Shown here: piece by piece, positions 1 to 64,000 of the stretch | Layout: each line of letters begins with the position of its first letter | How positions within the stretch are numbered: the stretch's first letter is position 1 | Origin: Gammaproteobacteria bacterium | Lineage (GTDB): Bacteria; Pseudomonadota; Gammaproteobacteria; SZUA-229 | DNA: 64,000 bases | Reading direction: 5' to 3' | NCBI GenBank assembly: GCA_015488885.1 | Contig: WFMW01000031.1 | Coordinates: 5,566 to 69,565 of the forward strand | Program-made: the position numbers and the translations under genes | Notes under the pieces: model-generated | Databases searched by the model: none | What the model was told of the DNA's origin: nothing | Seen by the model: the letters and a program-made list of their open reading frames with translations, nothing else

Positions 1-948
1 AAAACCTGCCTCGGTGAGCAAAAAGGTACGATTATTACTGCCCTGCCGCTGTACCATATTTTTTCCCTGACCGCGAACTGCCTGACTTTTATGCGTTATG
101 GCTGGTGCAATTACCTGATTACCAACCCGCGAGATATTAATGGTTTTGTTAAAGAACTACAGGCAACAAAGTTTGAAGTTATGACCGGAGTCAATACACT
201 GTTTAATGGCTTGCTCAACCATCCCGGCTTCAGGCAACTGGATTTTTCCCATTTCCATTTTGCCCTCGGTGGTGGCATGGCGGTTCAGCGTGGCGTTGCT
301 GAACAGTGGCGTGAAGTCACCGGCACCACATTAATTGAAGCCTATGGTTTAACCGAAACCTCACCTGCCGCCTGTATGAACCCCATGACTCTGGAAGAGT
401 TTAACGGCAAAATCGGTTTACCCATATCTTCAACTGAAGCCAGCATACAGGATGATGACTGGCATATATTAGCCACAGATGAAACGGGTGAAATCTGCAT
501 TCGCGGCCCTCAGGTTATGCAGGGTTACTGGCAGCGCCCAAAAGAAACCGCCAATGTATTAAGCAATGACGGCTGGTTACACACGGGTGATATTGGCTTT
601 ATGGATGAAAACGGCTTTATTCAGATCGTCGATCGTAAAAAAGACATGATTCTGGTATCCGGTTTTAATGTGTTCCCCAACGAAGTGGAGGAAGTCATTG
701 CCGCCCACCCAGCCGTACTGGAAGTGGGGGTTATCGGTAAGCCGGATGAACACAGTGGTGAGGCAGTAGTGGCTATTGTGGTACGCAAGGGCGAGGTCAG
801 TGAAGAAGAACTACGCAGCTTCTGCCGCGAGAGCCTGACCAGTTATAAAGTACCAAAATCTATCATCTTTACCGAGGAGCTACCTAAAACAAATGTGGGT
901 AAAATTCTACGACGTGAATTGCGTGACAGGTATCAGGAGATTATCTGA
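1..948 (+). CDS. fadD: Long-chain fatty-acid--CoA ligase, C-terminal part. The 5' end is truncated by the window edge; the reading frame is open from nt 1.
   Basis: AMP-binding enzyme C-terminal motifs (GWLHTGDIG, DRKKDMI, VPKSIIFTEELPKTNVGKILRR). The frame continues upstream of the first ATG to position 1. Confidence 0.8.
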   Translation, partial: KTCLGEQKGTIITALPLYHIFSLTANCLTFMRYGWCNYLITNPRDINGFVKELQATKFEVMTGVNTLFNGLLNHPGFRQLDFSHFHFALGGGMAVQRGVAEQWREVTGTTLIEAYGLTETSPAACMNPMTLEEFNGKIGLPISSTEASIQDDDWHILATDETGEICIRGPQVMQGYWQRPKETANVLSNDGWLHTGDIGFMDENGFIQIVDRKKDMILVSGFNVFPNEVEEVIAAHPAVLEVGVIGKPDEHSGEAVVAIVVRKGEVSEEELRSFCRESLTSYKVPKSIIFTEELPKTNVGKILRRELRDRYQEII

Positions 949-1168
949 GGATAAAGCAGGAGATACCAACGCCTCCACGCTCTGCGCCATGGCATTCACT
1001 GCACTCTGCGTTGAAAGCAGATGTTTAACAGTAACGGCCTGAATAAATATCACGGAATAAGCGTATTTCCCGGTATATTCAAATCGGGGACTGTACCTGC
1101 CTGCTAGATTAGCGCAAAATACCCCGAAATAAACTTAACGCTTACTTCATCCCGATACATCCACACTT

Positions 1169-1651
1169 ATGGTTAGACTTGTTCTGTTAATCGCCGTCCT
1201 TGGTGTCGCCCTGCTGCTATGGTACAAAATAAAAACGGCCCCGGCGGAAGAACGTAAAAAGACCATTTTCTGGACAATGCTCAGTGCCTTTGGTGCAATA
1301 TTAGTATTACTGGCACTGACCGGGCATTTAAGTCTGATTACGGCAGCTATTGCCGGTTTATTTGCACTGGCACCACGGGTTATACAATATGCAAAATACC
1401 TGCCATTTATACAACAGAAATTTCAACAGACACAGTCCAGTCATCAGGAATATCAGCAATCGACCAGCACCCGCAGGCAGAGTATCAGCAAACAACAGGC
1501 TTATGAAATTCTGGGTCTGAAACCTGGTTGCAGCCGGGATGAAATTAACCGTGCGCACAAACGGATGATGCAGAAAATGCACCCCGACCGTGGTGGTTCC
1601 GATTATCTGGCCGCACAGATCAATCAGGCCAAAGATATCTTACTGAGTTAG
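1169..1651 (+). CDS. Small membrane-anchored J-domain protein (mini DjlA-like)
   Basis: Two N-terminal hydrophobic helices. C-terminal J-domain signature YEILGL...HPDRGG...AKDILL. Confidence 0.6.
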
Positions 1652-1703
1652 ACAGAATACAGTAAAATAAGCTGATTTTTAATCACCCATAGAATAATCA
1701 GCT

Positions 1704-2021
1704 GTGCCCTATACTACCCTTGCGAGCCTTAAAGACCTTAAAACACGAAGATTAATGTGTGTTATTTCAGGTACTTATCGTATTTTACTTGCCTATACCA
1801 ATGGCACTGTTTTTGCCGTTGACGATATGTGTACGCATGAAGACGCTTCTTTGAGTAAGGGTTCTCTCCATGGTAATTGTGTAAAATGTCCCTTGCATGG
1901 CAGCCGTTTTGATTTATTAACCGGCACCGCACTGGATGAACCGGCAGAAGATAATCTACACTGCTACGAGGTAAAAATCGATGGCGATACTATTCAGGTA
2001 AAGCTTCCCTTATCCAGGTAA
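1704..2021 (+). CDS. Rieske [2Fe-2S] domain protein (NirD-like small ferredoxin)
   Basis: CTHE-x16-CPLH (CxH...CxxH) Rieske motif. About 100 aa. The true start may be the internal Met at about 1758. Confidence 0.6.
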   Translation: MPYTTLASLKDLKTRRLMCVISGTYRILLAYTNGTVFAVDDMCTHEDASLSKGSLHGNCVKCPLHGSRFDLLTGTALDEPAEDNLHCYEVKIDGDTIQVKLPLSR

Positions 2022-2054
2022 AACCTCCCTGATCACCAACACCAGAACACAACC

Positions 2055-3194
2055 ATGAATACAGCAGAAACCTTACTTCAACAATCGCCCAGAACCATTA
2101 TGCGCGCCATTATTCAGCGTATTGCCACCGGCCCGAATATGAGCAAGAATATTTCTCAGGATGAGGCTCGTGCCGGTATGCTTGCGGTGCTCGATAAAGC
2201 TGTCGATCCGGTACAGGCGGCTATCTTCCTTATTGCCCTGCGGATGAAACGAGAAACTGATGAGGAAAATCTTGGTATTCTTGATGCTATCCAGGCACGT
2301 TCCAGTATCGTCAGCAGCCATGTTGATGAGATTCTGGATTTATCCGACCCCTATAATGGCTATAACCGAACCCTGCCAGCCGCGCCGTTTCTGCCCGCGG
2401 TACTGGCTGCCTGCGGTATTGCCAGCGTTTCACATGGCGTTGAAACCATGAGTCCGAAATTCGGCATTACTCATCATCGTGTCCTTAAAGCGGCAGGGCT
2501 ACCCGTCGATTTAACAGTAGAAGCTGCTGTCTCACAAATTGAGAATGCTTCAGCTGGCTGGGCTTATGTTGATCAAAAGGCTTATTGCCCGGCGCTGCAT
2601 GCGCTCACTGACCTGCGTACCAATATGGTTAAACGTCAGGTTATTACCACAGTCGAGGTCTTAACCGGCCCGATACGTGGCAAACATAAGACCCATTTAA
2701 TGTCCGGTTATGTGCACACCCCCTATACCCGGGTTTATGCCATGCTTGCCCGCCATTCAGGCTTTGACAGCTGCCTGATGATTCGTGGCGTTGAAGGCGG
2801 TATTACCCCGTCACTGCGCCAGAACGGCAGAGTTTTTTACTACCATCAACGGGGCGAGGAACAGGCGCAGGACTTTAATCCTGCTGATATTGGCATTAGC
2901 CAGACTGTTCGTGCCACCCCGCTGCCCGAAAATCTACCGCCTGCCCCGGAAAATGAGGATGTAAGCGCCGATTTTGATGTGGATGCAGCGGCCAAAATGG
3001 CCGCAGATGAAGGCCTGGCCGCACTTGCCGGAAACCCTGGCAGCACTTATGATGCACTGGTGTATTCGACAGCCATTGCCTTATGGCACCGGCAAAAATT
3101 TGATAATATTAAGGCAGCGGCCAGTCAAGCCCGCCAGGTACTGGACAATGGTGAAGCGCTGCAACATTTTAACGCTGCCAGACATCAACCCTGA
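2055..3194 (+). CDS. Glycosyltransferase family 3 (TrpD-like, YbiB/TrpD2-type) protein with an acidic C-terminal extension
   Basis: The N-terminal region resembles the TrpD helical domain (EARAGMLAVL...AAIFLIALRMKRETDEE). The KHGNR/GTGGD catalytic motifs are degenerate (SHGVETMSPKFG), as in non-catalytic TrpD2 proteins. Confidence 0.5.
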   Translation: MNTAETLLQQSPRTIMRAIIQRIATGPNMSKNISQDEARAGMLAVLDKAVDPVQAAIFLIALRMKRETDEENLGILDAIQARSSIVSSHVDEILDLSDPYNGYNRTLPAAPFLPAVLAACGIASVSHGVETMSPKFGITHHRVLKAAGLPVDLTVEAAVSQIENASAGWAYVDQKAYCPALHALTDLRTNMVKRQVITTVEVLTGPIRGKHKTHLMSGYVHTPYTRVYAMLARHSGFDSCLMIRGVEGGITPSLRQNGRVFYYHQRGEEQAQDFNPADIGISQTVRATPLPENLPPAPENEDVSADFDVDAAAKMAADEGLAALAGNPGSTYDALVYSTAIALWHRQKFDNIKAAASQARQVLDNGEALQHFNAARHQP

Positions 3195-3221
3195 TAGCAG
3201 CATTAACACAGATAAAAACCT

Positions 3222-3512
3222 ATGCCAATATCCACTGAAAAAAAAACCGACACCCGTGACCGCCTGAAGCGTGACCCCGACTTTCGTGAGGCATTTCTGG
3301 TTAAGGCACGCAACATGTACCGCAAAGCCCTGGTCTATAATGAAAGCCTTGAAGATGAGATTAATCGTTTTGAACAGATTATGGGTGCTGCCCCGGATAC
3401 TTATGAATTTATACCCGGAGAACTTGATGAAATTGATATATTTGAGCACCTGCTTGATGCTTATGACAACCAGCTTTTAGAAGATGAAAAAGCCGCAAGT
3501 ACCATTAATTAA
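3222..3512 (+). CDS. Small acidic hypothetical protein (96 aa)
   Basis: Open frame with a plausible start. No recognisable domain. Confidence 0.35.
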   Translation: MPISTEKKTDTRDRLKRDPDFREAFLVKARNMYRKALVYNESLEDEINRFEQIMGAAPDTYEFIPGELDEIDIFEHLLDAYDNQLLEDEKAASTIN

Positions 3513-3549
3513 GGAGCCCGGACAAATCACCCGGATAAAAGGTTCAGTC

Positions 3550-4209
3550 ATGAAATTTTATTTCCCAAAAAACACCACCCTCTGGCTGATTACCGCCAGC
3601 CTGTTGATCACGGCCTGTACAAAACCTGCTGAAAATCCACAACAGGTCGCGGAAAAATACTGGCAACTGATTCAGTCAGGGAATACAAAAGCCGCAAAAT
3701 TACTGGTTAGCAGCCAGAGCCGCCCGACTTTTGATGCTGATATGAAACAGTTAAAACCTGTCAAAAGCTTTATTCTGAAGGGGAGCCGTACCAGCGTTAC
3801 CACCGTGCTTAATCCATCAGCAAACAACCCGGCATCCAACCGGTCTTTTACTTTTAATACGATACTGGTACTTGAACATGGGCAATGGAAAGTAGATACC
3901 AGCCAGACCCATATTCCCGCCGCCCCGGATACAGCAAGCCAGCAAAAACTGACCAATGATATCTCCCGGTCAATACACGATAACCTGAACACCATGAACA
4001 GCGAGATGAATAAAGGTATAAAGCTACTCAATGAAGCGCTTCAAGAAGGCTCAAAAGATATGAGTGATTCCTTTGTTAAAGGCATGAAACAACTCAATGA
4101 ATCGATGAAAAAATCTATCGAAAAACTCAAACGCCGCCGCCAGCAGGATAACCCACAACCGATAGCGCCCGCGATACCCGACAGGAATAAAGGTGAAGGC
4201 GTAATATGA
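3550..4209 (+). CDS. Lipoprotein with an NTF2-like N-terminal region and a C-terminal coiled coil
   Basis: Lipobox LITAC after a signal peptide starting MKFYFPKNTT. The Lys/Glu-rich C-terminus has heptad character. The ORF track start at 3484 overlaps the previous gene, so the internal ATG at 3550 is preferred. Confidence 0.5.
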   Translation: MKFYFPKNTTLWLITASLLITACTKPAENPQQVAEKYWQLIQSGNTKAAKLLVSSQSRPTFDADMKQLKPVKSFILKGSRTSVTTVLNPSANNPASNRSFTFNTILVLEHGQWKVDTSQTHIPAAPDTASQQKLTNDISRSIHDNLNTMNSEMNKGIKLLNEALQEGSKDMSDSFVKGMKQLNESMKKSIEKLKRRRQQDNPQPIAPAIPDRNKGEGVI

Positions 4210-4535
4210 ATAAACAGATACTGCTGTTTTTTTTATTAGTAACTGCCAGCATTAACAGTTTTGCGATAACAGAATACAATAAATCTGTTGCCACTATTGG
4301 TGTAGGGGTAAATCTTAATGCCTCTTTAAGCGGTAACTTTAAACCAGTAGAAAAACTAACAACTAACTGTCTTTACAATGTATTATATTTTGATGCTACC
4401 AGTGATATTGGTAAAGCCATTTATTCAACATTATTAATGGCAAAAGCAGGCAGAAAGAAACTCTCACGCATTGATTATTTTCAGGCCCAGAATGGGCAGA
4501 TCTGCACACTGACATATGTGGAAATAGCCAATTAA
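4206..4535 (+). CDS. Small secreted protein (109 aa)
   Basis: Sec signal peptide (MNKQILLFFLLVTASINSFA). ATGA overlap with the upstream lipoprotein gene suggests an operon. Confidence 0.45.
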   Translation: MNKQILLFFLLVTASINSFAITEYNKSVATIGVGVNLNASLSGNFKPVEKLTTNCLYNVLYFDATSDIGKAIYSTLLMAKAGRKKLSRIDYFQAQNGQICTLTYVEIAN

Positions 4536-4612
4536 CTCGTAACCCGAATTGCAGTTGCTGGAAAAACCTCGACGCCCCATGTCTGAACATGGCCTGAGTC
4601 TGATCCGTCTGC

Positions 4613-4639
4613 AAACGTAGCTATTGCTACGTTTTTCGA
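4613..4639 (+). terminator. Rho-independent terminator: 9-bp stem AAACGTAGC / GCTACGTTT, loop TATT, then a T-run
   Basis: Perfect inverted repeat followed by TTTTT, about 80 bp after the stop of the 4206..4535 gene. It sits between convergent genes. Confidence 0.5.
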
Positions 4640-4677
4640 CGAATCAGTAGTCCATCAACACACCGTTGGCCTGTTTA

Positions 4678-6513
4678 TCAGGCAGGTTTTTGACCTGTTT
4701 GTATAGGTGGAGCGATAGACGCAGTGGCATTTTTATCTTTACCAATAAATTCCACTGTCTGGCATTCACGGAAAATACGCCGAGTACAGGTCTGGCAGAT
4801 GGATTTATCCAGCTTCTGGAAGATGGCATGCAAAGCTGCGGATTTGCCCTGAAAGACATGTCGAGGATCGATTCTCTCCATAGCGTGACCACTTTCAAGC
4901 GAATCCCATAAACCTTTCTTCACGTTAATAAGATACAGACCGCCGCCACGAGCACGGCGTTTTACCGCTTCATTGGCAATAACCTCGGCAGCAGCCAGGT
5001 CGGCAAAGCTGATTCCCTGTGCGACAATCGCCAGATGTTTCGCCTGTGGTTGCTGCCTTTCGATTCTGGCAAATTCTTCAAGAAGATACGATACCGAACC
5101 AAAGAACAGCGAACCATCTATGCGCATAATGTGTAATTGTGGACATTCGACAAGACGGCCACCGCCATCAGAAAATTTACGGTTGGGTAATGCGGGGTCT
5201 GGAACCCGGGTAACAATTCTGGGGTGCGAAACCCGCATCAGGTACAGCACCAGTGACAACAGGATACCGGCAAGGATAGCGAATTCCAGGTCGAGGAACA
5301 ATGCACCGAGAAAAGTAAGAGCAAAAATGGCACGCTCCGAGTTATTGGACTTGATGATATGTTTAATGGTGGGAATATCAATGAGTCCCCAGGCCACAAT
5401 AAACAGAATACCTGCCATGGCCGCATTGGGTAGATAAGCGACCAGCGGGGCGATAGCCAGGACAATAACGATTTCCAGAGAGCCAGCAAGCATTGCGCTC
5501 ACAGGAGTTTTGGCACCGGCCTGATAGTTCAGGCTGGAACGGTTGAAGGAGCCGGTTGCAACATAGGCTGAAAAGAAACTACCGGCCATATTGGACAAGC
5601 CCTGACCAATAAATTCCTGATTACCATCAATCATCTGGCCACTACGAATACCAATCGCTCGCCCGATAGAAACCGCCTCGGTGAGGGCAAACAGGGTCAT
5701 TGCTACCGCAGCAGGAGCCAGTTCTTTAATCGTGGTCAAGCTAAAGTCAGGCATGGAGATTGGTGGCAAAGTCTGGGGAATGGCACCAACCATGGGGATA
5801 TGTGTTGCCCCCGTTCCATAGAAGTAGTTTAATGCAAGGCTGGTGAACGATCCACTTAACAGCGCTACAATCAAATGTGGAATTTTGGGGAATAAACGTC
5901 TACTTAACAGACCTGAGAGCAGGGTCGCCAGCGCCACCGTTAGCACAAACATATTTATATGTGGTATCTGTTGCCAGAAACTCGATAGCGTATCAAGAAG
6001 GTGTCCGCCACGAGGAATCGGAACCCCGAAAAAGTTTTTCAGCTGTTTACTGGCAATAAGAATAGCAGCACCAGTGGTAAAACCAACCACCACCGAGTGG
6101 GAGATAAAATTAACAATGGTGCCCATACGCACCAGCCCCAGCGTTAATTCAATCAGGCCAACCATAAAGGTTAGGGTTAAAGCCAGGCCGACGTATTCCG
6201 GGCTTAGTGGTTCGGCAAAAACGCTCAGCGAAGATAGCAAAACAATGGATGCGGCAGTCGTCGGCCCCGACATCAGGTGCCAGGACGAGCCAAAAAAGGC
6301 GGCAACGATAGGGGGGATCATACCGGCATACAGGCCATATTGTGGTGGCATTCCAGCAATGGATGCAAAGGCAACCGCCTGGGGGATAACCACAATCGCA
6401 ACGGTTATTCCCGATATGATATCAGCACGCAGAGTTTGTCTGGTAACACGGTCTTTCCACTGAAGAAAAGGCAGCAGACGTAACTGCCATTCAGCGTATT
6501 GTTTATGGGACAT
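4678..6513 (-). CDS. SulP-family anion transporter with a C-terminal STAS domain (DauA/sulfate permease-like)
   Basis: The N-terminal region matches the SulP signature (GITVAIVVIPQAVAFASIAGMPPQYGLYAG). Multiple TM segments and a STAS region are present. A 60-aa Cys-containing tail (CQTCTRRIFRECQ) follows. Confidence 0.85.
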   Translation of the reverse strand: MSHKQYAEWQLRLLPFLQWKDRVTRQTLRADIISGITVAIVVIPQAVAFASIAGMPPQYGLYAGMIPPIVAAFFGSSWHLMSGPTTAASIVLLSSLSVFAEPLSPEYVGLALTLTFMVGLIELTLGLVRMGTIVNFISHSVVVGFTTGAAILIASKQLKNFFGVPIPRGGHLLDTLSSFWQQIPHINMFVLTVALATLLSGLLSRRLFPKIPHLIVALLSGSFTSLALNYFYGTGATHIPMVGAIPQTLPPISMPDFSLTTIKELAPAAVAMTLFALTEAVSIGRAIGIRSGQMIDGNQEFIGQGLSNMAGSFFSAYVATGSFNRSSLNYQAGAKTPVSAMLAGSLEIVIVLAIAPLVAYLPNAAMAGILFIVAWGLIDIPTIKHIIKSNNSERAIFALTFLGALFLDLEFAILAGILLSLVLYLMRVSHPRIVTRVPDPALPNRKFSDGGGRLVECPQLHIMRIDGSLFFGSVSYLLEEFARIERQQPQAKHLAIVAQGISFADLAAAEVIANEAVKRRARGGGLYLINVKKGLWDSLESGHAMERIDPRHVFQGKSAALHAIFQKLDKSICQTCTRRIFRECQTVEFIGKDKNATASIAPPIQTGQKPA

Positions 6514-6997
6514 TCTTTTTCCTCAATAAATTGATTGAAGCAGCCACGTATGCCTGAGCAGATATTTAAGTGAGTAGGCGGCTGGGGAAAAATTTATTTT
6601 TTTGCAACAGCGACCGGATTCGAGCAGGCTCACGGACTTCACCTATACAGAAAACTCGATACGACTTAGGAGCTTGTTAAATCATGGGTATGGCTGGCGT
6701 TTTCAGGCTATGAAGATTTCATAGTGTTATAGGTGCCAGCTAATAGAGCTTTCGTCGGCTGCGTATTGTACTCGAATTACGCAATAGTTTCCAAACTAAC
6801 TAATTATTGTACATTAAAGTTTATGCTACCATGCCGTATTAAGACATAGTCTTCTGTTTGACTTAGCCGGGATATTTCACAGAAACACTATAAAATTGTT
6901 TTAACACCACCCATTAATTAACGTTAATATTAATTCGTTTTAAATAAAATAGCCTCAAATAAAACAAAGAGATAGATAACTCCACGCATAAACAAAC

Positions 6998-7636
6998 ATG
7001 AAAGAACCTTTACGACAGCAACTTGCCGCCGGGCTTAAAACCATGGGGCTGTATTATCCGGTAGTCATGCAGCAAAAATTGATACACTATATACAGCTGA
7101 TTGCGCGCTGGAATAAGGCCTTTAATCTTACTGCAATCCGTAATATTGAGGAGATGGTCAGCAAACATCTGCTCGACAGCCTGGTGGTACAACCTTTTCT
7201 TGAAGGTGATACAGTGCTGGATGTGGGCAGTGGGGCCGGTCTGCCCGGGATTCCATTTGCCATTACCAGTCCAGCCCGACAATTTGTGTTGATTGATAGT
7301 AATGGAAAAAAAACTCGCTTTCTGCGGCAGGCCAAAATAGAGCTGGGACTGGATAATGTTGCCATTATTCATCAGCGAGTTGAAGATTATCACCCCATGA
7401 AGGATGGACATGCGATATACTTCGATGTAATTACGGCACGAGCGGTGGCGGATACCAGTGCTATTTTGGCCAGTACGGCACATTTACAGGGTAGCAACAG
7501 CGTGATTATGCTGATGCAGGGCAGACTTGATGAGCGGTTGACCTTACCGGGTTATCATCTGCTTGAAACCAGTCGCCTGATGGTTGCCGGTCTGGATGCG
7601 GAGCGTCATCTGGTGGAAATAAAAAAAACCAGTTAA
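6998..7636 (+). CDS. rsmG: 16S rRNA (guanine527-N7)-methyltransferase
   Basis: GidB family. A SAM-binding motif (VLDVGSGAGLPGIP) is present, and the gene sits directly upstream of parAB-atp. Confidence 0.9.
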   Translation: MKEPLRQQLAAGLKTMGLYYPVVMQQKLIHYIQLIARWNKAFNLTAIRNIEEMVSKHLLDSLVVQPFLEGDTVLDVGSGAGLPGIPFAITSPARQFVLIDSNGKKTRFLRQAKIELGLDNVAIIHQRVEDYHPMKDGHAIYFDVITARAVADTSAILASTAHLQGSNSVIMLMQGRLDERLTLPGYHLLETSRLMVAGLDAERHLVEIKKTS

Positions 7637-7667
7637 ATACTGATAGAGCATTATATAGATAATAATT

Positions 7668-8465
7668 ATGTCAAAAGTTCTCGCTCTGGCGAATCAAAAA
7701 GGTGGTGTGGGTAAAACCACGACCAGCGTTAATCTGGCGGCTTCGCTGGCTGCAACCAAACGTAAAATTTTGATGATTGATCTGGATCCTCAGGGTAATG
7801 CCACCATGGGTGTCGGGGTAGAAAAGACCACTCTGGATGTCACTTTTTGTGATGTCTTGCTTGATGGCCTGGACGTACATAAAGCAGTACAGCATATTGA
7901 AAACGTTGGCATTGATCTGTTACCGGCAAATGCTGATATGACAGCAGCAGAAGTGGAATTAATGCGTGCAGACAATGCCGAACAGCGACTTAAACAGGTC
8001 ATTGCACCCATTAAGGACGAATATGATTATGTATTAATCGACTGCCCTCCAGCTCTGAACATGTTAACCTTGAATGCCATGGTTGCCGCTGACGGGGTAA
8101 TCATTCCCATGCAGTGTGAATATTATGCGCTGGAAGGCTTAACGGCATTGATGGATACGATTGAGCAGGTACGTTCATCGATCAACCCGAAGCTTGAAAT
8201 TGAGGGTCTATTGCGTACCATGTACGATTCAAGAAACACACTGGCAAACGATGTATCGGCACAGTTAATTGAGTATTTTGGCGACCGGGTTTATCGCACC
8301 GTAGTACCTCGCAATGTACGCCTTGCTGAAGCGCCCAGCCATGGCCTGCCTGCCCTGCTCTACGAAAAAACCTCACGTGGCGCGCTGGCGTATCTGGCGC
8401 TGGCTGGTGAGATGTTGCGCCGCGAAAGCCAGGCCAATGTTCTACGTCAGGCAGGTGTGAGTTAA
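7668..8465 (+). CDS. parA: Chromosome partitioning ATPase ParA/Soj
   Basis: Deviant Walker A (KGGVGKTTT). ParA family, 265 aa. Confidence 0.9.
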   Translation: MSKVLALANQKGGVGKTTTSVNLAASLAATKRKILMIDLDPQGNATMGVGVEKTTLDVTFCDVLLDGLDVHKAVQHIENVGIDLLPANADMTAAEVELMRADNAEQRLKQVIAPIKDEYDYVLIDCPPALNMLTLNAMVAADGVIIPMQCEYYALEGLTALMDTIEQVRSSINPKLEIEGLLRTMYDSRNTLANDVSAQLIEYFGDRVYRTVVPRNVRLAEAPSHGLPALLYEKTSRGALAYLALAGEMLRRESQANVLRQAGVS

Positions 8466-8503
8466 CCTGCAAAAAAAATACACATCCAGGAATATTCAAA
8501 TTT

Positions 8504-9367
8504 ATGGCAATAAAGAAAAAAGGGCTGGGGCGAGGGTTAACAGCATTACTGGGTAACAGTGATGTTGAAACCATGATTGAACCCAAAACCAATGATGAAC
8601 TTCGCGACCTTGATGTTGACCTGATCGTGCGAGGCCCCTGGCAGCCACGTGAACATTTTGATGAAGATACCCTGCAGGAACTGGCTGATTCCATAGCTAC
8701 CCAGGGGGTGGTGCAGCCTATTGTCGTCCGTCAGGCGGCCGGTGGTAAGTTTGAAATTGTGGCTGGCGAGCGACGCTGGCGGGCAACACAAAAGGCCGGC
8801 CTGTCACAGATACCGGCAGTGGTTAAATATTTTAATGATCAGACAGCGGCGGCTGTTTCACTGATTGAAAATATTCAGCGTGAAAATTTAAATCCGCTGG
8901 AAGAATCCACCGCCCTGAAACGCCTGATTGACGAATTTTCCATGACCCATCAACAGGTTGCCGATACGGTCGCACGCTCACGTGCAGCAGTGAGCAATCT
9001 ATTACGCCTGCAGGAATTAAATAACGATGTTAAAAAGCTGCTAGCAACACATGAAATAGAAATGGGACACGCCCGCGCCCTGCTTGGCATTGAAGGGCCA
9101 GAACAGAGTCGGCTGGCAAAAGAGGTGGCGCACAAAAAATTATCCGTACGCGCCACTGAAACACTGGTGCGCAAACAGTTACAGCCGACAGCAAAGCCAA
9201 AAGTAGCGACCAGAGATCCCGATATTACACAGTTGGAAAATCGCCTGTCTGAATCGCTCGGTACGCCGGTTGTCATCAGACAAAAAGCAAATGGCAGCGG
9301 TTGCCTCGAAATCACCTATAATAGCCTGGAAATACTGGACGGTATTCTATGTAAAATTGAATCGTAA
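8504..9367 (+). CDS. parB: Chromosome partitioning protein ParB/Spo0J
   Basis: ParB N-terminal domain (GERRWRA), an HTH region and a C-terminal dimerisation region. Confidence 0.9.
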   Translation: MAIKKKGLGRGLTALLGNSDVETMIEPKTNDELRDLDVDLIVRGPWQPREHFDEDTLQELADSIATQGVVQPIVVRQAAGGKFEIVAGERRWRATQKAGLSQIPAVVKYFNDQTAAAVSLIENIQRENLNPLEESTALKRLIDEFSMTHQQVADTVARSRAAVSNLLRLQELNNDVKKLLATHEIEMGHARALLGIEGPEQSRLAKEVAHKKLSVRATETLVRKQLQPTAKPKVATRDPDITQLENRLSESLGTPVVIRQKANGSGCLEITYNSLEILDGILCKIES

Positions 9368-9449
9368 CTATTTGATAAAAAGGTCTAAATAATTACCGGC
9401 CTTGTTATACAAACAGGCAATAGAATTTCTTTATGCGTGCATTGCGATG

Positions 9450-9479
9450 TTGACCTCGAACGGTGCCGTCATATATAAT
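9450..9479 (+). promoter_or_regulatory. Candidate sigma70 promoter of the atp operon (TTGACC - 17 nt - TATATAAT)
   Basis: Near-consensus -35 and -10 hexamers about 60 bp upstream of atpI. Confidence 0.4.
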
Positions 9480-9535
9480 TCGCGCGCATTCACCCCTCCC
9501 ATAGGGAATACTATTGGGGTAGATTGCCAGTGTAA

Positions 9536-10857
<1,322 letters not shown>

Positions 10858-10984
10858 TGTCAGGAGGCAGTCCTGGAATGGAACTCGCCAAAGTGCACTT
10901 TAAAATAGTGGTACCTGCATCGGTAAAACGTGACAGATGCCGTTTTTTATAAGTTTTTAATGATTTTTAATTTTTAATTTTTAG

Positions 10985-11224
<240 letters not shown>

Positions 11225-11344
11225 TCAAACAGTTATTTTATTTTAATGATTTTATAGCTGTTTTATTGTCGATTTTATTTGTTGATAGTAGATAAACGAT
11301 ACTAGATAATCGATGGTAGATAAATAAAGAAGGCGGAGTTCTTT

Positions 11345-11815
11345 ATGAACATTAACCTAACCCTGATTGCACAATCCATAACCTTTGCGTTATTCGTCTG
11401 GTTCTGCATGAGATATGTGTGGCCACCAATTATGACTGCACTGGACACACGGCGTAAAGAAATAGCCGATGGTCTAGCTGCGGCTGAGCGGGGCGTCAAT
11501 GAGCAGGCGCTGGCAGAAAAAAATGCGGCTGAGCATATCAAAAAAGCCAAAACGCAGGCAGCAGATATTGTTGCGCAGGCACAGAAACGGGCTGGTGAAA
11601 TTGTTGAAGAAGCCAAAGGTAATGCAAAAACCGAAGCTCAGCGTATTGTTACCGGCGCCAGTGCTGAGATTGAGCAGGAAGCCAACCGGGCACGAGAGCA
11701 ACTGCGTCAGGAAGTCGTCACCTTAGCCATTGCCGGTGCCGAAAAAGTGCTTAAACGTGAAGTCGATAAAACCGCTCACAGCAGTGCTTTAGATGAACTG
11801 GCGGCACAGCTTTGA
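11345..11815 (+). CDS. atpF: F0F1 ATP synthase subunit b
   Basis: N-terminal TM followed by a long charged helix. Operon position. Confidence 0.9.
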   Translation: MNINLTLIAQSITFALFVWFCMRYVWPPIMTALDTRRKEIADGLAAAERGVNEQALAEKNAAEHIKKAKTQAADIVAQAQKRAGEIVEEAKGNAKTEAQRIVTGASAEIEQEANRAREQLRQEVVTLAIAGAEKVLKREVDKTAHSSALDELAAQL

Positions 11816-11851
11816 TTAACCTTATTCAGATTAACAAAGGTAGATACCACA

Positions 11852-12403
11852 ATGGCTGATTTCTCGACCACAGCTCGCCCCTACGCACATGCTATTTATG
11901 AGCTGGCGGCACAGCAGGCTAAGTCAGATTCAACCAGCCTGCAAAGTTGGGCAGATGCGCTGGCAAATCTAGCTACCGTGGTGAGTAACGCACAGGTAAA
12001 AGCCGTACTGGATAACCCGGATATTGGTCAGCAACGCAAAGCACAATGTGTGGTGCAGATACTGGGTGATAATTTAACGCAACCACAGCAAAATCTGGTG
12101 AGACTGATGGCTGAAAATGCCCGTTTAAAAATCATCCCTGTGGTGGCCGAACAGTATGCAAAGATACAGGCACAGGCAGAAAATAAAATTGAAGCTGAAG
12201 TGATCTCTGCTTTTGATTTAACTGCAGAACAATGCAGCGACCTAACCCATACCTTAAAAAACAAACTTGGTTGTGATATTACCCTGTCAACATCGGTTGA
12301 TAAAAGCCTGATTGGCGGGGTTGTTATCAAGGCCGGGGATACAATTATCGATGCGTCGATGAAATCTCAGCTTGAAACGCTGGCATTGTCATTAGGACGT
12401 TAA
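11852..12403 (+). CDS. atpH: F0F1 ATP synthase subunit delta
   Basis: OSCP family. Operon position. Confidence 0.85.
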   Translation: MADFSTTARPYAHAIYELAAQQAKSDSTSLQSWADALANLATVVSNAQVKAVLDNPDIGQQRKAQCVVQILGDNLTQPQQNLVRLMAENARLKIIPVVAEQYAKIQAQAENKIEAEVISAFDLTAEQCSDLTHTLKNKLGCDITLSTSVDKSLIGGVVIKAGDTIIDASMKSQLETLALSLGR

Positions 12404-12412
12404 GAGGCACAC

Positions 12413-13954
12413 ATGCAACTCAACCCATCAGAAATCAGTGAACTGATTAAATCAAGAATTGAAAACTTTGAAACCAACGTTGAAGCCCGTACTGAAGGTA
12501 CCGTAGTTAGCTTATCCGATGGTATTCTTCGTGTTCATGGACTCGCCGATGCCATGCAGGGGGAGATGATCGAACTGCCCGGAAATACCTATGCAGTGGC
12601 GCTTAACCTTGAGCGAGACTCAGTAGGTGCGGTGATACTTGGTTCATACGGTCATCTCAGCGAAGGTGATACGGCTAAATGTACCGGGCGTATTCTGGAA
12701 GTTCCCATTGGCGAAGCCCTGCTTGGTCGAGTGGTCGATGCGCTGGGAAACCCGATTGATGGCAAGGGCCCGATTGATGCAGTACAAAATGCGCCGATTG
12801 AAAAGATTGCCCCGGGCGTTATCGAACGCAAGTCGGTTGACCAGCCAGTACAGACAGGATTAAAAGCCATTGATGCGATGGTGCCGATTGGTCGAGGTCA
12901 GCGTGAACTGATTATTGGTGATCGTCAAACCGGTAAAACAGCAGTAGCTATTGATGCCATTATCAACCAGACTGGTACCGGGGTGAAATGTATTTATGTT
13001 GCTGTCGGACAGAAAGCCTCAACGGTGGCTAATATCGTACGCAAACTGGAAGAACATGGCGCTATGGCACACACCATTATTGTTGCCGCCACGGCAGCTG
13101 AATCAGCGGCGATGCAGTATATTGCCCCTTATGCCGGGTGCACCATGGGTGAGTTTTTTCGTGACCGGGGTGAGGATGCTTTAATCGTTTATGATGATTT
13201 AACCAAACAGGCCTGGGCTTATCGTCAGGTATCGTTGTTATTACGCCGCCCTCCAGGTCGTGAAGCCTATCCGGGTGATGTGTTTTATCTGCATTCACGT
13301 CTCCTGGAACGCGCTTCGCGAGTGAATGCCGACTATGTTGAAAAATGTACCCATGGTGACGTAAAAGGGAAAACCGGTTCTTTAACCGCCCTGCCCATTA
13401 TTGAAACGCAGGATGGTGACGTATCGGCCTTTGTGCCAACCAATGTTATTTCCATTACCGATGGCCAGATATTCCTTGAGTCCGACCTGTTTAATGCTGG
13501 TATCCGGCCAGCCATTAATGCCGGTTTGTCTGTATCACGTGTAGGTGGTGCCGCACAGACTGCTATCATTAAAAAACTGGGTGGTGGGGTCCGTCTGGCA
13601 TTAGCCCAGTATCGTGAACTGGCTGCATTCGCCCAGTTCGCTTCCGACCTGGACGATGCTACGCGGGCACAGTTAGAATTAGGTGAGCGGGTAACTGAAT
13701 TAATGAAGCAGGCACAGTATTCACCATTATCCATTGCTGAAATGGCTTTTTCACTGTTCGCCGCAAATGAAGGTTTCCTCAACGATGTTGAAGTGAAAAA
13801 AGTTGTTGCCTTTGAAGAGGCGATGCTGGCACACATGAAGAGTAATCACGCTGATCTTATCGAGCAAATCAATGCATCTGGCGATTATAATGCAGATATT
13901 GCTGCACAAATGAAATCGGCGCTGGAAAGCTTCAAGGCTAATGGTGTGTATTAA
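12413..13954 (+). CDS. atpA: F0F1 ATP synthase subunit alpha
   Basis: Walker A GDRQTGKT. 513 aa. Confidence 0.97.
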
Positions 13955-14011
13955 TAACTAATGATCACAATCACCTTAATATATACAACTGGGATAAAAT
14001 AAAGGTAAATC

Positions 14012-14875
14012 ATGGCAGGCGCAAAAGAAATACGCAGTAAGATCAAAAGTGTTCAGAATACACAGAAGATCACCAAAGCTATGGAAATGGTTGCCGCCAG
14101 TAAAATGCGTCGTGCCCAGGATCGGATGCGGGCATCGCGCCCTTATGCAGAAAAAATGCGCAGTGTATTAAGCCATCTGGCCCAGGCACATTGTGAATAT
14201 AAACACCCTTACCTGCAGCATCGTGATGAAGTAAAACGGGTAGGCTATATTATTATTTCGACTGACAGGGGTTTATGTGGGGGCTTGAATACCAATTTAT
14301 TTAAAGCCGCAGTCAGTGAGATGGCTGACTGGCACGATAAAAAAGTTGACATTGATTTATGTGTTATCGGGCGCAAAGCGGCCGGTTTTTTTGCCCGCTT
14401 TGATGGCAATATTATTGCCCAGACGACCAGCCTGGGTGATCAGCCGGCACATGAAGAATTAATCGGTACGGTAAAAGTGATGCTGGATGCTTACGATAAC
14501 GCTACCATCGATCGTTTGTTTCTGGTCAATAATAACTTTATTAATACCATGACACAAACCCCTGACATAATGCAGCTTTTACCTGCCACTGGTCATGCCG
14601 ATACTGAACTGGATCATCACTGGGATTATATCTACGAGCCAGATGCCAAACAGATTATCGATGCCTTAATGATGCGCTTTATTGAATCACAGGTTTATCA
14701 GGGTGTGGTAGAAAATATTGCCTGTGAAATGGCTGCGAGGATGATTGCGATGAAAAGTGCAACCGATAATGCCGCAGATATTATTAAAGAATTACAAACG
14801 GTTTATAACAAGGCGCGGCAAGGTGCAATTACTCAGGAAATTTCTGAAATTGTATCCGGTGCGGCAGCGGTCTAG
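14012..14875 (+). CDS. atpG: F0F1 ATP synthase subunit gamma
   Basis: Conserved N-terminus ([27 protein letters not shown]) and C-terminus. Confidence 0.95.
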
Positions 14876-14983
14876 ACCAGTAAAGACAGGCTGAAACAAA
14901 GATAAACGAAACGACTCAACGAGTAGTCAAATGTAACAGTAACTGCTCAGATTAGTACTGAGGCGTTACAGATAAACAACTAA

Positions 14984-16387
<1,404 letters not shown>

Positions 16388-16502
16388 TTGACTGTATTAT
16401 TTTATCAATCAGTATGTTTAACACTTAGCCGCCAGCATTAGTCAGCCATGAAAACTTTTACAGCAATGGCTATTTAGCGATAGAAGAAACAGAGATAAAT
16501 CT

Positions 16503-16922
16503 ATGTCAATGACGATGCATGTCAATATTGTAAGTGCAGAGAAGGAAATTTACTCGGGCACAGTTACTCAGGTATTTGCTCCTGCAGAAAGGGGTGAGGT
16601 TGGTGTTATGCCGCGACATGCCCCCATGTTATCGACGTTAAAAGCAGGGGTTGTCAGGGTAGTGTCGCAGCAAGGTGAAGAACAGACCTTCTTTGTCAGC
16701 GGCGGCATTCTCGAAATTCAACCACACATCGTCACCATTCTCTCTGACACCGCCATGCGTGCTGCCGATATAGATGAAGCCGAGGCACTGCAGGCAAAAG
16801 CCAGAGCCGAAGCGGCAATGACTGATAAGACCTCGACCATGGATTATGCCAAAGCCAAAGCCGAACTGCTTGAAGCAGTAGCACAAATTGAGACACTGAA
16901 AAAACTGCGGAAAAAGAAATAA
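16503..16922 (+). CDS. atpC: F0F1 ATP synthase subunit epsilon
   Basis: 139 aa. Operon position. Confidence 0.9.
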
Positions 16923-16992
16923 ACCCCTCACGAAACCAGTGGATGCAATGACAACGTTTATATTTTTAAAAGCCGCTGTTATTTTTACAGTA

Positions 16993-17016
16993 ACGATTTT
17001 CAATCGTTCTTTATCA
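16993..17016 (+). terminator. Weak hairpin after atpC: AACGATT-TTC-AATCGTT then CTTTATC
   Basis: 7-bp perfect stem and a T-rich tail. Low stability. Confidence 0.25.
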
Positions 17017-17130
17017 ACCTGTGCACTTCCAGCGCATAGTCGTTAAGTTGCTTTTTTAAAACCTGTACTAACGATAATAAATGAAAAGGCAAGCACTTAC
17101 TGACTCGTTACTGATTATTAACAAACCATT

Positions 17131-18495
17131 ATGAATTTATCTGTCATTATCCTGGCTGCGGGTGCCGGTACCCGTATGCGTTCAGCAAAACCGAAAGTGC
17201 TGCATGAAATTGCTGGCAAGCCTCTGGTTGAACATGTTTATGAACGCAGCCTCGATTTAGCAGCTGAATCTGTACATATTGTTTATGGCCATGGTGGTGA
17301 ACGGTTACGCGAGAAATGCCATCACTTCAACCGGGCAATCTGGTCAGAACAGGCACAACAACTTGGCACTGCACATGCCGTACAGCAAGCAAGTACGAAC
17401 ATAGCGGAAAACAATATTGTACTGGTATTATATGGTGATGTGCCATTAATAAAAACCCAAACCCTGAAAAAATTAGTCACTACAGTCAGCGATAATAACA
17501 TCGCTCTGTTGACGGTTAAGCTTGATAATCCTGATGGTTATGGACGTATTGTGCGTGAGGCGAAAAAAGTGGTGGCAATAGTCGAACAGAAAGATGCCAC
17601 TCACGATCAGCTGACTATCAACGAAGTCAATACCGGTATCCTGGCATTACGTGCTGGTTATTTAAATACCTGCCTGAAAAAAATTGATAATAATAATGCA
17701 CAGGGAGAATATTATTTAACCGATATCATTGCACTGGCAGTGGCCGATGGTCATGAAATTGTCACCACTGAGGCTGTAAACAGCTATGAAGTAGAAGGCG
17801 TGAACGACAGAAAACAACTGGCTCGGCTGGAACGTATTTATCAGGAAGAGCAGGCTGAACGAATTATGGCTGCGGGTGTCACCCTGGCTGATCCATCGCG
17901 CATTGATGTTCGTGGTAAGCTGGTTATTGGTGAGGACGCATTTATTGATGTTAACTGCGTATTTGAAGGTACGGTGGCAATAGGCAACAATGTTAAAATC
18001 GGGCCAGGCTGTGTGATTAGAAGCAGCACTATTGAAGCGGGTTGTATTATTAAACCCTACAGTGTTATAGACGATGCGAAAATAGCCAGTAATGTTGAGG
18101 TTGGTCCGTTTGCCCGTCTGCGTCCGGGCGCTGATTTAAAACACAATAGCCGGGTAGGCAATTTTGTGGAGATAAAAAAATCAGTATTAGGTGAAAACAG
18201 CAAGGCCAGCCATCTGACTTATCTGGGTGATACCGAGGTTGGTAGTAATGTGAATATTGGTGCGGGTACTATTACCTGTAATTATGATGGTGCGAATAAA
18301 TTTAAAACCATTATTGAAGATGGCGCCTTTATCGGTTCGGATACCCAGTTAGTCGCTCCGGTAAGAGTGGGTAAAAATGCGACCATTGGTGCCGGTTCAA
18401 CCATTACCCGCGATACCGAGGCTGATACCTTAACCCTCAGCCGCGTTAACCAGAAAACTGTTACCGGCTGGCAACGTCCGACAAAAAAAAGCTAA
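17131..18495 (+). CDS. glmU: Bifunctional UDP-N-acetylglucosamine pyrophosphorylase / glucosamine-1-phosphate N-acetyltransferase
   Basis: N-terminal LAAGAGTRM nucleotidyltransferase motif. C-terminal left-handed beta-helix hexapeptide repeats. Confidence 0.95.
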   Translation: MNLSVIILAAGAGTRMRSAKPKVLHEIAGKPLVEHVYERSLDLAAESVHIVYGHGGERLREKCHHFNRAIWSEQAQQLGTAHAVQQASTNIAENNIVLVLYGDVPLIKTQTLKKLVTTVSDNNIALLTVKLDNPDGYGRIVREAKKVVAIVEQKDATHDQLTINEVNTGILALRAGYLNTCLKKIDNNNAQGEYYLTDIIALAVADGHEIVTTEAVNSYEVEGVNDRKQLARLERIYQEEQAERIMAAGVTLADPSRIDVRGKLVIGEDAFIDVNCVFEGTVAIGNNVKIGPGCVIRSSTIEAGCIIKPYSVIDDAKIASNVEVGPFARLRPGADLKHNSRVGNFVEIKKSVLGENSKASHLTYLGDTEVGSNVNIGAGTITCNYDGANKFKTIIEDGAFIGSDTQLVAPVRVGKNATIGAGSTITRDTEADTLTLSRVNQKTVTGWQRPTKKS

Positions 18496-18789
18496 AATTT
18501 TAATATTGCGTGTACCGTTGTAAAGCATTCCCATTTTGCCAAACCTCTAAAATGTGTTATTTTTCAGCCAGAATGACAAGAATTAACAGAAAATATGGAA
18601 AAGATTGAATTATTTTATGCACCATAGTTGTGCAATAAGAGCGTAGTTAATTGATTTATATGGGTTTGATGCTTTAAACCCTGATTGCTGATTCTGCTTA
18701 TAAATTGGATAAATTATGCGTAGCTCATTAAAATTAGCCTCCTATGACAGTAGCTGTCGCAAAGCGAGGCAAAGACATTGGCAAGCGTA

Positions 18790-21700
18790 ATGAATCCAGT
18801 AGAAAAATATACATTTCCAGAACGTCGCTCAGTAGATAAACGCCAGGTTGTATTACAGAATATCTGTTTACAGCTAGCCTCGATGGGACATAAATGTCAG
18901 CTCAGTATGAAGCATGGCTATCTCACCGTTGCTGACAGCCTGTTAAAGAACTATTCAGCGCGGCGCCAGCTACTGGCAGAATATCGCAGCCCGGTCGATC
19001 AGCGCATACAGGATTTTCTGAATGATTATCTGCGGCGTAATGGTATTGAACAGGCCATAAAATTACCTGGCGAAACATTTAGTCTTAATGAGGCTGGACT
19101 GGCTCGTGAACTTTCTTTGCCCTATCAGGGTAATCATTATAAATCTGAACTGGTAGAGTCTTACCGGCTGATACAGGGAGTATTGCATAATCCGAAAAAT
19201 GATCGTCGCACCACCTCAGGCGTCTTTCATATTGTTGAGGGCGGGTTGCCAATACCGGCCGATAAAAAAGCGGTACCGGTTGATGTTTATGCCAACCTGC
19301 TTCAGGTTGCTTTAGACCCACCTACCGAATTAATGAGTCTGCCAATAACCAGTGAACTGGAAAAACCGGTAGACATGTGGGTGTCTTTGTTGTTACGTCC
19401 CATTGTACGGCCTGAAATCGAAGCAGTTCTACCGGAAAAAAGTCTGGAAGTACGAATGTTTGCTCCTGGCGGACTGGTATCGAACCTGGATTTTGCAGAA
19501 TCTATTTTTGGTAATGGTGGTGATCCCTTCCTAAGCGAAAATGATGCCGCGCTTGATATCGATCACTGGACCGGGCATAGTGGTTGCATTATTCTGGCAC
19601 CACACTTAACCCTGCTAACAAAAAAAGCGCTGGGCCTGCCTCACCATGATGATGCCAGCGAACGCCAGCGTAGCGAAGGTATGTGCTGGCAACAGGAGGA
19701 TGAACTGTATAACGATGGCCTGGCATTTAAGATTGTGTGCAGGGATATGAACGGTGTTATTGTTACCATTATTGCCGATAACTATTTTGGCTATACAAAA
19801 AAGGAAATTAAATCCCAGATCAGTTATTCAGCTAACCTGTTTGGTGGCGTTGAGGAAGAGCATGCTGGCGGTGCAATTGCCTTCCCACGTTTTAATCTGG
19901 GTATTTATTATAAGCCTAAAATTGAAGATGAGATGAGTGATCATACTTTCAAGCGTTTATGTAAACAGCTTGAAGGCGGCATAGAAATAAAACCCGAGGG
20001 TTATGCGGTTGACCGTCGCTATCCCGATATTATCTATATTCCCGAAGATGCGCATATTGATATGCAGCAACAAACGGTTAGCTGGAGACATAAAGGTGAA
20101 AAAGCCGTCATCAAACTGATGGTCAAACACACCTATATTTACCCTAGTGGTTTTAAAGTGAATATGCTGAAACACCCACAGGCACCAAGCTGGCGGCTGA
20201 TTGGTATTCTTGGTGAAGGCACACATTGCCATAAACCCAGCACAGTTTCTGGCGGGGGTAAATCAGAAATTTCAAAATCCATTCAGGATTCCATGATTTC
20301 TGGCCCGATCTATGTGGGCGATTTTGAAAAAAACCTGAATCAGGTTGAAGCCATTTTTAATTATGATTATTCGAATCGACGGCGGATAAAATCCACCAAT
20401 GACAACCGTGGAGTACTGGATAATAACCGCAGCCTGGGTTCAGTTATACGTCTGTTGACACCTTCTGCCGAAACCTATACCGATGAATATAACCAATGGC
20501 TGGAGCAAATCCCGCAACATATTCTTGCGCTGGTGTACTTAATTAAACGCTTTTACAAACCTTCATGGGGGAAAAACTGGCGCAGGTATTTTTCGGTGGA
20601 TGAAGTTAATGGCCACCCCGGGCACGAACTTAAATATTGTGGCCGTAAACTGGTAACCAGTTATCTGCGTGTTGGTATTCGCGATGACGGTACCTGGCGG
20701 ATCTATAAATTAAGGCAGGACTTTGTTGCCGCAACCAAAATTCAGACCGAGGACGACATTACTGCATCCACGGTTATTCCAGTGAACTATGTGAAGGGGA
20801 AATTAAACAACCATTACTTCAATCCCAGTGTAAAAATAGTCAAGAATTGCGAAAAACGGCTATTTCAGCGACCGGATGAAGCTATTAATCGTGGTCTGGA
20901 CACACAAACAGAACACGACCTTGCTGAAGACAATAATTTTATCTCCAACTTTGAACCCTTTACCCCTGAAGATGCCCGTGATTTAATTGATGATGCCATT
21001 AATTTTCAGAATTATTCAGCACCGATGCAGGCTTTAATTTGCCGTGCAGCGGAGAGTGACAGTGATACTTATTTTGTATCCTCTGCCCATCCCCGTATGG
21101 TAGATGGTAAACCCAGTAAGAATGTACGCTATTTACAGAAACGCCCGGATCTGGTTGACCCCAAAAGTGAATATCTGGCAAAAATAGGGGCTCGACTATC
21201 GCGGGGTCTGTCATTGAATGACCCGGTTTATTTTCCAGTTAACGCAGTGTTACAGGGACGACGTAATAACCCGGGAGATAAGGCCGCCGGGATTCGACCA
21301 CTGGCCGTTTATAATCCGATACATTATCAGGAATTGCCGGAATTATTCATGGACTTAATCTGTAGTTTAACCGGCAAGTCACCATCGACAACGGGTGCCG
21401 GCTCTGAAGGCGCTTTAACCAAAGGCCCGTTTAATGCCCTGTCTACAACTGCCGATTTAAACAATGCGCTGGTGTCATTTATTTTATGTGGTTACGATGG
21501 CTTTTCTTCAGCGGCAGGCTATATCGGTTCACGGCGCCGGGTTGACCACGATATTAGCATGTTAATTCCCGAAATATGGTGCCGTCTGCCTGTTGAACAG
21601 CGAGATCCAGCGTTTCTTATTAAACATGGGCATCTGGAAAAAATGGAAGATTTTGAACATCAGGGCAAAACGGTCTATGCCAGCCGCCTGGGTTATCGAA

Positions 21701-22248
21701 TCACCGAAAAATTTGTCCATGCTTTTTTTGGTAAGGTTTTTGATAGCCCTACCATTGTGTTTGATGAGGAAATGTTACGCCCGGAAATCCAGGATATGGA
21801 TGCTTTTATTGATGGCATTAATAATATCAGCGAGGCTCAGCAAAAAGTTGCCTGCCGTTATATCAATGATGGCTCCATCAATGATGCCTGCCCGCCATTA
21901 AAAGCACTATTATATATTATGGCAGAAGGAAACTATCAGGGAAAAACTATAGATAACCCGGCCATTCGATCCCTGTTCACGCGTGATTACCTGTTAGCCA
22001 GTGACTGGTACATAGAGCGCCTGCAGATTAAACGTCAACGTGATGCTGCGCTGTGGAAAATGAATCGTGACTATATTGAACGTAAAATGGATGAAATTAG
22101 TGAATCTGAAACGGAATTATGGGCAGATCTACAGGGCCGTATTGAAAATGCTGAACAGATGTTAGCCTGGGTAAACAGTGACAGTTATCTGGAGCGACTG
22201 CATGGTACGCTGGGTGCTGACTGGATTCATCGTGAGGATGGATTTTAA
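18790..22248 (+). CDS. Large (1,152-aa) soluble protein of unassigned family. Possibly a PPi-type PEP carboxykinase-class enzyme (hypothesis based on length and context only).
   Basis: Single uninterrupted 3.46-kb ORF, with an ATG at 18790 (the track start at 18778 is TTG). No TM segment, Walker A, Cys cluster or HExxH motif. It occupies the slot usually held by glmS. Confidence 0.6.
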   Translation: MNPVEKYTFPERRSVDKRQVVLQNICLQLASMGHKCQLSMKHGYLTVADSLLKNYSARRQLLAEYRSPVDQRIQDFLNDYLRRNGIEQAIKLPGETFSLNEAGLARELSLPYQGNHYKSELVESYRLIQGVLHNPKNDRRTTSGVFHIVEGGLPIPADKKAVPVDVYANLLQVALDPPTELMSLPITSELEKPVDMWVSLLLRPIVRPEIEAVLPEKSLEVRMFAPGGLVSNLDFAESIFGNGGDPFLSENDAALDIDHWTGHSGCIILAPHLTLLTKKALGLPHHDDASERQRSEGMCWQQEDELYNDGLAFKIVCRDMNGVIVTIIADNYFGYTKKEIKSQISYSANLFGGVEEEHAGGAIAFPRFNLGIYYKPKIEDEMSDHTFKRLCKQLEGGIEIKPEGYAVDRRYPDIIYIPEDAHIDMQQQTVSWRHKGEKAVIKLMVKHTYIYPSGFKVNMLKHPQAPSWRLIGILGEGTHCHKPSTVSGGGKSEISKSIQDSMISGPIYVGDFEKNLNQVEAIFNYDYSNRRRIKSTNDNRGVLDNNRSLGSVIRLLTPSAETYTDEYNQWLEQIPQHILALVYLIKRFYKPSWGKNWRRYFSVDEVNGHPGHELKYCGRKLVTSYLRVGIRDDGTWRIYKLRQDFVAATKIQTEDDITASTVIPVNYVKGKLNNHYFNPSVKIVKNCEKRLFQRPDEAINRGLDTQTEHDLAEDNNFISNFEPFTPEDARDLIDDAINFQNYSAPMQALICRAAESDSDTYFVSSAHPRMVDGKPSKNVRYLQKRPDLVDPKSEYLAKIGARLSRGLSLNDPVYFPVNAVLQGRRNNPGDKAAGIRPLAVYNPIHYQELPELFMDLICSLTGKSPSTTGAGSEGALTKGPFNALSTTADLNNALVSFILCGYDGFSSAAGYIGSRRRVDHDISMLIPEIWCRLPVEQRDPAFLIKHGHLEKMEDFEHQGKTVYASRLGYRITEKFVHAFFGKVFDSPTIVFDEEMLRPEIQDMDAFIDGINNISEAQQKVACRYINDGSINDACPPLKALLYIMAEGNYQGKTIDNPAIRSLFTRDYLLASDWYIERLQIKRQRDAALWKMNRDYIERKMDEISESETELWADLQGRIENAEQMLAWVNSDSYLERLHGTLGADWIHREDGF

Positions 22249-22257
22249 AATTATGAT

Positions 22258-23079
22258 ATGAGTATATTTAACTGGCTTAAGCAACAGCTGTTAAAAAAAA
22301 CATCACATCGTTATACCCTTCCAGAACCACTATGGCAGCAGGCACTGAATAAGGCAGTGTTGCTACAGACATTAACGGATGATGAGCAGTTACGCCTGTC
22401 ACATCTATGTGCACACTTTATCAGCAAAAAGAAATTTACCGGCGTTGACGGGCTGCATGTTAGCGATGAAATGAAAGTGCTGATTGCCGCCCAGGCCTGT
22501 CTATTAATACTTGAGCTGGATTTTTCTTATTTCGATGGCTGGGTGGAAGTTGTGGTTTATCCGGCGGCTTTTTATGTAGAGCATGATGTTAGAGACGCAG
22601 CAGGCGTGGTCAGCAGGCAGGTACAGTTATTAAGCGGTGAGGCATGGTCACGTGGCCAGGTGATTCTGTCATGGCAGGACGTATTACATGATACGCTTGA
22701 ACTCCATGTCGGCCATCAACTGGTATTGCACGAATTTGCTCATAAGCTGGATGCACGTTCCGGCGATACTAATGGTATGCCTCCATTGCATAAAGACATG
22801 AGCAGAGAGCAATGGGCACAGGTATTAAGCCATGCTTACAATCATCTGCTTAAACAGCTTGAGCACCATCATCACGGTTATATTAATGCCTATGCGGCAA
22901 CCAATCCGGCTGAATATTTTGCAGTGTTAACCGAATATTTCTTTACTGCCCCGGCGATTTTAAAACACCACTGTGAACATGTTTATCACCAGCTGGTAAA
23001 ATTTTACCGACAGAACCCCCAGCACAGAGCGTTACCGCATCTGGATAACACCCAGTCATCCCTGAAAAAACATCCATGA
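22258..23079 (+). CDS. mtfA: MtfA (Mlc titration factor A) / peptidase M90 family zinc aminopeptidase
   Basis: HEFAHKLD zinc motif, plus YAATNPAEYFAVLTEYFFTAP, which is near-identical to the E. coli MtfA C-terminal region. 9-bp gap after the large ORF. Confidence 0.8.
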   Translation: MSIFNWLKQQLLKKTSHRYTLPEPLWQQALNKAVLLQTLTDDEQLRLSHLCAHFISKKKFTGVDGLHVSDEMKVLIAAQACLLILELDFSYFDGWVEVVVYPAAFYVEHDVRDAAGVVSRQVQLLSGEAWSRGQVILSWQDVLHDTLELHVGHQLVLHEFAHKLDARSGDTNGMPPLHKDMSREQWAQVLSHAYNHLLKQLEHHHHGYINAYAATNPAEYFAVLTEYFFTAPAILKHHCEHVYHQLVKFYRQNPQHRALPHLDNTQSSLKKHP

Positions 23080-23089
23080 AATAGCCGGG

Positions 23090-23413
23090 TTAAGCTGCAC
23101 TACCAAATGATTTATCAATAGCACCTGCAGGTACATTCAAACCGGCAAGCTTACAACCTTGAGCCACCGGGCCACCAGGTATTATTTGATACAGGTATTT
23201 CATTCCACCCAGATGATGAAATTTTTCATCCAGTGCATCCTTAATCTGGCGCAAGTGCGGGAATTCCACTTTTTTATAATATTCCTGTAGTGCCTGGATT
23301 AAAGCAAGATGATGATCTGTTAATTCAATGCCTAGTTCAGTAGCAACGAGTTTTGCATCATCAGGACTCCAGTCTGTCGGTGCATTGGGATACGATTGCA
23401 TTTTCATATTCAT
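23090..23413 (-). CDS. TusE/DsrC-family sulfur relay protein homologue lacking the terminal (penultimate) cysteine
   Basis: ELTDHHLALIQALQEYY and KYLYQIIPGGPVAQGCKLAGL align with the DsrC/TusE helix and C-terminal arm. CysB is present. The GLPKPTGCV terminus is replaced by GLNVPAGAIDKSFGSAA. Confidence 0.75.
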   Translation of the reverse strand: MNMKMQSYPNAPTDWSPDDAKLVATELGIELTDHHLALIQALQEYYKKVEFPHLRQIKDALDEKFHHLGGMKYLYQIIPGGPVAQGCKLAGLNVPAGAIDKSFGSAA

Positions 23414-23630
23414 CTTTGATTACTCCTCTCATTAATAAACAAAGTTTGTAAGAAAAAATATTATTGATTCATGCCTCTTACTAAGGTTGTGATATGCTCT
23501 GTATATATTAGTTCCCCTGATAGCATTAAATTCAATAGGCCATAGAAAACATATACCACAAGATATTGATTTTTATACCAGAAGCCTGTCCGAGATGCAT
23601 TGGCGTTGTAAGCAAGGGTTATATAAATTT

Positions 23631-23697
23631 ATTAACATTAATGTCTATTAACACTAAATATTAACAATAAAATTAACAGAAAAATTAATAATAACAA
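23631..23697. repeat. Five phased ATTAA(C/T)A direct repeats, 12-16 bp apart, in the divergent dsrC-like / pyk promoter region
   Basis: Copies of ATTAACA at 23631, 23647, 23660 and 23672, and ATTAATA at 23684. They lie 20-90 bp upstream of the pyk start. Confidence 0.4.
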
Positions 23698-23717
23698 AGA
23701 TACACAGGCAGGCAGGA

Positions 23718-25205
23718 ATGACAAATAACAGCAGGGGCAATAAAAGTAGAAAAAACCCGGCTTTACACTGGCGAAGAACAAAAATACTAGCCACTCTGGG
23801 CCCCGCATCTGATACAGATAAAATGATTCATGCATTAATACAGGCAGGAGTTAATGTGTTTCGCCTGAATATGTCGCATGGTGACCATGCTTCCCATCAG
23901 CAGTTATTTATGCGTATCCGAGAACTTGCCAGACAACAGAATGCACAGGTTGCCATACTGGTAGATCTGTGTGGGCCTAAAATACGTGTGGGTCGATTTG
24001 TACACGGTGAGCTTACATTAAAACAACATTCATCTGTTGTTATTCGCTGTAGTAACCGCCCCGGTGAGAATAATATTATTCCATCACAGTATAAAAATTT
24101 ATATAAAGATGTGAAACCGGATGAGCGCATTCTGCTTGATGACGGTAATATTGAATTAAAGGTGGTAGCAGTAAAAGATAAAGATGTGATATGCAGGGTT
24201 ATTTATGGTGGGCAGTTAAAAGACCATAAAGGCATAAACCTGCCCGATTCCAGAGTCTCTGTTTCCAGTTTTACCCCTGGGGATAAACGTGATGCGAAGC
24301 TGGCGATAAAACTGGGTGCCGACTTTGTTGCATTAAGTTTTGTGCGGACTGAAAAAGATGTGCTGACATTAAAAAATTATATGAAACGTAATGGTGCCAG
24401 CATTCCAGTTATCGCAAAAATTGAAAAACCTGAAGCCGTTGACAATATCGAGGCAATCATAAAAGTTTCCTACGGTATTATGATTGCTCGTGGTGATCTG
24501 GGTATTGAATTACCAGCAGAAAAAGTTCCACTAATACAGAATAAATTAATTGCGCTAGCACGTATCCGGCATCGTCCGGTAATTGTCGCCACTCAGATGA
24601 TGGAGTCGATGATAAGTCATGCCCGACCGACACGGGCAGAAGTCAATGATGTCGCTAATGCGGCACTATCGGGGGCAGATGCAGTGATGTTGTCGGCAGA
24701 AACCGCCGTGGGGAAATACCCTGTCAGGACAGTAAAAACCATGGATACTATATTGCGTGAAGTTGAAATTAACCAATGGTTAAATAATCGGTTTGAAGAC
24801 GATGTAAAAGATAATCTTAGTTATGAAAAGCAGACAGCAAGCCAGCCCTCCACACGAAAAGCGATTGCTCATGCTGCCTGTATGTTAGCTGATGAACTAA
24901 AGCTGGAGGGAATTCTAGTGCCAACCAGATCCGGGATGACGGCGAATATTATTTCATCTGTTCGCCCATTAGCACCTTTGCTTGGCCTGTCATCAAGCCT
25001 GCAAACCTGTCGAAAACTGGCCTTGCACTGGGGTGTCGTACCACTTAGTATTAATGAAGTTGAGGCAAGAGACTGGCAGATTATGGTGAATACGGTATGT
25101 AAACAGTGTAAGCTGGCAAAAGCTGGCAGCCAGGTTTTACTGGTATCAGGTATTAATGATGACCCGGTTAAAAACAGGCCGGTATTAAAGATTATGACGG
25201 TATAA
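23718..25205 (+). CDS. pyk: Pyruvate kinase (PykA-like)
   Basis: RRTKILATLGPAS, NMSHG, MIARGDLGIE and MLSAETAVGKYP motifs. 495 aa. Confidence 0.9.
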   Translation: MTNNSRGNKSRKNPALHWRRTKILATLGPASDTDKMIHALIQAGVNVFRLNMSHGDHASHQQLFMRIRELARQQNAQVAILVDLCGPKIRVGRFVHGELTLKQHSSVVIRCSNRPGENNIIPSQYKNLYKDVKPDERILLDDGNIELKVVAVKDKDVICRVIYGGQLKDHKGINLPDSRVSVSSFTPGDKRDAKLAIKLGADFVALSFVRTEKDVLTLKNYMKRNGASIPVIAKIEKPEAVDNIEAIIKVSYGIMIARGDLGIELPAEKVPLIQNKLIALARIRHRPVIVATQMMESMISHARPTRAEVNDVANAALSGADAVMLSAETAVGKYPVRTVKTMDTILREVEINQWLNNRFEDDVKDNLSYEKQTASQPSTRKAIAHAACMLADELKLEGILVPTRSGMTANIISSVRPLAPLLGLSSSLQTCRKLALHWGVVPLSINEVEARDWQIMVNTVCKQCKLAKAGSQVLLVSGINDDPVKNRPVLKIMTV

Positions 25206-25837
25206 TGATGCATTCACAACGACAGTTAAGCCGAATATTTTTCCTGTGTGGCAGATGGTTTGCTATCACTTTATTTTCTGGCGTATTCTTCTCTATCACC
25301 TTGTTTTCCATTCGTGGTTTTGCAAACACGGTAAAAATACATAAAAACCCCGCCACGGGATTATTAACCTGGGCGGTTGAAGATAAGGGCTTCAGCCTTG
25401 AGCTTATTCAGCTTAACCCCGACTTTGTCCGCGCTGTTTATGAAAAACATGGCCTACCACAGGCAGAGGTTGAACGCATTGCGGGTTATTGTGTTTTTGG
25501 CTCTATCTTAAGAAATACCTCAGCAAAATATACCATGTATTATCGGGTGGCAAACTGGCGTTATCGAACTAAAAAGGGCAATGAATATCCGGTGAAAACG
25601 AAAACCCAGTGGTTGCACGAATGGAAAAAAGTCGGCGTGCCGTTTTCATGGACATTACTACCCGATGCGGGTGATTTTAATGTCGGGGACTGGCAACAGG
25701 GGTTTACTACGATAAAATTACCCAGAAATACGCGGTTTGATTTTATCTATAAATGGCAGATGGACGGTAAGCATTATCGCGGTACTATAAAAAACATGCG
25801 CTGCGCACCAGCGCGGCTGATGGGGGATAAAAAATAA
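25205..25837 (+). CDS. Hypothetical exported or membrane-anchored protein (Trp-rich, 210 aa)
   Basis: N-terminal hydrophobic segment. The start overlaps the pyk stop (TAATG), and its own stop overlaps the next start (ATGA). Confidence 0.45.
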   Translation: MMHSQRQLSRIFFLCGRWFAITLFSGVFFSITLFSIRGFANTVKIHKNPATGLLTWAVEDKGFSLELIQLNPDFVRAVYEKHGLPQAEVERIAGYCVFGSILRNTSAKYTMYYRVANWRYRTKKGNEYPVKTKTQWLHEWKKVGVPFSWTLLPDAGDFNVGDWQQGFTTIKLPRNTRFDFIYKWQMDGKHYRGTIKNMRCAPARLMGDKK

Positions 25838-26385
25838 TGATAAAACAGTGGGTAAAATTGAAAAGCCTGGCAACGACGGCTCTTATTTTGACTAGTTTTT
25901 CCTTACATGCCAGCTGGTTGCAGCCACCTTTAAGCCATACGCTGACAGCGGTTAAAACACCCTTTATGGCAAAAGATTTTTCGCTACCAGATGTAGATGA
26001 AGAAATGGTTAAGTTTTCTGCTTACCGGGGAAAAGTTATTTTAATCAATTTCTGGGCGACCTGGTGCCCACCCTGTGTGCGTGAAATGCCTTCAATGGAA
26101 CGTTTATACCGGCAATTAAAAAAAGATAAGTTTGTGGTAATAGCGATTGATCAGATGGAAGATGAGGATCAGGTATTTGCTTTTACCGGCCAGCTATCTA
26201 TTGAGCCAACCTTTACCCTGTTGCTGGATAAAAACAGTAAAGTAGCAAACAGTTACGGGGTCAAAGGTTTACCCACAACCTTTATTATTGATAAAAAAGG
26301 CAGGGTACGTTACCGGGCCATTGGCGGGCGCGAACTTGACCATGCTCAGATAAAAAAAATCATTAAGCAGTTAATTGCAGAATAA
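25837..26385 (+). CDS. TlpA/ResA-like periplasmic thiol:disulfide oxidoreductase
   Basis: Signal peptide. WATWCPPC thioredoxin-fold CxxC motif. 182 aa. Confidence 0.8.
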   Translation: MIKQWVKLKSLATTALILTSFSLHASWLQPPLSHTLTAVKTPFMAKDFSLPDVDEEMVKFSAYRGKVILINFWATWCPPCVREMPSMERLYRQLKKDKFVVIAIDQMEDEDQVFAFTGQLSIEPTFTLLLDKNSKVANSYGVKGLPTTFIIDKKGRVRYRAIGGRELDHAQIKKIIKQLIAE

Positions 26386-26413
26386 ATATTTTTTGGTTTT
26401 GTTTAGAGCCTCT

Positions 26414-26908
26414 TTAGCCTGTACTGGGCAGATCAATACCCGCAAAGGCATCATCGGCAAAGTCATCTTCTGTATCTGCATCGTCTTCCGATAATTCCAC
26501 CTGCTCAAGTAAATTAATAGCAATGGCAATAAAATCACTGTCTGTAATAATACCTACCAGCTGGTGGTCAGACATGACAGGTAAACAGCCATATTTATGT
26601 TCCTGAAGATACAGTGCTGCCTGTCGTAATGAGTTTGCTGGATGCACGACTTTAACATTTCTAATCATAATATCACCAAGATGGATATTATTCGCAGAAC
26701 CATCAGTATCTGCAAGATGAGATAAGTCAGGTTCGCTGGCAGCCAGTACATCACGTTGTGTTACTAGCCCGAGCAGGTGGTTCTGCTTATCGGTAATCGG
26801 AATATGGCGAATATGTTTTGTTGTCATAATTGCCCGTGCGGCTTCCATCGAGTCAGCTTCACGCATAGTGTAAGGATCTGCTGTCATAAATTCTTCTATA
26901 GTAATCAT
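26414..26908 (-). CDS. CBS-pair domain protein with an acidic C-terminal tail
   Basis: Two CBS motifs (HIRHIPITD..LLGLVTQRDVL and GCLPVMSDHQLVGIITDSD). Poly-Asp/Glu tail. Confidence 0.7.
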   Translation of the reverse strand: MITIEEFMTADPYTMREADSMEAARAIMTTKHIRHIPITDKQNHLLGLVTQRDVLAASEPDLSHLADTDGSANNIHLGDIMIRNVKVVHPANSLRQAALYLQEHKYGCLPVMSDHQLVGIITDSDFIAIAINLLEQVELSEDDADTEDDFADDAFAGIDLPSTG

Positions 26909-27015
26909 TTTTTCTTTGTCCTGCCTGTTATGTTACATGCGACTATATTTACAGATATTGAGAAAAAGAATATTGATTAAAGTCAATCAGCCAGAAAAAA
27001 TGTTTACCACCTGAG

Positions 27016-27672
27016 CTATTGCACCGGTAACACATAGAAATAGACGGCAATAAAATGGCAGCAGCTGCCCAACAACACAAACAGGTGAAAAATAGCATGG
27101 TTAAAGCTAATCTTTTTAATACTGTATAAAATGGCACCCAATGTGTAAGCCAGGCCGCCTGCAACCAGCCAGAACAAGCCCTCAGCAGGCAGCCTGTGAA
27201 TTAACGGATTTATCGCAAAGATAATTATCCAGCCCATAAAAACATACATTAGTGTGGACAGTAAATCATATTTTCCGGTAAAAAATAACTTTAATATAAT
27301 GCCAGTCAGTGCCAGCCCCCAGCTAAATCCAAACAGCACCCAACCACTTACCCCATTTAAAGTTACCAAAGTAAACGGGGTATAAGTGCCTGCAATCAGG
27401 ACATAGATCATGGCATGGTCAAGCACCTGCAAGCGGCGCCGCAGGACAGGTTCCTTTGCGACATGATAGAGGGTTGAAGCAGCATAGAGAAGAATTAAAC
27501 TGCTGCCAAAAATACTGAAACTGACGATATGCCACGCATTGCCATACAGGCTGGCGCGTACCACCAATAACACTAAAGCTACAATACTTAAAATAAAGCC
27601 GATAGCATGGGAAAGAATATTCATTCTTTCTTCAATCGAAGAGTACAACTCAATCTCGTATTTTTGTTGCAT
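27016..27672 (-). CDS. Hemolysin III / PAQR family membrane protein
   Basis: 7-TM profile with conserved His residues (NILSHAIG, HAIFHLFV). Confidence 0.85.
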   Translation of the reverse strand: MQQKYEIELYSSIEERMNILSHAIGFILSIVALVLLVVRASLYGNAWHIVSFSIFGSSLILLYAASTLYHVAKEPVLRRRLQVLDHAMIYVLIAGTYTPFTLVTLNGVSGWVLFGFSWGLALTGIILKLFFTGKYDLLSTLMYVFMGWIIIFAINPLIHRLPAEGLFWLVAGGLAYTLGAILYSIKKISFNHAIFHLFVLLGSCCHFIAVYFYVLPVQ

Positions 27673-27835
27673 ATTGCCTCAAAAAAGATTTATTATACAA
27701 TTTGCGTGAAAATTTCATAGAGATATGTGGACGTGACAGGCACGATCAGTTATTGATCTGTTTTTTGATCTGCATCAAGATAAATATAACTTGATATAGA
27801 TAACATATAGATTATAAAATTTTATTCAAGGGGAT

Positions 27836-27853
27836 TATATTCAAGCTTGAATA
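27836..27853. promoter_or_regulatory. 18-bp perfect palindrome ATATTCAAGCTTGAATAT
   Basis: Exact dyad symmetry in the intergenic region between the hemolysin-III gene and the small ORF at 27894. Confidence 0.3.
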
Positions 27854-27893
27854 TTATGTTAAAGGCAATTTTTTATTTAAAGCAGGTAAATAC

Positions 27894-28023
27894 GATGGAA
27901 GTTTTTAAAAATTTGTTTTCTGACTATACCGGGCTGTTAACCATTGGCGTGATTGTATTTATGCTGGTGATGATGGCCTTTCTAGCGGTAATGTTTATCA
28001 AAAAAATGAACAACCGGGAATAA
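27894..28023 (+). pseudogene. Possible frameshifted gene for a 42-aa single-TM micro-protein
   Basis: The first 22 codons (MEVFKNLFSDYTGLLTIGVIVF) continue seamlessly as a TM helix in the +1 frame after TTTAATG (MLVMMAFLAVMFIKKMNNRE-stop at 28021). The in-frame continuation is low-complexity and overlaps the downstream gene. Confidence 0.25.
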
Positions 28024-28044
28024 GTGGCAATTCTGGGCAAAGTG

Positions 28045-28446
28045 CTAATAATATATTTGTGAGTGCTGCTGAAAGCTGTACCAGCTGATTGTGCCGCCGT
28101 GAAGCAGCTCAAATAATATAAAGCCGACAATGCCAATGATTGCCATCATGATGGCACCAAACAGTGCGCTGCCAAAACCACGCACTTCAAAATCGGGCAC
28201 AATAGCGGCCGCCAGCATTATCATTAAAGCATTGATAACCAGTGCAAACAGGCCAAAAGTTAATATTGATAATGGTGCGGTCAATAACCACAGCACCGGT
28301 CGGATAAAGGCATTGATAAGGCCCAGCACAATGGCTGCAACCAGCAATGTCGAGGTAGATTTTATATTTATCCCCGGCACAATAAGTGCGGTTAGTCCAA
28401 GGCCGACAGCGGTAATTAACCAGATTGTAAGGATGCTGCTTAACAT
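28045..28446 (-). CDS. DUF360 / 4-TMS phage-holin-superfamily-IV-like membrane protein
   Basis: 133 aa with four hydrophobic helices and the typical GLINAFIRP motif. Confidence 0.55.
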   Translation of the reverse strand: MLSSILTIWLITAVGLGLTALIVPGINIKSTSTLLVAAIVLGLINAFIRPVLWLLTAPLSILTFGLFALVINALMIMLAAAIVPDFEVRGFGSALFGAIMMAIIGIVGFILFELLHGGTISWYSFQQHSQIYY

Positions 28447-28460
28447 GGGTTAGATACTCT

Positions 28461-29018
28461 TTATTTGTGTGAAAAAGGATCAGCGGTTTTGTCTACGGAA
28501 AACGCAGCTTTTTTACGCTGTGGTTGAATATCCGGGTTTGCTGACGTGGTAATGTCTGGTTTTTTAGAGGAAAAACAGCATCTGGTAATTTCTTCTATGG
28601 CAGTGTTTTCACCAACTTTCTGTAAATTAAAAGTTCTGCGATAAGGCTGATAATTGCCACCTGCTGCCAGATTTAACGTGGTGACAATACGCAAAAAATA
28701 GGTTTTTCCTGCCTGCATATCCAGTCTGGAAACATGGTTTCCTGTAAATTTTACTGCCGTCTGTAATGTTATCTGATGCTGGCCAGTCGGTAACTGGAGA
28801 TATTTTAACTGCCCCGAATTTACTTCAAAATGATTTTTCCTGTCAACATTAATCTGCGTGGAATACAGGCCGTTTGCCATGGCGGGTGGGCGGTAAATAT
28901 ACAAACCAGCCTGATTTTTGTCAGAGACAGGTTCTATTTTAAATATCCGTTCACTGGTTTGAGTTTTACTGATAACATTGCAGCCAGTAAGAAAAATACA
29001 TAGCAGAATAGACCGCAT
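28461..29018 (-). CDS. Hypothetical lipoprotein
   Basis: Lipobox LTGC after MRSILLCIF. The start is taken at the internal Met. Beta-rich periplasmic protein of unknown family. Confidence 0.4.
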   Translation of the reverse strand: MRSILLCIFLTGCNVISKTQTSERIFKIEPVSDKNQAGLYIYRPPAMANGLYSTQINVDRKNHFEVNSGQLKYLQLPTGQHQITLQTAVKFTGNHVSRLDMQAGKTYFLRIVTTLNLAAGGNYQPYRRTFNLQKVGENTAIEEITRCCFSSKKPDITTSANPDIQPQRKKAAFSVDKTADPFSHK

Positions 29019-29125
29019 GATTAGTGGATTTATAGAGGGTATATACTGCATGAAATAGTCAGTTTAAATAAATTTTGTTTAAAAAATAAGAGAGTGGCTA
29101 CCATAACATTATTATTACCGGTACA

Positions 29126-31729
29126 TCAATATTCCAGTAACTCACGAACTCGGGTAAGTAGCCTCTGTGATGTGTAAGGTTTGTCGATGATGTGTTTTTG
29201 CAAAGTCTTATCAGCCGTCGGGTTATGGCGTTCATCAGCAAAACCGCTGACCAGCTGAATGCGTATCTGTGGATAAATGCGTTTAACTTCTGCGGCGAGT
29301 TGATAGCCATCCATTTGAGGCATAATAAGGTCAGTAATAATCAGGTCTACTTTTTCCTTTTCGAGAAGCTGCAATGCCTGTAAGCCATTATGAGCAGTAA
29401 AAACCCGATAACCATATTCGGTCAGAATATTGGCAGTGAGTGAAACAATCGCCTGCTCATCATCTACAACCAGTATGCTTTCTGTTCCATGCAGATCCTT
29501 TCCCAGGCCATCGATGTCATCTTCTGCCTTACTGATGGTTTGCTGGCTGCGTGGGAAATACAGGGCAAATTGTGTGCCCTGCCCCGGTTCAGAAAAAACC
29601 TGTATCTGCCCACCGCTACGCTGGATAAAACCATAAACCTGGCTTAAACCCAGACCCGAACCACGCTTACCTTTGGTGGTATAAAAAGGGTCAAAAATTT
29701 GTTCACGGGTTTTTTCATCCATCCCACAGCCGGTATCGGTAATGGTGAGCAGAACATAATCTCCCGGGTTCATATTATATTGCCTGGTATCTGCCACAGT
29801 AAGCGGCCGGTTGCAAGTGTGAATGGTAAGCTGTCCGTTACCTTCCATCGCATGCATGGCATTAATACATAAATTGAGAATGGCATCTTCAAAATCACTG
29901 TCATCAATACAAACGGCCCATAATTGTGGCGCAAGATTAAAATTTAGTTTAATCCTTGCAGTCAGTGTTTTTTCGAGAACCTGCTGTTGCTCCTGTATCA
30001 GCGTATTAAGATTGAACAGAGCTACCTGACCACCTTCCTGCCGGGTAAAAGACAGTAGTTTACGGGTTAGTTTTCCACCACGTTGGGCAGCGTGGTAAAT
30101 CTGGTGTGCATAACGGGCAAGGATGGGCTGATCGTCGAGTTGCCTTTCCAGTAATTCAGCGTAACCCAGAACAATACCAAGCATATTATTGTAATCATGG
30201 GCAACGCCACCGGTGAGCTGGCCAAGAGCTTCCATTTTCTGGCTGCGACGCAAGGTTTCTTCCTGTTTTTTTCGTTCGGTAATGTCGGTGGCAATACAGC
30301 AGATGGCATAAATTTTATTATTAACATCCAGCAGTGGAAATTTAACAGAAAGAAAATCATGTAATTGATTATGGATTGCTATCTGCTCTTCCCTTTCCAG
30401 GGTATCACCACCAGTCAGTATCTGCTGTTCAAGCTGAGCCTGTTTTTGCGCAAAATCTGCCGGGAAAATATCAAAATCTGTTTTGCCGGGAAGGTCATCC
30501 TGTTGCTGAAATAACTGCTTGAAGGTCTGGTTGGCAAAAAGATAGTGGCCCTGAGTATCCTTGGCATAAATAACCGCAGGGGAATGATCCATAATAGCCT
30601 GTAAGTTACGCTTGCTGCGAGCGGTTGATTCGCGTAGCTGATATTGTTCAGTGACATTATTAAACACCAGCACCATACCAAGAATATCGCCATTTCGATC
30701 CCGGATGGGTGACGCGGAGTCAGCAATCTGGTATTCGGTTTTATCCCGGGCAATCAGGGTGGTATGGTTACTGAGGTAAATAACTTCACCTGTGGCCAGA
30801 ACCTTATCCACCGGGTTATCGATGGGCAGTCGAGTACTGGCATCAATGATGCTAAAAATAGACTTTAATGGCTGGTCTCGGGTTTCCTCGGTTTGCCAGC
30901 CGGTTAACTGTTCAGCAACGCTATTCATGTACAGCAGGTTACCGTTCCTGTCGGTTACAATGACGGCATCAGCAATCGACTCCAGCGTTACCTGATGAAA
31001 TTCCTTTTCCTTAAACAACTGATTATAACTACCCGACAGACGCTGCATCAGATCGCTGAAATTGCGTGCCAGCAGGCCGACTTCATCACTGCGCTCGAGT
31101 AATTGCGGGGAAAGCACAGGAAGATAATCCTCGGTCTGCCGCATAACCGATGCCAGTTTTTCAATCGGTGTCAGCGCACGGCGAAGGATAATGGCGGTGG
31201 CAATAGAGAGCAATATTAGAGTAATGAGCAAGCTGGCCATTAAACGCAGGGTTATAGGTGTGGAATAAATGATGGAAGAGTCGAGATAATAGGCAAGATG
31301 AGCATTGGCTACATGCCTGTTACCCAGATAGGCAGGGTAAACCACTTCCCGAACCGGGCGGCCACGGTAGTTGGCATTTCGTAGTAGCGGTTTTTTCAAC
31401 TTACCCAGCGGGATCGTTCTGGTCGCTACCGCAGCGGGGTTGGTATCAGCAATAATCAACCCGTTGCTACGATTTATATAGGCATAAGCAAAACCATCAT
31501 CCAGAACCGACACCTGTAGGAGCCGATCCAGCTGCTCATAATCTTTTGCTGCCAGTGCGTCGAGGCTGCTTTCAGCCAGATTTCTGGTGAGTGTCCGTGC
31601 CTGCTGTAAACGGAATGCTGCGGCTGTATTTTGTGCATCATCAATCAGTAAAAAAGCCATCACACTGGCGCTGATAATAAATAGCAATAATAGACTAAAC
31701 AGTATCCGGTAAAAAAGTGCCGATTTCAT
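29126..31729 (-). CDS. Hybrid sensor histidine kinase / response regulator (TM-periplasmic sensor-TM-HAMP-2xPAS-HisKA-HATPase-REC)
   Basis: H-box GGVAHDYNNML. G-boxes DTGCGMD and GSGLGLS. C-terminal REC with VVDDE...DLIITDLIMP. Confidence 0.9.
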   Translation of the reverse strand: MKSALFYRILFSLLLLFIISASVMAFLLIDDAQNTAAAFRLQQARTLTRNLAESSLDALAAKDYEQLDRLLQVSVLDDGFAYAYINRSNGLIIADTNPAAVATRTIPLGKLKKPLLRNANYRGRPVREVVYPAYLGNRHVANAHLAYYLDSSIIYSTPITLRLMASLLITLILLSIATAIILRRALTPIEKLASVMRQTEDYLPVLSPQLLERSDEVGLLARNFSDLMQRLSGSYNQLFKEKEFHQVTLESIADAVIVTDRNGNLLYMNSVAEQLTGWQTEETRDQPLKSIFSIIDASTRLPIDNPVDKVLATGEVIYLSNHTTLIARDKTEYQIADSASPIRDRNGDILGMVLVFNNVTEQYQLRESTARSKRNLQAIMDHSPAVIYAKDTQGHYLFANQTFKQLFQQQDDLPGKTDFDIFPADFAQKQAQLEQQILTGGDTLEREEQIAIHNQLHDFLSVKFPLLDVNNKIYAICCIATDITERKKQEETLRRSQKMEALGQLTGGVAHDYNNMLGIVLGYAELLERQLDDQPILARYAHQIYHAAQRGGKLTRKLLSFTRQEGGQVALFNLNTLIQEQQQVLEKTLTARIKLNFNLAPQLWAVCIDDSDFEDAILNLCINAMHAMEGNGQLTIHTCNRPLTVADTRQYNMNPGDYVLLTITDTGCGMDEKTREQIFDPFYTTKGKRGSGLGLSQVYGFIQRSGGQIQVFSEPGQGTQFALYFPRSQQTISKAEDDIDGLGKDLHGTESILVVDDEQAIVSLTANILTEYGYRVFTAHNGLQALQLLEKEKVDLIITDLIMPQMDGYQLAAEVKRIYPQIRIQLVSGFADERHNPTADKTLQKHIIDKPYTSQRLLTRVRELLEY

Positions 31730-31744
31730 GACTATATGTTTGGT

Positions 31745-32641
31745 CTATAATTGCCCGGTGGCAATCAGTTTTTTAATTATGCTATTCATTTTTTTACTAT
31801 CATAGCGTACAAATGACTGAATTTTCATACTATGCATGTTAGCAAGTACCTGCCTGCCCGTCGGATTTTTCTCCATGATAAGCAACTGGTGCCGAAACTG
31901 TTTAATCTGCTGTGGCGGCAAATTGAGGCGTGCTGCAATAAGACTTTCAGGGTATTCAGGGCTATTACCAATGATTTTTAAATCGCCGGTTTTAATCTTC
32001 TGACTCATTAACTTGAAATTAACCCCGCACATGGTACCGGCATCATAGTCACCGAGTAATACGCCATGAATGGAATTAGTCAGGTTTCGGGTAAATTCAG
32101 GCTTAAAATCTCGATCGCTTTTCAACCCGGCAGCATACAGGTAGGCGCGTGGTGCCATATACCCACCTGCGCCCAGAGGGCTGACAAAAGCGATGGATTT
32201 TCCGTTCAGATCGCCAATGCTCTGTATATGACTGTTTTTGCGTACAAAGATTTCACTGTGGCTGGTAGTGTTACCCGCTATATTTCTTATTTGTGCAACG
32301 GCAAGTGCCTGATGCGTCTGTAACAGACGGTAAAACACGTATGAATTAATATAAAAAAAATCAACCTTACCCTGTAAAATGGCCTGCTTCATTTTGCTAA
32401 AACCATGGGGAACAACCAGCTCAACCGGTCGGCCAAGCTGTTTCTGCATATAATCAGCAAATGGTTGCCATTTGGCATACAGGCGTGCAGGTGGTGCGAT
32501 GGATAATATGCCTAAGTGAATCACCTCAGGTTTTGCGGCCAGACTCGGTGGCAAGCTCAGGTAGCAGAAAAATAAAATCACCAGGCGGGGCAGTGCGGGA
32601 AAGTTTAAAACCTTACCTCGATGGTTAAATAAATGCATCAT
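31745..32641 (-). CDS. PhnD/SsuA-like periplasmic substrate-binding protein, likely the sensing partner of the downstream hybrid kinase
   Basis: Signal peptide. Phosphonate-binding-protein-like fold motifs (GILSIAPPARLY, FFYINSYVFYRL). 15-bp gap to the kinase gene. Confidence 0.7.
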   Translation of the reverse strand: MMHLFNHRGKVLNFPALPRLVILFFCYLSLPPSLAAKPEVIHLGILSIAPPARLYAKWQPFADYMQKQLGRPVELVVPHGFSKMKQAILQGKVDFFYINSYVFYRLLQTHQALAVAQIRNIAGNTTSHSEIFVRKNSHIQSIGDLNGKSIAFVSPLGAGGYMAPRAYLYAAGLKSDRDFKPEFTRNLTNSIHGVLLGDYDAGTMCGVNFKLMSQKIKTGDLKIIGNSPEYPESLIAARLNLPPQQIKQFRHQLLIMEKNPTGRQVLANMHSMKIQSFVRYDSKKMNSIIKKLIATGQL

Positions 32642-32736
32642 TTATTAACTACCTCTGATAGTGACTATTGAGAAGATAATAATAGTTCCAACTCAGTATG
32701 GGATACAGTGTTCAGGCAGGTAGATCTGTCGTACCT

Positions 32737-33651
32737 TCACACATATTTCATTTCTTTCTTACGGTACAGGGTTGAAACCGAGCCGACTATTTTAGGGTCG
32801 GGCTTGCAAGCAATTATCGGGTCTTTTTCCGGGTAGTCCATGCTGTATAAAAAATGGCGTATACAGTTGATGCGGGCACGTTTTTTATCATCGGATTTTA
32901 CGACAGTCCAGGGGGCATCAGCCGTATCAGTATGAAAAAACATGGTCTTGCGGGCATCGGTATAATCATCCCACTTATCCAGCGACTGCAGGTCAATCGG
33001 GCTGAGTTTCCAGTGTTTTAGCGGGTCGTGACTGCGGGAATGGAAACGGCGTATCTGCTCATGGCGGCTCACTGAGAACCAGTATTTGCGTAATACCAGA
33101 TTAGAGTTGACCAGCATTCTTTCCAGTTGTGGGGTGGTACGCAGAAATTCCAGATGCTCTTCAGGGGTGCAGAATCCCATCACTCTTTCAACGCCAGCAC
33201 GGTTGTACCAGGAGCGGTCAAAAAACACCATTTCACCACGTGTGGGCAGGTGGTGTATATAACGTTGAAAATACCATTGCCCCAGTTCCCGGTTATTGGG
33301 TTTTTCCAGCGCAATAATGTGTGCGGCACGAGGGTTAAGGTGTTCCATAAAACGTTTAATCGTACCACCTTTGCCGGCCGCATCACGACCTTCAAAAATG
33401 CCAACTATCTTTATACCCTGTTCTTTAACCCAGTTCTGCAATTTCAGTAGTTCAGTCTGTAGCAACTGTTTTTCATGTTCGTATTCTTTCGTACCAATCT
33501 TTTTCGGGTAGGGATAATTACCCAGTTCGTAATTGATCTTTAATAAATCTTTACCGGAGATAATATCAGGTGAAGACAGAACTTTTTCAGGGTGAGTCAG
33601 ATCTTCAAGTATCTGTTTCATTTCCTGTTTGTGCTTATCACTATGTGGCAT
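32737..33651 (-). CDS. ppk2: Polyphosphate kinase 2 (single-domain PPK2)
   Basis: Walker A FEGRDAAGKGG and Walker B MVFFDRSWY. Lid motif. 304 aa. Confidence 0.9.
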   Translation of the reverse strand: MPHSDKHKQEMKQILEDLTHPEKVLSSPDIISGKDLLKINYELGNYPYPKKIGTKEYEHEKQLLQTELLKLQNWVKEQGIKIVGIFEGRDAAGKGGTIKRFMEHLNPRAAHIIALEKPNNRELGQWYFQRYIHHLPTRGEMVFFDRSWYNRAGVERVMGFCTPEEHLEFLRTTPQLERMLVNSNLVLRKYWFSVSRHEQIRRFHSRSHDPLKHWKLSPIDLQSLDKWDDYTDARKTMFFHTDTADAPWTVVKSDDKKRARINCIRHFLYSMDYPEKDPIIACKPDPKIVGSVSTLYRKKEMKYV

Positions 33652-33736
33652 AGGTTTCCGTGTATTATTTTGTAAGTTAAAGTAGTATAGTCAAAAAGAA
33701 AAAATAATTAATCATCCCTGAAAAAGCTTATCCAGT

Positions 33737-35242
33737 CTATTCAAATTTAAGGTGGTAACCCGCTTTAGCCAGGTAATCTATTTCCTTGTTTAAATCTGCA
33801 AGCGTCAGGCTATTGGCAGCCAGCCAGCCAACGGGGAACAACAGCTGAATCTGTTTCTTATTAACGCTAATCTCCGGGTCAGGCGTACTGTTATCGGTAC
33901 GCCCACGGTGCATTAAAACGGCCAGACGCAATAAAATGCACAGGCGTTTTCCCGGTTTAACAAACGGTTGCATGAGTGGGTTAAACTCATCACTATGAAA
34001 TTTGGCGCGATGGTTCTGTACCACGATCGCCAGCAGCGCCTGTTCCTGACGGGAAAAACCCTGCATATCCGCATTACCAAGAATATAGGCGCCATGTCGA
34101 TGGTATTGTGAGTGAGAGACCAACAGGCCGATTTCATGCAGTTGAGCCGCCCATTTGATGACTTGTTCAAAGGGTTCATCATCAATTTTCCATGCTTCAC
34201 TGGTCTGCTGGTAAAGCTTTTCAACAGTGTTGGCAACCCGTACCGACTGCTTTTCATCCACCCCCCAGCGTTTAATAAGTGATTCGACGGTGGCATCACG
34301 TACGTCCTGATGATTGATCCGACCGACCAGATCATAGAGCAGACCCTCACGCATACTTTGGTCAGAAACCTGCATGTGCTCAATGTTCAGGGTATTAAAT
34401 ACAGCCATTAATACAGATACCCCCCCGGCAATAACCGGACGGCGGCTTTCAGACAGACCTTTCAGCTCAAGCTTATCTTCATGCCCGGCTTTAATGAGGG
34501 CTTTTTGTAGTGGATGCAGAGCGTCGCGTTCAATACCGTTTTTACACCAGCCCTCGGCGTGTAATATATTACGAATCGCTCGAATAGTACCGGAACAGCC
34601 TATCGCTTCATTCCAGTTACCAGCCTGAAATTTTCCTGCCTGAGGTAGCAGGGTGAGTGCTGCATCAATTTGTGCCGCCTGAATGCGCGCTTTAGTAATC
34701 TGACCACCTGAAAAAAATTTTTTACTGGCACTGACACAACCGGTGTAAAGACTTTCACGGTGTAACGGATGCATGCCCTCACCGATAATGCACTCAGTGC
34801 TGCCTCCGCCAATATCAATCACCAGGCGTCTGCCCTGACCGGTAGCCAGGCCATGTGCCACACCCAGATATATCAGCCGTGCCTCTTCTCGTCCAGCAAT
34901 GATTTCAACAGGATGTTGCAGAATTTTTTCAGCCTGACAAACAAACTCAGCGGCGTTACGTGCTACCCGTAAGGTATTGGTTCCAGCAATTCGTACCGCA
35001 GAATCGGGTAAATCACGCACCCGTTGCGAGAAGGTTTCCAGGCAGGCAAAAGCCCGTTGCTGTGCAGCCGGTTTTAATTTACCTTTTTTACTCAGACCAC
35101 CACCAAGGCGAACACTTTCACGTATGCGGTCAATAATAGATAGAGTACCGCTTTCTTCCAGCCGGGCAACAATCATATGAAAGCTATTAGAACCAAGGTC
35201 AATGGCCGCAACAATATCAGGATGAGGGTCGGATATTTTCAA
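33737..35242 (-). CDS. ppx: Exopolyphosphatase / guanosine pentaphosphate phosphohydrolase
   Basis: Ppx/GppA N-terminal actin-like ATPase motifs (AAIDLGSNSFHMIV, DIGGGSTE). 501 aa. Confidence 0.9.
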   Translation of the reverse strand: MKISDPHPDIVAAIDLGSNSFHMIVARLEESGTLSIIDRIRESVRLGGGLSKKGKLKPAAQQRAFACLETFSQRVRDLPDSAVRIAGTNTLRVARNAAEFVCQAEKILQHPVEIIAGREEARLIYLGVAHGLATGQGRRLVIDIGGGSTECIIGEGMHPLHRESLYTGCVSASKKFFSGGQITKARIQAAQIDAALTLLPQAGKFQAGNWNEAIGCSGTIRAIRNILHAEGWCKNGIERDALHPLQKALIKAGHEDKLELKGLSESRRPVIAGGVSVLMAVFNTLNIEHMQVSDQSMREGLLYDLVGRINHQDVRDATVESLIKRWGVDEKQSVRVANTVEKLYQQTSEAWKIDDEPFEQVIKWAAQLHEIGLLVSHSQYHRHGAYILGNADMQGFSRQEQALLAIVVQNHRAKFHSDEFNPLMQPFVKPGKRLCILLRLAVLMHRGRTDNSTPDPEISVNKKQIQLLFPVGWLAANSLTLADLNKEIDYLAKAGYHLKFE

Positions 35243-35360
35243 TCTATTTTCCAGACAGGTTAAAGAAGCAACGATAATTTACTATATATTCGCCCGTCTG
35301 TCCTGTTGAGTTTCCATTAATGAACTTCCAGGTCCCATAAATATATCATGCAAAGGTTTC

Positions 35361-36404
35361 TCAATAGATTTGAATACGCGGTAATGCCGAGGTATTTTTT
35401 ACCAGTTTTCCAAATGCGCTTAATTCCAGCCCCAGAGTGCGGGCAACCTTGACAAACGCATTGCTGTGGATGTTTTCAACCGCAACCAGCAGGCCACCAG
35501 ACGTTTGCGGGTCGCAGAGAATTTTTTTCTGCAAGGCGGTCATTTCCCCTGTCTGATGGCCATAGCTGTCAAAATTACGCTGCGCACCACCCGGTGAACA
35601 GCCCAGTGAAATATAGTTTTCAATGCCGCTTAGTTTAGGTACAGCCTGATAGTTTACCTGCGCACTTACATCACTGGCTTTACATATTTCCAGTAAATGA
35701 CCCAATAAGCCAAAACCGGTTACATCGGTCATCGCCGTAACGTAAGGCAGTTTTGCGAAGATAGCACCGGCTGAATTCAGCTGACACATGGTGTTAATCG
35801 CAATACGCGCATGAGCCTTTTCCAGACATTTCTTTTTTTCAGCCGTGGTTAAAATACCAATACCCAGCGGTTTGGTTAAAAATAACTGACAACCAGCTTT
35901 GGCCTGGTTGTTGCGTTTCAGGTGAATCGTATCAACCTGGCCGGTTACCGCCAGACCAAACAACGGTTCGGGAGCATCAATAGAGTGTCCGCCAGCCAGT
36001 GGAATACTGGCCAGCTTGCAGGCGTAACGTCCGCCTTCGATAACCTGTGCAGCTATATCGGCTCCCAGCCTGTTAATTGGCCAGCCGAAAATAGCAATGG
36101 CCATTAATGGTGTACCGCCCATAGCGTAAATATCACTGATTGCATTGGTCGCTGCAATTTGACCAAATTCAAATGGATCATCCACAATCGGCATAAAAAA
36201 ATCGGTGGTGCTGATAACAGAGCGCCCCTCTCCCAGATCAAATACTGCTGCATCATCCATGGTATCGTTACCTACCAGCAGTTGAGGGCAGGAAACCGGC
36301 AATGCTGATGTGTGCAGAATTTTCTCGAGTATCTGCGGCGCAATTTTGCAACCACAGCCAGCGCCATGGCTGTATTCGGTTAGTTTTATTTTAGCTGTTG
36401 ACAT
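35361..36404 (-). CDS. selD: Selenide, water dikinase (Cys-type)
   Basis: N-terminal [17 protein letters not shown], near-identical to the E. coli SelD active site. AIR-synthase-related fold. Confidence 0.9.
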
Positions 36405-36827
36405 GAAAAATATGCAGATGCTTTCCTGTTTAACGCCGACATCATTTCGGGCAAACAGATAATACTTAACCCGAGCGATGATGCCTGTCGATAATAGTCA
36501 TCCACCTCCTCACCACCCTGTTTCTGTATACATTTTTTAATGAATGCGGATGAATCAAAAAAACATGCATGATGAATTTTCTCTTTCTTCCACAATCATT
36601 TCCGATATTTCTTTACCCGTTCCAACAACTTTATTCACTTTTACTGCCAGGATGGTTGGCTCACTGTTTCTTTATTGACGGGTATTATTTCTGCCAGAAC
36701 CTCAAAAAAGATATTTTCTTATAAAGTGTACCACAGGCTTGTCCAGCAACCGGATAAGATCGTGGTTCGCTTCGCTCTCACAATCTATCCTTATTCGTTT
36801 TAGGTTTTAATATTGAATAATTCATTG

Positions 36828-37259
36828 CTATTTTTGAGGTGGAGGCATTTCTTCAAATGCAGGAACACTTTTATCCATAAAATCCCATTTGGGTTTTCTT
36901 TTATTGTAAACAATGGCATTCGGTTTAAACCAGGAGCTATCATCAAGTGTTCCAGCAGAAACACTGATAGCATCCACAACCACATTACTTGTTCCAAAAA
37001 GACGGCTGCCACAACTGGGGCAAAAATATCTTGTAATTTTTGATCCTGTATCTGTTGTTGATTCAAAAGAACTGACTTCACCTTCGATTTTTACATCATC
37101 TCTATTGAAGAATGCATTAGAAGAATGGCCAGTTCCCGTGCTTTTCCTACAGTCATCACAATGACACTGCCCCATTCTCACTGGTTGAGATGTGATTGTA
37201 TACCTTACTGCTCCACATAAGCACGACCCTGAAGCAAAGGGTTTATTTTCTAAGTCCAC
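36828..37259 (-). CDS. GFA (glutathione-dependent formaldehyde-activating / CENP-V) family zinc protein
   Basis: CLCGAV...CHCDDC...CPSCGSRLF Zn-binding Cys pattern. The start is taken at a GTG preceded by GGAG; the ORF track's upstream ATG at 37343 is an alternative. Confidence 0.7.
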   Translation of the reverse strand: MDLENKPFASGSCLCGAVRYTITSQPVRMGQCHCDDCRKSTGTGHSSNAFFNRDDVKIEGEVSSFESTTDTGSKITRYFCPSCGSRLFGTSNVVVDAISVSAGTLDDSSWFKPNAIVYNKRKPKWDFMDKSVPAFEEMPPPQK

Positions 37260-37372
37260 TATATTCTCCAAAAAACGTGATTTCCGATTCAGACCTAACG
37301 CAGTTTTTAGCGGCAAAAAATGGTTTGCTATAATGCACAGCAAACTCTTTTTTGTCCACTTGAAAACACTTG

Positions 37373-37666
37373 TTATATGTAATTTTTAATTGATTCAAAT
37401 TCTTTTGCTGCCATAGTTGGAATAAACTCTACTACGTCATAGTTTGCGACATTAGCAATCTTAAATGGATCTTCATTAATAATTGCATCCACTTCTTCTT
37501 TATTAGAAGCATTAACCAATATAATTCCTCCTGTTCGTGGTACTTTACGCCCAGAGGCAATAAATTTTCCAGTAGCATAATATTTTTCAAGATAAGAAAT
37601 GTGATCGCTAATATGCCTATCAACTTCCGATAATTCCGTTTTGTATGTTAAAGATATGATAAACAT
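37373..37666 (-). CDS. YciI-like (Dabb fold) protein
   Basis: 97 aa. The YciI family pattern, with its conserved His, appears in the N-terminal strand (HISYLEKYYATGKFIASGR). Confidence 0.75.
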   Translation of the reverse strand: MFIISLTYKTELSEVDRHISDHISYLEKYYATGKFIASGRKVPRTGGIILVNASNKEEVDAIINEDPFKIANVANYDVVEFIPTMAAKEFESIKNYI

Positions 37667-37693
37667 TTAATACTCCGTTTATATAACATCTTA

Positions 37694-37730
37694 GCATTTA
37701 TACACTGTGCGGAGCATGGTGTATAAATGC
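37694..37730. promoter_or_regulatory. 12-bp perfect inverted repeat GCATTTATACAC-N13-GTGTATAAATGC upstream of the yciI-like/GFA operon
   Basis: Exact dyad 28-64 bp upstream of the yciI-like start codon. Its AT-rich stem argues for an operator rather than a terminator. Confidence 0.3.
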
Positions 37731-38317
37731 CTAAGGTGGATAAAACTGTCAGTCTGGTATTCCCGTTATTTGTTCTTCTTTCCACGCTGTCAATCGCCTG
37801 TTTTTAAGCCATCTGCCCTACTGTGTTTGCGGTTTCAGGCCGGTTATTTTATATGACATGATAAACCCGTTATCGGCTTTCTGACAACCAGTAAATATCT
37901 CACGATGCCGGTGTTAATCGTGTTTTTTGTCGCTATGCACACATCCTCTGTCGTCGTTCTTTTTCTGATGGAATGAGTCCAACCAGATGCAGGTAGCCAT
38001 AATGGCGAACTCGCATGAAGCCTTTGGCAACAGAAAACGGCGCAGGAACCCGGTGCCTGCCCGTTGCATAAATTTTGCTGACTGTGCCGATAGTCTTTAT
38101 AGTAGGCCACACACTGCCATTAGCCATTACTATAACTTGATGCAGAACGGGCTGATTAAAACTGTTCTGCGTCAAGAAGATCGCCTGCAGATAAAAATGA
38201 ATGCCAGCAGCCTCTTCATCAATAACTTACATTGATATGGTAAATCAGCGGAAACAATCATTTTAGGTCAGCTTTATTCATAAGCCAGCCCGAATACGCT
38301 AAAATCACTTCTTTTTT

Positions 38318-39319
38318 ATGCCTGCCAGCACTGGTCTGCCACTTATGTCTGTTTACACCATCATTGAAGATGCCGAACTGAGAGCTTTTCTCGGTCATTA
38401 TTGTGTGGGAGAACTCACTGATTTCAAAGGTATTAAAGACGGTATTGAAAACACTAATTACTTTGTTAATACGGTAAAAAACGACCAGCCCTTACATTTT
38501 GTACTGACCATCTTTGAACAACACAGCTTTGACGAACTGCAATATTTTCTTAATTTAATGCATCATCTGGCTGACCATCAGGTACCCAGCGCGAATCCGG
38601 TTGCCGATAATGCAGGCAATTATCTGCGTCTTTTTAACAACAAGCCGATTGCTCTGGTAGAACGCCTGCCCGGCAGCAGTATTACCGAAACTCGCGTTGA
38701 TCACTGTGCCCAGCTGGGTGCCGCCATGGGCAAAATGCATGCCGCCGGGTTGAGTTACCCGACTCACCTCGATAACCCACGCGGGCCGTTGTGGTGTCAG
38801 CAAACCGCCGCACAGGTGATGCACAGGTTAACCGCTGAAGACCAGGCCATTCTGCAACAGGAAGTTGTGTTTCAGAAAGACAAACGCGATGCCAGCCTGC
38901 CGTGCGGGGTGGTTCATGCTGACCTGTTTCGTGATAATGCCTTATGGTATAACGACCATGGCAAGGCTATGTTCAGTGGCATTATCGACTTTTATTACGC
39001 CTGTGATGATGTCTTGCTGTACGATCTGGCGGTGGCGGCCAATGACTGGTGCTGTCAGGGCGATTACCGCCTCGATAAAGACAAAATTACCGCCCTGCTC
39101 AGTCATTATCACCAGTATCGTCCATTACAGGCGAATGAGCAAAATTACTGGCCGATTTTATTACGTGCCGCCGCCCTGCGGTTCTGGTTATCGCGTCTGT
39201 ACGACAAATATTTCCCTCGCCCCGGCGAACTGGTTCACACCAAAAACCCGGATGTGTTCAAAACCATTCTCAGTGATCGCATTCATCGGCAATCCGACTA
39301 CGCCTCTTTCTGGATATAA
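38318..39319 (+). CDS. thrB: Homoserine kinase, APH-fold (Pseudomonas-type ThrB)
   Basis: APH-family motifs (HADLFRDN, IDFYYACDD). About 320 aa. The true start is probably MSVYT at 38345. Confidence 0.8.
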   Translation: MPASTGLPLMSVYTIIEDAELRAFLGHYCVGELTDFKGIKDGIENTNYFVNTVKNDQPLHFVLTIFEQHSFDELQYFLNLMHHLADHQVPSANPVADNAGNYLRLFNNKPIALVERLPGSSITETRVDHCAQLGAAMGKMHAAGLSYPTHLDNPRGPLWCQQTAAQVMHRLTAEDQAILQQEVVFQKDKRDASLPCGVVHADLFRDNALWYNDHGKAMFSGIIDFYYACDDVLLYDLAVAANDWCCQGDYRLDKDKITALLSHYHQYRPLQANEQNYWPILLRAAALRFWLSRLYDKYFPRPGELVHTKNPDVFKTILSDRIHRQSDYASFWI

Positions 39320-39321
39320 TC

Positions 39322-39852
39322 ATGCTGAGTCGTATAATCGATAAACTGGAAAAATTTATCGACTGGAGCGGACGCACGGTGTCCTGGTTAACACTGGCAC
39401 TGGTGCTGGATACTTTTCTGGTGGTGGTATTGCGTTATGTTTTTGACAGCGGCTCCATCGCCATGCAGGAATCCATTACCTATATCCATGCTACGGTATT
39501 TCTTGTCGGCATGGCCTATACGCTGCAACTGGATGGCCATGTGCGCGTGGATATTTTTTACACACACTTTTCTGCCCGGGGCAAGGCCTGGGTCGATCTG
39601 TTCGGTGCCTGCTGTTTTCTGTTGCCGTTTATGCTGTTTATCAGCTGGATTAGCTGGGAATATATTGCCGCGAGCTGGTCGGTACATGAAGGCTCACGCG
39701 AAGCCGGTGGTCTGCCCGGTGTCTTCCTGCTAAAAAGCATGATTCTGGTGATGACCACGCTGTTGACCCTGCAAGCACTGGTGCAGATTTATCATGCCAT
39801 TCAAACCATCAGACAGCCTGAAGCGAATACCCTGCCCGAGGATAAAAAATAA
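39322..39852 (+). CDS. dctQ: TRAP transporter small permease
   Basis: Four-TM DctQ profile. Starts 3 bp after the thrB stop. Confidence 0.85.
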   Translation: MLSRIIDKLEKFIDWSGRTVSWLTLALVLDTFLVVVLRYVFDSGSIAMQESITYIHATVFLVGMAYTLQLDGHVRVDIFYTHFSARGKAWVDLFGACCFLLPFMLFISWISWEYIAASWSVHEGSREAGGLPGVFLLKSMILVMTTLLTLQALVQIYHAIQTIRQPEANTLPEDKK

Positions 39853-41225
39853 TGGAATATATGCCATTGTATATGTTCGCTGCGGTGTTCGCATTTCTGC
39901 TGCTGGGCTATCCGGTTGCCTTTACACTGGCCGGGACCGCTTTACTGTTCAGTGTCATCGGGCAGCTCACCGGCAGTTTCGACCCGGCTTTTCTGCAGGC
40001 CCTGCCTAATCGTATTTATGGCATTATCAGCAATGAAATATTAATTGCTGTACCCCTGTTTGTGTTTATGGGAGTGATGCTGGAACGCTCTAAAATTGCC
40101 GATGCGCTGCTTACCACCATGGCACGTTTGTTCGGTCGTTTGCGCGGTGGCCTCGGCATTTCAGTGGTACTGGTGGGGATGTTACTGGCTGCCAGTACCG
40201 GCATAGTCGGTGCCACCGTGGTTACCATGGGGCTGTTATCACTGCCCAGTATGCTCAAACAGGGCTATGACCCGAAAATATCCGCTGGTTTGATATGTGC
40301 ATCAGGTACATTAGGGCAGATTATCCCGCCTTCTATCGTACTGGTTTTACTGGGTGATGTACTGTCTACCGCCTATCAGCAGGCACAGCTCAATATGGGC
40401 ATTTATTCACCACAAACCGTATCGGTTGGCGACCTGTTTATTGGCGCACTGCTTCCCGGCATATTGCTGGTGAGTCTGTATATTCTCTATCTTGTTGGCG
40501 TTGCCATAGTTAAACCTGCCGCTATGCCACTGGCAAAACAGGATGATAACAGCACCACTGCCAATCTGTTAGAAGACGTGATCCGCAGCCTGATTCCACC
40601 ACTGGTGCTTATCTTTGCGGTATTGGGTTCCATTATTGCCGGTCTGGCGACACCCACCGAGGCAGCTTCACTGGGTGCAGTCGGCGCCATGCTGCTGGCG
40701 GCGGTAAAAAAACAACTGACCCTGGCCAACCTTACTGACGTCATGCGCAGTACCACCCGTATCAGCAGTATGGTGTTTATGATTCTGATTGGCGCAGCGA
40801 TTTTTTCACTGGTATTTCGCGGTTTTGATGGTGACGGCTTAATCCAGTCCATGCTCAGCAACCTCAGCGGTGGTAAATATCACGCGCTGTTTCTGGTTAT
40901 GCTGGTTATGTTCCTGCTGGGTTTCGTGCTTGATTTTATTGAAATTACCTTTGTTATCGTTCCCATTGTCGGCCCGGTTTTACTTACCATGGGTATCGAC
41001 CCGGTATGGCTGGGGATTCTGATTGCCATTAACCTGCAAACCTCATTTTTGACCCCACCTTTTGGTTTCGCACTGTTTTATCTGCGCGGTGTCGCCCCGG
41101 CAGAAGTCACCACCATGCAAATTTATAAAGGTGTCATGCCTTTTATATTGATTCAGGTTATCGCTATGGCTTTAATTGCCTGGTGGCCGCAAATTGCCAC
41201 CTGGCTACCCACAAAGATTTCCTGA
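39852..41225 (+). CDS. dctM: TRAP transporter large permease
   Basis: 12-TM DctM family. ATGA overlap with dctQ. Confidence 0.9.
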   Translation: MEYMPLYMFAAVFAFLLLGYPVAFTLAGTALLFSVIGQLTGSFDPAFLQALPNRIYGIISNEILIAVPLFVFMGVMLERSKIADALLTTMARLFGRLRGGLGISVVLVGMLLAASTGIVGATVVTMGLLSLPSMLKQGYDPKISAGLICASGTLGQIIPPSIVLVLLGDVLSTAYQQAQLNMGIYSPQTVSVGDLFIGALLPGILLVSLYILYLVGVAIVKPAAMPLAKQDDNSTTANLLEDVIRSLIPPLVLIFAVLGSIIAGLATPTEAASLGAVGAMLLAAVKKQLTLANLTDVMRSTTRISSMVFMILIGAAIFSLVFRGFDGDGLIQSMLSNLSGGKYHALFLVMLVMFLLGFVLDFIEITFVIVPIVGPVLLTMGIDPVWLGILIAINLQTSFLTPPFGFALFYLRGVAPAEVTTMQIYKGVMPFILIQVIAMALIAWWPQIATWLPTKIS

Positions 41226-41367
41226 TACGTGTATGATTAAGATACGTGTGCATCTGTGATACATGGATGATAAATTTTACTTGAAAAAAAACTTATCAAA
41301 GCGTAAAACATTATCGTAAAATATTACACCTGCTGCGTGCTTAATACCGGAATTTATCTGTAACTTT

Positions 41368-42270
41368 ATGAATAATATAAGTGAGAAAACAACCATGACT
41401 ACTCGAATTATTTTCCTTTTATTTACTTTAATGCTAAGTTCTAATGTGCTGGCAACACAAACCGGCAAGCTTACTTTCCCAGCGATGGGGTTACAATTTA
41501 CCCTGCCAGACGGCTGGTCCGGCCAGCAACAGGGAGGGGGATATTATATCCAGTCTGCTAATGACCCCGGTTTTATTTTATTATTTGAAAATTTTGCAAC
41601 AACCACTAAACAGCTAAAAGAACAGATGAATAACGGCCTGTCACAGCAGAGTATTCAGTTAAAGCGCAGCGGTGATTTTGTCGCTTATAAGAAAGGCAAT
41701 AAAAAAGGCATTGCCTGCCAGTTCAAGGGACATATTGATAACGCAGGAGCTCAAGCCTGGGTAATCAGTTTAATTAACCCGGATGGCCCTGGCCTGAGTA
41801 TTGTTGCAGCAGCTAGTGTAAAAAAATCTTCTGATAAATATAAAAAACTTGCCACACAAATCGCCGATAGCGTTGTGTTCTCTGCACCTGACGTAGCAAA
41901 AAAGGATGCCTCAACCAAACAATGGCAGCAATGGTTACAGAATGCACGCTTAAGCAGGGTTAACAATATAGCTGATAAAGACATCAACAAACATAACACA
42001 AAAGTCTATAAGCTATGTCGTAATCATACTTTTTACTATTCACACAATAGCCGTTCAAGTATTGATACCGATAATAGTTTTGCTTTCAGCAGCACAAATA
42101 ACATTACCTACGGCCACTGGCAGCTTGGTAATGGCAAAGATAAAACCCCTGTATTAAATCTACACTATGATAATGGTCAGACAGATAGCTTTCCATTAAG
42201 CTTTAAAGCTGGCAAAGTAGCATTAAATAATGAAAGCTATGCCTATTCCCGTATCGACCATTGTCATTAA
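41368..42270 (+). CDS. Hypothetical secreted protein (300 aa; the start is probably the Met at 41395)
   Basis: Sec signal peptide. No recognisable domain. Confidence 0.45.
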   Translation: MNNISEKTTMTTRIIFLLFTLMLSSNVLATQTGKLTFPAMGLQFTLPDGWSGQQQGGGYYIQSANDPGFILLFENFATTTKQLKEQMNNGLSQQSIQLKRSGDFVAYKKGNKKGIACQFKGHIDNAGAQAWVISLINPDGPGLSIVAAASVKKSSDKYKKLATQIADSVVFSAPDVAKKDASTKQWQQWLQNARLSRVNNIADKDINKHNTKVYKLCRNHTFYYSHNSRSSIDTDNSFAFSSTNNITYGHWQLGNGKDKTPVLNLHYDNGQTDSFPLSFKAGKVALNNESYAYSRIDHCH

Positions 42271-42298
42271 TTAACCGCTATCTATCCGAGGAAAAACC

Positions 42299-42547
42299 AT
42301 GTCTGATGAAGCTGTTAGAAGTTCTGACTCCCCCTTTGCTATTGAGGTAGAAATCGGCACCACTTATTACTGGTGCTCCTGTGGCAAAAGTAAAACTCAG
42401 CCATTTTGTGATGGCTCACATAAGGGCAGTAGTTTCAGCCCGGTAAAATATATTGCAGAAGAATCAAAAAAGGTTTATTTCTGCGGCTGCAAACAAACCC
42501 GGACACCACCTCTATGTGATGGCAGTCATAAGAATCAGGGAAGCTGA
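42299..42547 (+). CDS. CDGSH iron-sulfur domain protein (two CDGSH motifs)
   Basis: CSCGKSKTQPFCDGSHK and CGCKQTRTPPLCDGSHK. Confidence 0.8.
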   Translation: MSDEAVRSSDSPFAIEVEIGTTYYWCSCGKSKTQPFCDGSHKGSSFSPVKYIAEESKKVYFCGCKQTRTPPLCDGSHKNQGS

Positions 42548-42555
42548 ACAATCTC

Positions 42556-42610
42556 ATAAACCTGTCCGAGAATAGAGCGCAGTAGGTTCTCTATTCTCGG
42601 ACAGGTTTAT
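42556..42610 (+). promoter_or_regulatory. 22-bp perfect inverted repeat (11-nt loop). Its 3' arm contains the plsB start codon.
   Basis: ATAAACCTGTCCGAGAATAGAG-cgcagtaggtt-CTCTATTCTCGGACAGGTTTAT. No T-run follows, and the ATG of plsB is inside the right arm. Confidence 0.4.
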
Positions 42611-45125
42611 GGATGCTGTTGGCGATTCTATGAGTTTACACTCACCACTTAATTACATCGCCAGAAAACTGCTTTATCTATGGATAAAAACGGACGTTCT
42701 GCATAGCGGAGAAGTTCTCAGGCATGCTGATGAAAACAACACGCTGGTGTATGTACTGGCTGAGCGTTCATGGGCGGATTTGCTGGTACTGGAACAGGAG
42801 TGTAAGCGCCTGCATCTACCCATGCCACTGGCACATTTAAGTTCAGCATTATTTAATAGCAGGTGCCGAGTTTATACCGTAGAACACAAGCGACCACTAA
42901 AAGCCTGGCTGCAACAAAGGCCTAAACGCTCTGCCATGCTTGGTGATTTACTACATGGATTAATACAATCACCACATCAGGATATCTTATTTATACCCGT
43001 CTCCATCTTCTGGGGCCGACCGGTGGTAAAACAGAAACACTGGTTAAATGTTCTGTTTGCAGACACCTGGGGATTAGCCGGTCGTACCCGGCGATTTTTT
43101 ACTATTTTATTTAATGGTAAACATACTCTGGTACAGTTCTCGGGTGCTATTTCTTTCCGTCAACAAATCAATCAATCGCTAAATGATGGCTCCTTGTTAG
43201 ATAAGAATACCATCATTGATAACACCCAGACATTATTAGCTACCCGCCTGAATGAAATAAAAACAGCGACGCTGGGACCAGATGTGTCGCATCGGCGTAC
43301 CTTGATAAGAAAACTGTTATCCAGATCCGAGGTGGAGACAGCAATACAACAGCTTGCCGAAGAAAAACAAATACCGAACTATCAGGCAACCAGACAGGCA
43401 CAGAAATATCTGCTGGAAATTGTTGCCAACTGCAATGACATCACTATTCAGTTATTGCAGCGTGTGCTCACTGCCTTCTGGCACAGGTTTTACGCTGGCA
43501 TTGATATTTACCACAGCAAAAAACTCGCTACCCTGGCCCTCAGCCACGAACTGATTTATGTGCCTTGCCATCGCAGCCATATCGACTACCTGCTGTTATC
43601 CTATGTAATACATGCTGAAGGTCTTGCCATCCCCTATATCGCCGCCGGTAAAAACCTTAATATGCCCGTAATTGGCCCGATACTACGTAAGGGCGGAGCT
43701 TTTTTTATCCGTCGTACCTTCAAGGATAATCTTTTATATTCCACGGTTATTTTTGAATATCTGGCATCTCTGGTAAACATGGGAATGCCGGTTGAATATT
43801 TTATTGAAGGCGGACGTAGCCGCACTGGCCGACTGTTAAAGCCTAAACCCGGTATGTTAGCTATGACAATCCGTGCATTTCTCAAATACCGTCAACGACC
43901 TGTCGCCTTTATTCCAGTTTCTATTGCCTATGAAAAAATGATTGAAGGGCATGCCTATCTGGCCGAACTGGAAGGCGATGATAAAAAATCTGAAAATTTA
44001 TTTACTTCGATTAAAGCCTTTTTTCATATACGTGGCTTTTATGGCCGCGTAGCAACCAGCTTTGGCGAACCGGTTCTGCTTAATGATATTCTTAAACAAA
44101 CCAGACCTGACTGGCAGAATGAAAATTTTGATGATAAAAATCGGCCCGACTGGTTGATTTCTGCTGTCAACACAACAGCCAGCTGTATCATGCATAATAT
44201 TAATCAGACTACACATGTTAACGCAACCAGCCTGATTGCCACCGCATTGCTAGCAACCGACAATCAGGCCATGGATGAAGGTGAGTTACAACGCACATTG
44301 AGCGTTTACCTCATGCTGATAAAACAGATAAATACATCAGCTAATATTACCCTTACCACACTGAATGCACATGAACAGATACAGCGTGCCGAAAAATTAA
44401 AACTGGTCAAACGCCGCCAGCATGAAATGGGAGATTTTATTTATCTGGAACGTCCAACGGCAATATTATTAACGTATTATCGAAATAATATTTTACATCT
44501 AATGACCTTACCTTCACTGGTGGCCTGCTGTTTCACCAATACCAACACCATTAATCGCGAAAAAATAATAAATTATATCGCCATTGTTTACCCTTTTTTA
44601 GAAGCAGAGTTTTATCTTGATAAGCAAGATGAGTCACTCGAAACTATCGTCGATAAAATTTTAAATCAATTTGTTGATATGGGGTTATTGTTAAAATGTA
44701 CCGCATCAAATGTCTTTTCAAAACCAGGCCTTAATTCAATGAAACATGCACAAGTTTTATACCTGCAGAAAGTCATCTCGCCAGTACTTGAACTTTATTA
44801 TATTATTTTTGCCTTGCTGGCAAATCAGCAAGCTGATGCACCAACACGCCAAAAACTTGAAAACCAGTGTCACCTGATAGCACAACGCATCTCACTTATT
44901 TATGAAATCAATTCGCCGGACTTTTTCGATAAAAAGTTAATTATTAATTTTATCGATACTTTAATAGCGCTGGGGTACGTCAATCTGGATAACAATAAAC
45001 TGACAATATGCCAGCCTGCAATTGAAAAAGGACGGCAGGCACGTCACCTGCTGGATAAAAAAATGCAGTACAATATATTACAGATGCTGCGTTCAGCCAA
45101 GGAGCCTCTAAAGACCGCTGAATAA
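42609..45125 (+). CDS. plsB: Glycerol-3-phosphate 1-O-acyltransferase
   Basis: VPCHRSHIDYLLLSYV (HxxxxD), FFIRRTF and YFIEGGRSRTGRLL motifs, collinear with E. coli PlsB. 838 aa. Confidence 0.9.
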   Translation: MDAVGDSMSLHSPLNYIARKLLYLWIKTDVLHSGEVLRHADENNTLVYVLAERSWADLLVLEQECKRLHLPMPLAHLSSALFNSRCRVYTVEHKRPLKAWLQQRPKRSAMLGDLLHGLIQSPHQDILFIPVSIFWGRPVVKQKHWLNVLFADTWGLAGRTRRFFTILFNGKHTLVQFSGAISFRQQINQSLNDGSLLDKNTIIDNTQTLLATRLNEIKTATLGPDVSHRRTLIRKLLSRSEVETAIQQLAEEKQIPNYQATRQAQKYLLEIVANCNDITIQLLQRVLTAFWHRFYAGIDIYHSKKLATLALSHELIYVPCHRSHIDYLLLSYVIHAEGLAIPYIAAGKNLNMPVIGPILRKGGAFFIRRTFKDNLLYSTVIFEYLASLVNMGMPVEYFIEGGRSRTGRLLKPKPGMLAMTIRAFLKYRQRPVAFIPVSIAYEKMIEGHAYLAELEGDDKKSENLFTSIKAFFHIRGFYGRVATSFGEPVLLNDILKQTRPDWQNENFDDKNRPDWLISAVNTTASCIMHNINQTTHVNATSLIATALLATDNQAMDEGELQRTLSVYLMLIKQINTSANITLTTLNAHEQIQRAEKLKLVKRRQHEMGDFIYLERPTAILLTYYRNNILHLMTLPSLVACCFTNTNTINREKIINYIAIVYPFLEAEFYLDKQDESLETIVDKILNQFVDMGLLLKCTASNVFSKPGLNSMKHAQVLYLQKVISPVLELYYIIFALLANQQADAPTRQKLENQCHLIAQRISLIYEINSPDFFDKKLIINFIDTLIALGYVNLDNNKLTICQPAIEKGRQARHLLDKKMQYNILQMLRSAKEPLKTAE

Positions 45126-45138
45126 CGGGGCAACCACC

Positions 45139-47889
45139 ATGTCAATACTGACTCATAAAATAAAGCAATTTTATAACAACAACCGACTTAAATCACGCCT
45201 GCTTATTGCTGCCTTTATAGTTACCGCATTACTGGTTGTTTTTCGCATAACACTGCCTTTTACTGTTATTTATAGCACCACATCATGGCTGGCGAAACAG
45301 GGTATAAACACACATATAGAGGACATTGATTTCGATTTTATAAACGGTAGAATGTTGCTGAAAAATGCCAGTGGTACAGATAAGAATCATCATAAATTTA
45401 ATATTGGAAATATAAAGCTGTCATGGCGATGGGCTCCATTATCTGACAAAATTATCGACATTACCGGTGTAGAAATACAAAACATGAAAATAGACATCCA
45501 GCGTTATACCGACACCACCATTATTTCCGGCATTAATCTGACAGAGCTATCCTCCACTAATAAAAATACCGGCAAAACGATCAGCAAAAAAACGTCTGCT
45601 GCTGATAATAGTAAGATTCCACAATGGGGCGCATCCATTGGAAGCATAAGTTTTTCCAACACTCATCTCTGCTACCAGCAATATGCAGGCGCTTTCAAAA
45701 CATCATCGCACAAAAACCCTCAGCTGGATTATTGTGCAAAGCTGGATAAACTCCTGTGGCAGGGAAAATTGAATTATGCGATAAGCAAAAAAGTATCGAC
45801 CAGACAAAAGCTGCCAATTACTATCCGTGGAGATTTCAAAATTTCAGGACTTGCTATTCTGGATAAACGATTTAACCGTTATTTAATTCGCAGCAAGCAA
45901 GCCCGTATCAGTCGTCTTGCTGTTAATGGCCTTGATAATATTTCCATTGATGCTATTCATATCAATGATCTTTCTGCTTTACAACGTGGCGACAAAAAGC
46001 ATTTTGATACAGTACGATTAAAAGATGCTGGCTTTGATAAAATAAAATTACAGCATTTAAACAAGCTTGGCATCAATAACATAAGCCTTTCATCACCTGA
46101 TCTGTTTATCAAAAAAGACAAAAAGGGTAATTGGGAATATAAGCAATGGTTACACCTCCCCGCAACACAAAACCGACATACCAAAAATCGCTCGACACCA
46201 ATAAAAAACTCCGCCATTACAGGATATTCACTGGCAGTCAACATAGCGGCTATACGCATTAATAACTCGGATTTTTGCTATGATGACACTAGCACCGCTT
46301 TTTATTATTGCCTCAATCAGAACCGTTTTGACTGGAAGGGAAAAATACATTTTTCCACAAAAAATAACGCCCTCAACCTTACTGGCGATCTTGCCCTGGA
46401 TAAAACCAGTATCAGCAATCGAATCCTCCAGCGTCAACTGCTTTCCTTAAACAAACTTGTACTAACTCAACTTTCTATTAACAACTTTAATCATATTACT
46501 GTCAACGATATCCGCCTGGAAAATCTTCATGCCCTTCAACGTTCCAGAAAAATGAATGATGACACGCTCTGGTTCAGTAATCTCAATATTAATGCTGTCA
46601 GGTTTATCAATACAGATAATATAGCTATTAATACAATTAACCTGACTGAACCTGGCATACAGGTTTCAAAAAATATTAATGGTAACTGGGAATTTAATAA
46701 ATGGCTGGAAAACATAAACAGGAAACCCGACCTAAAAACGCCCTCCCCAGTTATTAAAAAATACAGGCAGAAAAAAACTGACATCAATAAAAAACCATTT
46801 ATTTTTTCAATAAATAAATTAGCTATAACATCTGATCAGAATATGATTTACCGAGATAAAAGTTTAAAACCAGAACTTCTGGTCGGTTTAAAACAAATTT
46901 CTCTTCATGCTGAAAATATCAATAATGCTAGACCGAAACAAAAGATTCAGTTCAAACTATATGCAAAAAGTACCCGACATGCCACCATTAAACTGGCTGG
47001 ATATATTCTGCCATTTAGGGCGGAACCTTCATTTAATGCCGCCGGTAATCTGCTTGGTCTTGATTTACGCGCCGCATCACCAGCCGTGCGAAAGGCAACA
47101 GGTCATATTATAGAAAGCGGTCAAATGGATGCCAGGCTGAAATTACTGGCTAAAAACGGTATTTTACACAGCAATATTAACCTGACTTTGTACCAGTTTA
47201 AACTTAAAGCGATCAGCCAGAAAGATGCCACTGCACTTGATAAAATATTTGGTATGCCGGTTAATCAGTCTCTGGCATTATTACGTAACAAAGACGGGGA
47301 TATTCATCTTGATATACCAGTCACTGGCAATATTGACAAACCTGATTTTGACCCAGTTAATGCCATAATCAAAGCAACCACAAAAGCAACAACATTTACT
47401 CTGATTACCTTTTTTACGCCCTACGGTCTGGTCTATGCCGGTAGTAACCTGCTCTACGATCTGGCTACTGCTGTAGATTTCAAGCCAGTATTGTTTATGC
47501 CAGGTTCAACCTTACTGTCGGCAACAAACAGACGACAGCTTGATAAACTTGCCGTTATGCTCAATAAAAAACCACAGTTGCATTTAACCCTCTGTGGCAG
47601 TAGCAACCAGGCCGACTGGAAAAAACTGTTCCCAGAAACTCGTGACAAACAAGCCGACAGTAAAACAGAAGAACAGAATGGCATTCAGCCTACCAGAAAT
47701 ACAGTAAAAATCAGACGCAACACAGATAGAGCAAAACGTGAGACGTTGATAAAACTGGCGACTAAACGTCAGCAGACAATAAAATCCTACCTGATTGATA
47801 AAGCTAAAACTGGTGCTGACCGATTAATATTATGTACACCAGAATTTAATACCGGGAAGGCTATTGCTGGTGTTAATATCAATATCTAA
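45139..47889 (+). CDS. AsmA-like / DUF748-family large envelope protein with an OmpA-like C-terminal region
   Basis: N-terminal TM anchor, a long Asn-rich beta-rich body, and a C-terminal segment resembling OmpA-like peptidoglycan-binding domains. Confidence 0.5.
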   Translation: MSILTHKIKQFYNNNRLKSRLLIAAFIVTALLVVFRITLPFTVIYSTTSWLAKQGINTHIEDIDFDFINGRMLLKNASGTDKNHHKFNIGNIKLSWRWAPLSDKIIDITGVEIQNMKIDIQRYTDTTIISGINLTELSSTNKNTGKTISKKTSAADNSKIPQWGASIGSISFSNTHLCYQQYAGAFKTSSHKNPQLDYCAKLDKLLWQGKLNYAISKKVSTRQKLPITIRGDFKISGLAILDKRFNRYLIRSKQARISRLAVNGLDNISIDAIHINDLSALQRGDKKHFDTVRLKDAGFDKIKLQHLNKLGINNISLSSPDLFIKKDKKGNWEYKQWLHLPATQNRHTKNRSTPIKNSAITGYSLAVNIAAIRINNSDFCYDDTSTAFYYCLNQNRFDWKGKIHFSTKNNALNLTGDLALDKTSISNRILQRQLLSLNKLVLTQLSINNFNHITVNDIRLENLHALQRSRKMNDDTLWFSNLNINAVRFINTDNIAINTINLTEPGIQVSKNINGNWEFNKWLENINRKPDLKTPSPVIKKYRQKKTDINKKPFIFSINKLAITSDQNMIYRDKSLKPELLVGLKQISLHAENINNARPKQKIQFKLYAKSTRHATIKLAGYILPFRAEPSFNAAGNLLGLDLRAASPAVRKATGHIIESGQMDARLKLLAKNGILHSNINLTLYQFKLKAISQKDATALDKIFGMPVNQSLALLRNKDGDIHLDIPVTGNIDKPDFDPVNAIIKATTKATTFTLITFFTPYGLVYAGSNLLYDLATAVDFKPVLFMPGSTLLSATNRRQLDKLAVMLNKKPQLHLTLCGSSNQADWKKLFPETRDKQADSKTEEQNGIQPTRNTVKIRRNTDRAKRETLIKLATKRQQTIKSYLIDKAKTGADRLILCTPEFNTGKAIAGVNINI

Positions 47890-48095
47890 GCAACCTTTGA
47901 GAAAGCCGTGAATACGCATCTTGCGTTCAGATTTTCCTTAGCACTCACTTGTCACAGAGCCTTTATGATATGCATTCCCACGCGGAGCGACAATAGCATT
48001 CACGTAAGGCAATTTTATATTTTACCGTCATTCCTGCATGCTATCTCCGCCAAGCTGGGCACAGGCTTTAGCAGGAATCCAGGAGCCTGTTAGAT

Positions 48096-49118
48096 TTATA
48101 AATTTTTCAACGCGCCGTGTTTTAATGCTTCCCGACTAAAAACCCCCTTATCACAAATAAAGGCGGTTACATTTTCGACCGGCGAAACATCAAAGGCCGG
48201 GTTGCATACCGGTGCATTTTCGGGTGCCCAGCAGACATCGCCAAAACTTCCGCGAGCGCCTCGTACTTCGTAGGCCTCACGTTCTTCAATGGGAATAGCA
48301 TCACCGGATTCACATGTAAAATCGATAGTGGTATACGGTGCTACCGGATAAAATGGAATACGGTGATATTTAGCCAGTATTGATACCCCGTAGGTACCAA
48401 TCTTATTGGCAAAGTCACCGTTAAGCGCGACCCGGTCAGAACCGATAAAGACTTTTTGAACCCTGCCGGCTTTCATCATCTGCGCGGCCATATTGTCGGT
48501 GATAAGGGAATAAGGAATACCTGCCTGTTGAAGCTCCCAGGCCGTCAGTCTCGCACCCTGTAATAAAGGCCGGGTTTCATCAACATAAACATGAATTTTT
48601 TTACCCTGCTCATGGGCTTTAAAAATTACCCCGAGCGCCGTACCGACACCTGCAGTAACCAGTCTGCCGGTATTGCAATGAGTAAGAATACCATCACCAT
48701 CATTAACCAGCTCGGTACCGTATTCAGCCATCCTGTCACAGAGTATTACGTCCTCGTCAAAAGCCCTGACCGCTTCTTCCTCAAAAAGCGAATGAAAGTT
48801 TTGCTCTGTTAAATGTGCGAGCATTCGGTCGATAACCAGCATTAAATTAATTGCAGTCGGGCGCGACTCACGTAATTTTAATGCCATGGCACGAACTTCA
48901 TCCCGGTCATTCATGCCTCGTGAAAATCGGGCTAATGCAAGCCCGGCTGAAATGCCAATAGCCGGTGCACCGCGTATTTTTAGCCCCTGAATAATAGTCA
49001 CCATGTGATCCACATCTTTAACCCGAATCAGCACTTCTTTCTGGGGCAGAAGCTGCTGGTCGAGTATGTAAAGTTCGCCGTCTTTAAAGCGAATTCCCAG
49101 AGCGTGTAGATCTTTCAT
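48096..49118 (-). CDS. mtnA: Methylthioribose-1-phosphate isomerase
   Basis: eIF-2B alpha/beta/delta family. Typical N-terminus (LILDQQLLPQKEV...GAPAIGI). Confidence 0.85.
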   Translation of the reverse strand: MKDLHALGIRFKDGELYILDQQLLPQKEVLIRVKDVDHMVTIIQGLKIRGAPAIGISAGLALARFSRGMNDRDEVRAMALKLRESRPTAINLMLVIDRMLAHLTEQNFHSLFEEEAVRAFDEDVILCDRMAEYGTELVNDGDGILTHCNTGRLVTAGVGTALGVIFKAHEQGKKIHVYVDETRPLLQGARLTAWELQQAGIPYSLITDNMAAQMMKAGRVQKVFIGSDRVALNGDFANKIGTYGVSILAKYHRIPFYPVAPYTTIDFTCESGDAIPIEEREAYEVRGARGSFGDVCWAPENAPVCNPAFDVSPVENVTAFICDKGVFSREALKHGALKNL

Positions 49119-49795
49119 AAGGTTTTGTCTCCGATATTTTTTCGCATGGCATAAAGTGCATGGATGGTCTGTTTATCAAGTTCTGTCACTGCGCCAAATT
49201 CTTTTGCTTTAAGTAAAATATCACAGGCATGTTCCAGCCTTTCCATGCCGTTACAGGCTTCGATAAGATCCTCACCAAAACTCAAGGCACCGTGACGGGC
49301 AAGCACCATAACTTTATGCTTGTTGATAAAAGGATGCAGTGCCGCGCCCATCTCCGGGCTGCCCGGCATCTGGAAAGGAACAATGGGGAGTTTGCCAGCC
49401 GCAAGAATCAGCTCGGAAAAACTGTTACCGGGTATTTCCGCAGCATCAGGATGAGCAATAGTGTATGCCACGGCTGTAGGAGGATGTGCATGAATCACCG
49501 CTCTGGCATCCGCCCGCATTTTGTAAACCTCAAGATGCATTAACATTTCACTGCTGGGGTTTCCCTGTATCACCCTGCCATGGATATCGATAACTGAAAT
49601 ATCTTCCTCTGCCAGCAGGAACTTGGGCTTTGCTGATGGGGTGATGAGAATGGTATTATCATCATAGCGATAACTAATGTTCCCATCACACGCCGCCAGC
49701 ATATTTTTATCATGAAGCAGGCCAGCAAATTTAATAATCTGCGCTCTGATTTGTCGCTGTGATTTATTCATTGATCCATGATGATTCCCGAACAC
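49115..49795 (-). CDS. mtnB: Methylthioribulose-1-phosphate dehydratase (class II aldolase/adducin fold)
   Basis: Class II aldolase motifs (HAHP, GNISYR). Overlaps the mtnA start by 4 bp. The true start is probably MNKSQ at 49769. Confidence 0.75.
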   Translation of the reverse strand: MFGNHHGSMNKSQRQIRAQIIKFAGLLHDKNMLAACDGNISYRYDDNTILITPSAKPKFLLAEEDISVIDIHGRVIQGNPSSEMLMHLEVYKMRADARAVIHAHPPTAVAYTIAHPDAAEIPGNSFSELILAAGKLPIVPFQMPGSPEMGAALHPFINKHKVMVLARHGALSFGEDLIEACNGMERLEHACDILLKAKEFGAVTELDKQTIHALYAMRKNIGDKTL

Positions 49796-49860
49796 CCTTT
49801 TTCTTTTTGATTAAAAAAACAACCGACTATTCAGTAAGGGTTAATGCTCATCATTTCAGG

Positions 49861-50934
49861 TTATCGAATATTGTAATAAATCTTTTCTGATATATCATCC
49901 CAGGCCCTGACCTGTTTATAGAACTTGCTGTAGGAGGCATAGATTTTTTTTGCGTTGGTATTTTTACCCGCCAGTTCCTGCACAACTTCATGTGACAGGG
50001 TTTTTAATTTTGCCAGCACATCATCAGGCAGGCGTTTTACGTCAACATGAAATTTATTCACCAGCGTTTCCAGCGCAACACCATTTTTCGCGGTGAACTC
50101 GGTGGACATATCCTGATTAACCACCTTGCAGGCATTGCTGACGATTGCCTGCAAATCTTTGGGCAGGGCTGCATAGGCTTTTTTATTAATAATGGCTTCA
50201 AGCGTGGTGCCAGGTTCGTGCCAGCCGGGGTAATAATAATACTTTGCAGCTTTATGCAGGCCAAAGGCCATATCATTATAGGGACCCACCCATTCGGTCG
50301 CATCAATCGCACCGGTTTTCAGGGCGGTAAATAATTCGCCACCGGGTAAATTTACCGGCGTACCACCGGCACGTTTTAATACCTCGCCGCCGAGGCCGGG
50401 AATGCGCATTTTCAAACCCTGTAAATCTTTCACACTGTTAATGGTTTTGTTAAACCAGCCAGCCATCTGCACATTGGTATTGCCTGCCGCCAGCGGAATC
50501 ACACCAAAAGGTTTATAGGTTTCCTCCCAGAGCTGCATACCACCGCCATAATATAACCACGAGGTCATTTCCTGCCCGTTCATGCCATAGGGTACGGTGG
50601 AAAAAAACTGTGCTTCTTCTATTTTACCTTTCCAGTAATAGGCCGAGCCGTGGCCGATTTGCGCAGTGCCACGAGATACCGCGTCGAACACTTCAAAAGC
50701 AGGAATTAATTCTTTTGCGCCATACACCTTAACCTTGATACGCCCACCGCTCATTTGTGTAATCAGTTTTGCCAGTTCATTGGCACCCGTACCCAGTACC
50801 GGAAAATTTTTCGGCCAGGTGGTGACCATTTTCCATTTTATACCTGTATTTGCATGAACGATGGCTGGTGCCGCAATACTGCTGGAGGCAATGACCCCGA
50901 TACCGGCATTTTTTATAAATTCACGACGTTTCAT
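49861..50934 (-). CDS. dctP: TRAP transporter DctP-family substrate-binding protein with a twin-arginine-like signal
   Basis: KRREFIK followed by a hydrophobic region and AHA cleavage site. DctP family body. Confidence 0.85.
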   Translation of the reverse strand: MKRREFIKNAGIGVIASSSIAAPAIVHANTGIKWKMVTTWPKNFPVLGTGANELAKLITQMSGGRIKVKVYGAKELIPAFEVFDAVSRGTAQIGHGSAYYWKGKIEEAQFFSTVPYGMNGQEMTSWLYYGGGMQLWEETYKPFGVIPLAAGNTNVQMAGWFNKTINSVKDLQGLKMRIPGLGGEVLKRAGGTPVNLPGGELFTALKTGAIDATEWVGPYNDMAFGLHKAAKYYYYPGWHEPGTTLEAIINKKAYAALPKDLQAIVSNACKVVNQDMSTEFTAKNGVALETLVNKFHVDVKRLPDDVLAKLKTLSHEVVQELAGKNTNAKKIYASYSKFYKQVRAWDDISEKIYYNIR

Positions 50935-50959
50935 TTTTTTACCTTTTATATTTTATATA

Positions 50960-53179
50960 TTACAAACCCTGTAAATTGGCATAGGCCATGACCAGCCATT
51001 TACTGCCTGCGTGTTCAAAATTAACTTCGACACGAGCATGGCTGCCACTACCTTCCAGATTCGTCACCATGCCTTCACCGAATTTTGTATGGCTGACACG
51101 TTGTCCAACCCGAAGACCATTGACGCTTTCATTTTGGTTATAATGACCCGCACCACCGTTAGCATAACGATAAACCGGTCGGGATATCGTTGGTTTGGTA
51201 CGCAGTTCCTCAAGCAGGTGTTCGGGAATCTCACTGACAAATCGTGATGGCCCGGGGTAGTGATCCTGACCATATAAGCGGCGATGCTCGGCGCAACTTA
51301 ACACCAGTTGTTCGCGGGCGCGGGTAATGCCGACATAACATAAACGGCGTTCTTCTTCGAGTTTACCTTCTTCATCCAGCGAGCGCTGTGAGGGAAACAG
51401 CCCTTCTTCCATGCCCACCATAAACACCAGTGGAAACTCCAGACCTTTGGCACTATGCAAAGTCATTAACTGCACGCAGTCATCCCACTGTGAAGCCTGC
51501 GCCTCACCCGCTTCTAGCGCAGCATGGGTAAGAAAAGCGGTGAGTATGTCCATGTCGCCCATTTCACTGCGGTCAAAATCAAAGCCACGCGCGGCAGTAA
51601 TTAATTCTTCGATATTTTCTACCCTGGCTTCGGCTTTTTCACCTTTTTCTTTCTGGTAATATTCAATTAAACCGATGTGATGCACCACATGATCGACCTG
51701 TTCATGCAGAGCAAGACCGGCAGTATCCTGTTTCATGGTTTCAATCAGGCGTAAAAAACCTGCCAGTGAATTGGCTGCTCGAGTCGCCAGCGTTTTATCA
51801 TCGATAATTTTTTTTGCTGCCATCCACATCGACAACTTGTGTTCACTTGCCCGTTGACGAATTTTTTCCACACTGCGTTCACCGATACCTCGCGTTGGCA
51901 CATTCACCACCCGCTCAAAAGAAGCATCATCATTCGGGTTATCCATCAGGCGTAAATAGGCCAGTGCATTTTTAATTTCGGCACGTTCAAAAAATCGCAT
52001 ACCACCATAAACCCGGTAGGGCATCCCCGCACTGACAAACTGCTCTTCAAAGGCGCGGGACTGGGCATTGGAACGGTATAAAATCGCCACGTCATTACGT
52101 GGCTGCCCCTGTTCAATATAAGCTTTTATTTTATCAAGGACGAAACGGGCTTCATCACGTTCATCAAAAGCATGGTAAAAGATAATCGGATGACCGTCAG
52201 CACCACTGCTCCATAATTTTTTACCCATGCGATCACTGTTATGGTCGATCAGGGCATTGGCGGCAGACAGGATGGTGGTGGTCGAGCGGTAATTTTGTTC
52301 CAGCCGGATGACTTCCAGGCTTGGAAAATGGCGCTGGAACAGTTGAATATTTTCTACTCGCGCACCACGCCAGCCATAGATCGCCTGATCATCATCACCG
52401 ACAATAAAAACTTTATTGTGTTGTCCGGCAAGCAGGCGGATTAAAGCATACTGGATGGTATTGGTGTCCTGAAACTCATCGACAAGGATATGCCTGAAGC
52501 GTTGTTGATAATGTTGCTGAAGTGAATCATGATCACGAATCAGTTCCAGTGAGCGCAGTAACAGTTCGGCAAAATCAATCACCCCGGCACGCTGACAGGC
52601 AATTTCATAGGCAGTATAAATACGTGTCAGTTGCTGATACAGCGGATTATTTGTGGTGTCTATATGTTGCGGACGCTTACCTTCATCCTTGCGCGCATTG
52701 ATAAATGCCTGCGCCTGTTTGGGTGGCCAGCGTGCTTCATCCAGTTCAAGATTTTTTAATATTCGTCTTACCAGTCGATACTGGTCATCCGCATCCAGTA
52801 TCTGAAAGGTCTGTGGCAGGCCGGCTTCCTGCCAGTGCTGGCGCAATAGCCGATGAGCCAGGCCATGAAAGGTACCTACCCACATACCGGCAATCGGCAT
52901 CGCCTGTAATTTTTCCACCCGCTGCCGCATTTCTGCCGCAGCTTTATTGGTAAAAGTTACCGCAAAAATATTATACGGTGAAACCCCCTCAACCTGATTT
53001 AACCAGGCAATACGATGAACCAGCACCCGGGTTTTCCCGCTACCGGCACCGGCCAGTACCAGCACATGTTCCGGTGGCGCGGTAACCGCCTGACGCTGGG
53101 CATCATTTAATTCATTTAGAATGGGTGAAACATCGGCATCACGGGCGGCAGCAAACACATTATCCATTATTTTTGGCAT
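50960..53179 (-). CDS. uvrD: DNA helicase II
   Basis: UvrD/Rep motifs (LAGAGSGKTRVL, helicase motifs II-VI). 739 aa. Confidence 0.9.
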   Translation of the reverse strand: MPKIMDNVFAAARDADVSPILNELNDAQRQAVTAPPEHVLVLAGAGSGKTRVLVHRIAWLNQVEGVSPYNIFAVTFTNKAAAEMRQRVEKLQAMPIAGMWVGTFHGLAHRLLRQHWQEAGLPQTFQILDADDQYRLVRRILKNLELDEARWPPKQAQAFINARKDEGKRPQHIDTTNNPLYQQLTRIYTAYEIACQRAGVIDFAELLLRSLELIRDHDSLQQHYQQRFRHILVDEFQDTNTIQYALIRLLAGQHNKVFIVGDDDQAIYGWRGARVENIQLFQRHFPSLEVIRLEQNYRSTTTILSAANALIDHNSDRMGKKLWSSGADGHPIIFYHAFDERDEARFVLDKIKAYIEQGQPRNDVAILYRSNAQSRAFEEQFVSAGMPYRVYGGMRFFERAEIKNALAYLRLMDNPNDDASFERVVNVPTRGIGERSVEKIRQRASEHKLSMWMAAKKIIDDKTLATRAANSLAGFLRLIETMKQDTAGLALHEQVDHVVHHIGLIEYYQKEKGEKAEARVENIEELITAARGFDFDRSEMGDMDILTAFLTHAALEAGEAQASQWDDCVQLMTLHSAKGLEFPLVFMVGMEEGLFPSQRSLDEEGKLEEERRLCYVGITRAREQLVLSCAEHRRLYGQDHYPGPSRFVSEIPEHLLEELRTKPTISRPVYRYANGGAGHYNQNESVNGLRVGQRVSHTKFGEGMVTNLEGSGSHARVEVNFEHAGSKWLVMAYANLQGL

Positions 53180-53181
53180 GG

Positions 53182-54846
53182 CTAATCCTGCAACGCGTAC
53201 AGTAAAAATCCGCCACCACCAATGCCAGCCAGCCAGCTGATAACCGGTGCCCCGAAGAGGATAAAATGGCTGCCGGGGTTAATAGCAATGATAATCGCGG
53301 CACACACAATTAATGCCGAACCAATCATGGCATAAATGGTTCGCCGACTACCACGTTTAAGCTGATGGTGAAGATTGTTGATTGCCAGTAGCTGTTTTTC
53401 CCTGTCATCACCCTCTGCCATCCGATCCAGTGTACGGTAGAACAGGCCGGGCATTTCAGGTAATTTTTCCAACAGGTAAGGCATTTCCTCTTTAAGGTTG
53501 CGTAATGCAGCACGCACACCTACCTGCTCTTCCATCCAGTGTTCGAGAAAGGGTTTTGCGGTTGTCCATAAATCCAGCTCGGGGTATAACTGCCTGCCCA
53601 GACCTTCAATATTAAGCAGGGTTTTCTGTAGCAATACCAGTTGTGGCTGCACTTCCATATTAAACCGCCGGGCGGTCTGGAATAAACGCAGTAATAACTG
53701 CCCGAAGGAAATTTCTTTTAATGGCCGTTCAAAAATCGGTTCACAGACGCTGCGTATGGCTGATTCAAACTCATCCACGCGGGTATGTGATGGCACCCAG
53801 CCTGACTCGACATGCAGCCTGGCAACTTTATTGTAATCACGCTGAAAAAAAGCCAGAAAATTTTCCGCCAGATAACGTTTATCGACCTGACTCAGGGTGC
53901 CGATAATACCAAAATCAACCGCAATATAACGGGGGAAATCCGGGTCATCGATATCGACAAAAATATTCCCCGGATGCATATCGGCATGAAAGAAATTGTG
54001 GCTGAACACCTGGGTGAAAAATATTTTTACGCCGAGTTCGGCCAGACGTTCCAGATTGGTATGATGTTCTTTCAAGGTGCTGATATCACGTACCGATACA
54101 CCATGAATACGTTCCATAACCAACACGTTTTTACGTACAAAATCCCAGTAAACCGCCGGTATATATAAATCGGCAGAACCTTCAAAGTTGCGCTTTAACT
54201 GGCTGGCATTCGCCGCTTCACGCATTAAATCGAGTTCATCGAGAATGGTTTTTTCATATTCAGCTACCACTTCAACCGGTCGCAGACGCCTGAGCTGTGA
54301 GGAGTATTTTGCGGCCAGTTCGGCAATGATATAAAGCAGGGAAATATCCCGCTTGATTACCGGCATAACATTCGGGCGCAATACTTTAACCACAATTTGC
54401 TCACCACTGTTTAATACGCCGGCATGAACCTGCGCAATGGAAGCTGAGGCTAATGGTTGCAGTTCAAACTCGGCAAACAGCTCATTAACTGAATTGCCGA
54501 AGGCTTTTTCAATAATATTTCTTGCCTGTTCACCTGGGAAAGGCGGCACACAATCCTGTAGTTTTTCCAGTTCATCAGCAATATCATCCGCCAGTAAATC
54601 ACGCCGGGTTGATAGCATCTGACCAAATTTAATAAAAATAGGCCCAAGATCTTCCAGTGCTTCACGTATGCGTACCCCTCTGGGCTGTCGGGTTCGCGCT
54701 ACCCAGTTCCAGGGAAAAAGGTACATTAAAAACCGGAAGGGTCGAAACAGATGGGTGGTAAAAATGATATCGTCCAGACCATGGTGCATTAATACAAAAT
54801 TAATGCGCAGCATACGAACGAACTGTCCAGGGCTAACGATAAGCAT
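53182..54846 (-). CDS. ubiB: Ubiquinone biosynthesis regulatory protein kinase
   Basis: ABC1/UbiB kinase motifs, collinear with E. coli UbiB (GPIFIKFGQMLSTRRDLL, HADMHPGNIFV). Confidence 0.9.
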   Translation of the reverse strand: MLIVSPGQFVRMLRINFVLMHHGLDDIIFTTHLFRPFRFLMYLFPWNWVARTRQPRGVRIREALEDLGPIFIKFGQMLSTRRDLLADDIADELEKLQDCVPPFPGEQARNIIEKAFGNSVNELFAEFELQPLASASIAQVHAGVLNSGEQIVVKVLRPNVMPVIKRDISLLYIIAELAAKYSSQLRRLRPVEVVAEYEKTILDELDLMREAANASQLKRNFEGSADLYIPAVYWDFVRKNVLVMERIHGVSVRDISTLKEHHTNLERLAELGVKIFFTQVFSHNFFHADMHPGNIFVDIDDPDFPRYIAVDFGIIGTLSQVDKRYLAENFLAFFQRDYNKVARLHVESGWVPSHTRVDEFESAIRSVCEPIFERPLKEISFGQLLLRLFQTARRFNMEVQPQLVLLQKTLLNIEGLGRQLYPELDLWTTAKPFLEHWMEEQVGVRAALRNLKEEMPYLLEKLPEMPGLFYRTLDRMAEGDDREKQLLAINNLHHQLKRGSRRTIYAMIGSALIVCAAIIIAINPGSHFILFGAPVISWLAGIGGGGFLLYALQD

Positions 54847-54873
54847 TTTAATCTGTTTCCTGTAGCATATTAT

Positions 54874-55503
54874 TTAATTCAAGTTATTCAATTTCAATTC
54901 AAACCTTGCTATATCGTTACGTAATGTATCAACCTGTCGATGAAATATTTCCAGTTCAGTATCCGAAATTAGATCACGACTTTCTTCCTGTAAATATTCA
55001 CTACTGCTTAACGCTGTCGAACGGATACTTTTTTTACCCCATTGCAGCAGGCTTTTTATGCCGGTTTCCAGCAACTGCGTTGCTGGATCGCCGATAAGTT
55101 GTGATAAAGGCTGCTGCCAGTCAATATCCATTTTCTGGAACAGTTTTTTTAAATCGTTACCCAGACGAGTATCACCCTTAATTTCTACTTCACCTTTTAA
55201 CAGAGAACTGCTGGTATCAGATTTCATTAACATGCGGATGATAGCCAGCGGCGCGCCACTTATACAGGTATCTACTTTTCCGTCATAATGGATCTGTAGT
55301 CGGATTTGCTGCGCTACCAGCCGTAGGTAGAGAGTTTTCTCAATACCATTAAAATGAATACAGATTACCTTATCATCCAGAACGGCCAGCCTGCCCGCCA
55401 GCTCTGGATCCATCTGCAGTATTTTGTTTATGCTCGCGGATAATACCTGTTCCAGTAAATCTATTTTATCTGTACTGATTTTATCTGTGCTGGCTGTACT
55501 CAT
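54874..55503 (-). CDS. ubiJ: Ubiquinone biosynthesis accessory factor UbiJ (SCP2 domain)
   Basis: SCP2-like N-terminal domain. Positioned between ubiE and ubiB. Confidence 0.65.
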   Translation of the reverse strand: MSTASTDKISTDKIDLLEQVLSASINKILQMDPELAGRLAVLDDKVICIHFNGIEKTLYLRLVAQQIRLQIHYDGKVDTCISGAPLAIIRMLMKSDTSSSLLKGEVEIKGDTRLGNDLKKLFQKMDIDWQQPLSQLIGDPATQLLETGIKSLLQWGKKSIRSTALSSSEYLQEESRDLISDTELEIFHRQVDTLRNDIARFELKLNNLN

Positions 55504-55538
55504 CGTAGCATCAATGGAAAGGTGGGAGCACCGTCCGT

Positions 55539-56285
55539 TTATAGCTTGAAGCCTTTATGTAATGCCACTATACCACCCGTCATATTATGATAACTGCAGC
55601 GTTCAAAACCCGCGTCACACATCATGGCCTTTAATGTCTGCTGGTCGGGGTGCATACGAATAGATTCTGCCAGATAACGATAACTGTCTTCATCATTGGC
55701 AATCAGGCGTCCCATTTTCGGCAGGACTTTAAATGAGTAAAAATCATAAACTTTATTTAAGCCCGGTATCACCGGTTTGGAAAATTCAAGTACCAGTAAG
55801 CGCCCCCCTGGTTTCAATACTCTATACATGGACGACAGAGCGCGGTCTTTATGCGTAACATTACGCAGGCCAAAAGCAATGGTAATACAGTTGAAGCTGT
55901 TATCCTCAAACGGTAAATCTTCGGCATTGGCTTCAACAAATTTAATGTTTCCGGCATAACCTTTATCAAGCAGGCGCCGTCGTCCTTCTTCCAGCATCGC
56001 CGCGTTAATATCTGAAATAATGACTTCTCCCGTCGGCCCGACCTGTTTTGACATGGCCATAGTCAGGTCGCCGGTACCACCGGCCACATCAAGCGCCCGG
56101 TCACCGGGTTTTAAGCCGGTATGCTGCATGGTAATTTTTTTCCAGATACGATGTACACCAAATGACATCACATCATTCATAATGTCATACTTGCTGGCAA
56201 CTGAATCAAATACGCCCGCCACCAGTGACTCCTTTTCACCTTCAGCAACAGTTTTATAACCAAAATGGGTTTTATTTTCCACCAT
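55539..56285 (-). CDS. ubiE: Ubiquinone/menaquinone biosynthesis C-methyltransferase
   Basis: FGYKTV...[18 protein letters not shown] and SAM motif LDVAGGTGD. Confidence 0.9.
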
Positions 56286-56644
56286 TATTTTATGTCCCGG
56301 CGTTTATGGCCTGCTGCCTTTAGCCGATCCAGATAGTCCTGCCATTTTTCTTCATATTTTGAGCCTAGTTCATACAGGTATCCCCAGCTATAAATACCGC
56401 TGTCATGTTTATCATCAAAAATAAATTTCAGCGCATAATTGCCCTGTGGTTCTATCGACTCAATGGTGACTTCTTCTTTATTTAATTGTAAAACTTCCTG
56501 ACCGGGACCATGACCGGTCACTTCCGCAGAAGGCGAATAGACGCGTAAGTATTCGCAGGGTAATTTAAATACCTGGCCGTCGTCATATTCAACTTCCAGT
56601 ATTCTACTTTTCTGATGCAGGTTTATATTAATAGGTTTTGGCAT
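56285..56644 (-). CDS. DUF971 (gamma-butyrobetaine hydroxylase N-terminal-like) protein
   Basis: 119-aa protein with the conserved upstream-of-ubiE position. Overlaps ubiE by 1 bp. Confidence 0.6.
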
Positions 56645-56683
56645 AAACTTCTCTATAAAGGTTAATGGTTACAGGCCTGATGG

Positions 56684-58015
56684 TCATAAAATATATCGGC
56701 TTAAATCTTCATCTTCAATGAGTTCACCCAGGCTGTTATTCACATACTCTGCATCAATAATAATGTCTGCGTCATGGCGATCCGGTGCGTCAAAAGAAAT
56801 TTCTTCAAGTAAATGTTCCATCACCGTATGCAGTCTGCGCGCACCAATATTTTCCGCACTTTTATTCACTTCGTAGGCAGAATGGGCGATCTGTTGTATC
56901 CCGTCTCTGGTAAAACTCAGGTTCACATTTTCAGTTTGCATTAACGCTTCGTATTGAATGGTCAACGCGGCATCAGGTTCAGTAAGGATACGCTCAAAGT
57001 CACCTGCGGTCAGTGCCGACAGTTCTACTCTGATGGGTAGCCGCCCCTGTAATTCAGGAATGAGATCGGAAGGTTTGGTTAAATGAAATGCCCCTGATGC
57101 AATAAATAAAATATGGTCGGTTTTTACCATGCCATATTTTGTGGTTACAGTGCAACCTTCAACCAGCGGTAACAGGTCACGCTGAACACCTTCGCGAGAA
57201 ACATCGCCACCGCTACCACTTTCACTGCGTCTGGTCACTTTATCGATTTCATCAATAAACACAATGCCGTTTTGCTCGGCATTTTCTACCGCACGGGATT
57301 TTATTTCATCGTCTTTAATTAATTTACCCGCCTCTTCCTGCTGAATCAGTTTTCTGGCTTTATCAATACGCATTTTGCTGGTTTTTTTTCTGTCACTGGC
57401 CATGTTCTGAAACATACCCTGCAACTGCGAGGTCATTTCCTCCATACCCGGCGGAGCCATAATCTCCACACCCATTGGGGCAACGGATAATTCTATTTCT
57501 ATTTCTTTGTCATCCAGATCACCAGCCTGTAGTTTGTCACGAAATTTCTGCCGGGTGCGGGAATCATTATCTTCTTCCGGTTCGCCAAACTGATTATGCG
57601 CAGGGGGCAACAGCACGTCTAAAATGCGCTCTTCCGTGGCGGCTTCCGCCAGATGCGCGACTTTTTCCATCTCCTGTTCACGTGTTGTTTTAACCGACAT
57701 CTCTACAAGATCGCGGATAATCGAATCTACTTCGCGGCCAACATAACCAACTTCGGTGAATTTAGTGGCTTCTACCTTGACAAAGGGAGCCTTCGCCAGA
57801 TGCGCCAGACGACGTGCAATTTCTGTTTTACCCACGCCGGTGGGGCCAATCATCAGAATATTTTTTGGCGTAATTTCGTTTCTTAGTTCCTCTTCAATTT
57901 GCATCCGCCGCCAACGATTACGCAAGGCAATCGCTACGGCACGCTTGGCACCCTGCTGCCCAACAATATGTTTATCCAGTTCCTGAACAATTTCCCGTGG
58001 AGTCATTTCAGACAT
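56684..58015 (-). CDS. hslU: ATP-dependent protease ATPase subunit HslU
   Basis: TPREIV, Walker [19 protein letters not shown]+ motifs. Confidence 0.95.
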
Positions 58016-58054
58016 ATATGTAACCTTTTATGTAGCATCTTGATAATAAGTTCT

Positions 58055-58588
58055 TTAAATTTCTTCAATAGTGCGGGTATGATTGGTGTAGATACAAATA
58101 TCGCCTGCAATAGCCAGGCTTTTTTCAACCATTTCGTGGGCAGTCATTTCAGTATTATCAAACAACGCGCGGGCTGCAGCCTGTGCATAAGGACCGCCAG
58201 AACCAATAGCGATTAAATCGTCTACGGTATCAATGACATCACCGGTTCCTGATATCAGTAATGAGTTATTGGCATCGGCAACAATTAACATGGCCTCGAG
58301 TTTGCGCAACATTTTATCCGTGCGCCAGTCTTTTGCCAGCTCAACAGCAGCTCGACGTAGCTGACCATTATGCCGCTCCAGCATCGCCTCAAAACGTTCC
58401 AGTAAAGTAAAGGCATCGGCGGTGGCTCCGGCAAACCCGGCAATCACCTTATTATTGTATATTTTGCGTACTTTGGTGGCATTGCCTTTCATAACCGTGT
58501 TGCCCAGTGTTACCTGGCCATCACCGCCAACGACTACCTTGCCATGCCGACGCACCGTGAGGATTGTTGTGCCGTGAAATGTTTCCAC
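58055..58588 (-). CDS. hslV: ATP-dependent protease subunit HslV
   Basis: N-terminal TTILTVRR (Thr nucleophile). 177 aa. Confidence 0.95.
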
Positions 58589-58621
58589 GCCTGTCTCCAG
58601 CTTTGTTTCAGAATCCGGTGA

Positions 58622-58662
58622 TTTTACACCATGGGGAGCCGAAAGGTAGAACTTGTTGTGGA
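58622..58662 (-). promoter_or_regulatory. Possible sigma32-type heat-shock promoter for hslVU (CCCCATGG -10-like element)
   Basis: On the minus strand, CCCCATGG about 45 bp upstream of the hslV start matches the CCCCATNT -10 consensus. The -35 region is poorly matched. Confidence 0.25.
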
Positions 58663-58678
58663 TAAACCGAGCTGTGGG

Positions 58679-59452
58679 TTATGGCTGCGGACGCACAAAG
58701 GTCCATTGCCGGTCATCAGACAGTTCCCGGTTAAACCGGTAGCCGCCTAATCTGAATTTTTTTATATCTTCAGCATTTTCAATCCGGTTACGGATAATAT
58801 AATCCGCCATCATTCCCCGCGCCCGTTTGGCAAATATGGCTATAATCCGGGTTTTACCGTCGCGGGTTTCCTTGAAATGAATATTTAGCAGGCGACCTTC
58901 AAGCAAGCCGGTTTTAATAACCTTAAAATATTCCTTTGATGCCAGGTTAACCAGTACCGGCTGTGGCTGTTTGTTTAGCTCTTTGTTCAGCTTATCGGTA
59001 ATCCGCCTGCCCCAGAACTGGTACAGATTGTCGCCGCGTGGATTAGCCAGTTTTGTTTTCATTTCCAGCCGGTATGGCTGTATCAGATCCAGTGGCCGCA
59101 GATAACCGTATAAACCTGATAGTATGCGCAGGTGATTTTGGGCAAAATCAAAATCAGCTGCGGTAAACTGCGCCAGATCAATGCCACTATAGACATCACC
59201 CTTAAAGGCAAAAATCGCCTGTTTGGCATTTTTAGTGGTAAACGGCAGGCTGAATTTTCTAAAGCGCCCGGCATTCAGGCTGGCAATCTTGTCACTGACC
59301 GCCATTAAATTTTTAATATCATCCGCTTTGAGTTTTTTCAGCACCTTGAAAAGTATTGCCGATTCGGTCAAATCCCGGGGTTGACTGTGTTTGCTGATCA
59401 GCGGTGGTTCAATAAAGTCCTGACCTTTTGAAGGTGAAAGTGCAATAATCAT
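58679..59452 (-). CDS. yaaA: Peroxide stress protein YaaA (UPF0246/DUF328)
   Basis: MIIALSPSK N-terminus and conserved family body. Confidence 0.85.
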   Translation of the reverse strand: MIIALSPSKGQDFIEPPLISKHSQPRDLTESAILFKVLKKLKADDIKNLMAVSDKIASLNAGRFRKFSLPFTTKNAKQAIFAFKGDVYSGIDLAQFTAADFDFAQNHLRILSGLYGYLRPLDLIQPYRLEMKTKLANPRGDNLYQFWGRRITDKLNKELNKQPQPVLVNLASKEYFKVIKTGLLEGRLLNIHFKETRDGKTRIIAIFAKRARGMMADYIIRNRIENAEDIKKFRLGGYRFNRELSDDRQWTFVRPQP

Positions 59453-59517
59453 CGCGCTATTATAACGATAATCAGGGATAGATGCCGAATTAATAGATAC
59501 GTTCTAATCTATTTGGG

Positions 59518-60453
59518 CTATTTTTTTCTGGCGCGCGGATGCGCACTGTCATATACCCCGGCAAGATGCTGAAAATCAAGATGGGTATAAATCTGCGTGG
59601 TGCTTAAATTGGCATGGCCAAGCAAGGTCTGCACGGCACGCAAATCGCTGGATGATTCCAGAAGATGCGAGGCAAAGGAATGGCGCAACATGTGCGGATA
59701 AAGCCTGCTCCCCAGACCCTGCTTCTGCGCCCATGATTTTAAGCGCAACTGCACATTGCGATTGCTGATACGCTTGCCCCGCTGACTGATAAAAACGGCC
59801 TTGTCATCAGCTTTCGTTATTAATGAACGATGCTGCAAATACTGCTCCAGCGCCATTCTCGCCTTGTTGCCAAACGGTACTTGACGGGTTTTACTGCCTT
59901 TTCCCGTTACCCGTACGATCTGTTGCTGCCAGTCTATATCCGCCAGTTCCAGCCGGGTTAATTCTGTCAGTCGCAGGCCACACGCATACAACAGTTCAAT
60001 AATAGCTTTATCGCGGCTGTCGATAAAACTGTCTGCCTGTACATTTAATAACTGATTTACCTGATCCGCATGCAAGGTATTAGGCAGACGTTTGGGCTTT
60101 CTGGGAGCGGGCACACCGATAGCCGGGTTATTTTTTGCCAGTTTATGACGACATAAAAAACCATACAGGGAACGAATCGCCGATAATAATCGTTGTAAAC
60201 TGCGCCCGGACAAGCCCTGCCGGTGCAGGCGCGCAATACTGGCACGCAGTTGTGACGGGGTAATCGCGTCCCAGTTAATTTTAGCCTGCCGGTCTAACTC
60301 CAGGCTGATTAAAAATTGATGAATATCGCTTTGGTAAGCTTTTAAGGTATGTATCGAGTAGCGTTTTTCATTTTGCAAATAGGCATAAAATCGCCGCAAG
60401 CCATCATCTTTGACAGCTATTTTTTCCGCAGTATCTGATAATGACGAGGTCAT
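59518..60453 (-). CDS. xerC: Tyrosine recombinase XerC
   Basis: Phage-integrase family R...HxxR...Y catalytic residues (HMLRHSFASHLL, TQIYTHL). Conserved dapF-DUF484-xerC context. Confidence 0.9.
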   Translation of the reverse strand: MTSSLSDTAEKIAVKDDGLRRFYAYLQNEKRYSIHTLKAYQSDIHQFLISLELDRQAKINWDAITPSQLRASIARLHRQGLSGRSLQRLLSAIRSLYGFLCRHKLAKNNPAIGVPAPRKPKRLPNTLHADQVNQLLNVQADSFIDSRDKAIIELLYACGLRLTELTRLELADIDWQQQIVRVTGKGSKTRQVPFGNKARMALEQYLQHRSLITKADDKAVFISQRGKRISNRNVQLRLKSWAQKQGLGSRLYPHMLRHSFASHLLESSSDLRAVQTLLGHANLSTTQIYTHLDFQHLAGVYDSAHPRARKK

Positions 60454-60474
60454 CGTTCCGTATTTATGTGCATT

Positions 60475-61221
60475 TTACGGATGCTGGCTGGCGCAATCAT
60501 TCGCTTCCAGATGCACGGCCAGTGCTGCACTGACCAGATCGCCTATCTGCGCCAGAAAATGGGTTCCCATGGTTGCCTGAAAACGCCTGTTATTATTACT
60601 CCCCAGACCAATCAGGCCCAAATCGGCACCTGCTGTTAATGGAATAATTGCCGCCGAGGCAATCTTTGCTGCATTATCCGTAAATAAAAAGGCTTTCTGT
60701 TCATCAATACTCCGGCCACACACGGGGTTTTTATGTTCCAGCATGGTTTTAAATGCATGGATACCGGTATCATCTCTGGCCACAAACAAACCCGGGTATT
60801 GTTTAACCAGCGACCGGTTTTCGGTAAACAGGCGAATTACCGCATAATCGGCTTTTAGTTCATTGCTTAACTCATCCAGCACAATACAGACCACATCATC
60901 CAGATCATGTGCACCGAGCAGGTTGATGGCAATACGCTGCCGACTTTGCGCCAGCCGCTCATTATCACGAGCCACGGCCATCAGTTCGCTTAAATGCTCA
61001 TCAAGCCGGGCATTTTTTTCGCGTAACACCTTTACCTGACGTTCGACCAGAGAGACTGCCGGGCCACTGTCATGAGGTATTTCAAGTATCGCCAGCAATT
61101 CCGGGTGATCGCGTAAAATCGCCGGATTTTCTTTTAACTGCTTGACTAATGCCTGTTCGTCTGTTGATACTGTTTCAGATACTGCTTCGGTTTTATGTTT
61201 TCTTTTCACTGATTTTGTCAC
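60475..61221 (-). CDS. DUF484 (YigA-like, GAF-like) protein
   Basis: Conserved position between dapF and xerC. Coiled-coil N-terminus. Confidence 0.7.
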
Positions 61222-62072
61222 CCTGTTGTTTCCCCCCTGTAAACACGGCTTACCGGCCCGGTCATAAATAAGGAACAGCCCTCACCTGCCCAGGCGATAC
61301 GCAGTTCGCCGCCAGACAGCGGTACCTTGACATCGTTATCAAGCAATCCACGTCGAATGCCGACAGCCACCGCAGCACTGGCACCGGTTCCACATGCCAG
61401 GGTTTCACCCGCACCACGCTCATAGACCCGCAAACGGATGGTGTGACGATTGACAATTTGCATAAAGCCAACATTCACTCCCTGAGGAAAATGACTATCT
61501 GCACCAATCAAGGCTCCCGTTGCTGCCACATCGGTATTTTCAATGTCATCAACCTGCAACACAGCATGGGGATTACCCATGGATACAATATCTATAGTAT
61601 AAATATGCTGATTAAGCTTTAATTTGTAATGCCCCGGTTCCCGCGTACCTGACACCACGGCATCTTCATTATTGATAAATGGCAGGCTTTCAGGACGAAA
61701 ATTGGGTTCCCCCATATCAACAGTGACATCACCATTGTCTTCTACCTGCAACCGGATCAACCCACCCATGGTTTCAACTGGAATAAGCCGATGCTCGGTC
61801 AGCCCCGCGTCACGCACAAACACCGCAAAACATCGCGCGCCGTTGCCGCACTGTTCTACCTCACTGCCATCGGCATTAAATATACGATAGCGAAACTCAG
61901 CGGCTGGTGTCTGTGGCGCTTCCACCAGCAACAACTGATCAAAACCAACCCCGGTATGACGGTCTGCGAGTTGCTGAATTTGCTCAGGGCTCAGATCAAT
62001 GGCCTGTTCAATGCCATTGATCACCATAAAGTCATTACCCAGACCATGCATTTTTGTAAAAGCAATCTTCAT
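61218..62072 (-). CDS. dapF: Diaminopimelate epimerase
   Basis: [11 protein letters not shown], plus active-site Cys motifs ([14 protein letters not shown]). Confidence 0.9.
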
Positions 62073-62239
62073 AACCGGGGAGCATAACCGGCAATAAGGC
62101 CCGGTTCAACCTGAAACAGCCCCTTGCGTACTAAAATAACAATAAAACCCGTTTCCTCTATGCATTATCATTTTATTATGCTAACTTAGACATCTGTCTG
62201 ACTTATATTGATTTCCACCTTATCCCCGGAGGTAATACC

Positions 62240-62908
62240 ATGTCCACAACACCTCGCTCATCTTTACAGGAAGCTATTGATGCCTTCCAACAGGAAATGT
62301 TGCCGCAAATTTCTGATAATGTAGCTGCAACCATGCAGGCAGCCATGACTGACTTAAAACAGTCGGGTCTGGAAAACAACGCTAAAACAACAGGTGACAT
62401 CTGCCCGGATTTCACCTTACCCAATGCCGATAAAAAAGCGGTTTCGCTGGACGCTTTACTAGAAAAAGGCCCCGTGGTCATCAGTTTTTATCGCGGCGCC
62501 TGGTGCCCGTATTGCAACCTGGAAATCAATGCGCTGCAGGCAAAACTGGCAGCTATACAGTCACAGGGTGCAAGCCTGATTGCCATTACCCCGCAACTGC
62601 CGGATAAATCACTGGAACAGATTAAAGAAAAATCGCTCGGCTTTGAGATTTTAAGCGACCAGAAAAATCGTCTTGCACGACAATTCGGCCTGGTTTTTAC
62701 CTTACCCGAAACGTTACGACCTGTTTATACTGATTGGGGCATTGATATACCCGAACATAATGGCGATGACTCGTTTGAGTTACCCGTTCCAGCCACGTAT
62801 ATTGTGGGGCAGGATAAAAAAATCCGCTACGCCTTTGTTAATGTCGATTATACCCAGCGGCTGGAACCGGACATTATTATTGAACAACTGGAAGCCTGCA
62901 GGACTTAA
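62240..62908 (+). CDS. Peroxiredoxin-like (AhpC/TSA-redoxin family) protein with an N-terminal extension
   Basis: Thioredoxin-fold motif FYRGAWCPYC. 222 aa. Confidence 0.7.
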   Translation: MSTTPRSSLQEAIDAFQQEMLPQISDNVAATMQAAMTDLKQSGLENNAKTTGDICPDFTLPNADKKAVSLDALLEKGPVVISFYRGAWCPYCNLEINALQAKLAAIQSQGASLIAITPQLPDKSLEQIKEKSLGFEILSDQKNRLARQFGLVFTLPETLRPVYTDWGIDIPEHNGDDSFELPVPATYIVGQDKKIRYAFVNVDYTQRLEPDIIIEQLEACRT

Positions 62909-63051
62909 TCCATCGTAACGAGAGGGCGCTGATTTGAGGGAAGTGGCACGACGATAGATAAGCATATTGCGTTTACGAACCAAAGGATGAGCCAGACTCC
63001 TAGATGATATATCTGCTATAATAGCTTATAAGAGATGATATAAGCACTATA

Positions 63052-64000
63052 ATGAAGATACCAGACCCCACTACGCTTGTTGTATTCGCCTGGCTCGCTG
63101 ATCGCTACATTCCTGCAGGCAAGTTGCGGGTGTTCGGTCGTCAGGCTGAATTCTGGTACGGGGATCACTTCAGGCAATATGGTTATGCGCTTGACCCCAT
63201 CAAGCTACCACTCACGAGTGAAGTCTTTACGGCTGAAGGTTTACAGGGAGATCTCGGCGTACTGGGTGATGCGTTACCTGATAGCTGGGGGCGTTATCTT
63301 ATCAAACGTCAGTACCATCAATCTTTATCTGATCTGCAAATACTAAGTCTGGATGCCTCCAGACAGCGAATGGGTGGACTTTTTTTCTCCTGTGAGCTCG
63401 ATGATTCTCCCGTGGATAATACTCACGACCTGAAATGGATGCATCAGTTCTCACGGTGGTTAACTGATAAAAGTAATGATTTTCCAGAAAGGATGGAGCT
63501 TGGCTCCAGTGCGGGTGGTGCTAAACCTAAATGCCTCATTCAGATTGATGAAATAGAGTGGATTGTAAAATTCCAACCGGCAAACGAGCCTGTGAATAAA
63601 CCCGCTATTGAGCACGGAACGTTAAAACTGGCCGAGGCGTGCGGTATTCCCGTGCCTGATAATCGACTGATTGACCTGCCTGATAAGAGACAGGCGCTTT
63701 TGGTTAAACGCTTTGATCGTGACCGGAAAAAACCGCTTCACTACATGAGCGGGCAAACGCTATGCGGCGTATTATTCAATGACGCAGGGCAGGTGATTAA
63801 TGATACACGCAGTTACCTTATTCTCGCTGACGCATTAAGTAAAATGAGCACAGCCCCACAAACTGACAGAGTCGATCTGTTTCGTCGTATCGTTTTTAAT
63901 ATCCTGGTAAACAATCATGATGATCACGCTAAAAACCACGGCGTAGTACGTTCACTGGATGGTAAGTGGCGGCTGTCAAAAGCCTTTGACCTGGTCGCAG
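63052..64000 (+). CDS. HipA-like Ser/Thr kinase toxin homologue (3' end beyond the window)
   Basis: HipA N-terminal motifs (LGDALPDSWGR) and a catalytic-loop NNHDDHAKN. The frame is open to the window end. No hipB-like gene fits in the 143 bp upstream. Confidence 0.7.
   Translation, partial: MKIPDPTTLVVFAWLADRYIPAGKLRVFGRQAEFWYGDHFRQYGYALDPIKLPLTSEVFTAEGLQGDLGVLGDALPDSWGRYLIKRQYHQSLSDLQILSLDASRQRMGGLFFSCELDDSPVDNTHDLKWMHQFSRWLTDKSNDFPERMELGSSAGGAKPKCLIQIDEIEWIVKFQPANEPVNKPAIEHGTLKLAEACGIPVPDNRLIDLPDKRQALLVKRFDRDRKKPLHYMSGQTLCGVLFNDAGQVINDTRSYLILADALSKMSTAPQTDRVDLFRRIVFNILVNNHDDHAKNHGVVRSLDGKWRLSKAFDLVA

Follow-up and report, generated by a model that had tools for sequence, protein, structure and literature searches.

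A pyrophosphate-dependent PEP carboxykinase gene behind atp-glmU in an uncultured gammaproteobacterium, and its lineage-specific M90 peptidase neighbor

The classical PPi-dependent phosphoenolpyruvate carboxykinase (PPi-PEPCK) of Propionibacterium fixes CO2 into oxaloacetate. Solved structures exist for two members of this single-chain class, whose lengths run from about 1,130 to 1,160 aa: the PEP carboxytransphosphorylase of Propionibacterium freudenreichii (8E1U; chain of 1131 aa) and AiPEPCK from the actinobacterium Actinomyces israelii (6K31; 1153 aa; Chiba et al., 2019). The Propionibacterium enzyme is reported to be inhibited by malate, sulfate, and PPi (PMC8100219). ATP- and GTP-dependent PEPCKs (EC 4.1.1.49 and EC 4.1.1.32) share the oxaloacetate/PEP chemistry, and a passage of PMC10441589 that cites Chiba et al. 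(2019) describes their overall fold as related to that of PPi-PEPCK. In Methylococcales, PPi-PEPCK is accepted as part of central metabolism, beside PPi-PFK and pyruvate kinase (PMC6860931; PMC10602362). The family is already recognized in gammaproteobacterial methanotrophs, and it is large: more than 8000 proteins are among the matches listed at E≤1e-10, the representatives at 50% identity number 677 at E≤1e-30, and at least 574 species-representative genomes contain a relative.

We analyzed a 64-kb stretch of DNA (the window) from an uncultured gammaproteobacterium, in which a large open reading frame (ORF) follows glmU. A preliminary description had called the product unassigned while guessing, from length and context, at a PPi-dependent PEPCK, and the guess was correct. 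When we searched the PDB with phmmer, the protein matched 6k31_A (E=0, 1160 bits, query residues 59-1143) and 8e1u_A, entitled "PPi-dependent PEPCK" (E=0, 1136 bits, query residues 15-1143, chain residues 4-1126), and identity to 6K31 was 54% (871 aligned positions listed). Its length of 1152 or 1156 aa, depending on the start codon, fits the class and nearly equals that of AiPEPCK. The verification residues for PPi-PEPCK, given in a passage of PMC13147460 citing Chiba et al. (2019) as K335, K336, H356, D659, and D660 in 6K31 numbering, are all kept here: aligned with 6K31, they correspond to K337, K338, H358, D655, and D656, which are invariant in an alignment of 11 relatives. Among these clade members, mean column identity is 87%, and extended invariant stretches surround the active-site motifs. 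Precomputed annotation places Pfam PF26300 (PEPCK_PPi_lobe_2) on a 100%-identical database protein and on all 120 relatives listed, some of which JGI and UniRef name "phosphoenolpyruvate carboxykinase (diphosphate)" or "PPi-type...". Because the homology to 6K31 and 8E1U, the check residues, and the PF26300 annotation are direct evidence, the protein is not "unassigned"; judged by homology, it is a PPi-dependent PEPCK, also called PEP carboxytransphosphorylase. We use EC 4.1.1.38, KEGG K20370, and PF26300 as labels for the class.

Some details of the protein had also been described from its sequence. We likewise found no strict Walker A, HExxH, or CxxC motif and no transmembrane segment (top 19-residue hydropathy 1.51). 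There is, however, a P-loop-like GGGKS at residues 488-492, which lies within VSGGGKSEISKS, a block shared without change by both solved PPi-PEPCKs. The TGKSPSTTGAGSEGALTK block is also identical between AiPEPCK and the window protein. The two proteins differ in that the first ~58 residues of the latter fall outside the alignment and in small indels at 375-382, 406-414, and 668-671. The copies of Pfam-A and NCBIfam that we searched returned no match for the protein, which we attribute to these copies being without a model for the PPi-PEPCK family; a 2020 review noted that PPi-PEPCK had no InterPro family at that date (PMC8100219). No Pfam family matched at E≤0.01, those of ATP- and GTP-dependent PEPCK included. 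The window protein has about double the length of those enzymes, and its phosphoryl donor would be PPi where theirs is a nucleotide. An AlphaFold2 model built from the 11-sequence alignment had a mean pLDDT of only 37 and a pTM of 0.25, too low to be informative about the fold.

The surroundings of the gene are largely as previously described (Table 1). We confirmed the positions of the large ORF and of the ORF behind it, the order rsmG, parA, parB, atp genes, and glmU on the 5′ side, and the placement of pyruvate kinase about 1.5 kb downstream, its start lying 1.47 kb past the PEPCK stop. A DsrC-like gene is convergent with the PEPCK-M90 pair. The gap between glmU and PEPCK is indeed AT-rich (33.7% GC vs. 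44.8% for the window); its reported 282 bp is the distance to TTG 18778, while the distance to the ATG at 18790 that had been quoted as the start is 294 bp.

Table 1. Features of the PEPCK locus, in positions counted from the first nucleotide of the window
Feature	Position	Strand	Details
glmU, last gene of the atp-glmU block	17131..18495	+	ORF; Pfam NTP_transferase and Hexapep on near-identical contig L001
Dyad TGCACCATAGTTGTGCA, probable regulator-binding site	18618..18634	.	Conserved island in alignment of 9 upstream regions
Predicted sigma-70-type PEPCK promoter	18705..18734	+	-35 TTGGAT 18705-18710, 18-nt spacer, -10 TAAAAT 18729-18734
Shine-Dalgarno GAGG	18766..18769	+	8 nt before TTG 18778
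PPi-dependent PEPCK gene (EC 4.1.1.38)	18778 (TTG) or 18790 (ATG)..22248	+	1156 or 1152 aa
M90-family zinc metallopeptidase gene (MtfA-like)	22258..23079	+	273 aa; Pfam Peptidase_M90 E=8.7e-84
DsrC/TusE-family small protein gene	23090..23413	-	Pfam DsrC 2.3e-18; TIGR03342 62.9 bits (cut-off 53.5)
Pyruvate kinase gene	23718..25205	+	Pfam PK and PK_C; TIGR01064 505 bits

To place this arrangement among relatives, we compared 85 loci, in which no PEPCK neighbor was conserved family-wide. The order atp-glmU-PEPCK is common to a clade of uncultured Gammaproteobacteria whose PEPCKs are at least 72% identical to that of the window, and glmU is conserved there on the 5′ side. On the 3′ side, the DsrC-like gene is a conserved neighbor in this lineage, as is pyruvate kinase among relatives whose PEPCKs are at least 79% identical. 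The earlier statement that the large gene replaces glmS holds for gene order in the ≥72% clade; we saw no sign of functional replacement. A search of all frames of the window turned up no N-terminus of the glmS type, MCGI.G. The methanotroph PPi-PEPCKs (Methylotuvimicrobium alcaliphilum WP_014148666 and those of Methylobacter, Methylomicrobium, and Methyloglobulus; loci L020-L064) are orthologues with 62-66% identity from the same bacterial class, but their gene neighborhoods are different: atp-glmU is missing on the 5′ side, and DsrC-like, pyruvate kinase, and M90 genes are all missing on the 3′ side. The large gene encodes a known central-carbon enzyme in an ordinary locus, which represents no new kind of system and resolves no open question. 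The value of the assignment is mostly one of annotation, as many database relatives are unnamed or called "hypothetical protein", yet the window protein can be assigned to PPi-PEPCK with confidence.

The AT-rich gap behind glmU would hold a sigma-70-type promoter dedicated to the PEPCK gene and, upstream of it, a conserved dyad operator. A consensus scan found TTGGAT-N18-TAAAAT, and this predicted promoter lies at a constant distance in the 17 loci listed (2 duplicate contigs), whose PEPCKs are all at least 74% identical to that of the window, amid diverged flanks. Since a GAGG situated 8 nt before a TTG or GTG start is conserved in an alignment of nine upstream regions, translation most likely begins at TTG 18778 rather than at ATG 18790. 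The dyad TGCACCATAGTTGTGCA is one mismatch from the published NtrC consensus, TGCACCAnnnTGGTGCA (PMC8743547). Of 16 non-redundant loci, nine have an exact match to its core, GCAC-N7-GTGC, at -172 to -183; the background frequency is 0.027 per kb, and the window contains a single exact match. This conservation suggests that the dyad is probably a regulator-binding site, and together with the promoter it provides a testable handle on PPi-PEPCK regulation.

The gene behind PEPCK had been described as mtfA, with HEFAHKLD and C-terminal regions near-identical to E. coli MtfA. Pfam Peptidase_M90 (PF06167) covers residues 13-251 of the protein, the PDB matches are 9srw_E and 3dl1_A (~1e-44), and the HExxH and downstream Glu motif are intact (HEFAH at residue 158, NPAEYF at 216). 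The E. coli/Klebsiella MtfA proteins (PDB 9srw_E, "Mlc titration factor A"; 3DL1/3KHI) share the HExxH and the C-terminal PAE.FAVL.EYFF.AP motif. The resemblance is close only in the motifs (HEVAHKLD in 9srw_E vs. HEFAHKLD here; DPAECFAVLSEYFFSAP vs. NPAEYFAVLTEYFFTAP); overall identity to chain 9srw_E is 37%, so that near-identity overstates the likeness. As the protein scores 190.9 bits against the MtfA equivalog model NF011939, below the cut-off of 400, it should be called an M90-family peptidase and not MtfA. In E. coli, MtfA acts on the glucose repressor Mlc, a ROK-family protein that it binds and inactivates; we saw no Mlc/ROK or PTS genes among the window ORFs scanned.

The 9-bp spacing between the two genes was confirmed (TAA-aattatgat-ATG), and we found no terminator-like site between them. 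In this species, the M90 gene is probably co-transcribed with PEPCK and perhaps translationally coupled to it. An M90 gene follows PEPCK in only three lineages: the window with its near-identical contig L001 (gap of 9 nt), L086 (130 nt), and L090 (180 nt). In a neighbor-joining tree, the three group as a single clade. Given the wider spacing in L086 and L090, the close junction belongs to this species alone. In the available flanks, up to about 6-8 kb, 82 non-redundant loci lack the gene: the flanks of L002-L084 gave no M90 match even at E≤10, and it is absent from the sister lineages L085 and L087, whose PEPCK identities are 85% and 83%. The nearest M90 homologues beyond the clade share 54-56% identity and have accA-tilS/rdgC or PFOR as neighbors. 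Among the carrier lineages, M90 orthologues are 71% identical, compared to 84% for PEPCK. Read from this distribution, the M90 gene was inserted recently, and in this lineage only, between PEPCK and the DsrC-like gene; it is not a conserved partner. The preliminary description had proposed that the giant protein and the peptidase might form an undescribed two-gene module, and had named a lack of conserved adjacency as evidence to the contrary; on this point the proposal fails, since adjacency is confined to a single three-lineage clade.

Taken jointly, we regard it as very probable that the locus encodes a PPi-PEPCK with its own promoter and dyad and that the M90 gene is a non-partner, lineage-specific insertion. 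That the protein is instead a diverged paralogue, acting on another substrate or catalytically inactive, would agree with the failure of the curated HMM libraries to name it, but is extremely improbable given the near-full-length homology to two characterized enzymes, the retention of all five check residues, the invariant blocks in the clade alignment, and the single, constant chromosomal position in sampled relatives. We also think it quite unlikely that the two genes of the subclade make up a functional module. In such a module the peptidase, by analogy with MtfA and Mlc, would act by processing or titrating either PEPCK itself or some regulator of the PEP node. In its favor are the shared strand, the 9-nt gap without a terminator-like site, the intact catalytic HExxH and downstream Glu motif, and the persistence of the M90 gene at one site in three species-level lineages, where it evolves as an orthologue; its absence from 82 non-redundant loci, including sisters at 83-85% identity, the wider gaps of the other carriers, the unrelated contexts of the closest homologues outside the clade, the sub-threshold MtfA score, and the absence of any Mlc/ROK or PTS gene among the window ORFs scanned all argue against it. 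A local functional link keeps some plausibility, in view of the 9-nt junction and of an M90 gene retained by three related lineages. Finally, the NtrC-box-like dyad could reflect nitrogen control of PPi-PEPCK despite the sigma-70-type promoter, or the M90 peptidase could be a post-translational regulator of the PEP node; we consider this very unlikely. If true, either nitrogen control or M90 control of the node (compare MtfA-Mlc) would add a previously undescribed layer of regulation to a little-studied enzyme.

The direction in which the enzyme would run is less clear-cut. PPi-PEPCK interconverts PEP + CO2 + Pi and oxaloacetate + PPi; here it and pyruvate kinase would supply the two exits from PEP within the PEP-pyruvate-oxaloacetate node. 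We infer that net flux would be mainly carboxylating, supplying anaplerotic oxaloacetate while saving phosphoryl energy as PPi. A mainly gluconeogenic role, in which oxaloacetate + PPi yield PEP + CO2 + Pi, PPi serves as a cheap phosphoryl donor, and pyruvate kinase carries the opposite flux, is a serious but less favored possibility. The conserved pairing with pyruvate kinase, which brings together two PEP-consuming enzymes, and the CO2 fixation by the classical Propionibacterium enzyme both point to carboxylation. Through this assignment, uncultured Gammaproteobacteria of an abundant marine and vent clade gain a PPi-conserving step, be it anaplerotic or gluconeogenic, which is relevant to modeling how they manage carbon and pyrophosphate. 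Thermodynamics lie slightly on the carboxylation side, but the reaction is near equilibrium, with a Gibbs energy of -6.7 ± 6.1 kJ/mol for carboxylation (Table 1 of PMC13147460), which is compatible with operation in the gluconeogenic direction. In M. alcaliphilum extracts, conversion of malate to PEP was ascribed to malate dehydrogenase and PPi-PEPCK (PMC6860931), consistent with the gluconeogenic direction in a methanotroph orthologue.

The large ORF downstream of glmU encodes a protein that is, judged by its sequence, a further member of the known family of pyrophosphate-dependent phosphoenolpyruvate carboxykinases (PPi-PEPCK; EC 4.1.1.38), enzymes of limited but diverse bacteria and protists that are unrelated in sequence to ATP- or GTP-dependent PEPCK (PMC8100219). 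When we compared the protein with all PDB chains using phmmer, two matches were returned, both with E=0: 6k31_A, the Actinomyces israelii enzyme ('AiPEPCK'; 1160 bits, query residues 59-1143), and 8e1u_A, the Propionibacterium freudenreichii enzyme ('PPi-dependent PEPCK'; 1136 bits, query residues 15-1143). Identity to 6K31 is 54% in the 871 aligned positions printed. A 2026 genome survey verified PPi-PEPCK genes, after Chiba et al. 2019, by residues K335, K336, H356, D659, and D660 of 6K31 (PMC13147460). All five are kept in the phmmer alignment, as K337, K338, H358, D655, and D656, and are invariant across eleven clade members.

Our local copies of Pfam-A and NCBIfam returned no family for the protein. 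We rejected this blank as a sign of novelty, since precomputed annotation places Pfam family PF26300 ('PEPCK_PPi_lobe_2') on P0001, a database protein 100% identical to ours, and on all 120 relatives among the matches listed. The family also has a place in published gammaproteobacterial metabolism: schemes of central metabolism for the methanotroph Methylotuvimicrobium alcaliphilum show PPi-PEPCK (PMC6860931, PMC10602362). With the structure-chain matches, the check residues, PF26300, and this placement in agreement, what the preliminary description had offered as a guess, PPi-PEPCK, proved correct. Its reading of the motifs also stands: the protein contains no strict Walker A, HExxH, CxxC, or hydrophobic segment (highest 19-residue hydropathy, 1.51). 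A P-loop-like GGGKS is present at residues 488-492. The AlphaFold2 model was too poor to use (mean pLDDT 37), because the alignment contained just 11 close relatives.

The enzyme belongs to a large family, with more than 8000 proteins, a lower bound, matching at E<=1e-10. Representatives at 50% identity number 2385 when E<=1e-3 is required and 677 when E<=1e-30 is. Relatives occur in at least 574 species-representative genomes, from Gamma-, Beta-, and Zetaproteobacteria, Bacteroidota, Verrucomicrobiota, Omnitrophota, and further groups; for the window's organism, an uncultured gammaproteobacterium, the best species-representative matches are metagenome-assembled genomes labeled 'Gammaproteobacteria' and 'Thiotrichaceae' (80% PEPCK identity). 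Names such as 'phosphoenolpyruvate carboxykinase (diphosphate)' (JGI) and 'PPi-type phosphoenolpyruvate carboxykinase' (UniRef) are attached to some of the relatives. The related database proteins P0001-P0120 are mostly unnamed or 'hypothetical protein', with the correct name on few, an annotation gap in which an abundant family lacks a matching model in the local Pfam-A and NCBIfam copies.

Features of the PPi-PEPCK region and of genes farther downstream (window coordinates)
Feature	Position	Strand	Remarks
Conserved dyad	18618-18634		TGCACCATAGTTGTGCA; about 90 nt upstream of the predicted promoter
Sigma-70-like promoter (predicted)	18705-18734		TTGGAT-N18-TAAAAT; conserved island and consensus scan
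Large ORF (PPi-PEPCK)	TTG 18778, in-frame ATG 18790, stop 22248	+	1156 or 1152 aa
M90-family peptidase	22258-23079	+	273 aa; Pfam Peptidase_M90, E=8.7e-84, residues 13-251
DsrC/TusE-family gene	23090-23413	-	convergent with PEPCK; conserved in nine loci (window, L002, L003, L005-L008, L085, L086)
Pyruvate kinase	23718-25205
210-aa ORF	25205-25837		no Pfam family; hydrophobic N terminus
TlpA/Redoxin-like protein	25837-26385
PAS hybrid histidine kinase	29126-31729	-
Phosphonate-type periplasmic binding protein	31745-32641	-
PPK2	32737-33651	-
Ppx/GppA	33737-35242	-
GFA homologue	36828-37343		glutathione-dependent formaldehyde-activating enzyme homologue
Methionine-salvage-like and TRAP transporter genes	48096-50934, 39322-41225

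The PEPCK ORF and the 273-aa ORF behind it lie where the preliminary description had placed them, and upstream come rsmG, parA, and parB, then the atp genes, and last glmU, with its end at 18495. The true PEPCK start is probably the TTG rather than the ATG given in the preliminary description, since a GAGG (18766-18769) lies 8 nt upstream of the TTG and GAGG followed by TTG or GTG is conserved in relatives. P0001 is also called from the TTG, at 1156 aa. Start calls vary among the relatives, with N termini of the form MNS..., MAxVMNS..., or M..KEA.... The gap after glmU is AT-rich, as had been described (33.7% GC versus 44.8% for the window); its reported length of 282 nt holds to the TTG, but to the ATG it is 294 nt.

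The ORF had also been said to replace glmS. A glmS-type N terminus (MCGI.G) is absent from every frame of the 64-kb window, and PEPCK does follow glmU. However, this is the order of the whole lineage rather than a local replacement, as atp-glmU lies upstream of PEPCK in relatives with >=72% PEPCK identity wherever the contig extends that far. Downstream, relatives with >=79% identity share the convergent DsrC-like gene and pyruvate kinase. Four database loci (L003, L085, L086, and L087) carry a gene for a Sel1-repeat protein of ~275-280 aa between glmU and PEPCK that the window lacks; despite it, the promoter region of ~280-320 nt before PEPCK is kept in all four, as in the window.

Alignment of nine upstream regions (mean column identity 54%) revealed two conserved islands, the predicted promoter and the dyad, in sequence that has otherwise diverged. 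The predicted promoter sequence was found in 17 listed loci (including two duplicate contigs), each at >=74% PEPCK identity. Of 16 non-redundant loci, 9 have an exact dyad core, GCAC-N7-GTGC, at -172 to -183; the background rate is 0.027 per kb, and elsewhere in the window the motif gave chance-level matches only. As the dyad is one base off the published NtrC consensus, TGCACCAnnnTGGTGCA (PMC8743547), we considered a sigma-54 promoter. We rejected it because no -24/-12 element with the correct spacing follows the dyad: the plus strand from dyad to start contains no TGGCAC-N5-TTGC at <=2 mismatches, and the sole GG...GC pair in the upstream alignment has a 9-nt spacing and is not conserved. 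Compared with Rfam at gathering thresholds, the whole window matched no RNA family, and thus the 282-nt gap has no known riboswitch or leader. We note the conserved promoter and dyad as a modest by-product of the analysis.

The product of the gene following PEPCK had been called MtfA. It matches the PDB chains 9srw_E ('Mlc titration factor A') and 3dl1_A at ~1e-44 and contains HEFAH, at residue 158, and NPAEYF. However, it is just 37% identical to the 9srw chain, and its score against the NCBI MtfA equivalog model (190.9 bits) is below the cut-off of 400 bits. On these comparisons, the defensible name is M90-family peptidase.

The preliminary description had further proposed that, if the large protein belonged to no known family, the two genes form an undescribed module. 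We examined their adjacency from both sides, from PEPCK loci and from M90 homologues. Using tblastn with the M90 protein against loci L001-L084, we detected a match only in L001, a contig near-identical to the window (ENA sample ERZ27262636); L002-L084 gave no match even at E<=10. Of the nearest relatives, at 83-85% PEPCK identity, L086 and L090 have an M90 gene behind PEPCK, at gaps of 130 and 180 nt, and L085 and L087 do not. The three carriers form one clade in a neighbor-joining tree of PEPCK proteins and their M90 proteins are orthologous (71% identity); the simplest history is that the M90 gene was inserted once, between PEPCK and the DsrC-like gene. The next-closest M90 homologues (54-56% identity) lie in other contexts, either accA-tilS-M90-rdgC or adjoining a PFOR gene, and when every ORF lying up to 3.5 kb from PEPCK was clustered for 85 loci, no neighbor proved conserved family-wide. 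The adjacency results from both directions and this clustering thus refute the module as a general feature, by a criterion that the preliminary description had itself set. As a local feature it is unlikely. Within the window's species the two genes are likely co-transcribed, because only 9 nt separate them (TAA-aattatgat-ATG) and no terminator-like site lies between them; the scan found none after the M90 gene either. Promoter-like and terminator-like sites were no more numerous in the region than in shuffled sequence. A repeat search of 18400-23500 yielded only short two-copy matches, probably due to chance, and did not reveal insertion scars flanking the M90 gene.

PPi-PEPCK would interconvert PEP, CO2, and Pi with oxaloacetate and PPi, and its conserved pairing with pyruvate kinase puts the two PEP-consuming exits in a single locus. 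From this pairing, and from a standard transformed Gibbs energy of -6.7 +/- 6.1 kJ/mol, slightly favoring carboxylation (PMC13147460), we favor an anaplerotic, PPi-conserving role, at about an even chance. A serious alternative is that the enzyme runs in reverse, in the gluconeogenic direction, which a study of M. alcaliphilum inferred from extracts (PMC6860931). The polyphosphate/phosphate cluster (histidine kinase to Ppx/GppA), given as 9-13 kb downstream of PEPCK, we regard as context and not as evidence of role; a Ppx/GppA gene lies within 8 kb of PPi-PEPCK in L002, L003, and L087.

DsrC and TusE use a C-terminal Cys. In all nine loci, the DsrC-like protein ends in ...AG.(N/K/E).P.G..DKSFGS.A, with one Cys kept (C87 in the window) and none near the C terminus, and it looks like a non-canonical member of the family. 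L015 contains a more distant copy, which ends in ...PKGCS. Pyruvate kinase, the 210-aa ORF, and the TlpA/Redoxin-like gene overlap by one base at each junction. Relatives have this trio too, although it oddly couples a glycolytic enzyme of the cytosol to proteins that are apparently membrane or periplasmic ones. Farther along, the methionine-salvage-like genes (IF-2B family and class II aldolase) adjoin the TRAP transporter gene for DctP, with DctQ and DctM encoded elsewhere in the window. The remaining genes of the window are housekeeping ones: ubiE, a ubiB-like ABC1 gene, uvrD, hslVU, an xerC-like gene, and dapF.

Follow-up and report, generated by a model that had tools for sequence, protein, structure and literature searches.

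Locus and genomic context

The window analyzed here (the whole stretch of DNA, 64 kb) carries on its minus strand, at positions 23090..23413 with the stop codon included, a gene for a DsrC-like protein of 107 amino acids, which was taken from the ORF list with its ATG start and matches PF04358 and TIGR03342. Sequence inspection placed a Shine-Dalgarno-like element, GAGAGGAG, at 23423..23430 on the same strand, 9 nt 5' of the ATG. Pyruvate kinase (23718..25205, plus strand) is encoded divergently from the DsrC-like gene, and two plus-strand genes are convergent with the latter, one for a PPi-type PEPCK (18778..22248) and one for an MtfA-like M90 peptidase (22258..23079). The ORF boundaries leave a divergent intergenic region of 23414..23717 between the DsrC-like and pyruvate kinase genes, presumably the place of the DsrC-like gene's own promoter. 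A scan for the sigma-70 consensus gave sites not above shuffled sequence, so no promoter was assigned there, and all results of the promoter and terminator scan stayed within the shuffled background. The Rfam scan of the window returned zero hits. None of the annotated ORFs of the 64-kb window is a dsr, sox, apr or tus gene, and neither tusBCD nor mnmA is among them. An earlier sequence-only reading of this DNA had placed the gene divergent from pyruvate kinase and outside any dsr/tus cluster, and the ORF annotation agrees with that placement; the check for adjacent tusBCD, run on the same annotation, found none. The rest of the window is of housekeeping character, with gidB-parAB-atp operon-glmU, a SulP permease, polyphosphate enzymes, a TRAP transporter, methionine salvage, uvrD, ubiquinone biosynthesis, hslUV, xerC, and dapF.

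Several features of the surrounding DNA were recorded in their own right. The PPi-dependent PEPCK (18778-22248, plus strand) has 1156 aa, a PF26300 PEPCK_PPi_lobe_2 match and TTG as its listed start. In ~23 related loci, it keeps its place with glmU and the atp operon; this synteny and the position next to pyruvate kinase suggest an unusual PPi-linked PEP/oxaloacetate node in the window's lineage. The MtfA-like Peptidase_M90 gene (22258-23079, plus strand) is inserted between the PEPCK and DsrC-like genes, convergent with the latter and with stops 10 bp apart, and this insertion is limited to the window's organism and two related loci (L006/L007). Pyruvate kinase, a 210-aa protein without a Pfam match (25205..25837) and a TlpA/redoxin-like protein (25837..26385) are encoded with start/stop overlaps in an operon-like unit (23718-26385, plus strand), of which the latter two genes stay paired in 27-32 related loci. 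Genes for PPK2 (32737..33651) and Ppx/GppA (33737..35242), both on the minus strand, adjoin those for a phosphonate-binding protein and a PAS-HisKA-receiver hybrid kinase (29126..32641). This group and the PPi-PEPCK make for a phosphate/polyP-rich neighborhood. Four exact copies of TGTTAAT occur on the minus strand within 48 bp (23631-23678; starts at 23631, 23647, 23660, and 23672), 40-87 bp 5' of the pyruvate kinase ATG and ~220-265 bp 5' of the DsrC-like gene. The array could be a putative regulator-binding array; it is not kept in related loci, and the heptamer is found 30 times in the whole 64 kb against 16.4 expected.

For the neighborhood analysis, ORFs were clustered from 87 non-redundant loci and recurrent neighbors were annotated. 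At least five unrelated synteny arrangements exist among these loci, and three loci of the wider clade and the Allochromatium locus differ again. The arrangement of the window's lineage is atp operon-glmU-PPi-PEPCK / DsrC-like / pyruvate kinase; in other lineages, the gene comes after ccmI/cycH, an AMMECR1-Memo-radical-SAM trio, a class-IV aminotransferase or ppk1-SNase, or lies beside a CBS protein. No neighbor or operon partner is shared across the 87 loci, the three wider-clade loci, and the Allochromatium locus. The DsrC-like gene is stand-alone and monocistronic, without a conserved operon partner. As the neighbors are not shared, the context yields no functional lead, and guilt by association was dropped for want of a partner common to the lineages. 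A link to polyphosphate or PPi through the nearby PPi-PEPCK, Ppx, and PPK1/2 was likewise rejected as lineage-level synteny, not independent recurrence. Two ORFs of 186 and 164 aa (clusters 10 and 16) are frequent upstream of the gene in related loci and absent from the window; they had no Pfam or NCBIfam match above curated cut-offs. In the gammaproteobacterial ccmI/cycH lineage (L033, L037, L052, L057, and L061, and also L027 and L034), the DsrC-like gene stands directly 3' of ccmI/cycH on the same strand, with nap genes (NapF/G-like ferredoxin, NapD) downstream in most of the loci and a Pyr_redox_2 flavoprotein (cluster 24) in several.

Family assignment and C-terminal architecture

The protein belongs to the DsrC/TusE/DsvC superfamily, as the sequence-only reading had recognized, and passes both curated cut-offs: Pfam DsrC (PF04358) with 67 bits (E 2.3e-18; gathering score 24.9) and NCBIfam TIGR03342 'TusE/DsrC/DsvC family' with 62.9 bits (cut-off 53.5). 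Its closest solved structure by sequence is Allochromatium vinosum DsrC (PDB 1YX3, E 4.4e-14). To fix the register of the C-terminal arm, A. vinosum DsrC (1YX3) and Escherichia coli TusE (WP_000904442.1, locus L094) served as references in HMMER and MAFFT alignments, the MAFFT set being the window protein with DsrC, TusE, and six relatives; both programs gave the same register. In the HMMER alignment, query residues 7-99 reach the last residue of 1YX3 with a gapless arm (query segment GGPVAQGCKLAGLNVPAGAI). Residues 91-99 (codons 23117..23143, minus strand) are the retained arm, reading GLNVPAGAI against GLPKPTGCV in DsrC and GLPKPVKCI in TusE. Cys87 (codon 23153..23155, minus strand), the sole cysteine of the protein, pairs with the first Cys of the C-X10-C of DsrC, i.e., CysB, where E. 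coli TusE has Thr, and Ala98 (codon 23120..23122, minus strand) stands exactly X10 after CysB, at the CysA position. Residues 100-107, DKSFGSAA (23093..23116, minus strand), run past the C-terminus of both references and have no equivalent in either in the MAFFT alignment.

That CysB is kept and CysA lost had been read from the letters beforehand, and both points stand in the alignments. The same reading had described the end of the protein as a 9-residue replacement tail; what we found is an alignable arm with a Cys to Ala change, plus an 8-residue extension. It had also called the penultimate Cys universally conserved, which does not agree with the numerous CysA-less members that have been described before. 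DsrC sensu stricto has CysB-X10-CysA with a penultimate CysA, while the window protein has Ala98 followed by nine further residues. The catalytic penultimate Cys of TusE (...KCI) is not present either, Ala98 being aligned there. The DiSCo criterion for DsrC is AGLPKPTG(not N)CA with no more than one mismatch (PMC8477390), and the corresponding AGLNVPAGAI has at least four. Elsewhere in the protein, residue 68 (codon 23210-23212) is Leu (FHHLGGM) in the window protein and in its 99%-identical relative P0001, whereas among the nearest homologues in the list, the majority (P0002-P0008, P0011) carry a second cysteine there, in the motif FHHCGGM; just 9 of the 118 subfamily members have two Cys.

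These results bear directly on whether the gene encodes a working TusE that relays sulfur for tRNA 2-thiouridine synthesis, as the JGI name 'tRNA 2-thiouridine synthesizing protein E' for many homologues would imply. The Cys equivalent to CysA is the catalytic residue of TusE, and the window protein has Ala in its place. The NCBIfam TusE equivalog NF008562 gave only 43.7 bits, far below its cut-off of 191, the nearest solved relative by sequence is a DsrC of the oxidative type, and the annotated window ORFs include neither tusBCD nor mnmA. Genes for tRNA-U34 modification do occur in loose proximity to some homologues (cmoA/cmoB in L074, L085, and L093; selU in L089). This amounts to 4 of 87 loci, non-adjacent in each, and a link to tRNA modification was rejected on that ground. 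A TusE function is very improbable.

Predicted structure

An AlphaFold2 model built from a 150-sequence alignment had a mean pLDDT of 83, with 86-93 in the core and less than 50 for residues 100-107, and a shallower alignment led to the same fold at lower confidence. All significant Foldseek matches in the PDB were DsrC-family structures, namely 1YX3 (TM 0.67) and 7SYB (TM 0.68). The model predicts a helical body folded like that of DsrC and, again as in DsrC, a C-terminal arm that is flexible. It puts Cys87 into or beside its last helix (H84-90), at the arm's base and not at the tip.

Authenticity of the C-terminus and selection on it

The missing ...PxGC-x terminus that is expected of the family is the sole point in favor of an artefact or pseudogene, i.e., a canonical dsrC/tusE in which a frameshift or sequencing error has spoiled the 3' end. 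The check for a frame that would restore a PxGCx end, already suggested with the sequence-only reading, was run and found none: the other two coding-strand frames across the 3' end contain no GLPKPxGC-like end. The identical protein is encoded on contigs of three independent sources (Logan SRR10310285, NCBI GCA_027047795.1, and ENA ERZ23496721). A search of 5.8 billion proteins returned 1,276 homologues, and the 120 of them that were listed are 66-99% identical to the window protein, nearly all 106-108 aa long, and all end in the tail ...P[AS]G[AVT][IV]D[KRP]SFGS.A. The codons lead to the same result. Across 67 orthologous genes drawn from genome loci, Cys87, Asp100, Ser102, Phe103, Gly104, and Ser105 are invariant, while 45-73% of gene pairs differ synonymously at these six residues; at Cys87, both Cys codons are used, with a synonymous difference in 51% of gene pairs. 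The tail codons as a whole show many synonymous and almost zero non-synonymous differences. Invariant residues combined with synonymous codon changes mean that the translated tail, over its whole length, is under strong purifying selection. The homologue tails, the identity across three sources, the frame test, and the codon test together refute the artefact or pseudogene reading, to which we give practically no probability.

A clade defined by the C-terminal extension

An exhaustive phmmer search yielded 325 hits among 1.84 billion representatives of clusters at 50% identity. Among the best 150 of these, 129 were alignable, and with the window protein and A. vinosum DsrC they formed an alignment of 131 rows. 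Taking F/Y-G at positions 103-104 as the mark of the extension type, 100 of the 131 rows (window protein included) were assigned to it; six were canonical, with CysA and without the extension, and the remaining 25 were truncated or frameshifted predictions. The extension follows the motif D-x-[S/G]-F-G-[S/T]-x-x, with Gly104 in 99/99, Phe103 in 89/99, and Asp100 in 82/99 of the extension-type representatives, Ser/Gly at position 102 in 90/99, and Ser/Thr at position 105 in 76/99. The cysteines are far more variable. CysB is Cys in just 57 of the 99 representatives, and the CysA position is occupied by A (39), S (26), T (13), C (8), or V (7). By cysteine class, the 100 extension-type rows comprise 50 CysB-only proteins (window protein included), 42 without Cys at either position, and eight with both. 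In a neighbor-joining tree computed from core columns only, with the tail excluded, the canonical sequences fell into one small cluster. What marks the clade is the extension and not its cysteines, and the view that a CysB-only variant is exceptional has to be given up, as half of the extension-type rows are of this kind.

The eight both-Cys proteins of the extension type (examples are P0131, P0168, P0234, and P0262) have an internal CysA instead of a penultimate one and are possibly either intermediates in evolution or a subtype with redox activity. Single multi-domain relatives also appeared among the phmmer hits (P0123, P0151, P0121, and P0145), with the architectures CBS plus DsrC-like (324 aa), Fer2 plus FAD_binding_6 plus a DsrC-like part that ends in the extension tail (672 aa), five DsrC domains in tandem (541 aa), and phage tail-tube domain plus DsrC-like (212 aa). 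Their use as Rosetta stones was dropped, because they are single cases and possibly gene-calling artefacts. The tail motif was not found on other window proteins; in related loci, two chance matches occurred on unrelated proteins.

The cysteine classes also bear on a carrier function moved from CysA to CysB, in which Cys87 would hold sulfur or redox equivalents, e.g., as a persulfide or as a mixed disulfide with a partner. Cys87 is the only cysteine of the protein and is invariant in the 67 orthologs, where both codons are used, and a single-cysteine DsrC has a precedent in Desulfurella amilsii, as quoted in PMC8477390. However, that published protein, as quoted there, keeps AGLPKPTG..C, a motif which the window protein does not have, and the model would put Cys87 at the arm base, in or near helix H84-90, instead of at the tip. 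More importantly, 42 of the 100 extension-type entries contain neither cysteine and nevertheless keep the tail motif, so the function common to the clade needs no Cys. We therefore hold a CysB-based carrier to be unlikely.

Distribution and coexistence with canonical DsrC

A scan of one genome per GTDB species yielded 118 confirmed loci, of which 80 were kept. Most of them belong to uncultured Gammaproteobacteria, among them Thiotrichaceae, Arenicellales, Poriferihabitaceae, and Chromatiaceae; the closest are from Thiotrichaceae (72-77% identity), and the Solemya velum gill symbiont (L074), Thiocapsa, and Allochromatium humboldtianum are also represented. A profile search of the wider clade added Burkholderiales and Rhodocyclaceae. 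Phage and plasmid collections gave only canonical, enterobacterial tusE-like matches. Members of the clade are found in sulfur-oxidizing Gamma- and Betaproteobacteria, including A. vinosum, whose ortholog is ADC61680.1 / WP_012969956.1, and the S. velum symbiont, both of which contain dsrAB (PMC3368242, PMC4287430). Besides dsrC, A. vinosum has four more TusE/DsrC/DsvC genes of unknown role, i.e., Alvin_0028, _0345, _0732, and _1508 (PMC3368242), of which the ortholog is presumably one. In the S. velum symbiont, a full dsr operon is accompanied by multiple dsrC homologues at other places that do not have the two conserved cysteines (PMC4287430). A protein of this type, called RspA type below, coexists with canonical DsrC at least in these two organisms.

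Discussion

In DsrC, CysA forms a trisulfide or disulfide with CysB that is handled by DsrAB and DsrMK, and the arm that carries CysA inserts into DsrAB. CysA is also the residue persulfurated by DsrEFH (PMC3397948). Alanine at this position means no persulfide uptake from DsrEFH or TusBCD and no trisulfide or disulfide between CysA and CysB. Judged by this established chemistry of DsrC and TusE, the window protein should be incapable of CysA-dependent persulfide or trisulfide reactions. The earlier statement that it is no canonical persulfide carrier is upheld by Ala98 at the CysA position, and the same conclusion was drawn for such proteins in PMC9371685 and PMC8477390. DsrC homologues without CysA have been named RspA, regulatory sulfur-related proteins, with function unknown, in the part of PMC9371685 that cites Venceslau et al. 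2014. The regulatory or decoy role put forward in the sequence-only reading is a hypothesis.

The gene product is an intact DsrC-fold protein of the CysA-less, RspA-type branch and of the extension clade. We consider it probable that this protein is functional and non-catalytic and that it binds a partner through its conserved flexible C-terminal peptide, a mechanism that we infer from the pattern of conservation. The strongest constraint falls on a peptide predicted to be disordered, as is typical of short linear docking motifs, and this favors a partner-binding role. The peptide would then be a short docking motif, entering a partner protein in a way similar to that of the DsrC arm in DsrAB, and the protein could serve as a regulator, adaptor, or competitor in the cytoplasmic sulfur metabolism of sulfur-oxidizing proteobacteria. 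Cys87 may be an optional redox- or persulfide-sensitive switch in the close subfamily, dispensable in the wider clade. Such a docking role agrees in spirit with the label 'regulatory sulfur-related protein', as that label is quoted in later papers.

Taken literally, the RspA hypothesis means a DNA-binding transcription regulator that uses the helix-turn-helix-like part of the DsrC fold. It was proposed in the literature for CysA-less DsrC homologues, according to the quotation of Venceslau et al. 2014 in PMC9371685, and a stand-alone gene is compatible with a trans-acting role. However, the window protein has a pI of 6.2 and the subfamily a median of 5.3; such acidic values do not favor direct DNA binding and make 'regulatory' in the sense of a transcription factor doubtful. 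Moreover, the most conserved element is the disordered C-terminal peptide instead of a helix surface, and no target operon is conserved next to the gene. Direct control of transcription is quite unlikely in our view, and docking of the C-terminal peptide to a protein partner remains the preferred reading.

A more far-reaching version of it is that the D-x-S-F-G-S extension defines a separate functional class of DsrC-fold proteins, with the arm re-purposed as a plug or pseudosubstrate or modified on Ser102/Ser105, which is speculative and, in our estimate, rather improbable. As a plug, the peptide would sit in the channel by which DsrAB, DsrK, or DsrEFH binds DsrC and would control the flux of sulfur oxidation in this way; alternatively, a modification of the invariant Ser102 or Ser105 would replace the cysteine persulfide. 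Either mechanism would be new in principle to the regulation of dissimilatory sulfur metabolism and would explain why sulfur oxidizers keep several 'dead' dsrC paralogs.

In JGI/IMG, many CysA-less proteins are named 'tRNA 2-thiouridine synthesizing protein E', and a single NCBI record bears the title 'Sulfurtransferase TusE [Rhodocyclaceae bacterium]'. Since the catalytic Cys is absent, these names are likely a systematic over-annotation. Thousands of CysA-less proteins are labelled TusE by public pipelines, and when metabolism is inferred from metagenomes, counts of dsrC or tusE should leave them out. Sulfur-oxidizing Gamma- and Betaproteobacteria keep a highly conserved DsrC-fold paralog that is most constrained in its disordered C-terminal peptide, and identifying its partner would supply a missing piece in current views of how sulfur is trafficked in the cytoplasm and how this is regulated. 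The value of the present analysis may lie in the definition of the clade by its conserved 8-residue extension, not by cysteines, and in the misnaming as TusE by pipelines.

Comparison with known systems

The window protein shares the fold of A. vinosum DsrC (1YX3; TM 0.67, 38% identity over 86 columns), the position of CysB, with GPVAQGC against GPAKQAC in DsrC, and an arm of equal length up to the residue after CysA. DsrC has a penultimate CysA and then ends, whereas the window protein has Ala98 and a further eight residues beyond the end of the arm; the DsrC gene is part of the dsr operon, and the window gene is not. E. coli TusE is of the same family (31% identity) and can be aligned end to end over query residues 6-99, but it is opposite in its cysteines, having CysA and no CysB (Thr), whereas the window protein has CysB only. 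TusE stops at the equivalent of residue 99, and the window protein runs on to 107.

Much closer are the orthologs in A. vinosum (ADC61680.1, 53% identical to the window protein) and in the S. velum symbiont (KHF24926.1, 62% identical). Both are CysB-only and end in the same tail, ...GA[AV]DKSFGS.., and they have 5-20 more residues at the N-terminus than the window protein; the A. humboldtianum ortholog, which is in the same 90% cluster as that of A. vinosum, matches the window protein at 55%. Their neighbors differ: the Allochromatium gene has ppk1-SNase on its upstream side, and the symbiont gene has trmD-rplS and a membrane protein there. Two DsrC-like proteins of Methylovirgula thiovorans HY1, MHY1_00075 and MHY1_00097, likewise have no CysA and are considered non-carriers for that reason (PMC9371685). 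The family name RspA is also used in the quoted part of PMC8477390. As a DsrC-family protein that does not have CysA, the window protein fits the RspA group as later papers quote its definition, and it is neither DsrC proper nor TusE by the tests applied above. A group of RspA type has been recognized before, and the copy in the window is an ordinary ortholog, one of thousands, with qualitatively nothing new.

Follow-up and report, generated by a model that had tools for sequence, protein, structure and literature searches.

A probable reversed-order hipA-hipB toxin-antitoxin module cut by the end of a gammaproteobacterial DNA stretch

Hip modules in which the order of the genes is reversed have been described both as hipAB subclades within the HipA clades V, VI and VII, and as a deep reversed family, HipE (hipEB, clade IX) (Gerdes, Baerentsen & Brodersen, 2021, mBio, PMC8262856). 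Such modules are rare, as 8 hipAB and 12 hipEB modules make up 20 of the 1,239 Hip modules of that survey (about 1.6 %), and the entry for experimentally characterised reversed-order modules is 'None' (PMC8262856). No experiments on reversed-order Hip modules were found in the later literature searched either.

The locus described here lies at the right-hand end of the window, i.e., the whole stretch of 64,000 nt that was analysed, and very probably corresponds to the promoter region and the first 316 codons of a reversed-order hipA-hipB type II toxin-antitoxin module, cut by the window end. The arrangement itself is already catalogued (Gerdes et al., 2021, PMC8262856) and this is no new kind of system. 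Like the reversed hipAB and hipEB modules (PMC8262856), it opens with the gene of a HipA-type kinase that is full-length and includes N-subdomain 1, and an HTH gene lies directly downstream in the same operon. It may differ from them in that the nearest outgroup of its kinase clade (at most ~38 % identity) consists of canonical hipBA modules with a HipB that is homologous over its full length; for this reason, the clade resembles a reversal within HipA more than it does a deep family.

The HipBA module of E. coli K-12 and that of Shewanella oneidensis share with the window module the full-length kinase fold, the serine of the Gly-rich loop, the DxHxKN motif and the Mg-binding aspartate, as well as an Xre-type HTH partner related to HipB and palindromic operator-like sites over the promoter. 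In the window module, in contrast, the gene order is inverted, hipA and hipB overlap by 17 nt, and identity to these proteins is ~19-20 %. The kinase of the window clade is also shorter than that of E. coli (398 versus 440 aa), and it is associated with two putative operator sites versus four. The HipBA operator reads TATCC-N8-GGATA, which the operator-like dyad of the window clade, AG..GA.AT.TC..CT, does not resemble. The HipBST systems of E. coli O127 and Legionella pneumophila provide, with HipT, the closest PDB kinase core by sequence. However, N-subdomain 1 is missing from HipT and comes from the separate HipS antitoxin, and the HipBST operon comprises three genes, with hipB first; the window module has neither feature.

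The kinase gene and its downstream HipB-like partner

The 316 residues encoded up to the window end (Table 1) match the Pfam HipA_C domain (PF07804) with 134.8 bits (cut-off 30.5, E 4.4e-39), and the full-length homologue P0001 scores 143.2 bits against the same family. The Couple_hipA domain, which covers the N-domain, is found at 18.8 bits, below its cut-off of 22.5, so that the HipA N-domain motifs reported in the earlier note find no Pfam match above threshold; they are nonetheless supported by the predicted fold. For a full-length homologue with 91 % identity, the AF2 model (mean pLDDT 90.9, with lower confidence, 66-68, at residues 141-160) superposes on full-length E. coli HipA over ~430 columns, with a TM score of 0.72-0.74 and a Foldseek E value of 1e-16. 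This match over the full length argues that the window kinase is, as modelled, of the full-length HipA type, a single polypeptide holding both N-subdomain 1 and the kinase core, unlike the core kinases HipT, HipG, HipI, HipJ and HipM.

Table 1. Features of the window at and around the kinase gene (strand: +, forward;., not assigned).
Feature	Position	Strand	Remarks
Peroxiredoxin (prx) gene	62240-62908	+	Pfam AhpC-TSA, E 1.5e-29
Host-specific spacer after the peroxiredoxin gene	62909-63000	.	Outside the cassette; no homology to other clade loci
Site 1, imperfect palindrome with halves TAGATGATA and TATCTGCTA	63001-63018	.	Dyad AG..GA.AT.TC..CT; putative HipB operator, left cassette edge
Direct repeat copy 1, AGATGATATATCTGCTATAAT	63002-63022	+
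Extended -10 element TGCTATAAT	63014-63022	+	No -35; TGCTAT[AT]AT conserved in the clade; putative promoter role
Direct repeat copy 2, AGATGATATAAGCACTATAAT	63033-63053	+	Overlaps the start codon of hipA; putative operator (second, weaker)
5' part of HipA-family Ser/Thr kinase gene (putative toxin)	63052-64000	+	ATG at 63052; 949 nt, 316 of 398 codons, then cut by the window end; translation, Pfam
Gly-rich (P-)loop GSSAGGAKPK, G151-K160	63502-63531	+	Invariant or nearly so in 27 clade proteins
Catalytic loop NNHDDHAKN, N287-N295	63910-63936	+	N288, D290, D291, H292 and N295 invariant in the clade
Mg2+-binding Asp D313, AFDL motif	63988-63990	+	HipA D332 by offset; invariant in 53 sequences

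Three of the canonical motifs of the HipA family, as defined in PMC8262856, are present, namely the Gly-rich loop, HDDHAKN and AFD, and they align to both HipT and HipA. The catalytic loop had already been recognised in the earlier note. D290 corresponds to D309 of E. coli HipA by HMMER residue offset (query 187-315 versus HipA 203-334), and S153 aligns with Ser57 of HipT in the HMMER alignment to 7ab4, which makes it a candidate autophosphorylation site.

Proximity to HipT extends to the whole kinase core, as a PDB sequence search retrieves HipT with an E value of 6e-11 and E. coli HipA with one of 3.5e-5. A three-component module of the HipBST kind had been listed among the possibilities in the earlier note; that the kinase would be neutralised in this way, by a HipS-like protein in place of the HTH protein, nevertheless appears most improbable. 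The match of the AF2 model to HipT is confined to the kinase core (TMq 0.47-0.52) while the model fits HipA over its full length, the kinase has its own N-terminal subdomain, and the operon consists of two genes, with no hipS gene or other ~100-aa HipS ORF. Membership of the HipBST systems was rejected on these grounds.

The remainder of the module can be read in a near-identical contig. Exact-sequence look-up gave no match for the window peroxiredoxin but led, for DapF, to contig JALSUV010000244.1 of assembly GCA_027071015.1 (L169, or L170 when turned to the window orientation), which agrees with window positions 58113-64000 at all but one of 5888 nt (99.98 % identity) and reaches 1555 nt further. 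Its kinase is 398 aa long, is identical to the window protein at 316 of 316 residues and ends at window-equivalent position 64248. A 102-aa ORF at window-equivalent 64232-64540 starts 17 nt inside the kinase gene (the kinase occupies 4940-6136 and the HTH gene 6120-6428 of L170) and is followed by a convergent lysA gene. The 102-aa protein is of the Xre HTH type (Pfam HTH_31, 5e-13); its top NCBIfam match is couple_hipB (9e-12, below cut-off), and its top PDB match is HipB 9u9g_A (1e-4), with the HipB proteins of E. coli and Shewanella coming next. It is thus described here as a HipB-like putative antitoxin, seen beyond the window end and in the near-identical contig only. With an HTH gene directly downstream on the same strand, L170 displays the order of reversed hipAB and hipEB modules. 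Directly upstream, where canonical hipBA modules carry their HTH gene, lies the peroxiredoxin gene, and the 143-nt spacer between it and the kinase (62909-63051) encodes no HTH ORF, in agreement with the earlier claim that it cannot encode a HipB.

These data bear directly on the status of the gene, which had at first been taken for an apparently orphan HipA-like kinase. The kinase assignment stands, but the gene is no orphan, since the HTH gene overlaps its 3' end in the 99.98 %-identical contig, as it does in 13 of 13 loci of the kinase clade (see below); a downstream antitoxin had been one of the options listed. A genuine solo kinase, either controlled in trans or, like YjjJ/HipH, non-toxic and active in signalling, would account for the lack of an upstream antitoxin ORF within the window and for the YjjJ model being the sole NCBIfam match of the kinase. 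The matches to this equivalog (NF007297), however, reach 24.9 and 24.4 bits versus a cut-off of 401 and concern the kinase core only, and the kinase has, according to Pfam, no fused N-terminal HTH domain of the sort found in the monocistronic YjjJ/HipH genes. Together with the downstream HTH gene, this led to the rejection of YjjJ/HipH membership and makes a solo kinase hardly credible.

The putative promoter and operator region

Two direct repeats upstream of the kinase gene, which the earlier note placed at 63002 and 63032, are real, although the second copy is at 63033 and the repeat is longer than first described. Over the 64 kb, exactly two occurrences of the core AGATGATATA are found where 0.10 would be expected, and the repeat extends to 21 nt with 81 % identity between the copies and a spacing of 31 nt. 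In other clade loci the second copy is kept ~31-33 nt after the first. Copy 1 largely coincides with an imperfect palindrome, Site 1, whose dyad columns are invariant or nearly so in 10 loci with kinases that are 49-91 % identical, and whose right half overlaps a perfect extended -10 element, TGCTATAAT. A palindrome that is conserved in the clade and overlaps an extended -10 element suggests that the copy 1 region is probably both promoter and operator, with transcription predicted to start near 63029-63030. Copy 2 keeps the outer dyad only and is half dyad-symmetric, the inner dyad being absent.

A scan for two-hexamer sigma-70 promoters at 63000-63050 returned no -35/-10 pair, and a terminator scan of the promoter region found nothing. 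Scanning of L169 gave no convincing internal promoter, including for hipB, and no convincing terminator, while Rfam searches over the whole 64 kb produced no family at gathering score and no tRNA, rRNA or riboswitch match. The palindrome TATAATAGCTTATA, which had been noted as flanked by the repeats, does lie between the two copies; it was rejected as a regulatory element, being merely TATAA-N4-TTATA in a variable spacer and not conserved in relatives. In one 91 %-identical relative (L166, ~150-190), a third upstream operator-like copy, ATTTATCTGCTGTAAT, is found 25 nt before Site 1; the window carries no such copy.

The alternative that the repeats are a duplicated AT-rich promoter remnant devoid of operator function, regulation being purely post-transcriptional, is quite unlikely, and the data on the dyad itself cut both ways. 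At Site 1, 72 % of the cells are dyad-symmetric versus 23-60 % in slid registers, but no covariation is seen and shuffled controls fail to tell the dyad apart from chance; the loss of the inner dyad from copy 2 also fits a remnant. Against this, both copies hold their position across loci with unrelated flanks and with kinases of only 49-59 % identity, the dyad positions of Site 1 vary little or not at all, and homology between the loci begins exactly at Site 1. We therefore retain a putative HipB operator at Site 1, with a second one at copy 2.

Translation signals also differ between the two genes. For hipA, no Shine-Dalgarno sequence is present within functional reach of the ATG, and the sole purine-rich run, AAGAG, lies ~17-22 nt upstream of it. 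The hipB start codon, on the other hand, is preceded at 7-10 nt, inside the end of hipA, by an SD-like AGGAG in most relatives and by a weaker AGGCG in the window organism.

A clade of hipA-first cassettes

Database searches place the window kinase in a tight clade of 393-399-aa proteins with 44-91 % identity, beyond which identity drops to about 37-38 % or less. The clade is known almost only from metagenomes and metagenome-assembled genomes, and its named members are Gammaproteobacteria. Of the 13 clade loci in which the kinase ORF is intact and sufficient sequence follows it, 13 have the 102-aa HTH gene downstream with the same overlap, and none has an HTH gene upstream. The nearest outgroup kinases display the opposite order, with an HTH gene upstream in 115 of 153 loci and downstream in 0 of 153. 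The upstream HipB proteins of this outgroup are homologous to the downstream protein of the clade from end to end, down to a C-terminal extension that closes with ...DF. The simplest reading of this comparison is that the gene order was swapped once, in the ancestor of the 393-399-aa clade.

Nucleotide homology among the clade loci starts at window-equivalent 63001 and stops at the HTH stop codon (64539-64547), thereby delimiting a 1.54-kb cassette (window-equivalent 63001-64540) with sharp edges. Its flanks are unrelated from one locus to another: mfd in L001, L005 and L167, a MipA-like gene in L003, a VWA gene in L168, and the peroxiredoxin gene and lysA in the window organism. Such unrelated contexts with sharp boundaries indicate that the 1.54-kb unit is a cassette that has moved.

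The horizontal acquisition proposed in the earlier note is thus borne out by the differing genomic contexts, but not on the grounds then given. A switch from about 40 % GC to a clearly higher value within the gene had been described. The kinase fragment has 47.7 % GC, next to 46.8 % for the peroxiredoxin gene and 50.3 % for dapF, and the mean values for the window's 40 long ORFs are 46.2 % GC (sd 2.9) and 44.9 % GC3 (sd 4.0), which gives z scores of +0.5 and +0.16, respectively, for the kinase. The GC or GC3 shift was accordingly rejected. The low value is limited to the intergenic spacer before the kinase (41.3 % GC), and a lower GC content is usual for intergenic spacers and promoter regions. 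Judged by its contexts, the cassette is a case of horizontal transfer without a compositional signature. The two findings that the earlier note had named as speaking against its own interpretation, a hipB-like gene immediately downstream and a uniform GC once computed, were therefore both obtained, the former in the near-identical contig. The apparent orphan toxin is a window-edge artefact and the apparent GC island an artefact of judging composition by eye, and no new biology is needed to explain either of them. Elsewhere in the window, the lowest-GC 2-kb bins are 26001-28000, 36001-38000 and 44001-48000 (0.39-0.40 versus a mean of 0.45); the ORFs at 42.6-47.9 kb encode a PlsB-like glycerol-3-phosphate acyltransferase and a DUF748 protein and are not obviously foreign.

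Several observations concern the surroundings of the cassette and its variants. In the window (61218-64000) and its continuation (L170, 6120-7441), the peroxiredoxin gene, hipA and hipB, all on the forward strand, sit between lysA and dapF, both on the reverse strand, and break the same-strand run lysA, dapF, DUF484 gene, xerC, yaaA. Given this interruption, the peroxiredoxin gene may belong to an older insertion at the same spot. In L003 (7580-9117) and L005 (5627-7258), two unrelated contexts, a canonical hipBA pair, whose kinase (431 or 424 aa) carries a Couple_hipA domain and is preceded by the HTH gene, stands tail-to-tail directly after the reversed hipAB cassette, so that two Hip modules lie side by side. 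Downstream of the cassette in L001 (7493-9901), a ParD-like/zeta-toxin pair and a TacA/GNAT-acetyltransferase pair form a small toxin-antitoxin island by mfd, and in L167 a GNAT gene adjoins hipB. In L007 (320-1811), the kinase ORF is stopped after 246 codons and the hipB-like ORF (1482-1811) is intact, a probable case of a decayed toxin with its antitoxin retained. Finally, in L006 (~220-330) and L089 (~460-570), the ORF now begins ~90 nt downstream of where hipA originally started (ATGAAAAAAACCGAT..., as in L168); the sequence between the two starts is unrelated, which points to a rearranged kinase 5' end in these Thiohalophilus-like contigs.

The same components could also serve mainly in abortive-infection defence against phages instead of persistence or stabilisation. 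The cassette is compact and mobile with sharp boundaries, it adjoins other toxin-antitoxin pairs in L001, L003 and L005, PADLOC gives weak matches to the candidate system PDC-M03A (E 3e-4), and phage defence has been proposed for some Hip families (PMC8262856). The PADLOC matches are marginal, however, searches of viral contigs and plasmids found no clade members, and the neighbours in the window are housekeeping genes (dapF, lysA and a peroxiredoxin gene); a primarily defensive role is therefore considered rather unlikely.

Proposed mechanism and significance

By analogy with characterised HipBA relatives, which target GltX, TrpS or LysS (summarised in PMC8262856), the kinase would phosphorylate an aminoacyl-tRNA synthetase, thereby halting translation and triggering the stringent response. 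The HipB-like protein would, as a dimer, bind and neutralise the kinase and also repress the operon through the palindrome over the extended -10 element (63001-63022) and through copy 2 over the start codon (63033-63053), a binding that would occlude both the -10 element and the transcript start. As the toxin gene comes first in the operon, an excess of antitoxin would have to come from translation, and could be secured by the contrast between hipA, without a Shine-Dalgarno sequence, and hipB, with its SD-like AGG(A/C)G.

The sole details that are mildly new are the conserved candidate pair of promoter and operator and the sharp delimitation of the cassette. One may tentatively go further and regard the 393-399-aa clade as an additional, independent and unnamed reversal of hipBA, apart from the catalogued hipAB subclades and from HipE, with a precisely bounded 1.54-kb cassette and a control logic of its own: the extended -10 promoter would be embedded in an operator palindrome, a further operator copy would cover the start codon, the toxin cistron would lack a Shine-Dalgarno sequence, and translation of the antitoxin would begin within the toxin gene. 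This reading is somewhat doubtful at this stage, but, if true, it would provide a clean natural system in which to test by what means an antitoxin excess is maintained in toxin-first operons. The compact cassette of this clade could in any case serve to examine how self-poisoning is avoided when the toxin gene comes first, and which tRNA synthetase is targeted.
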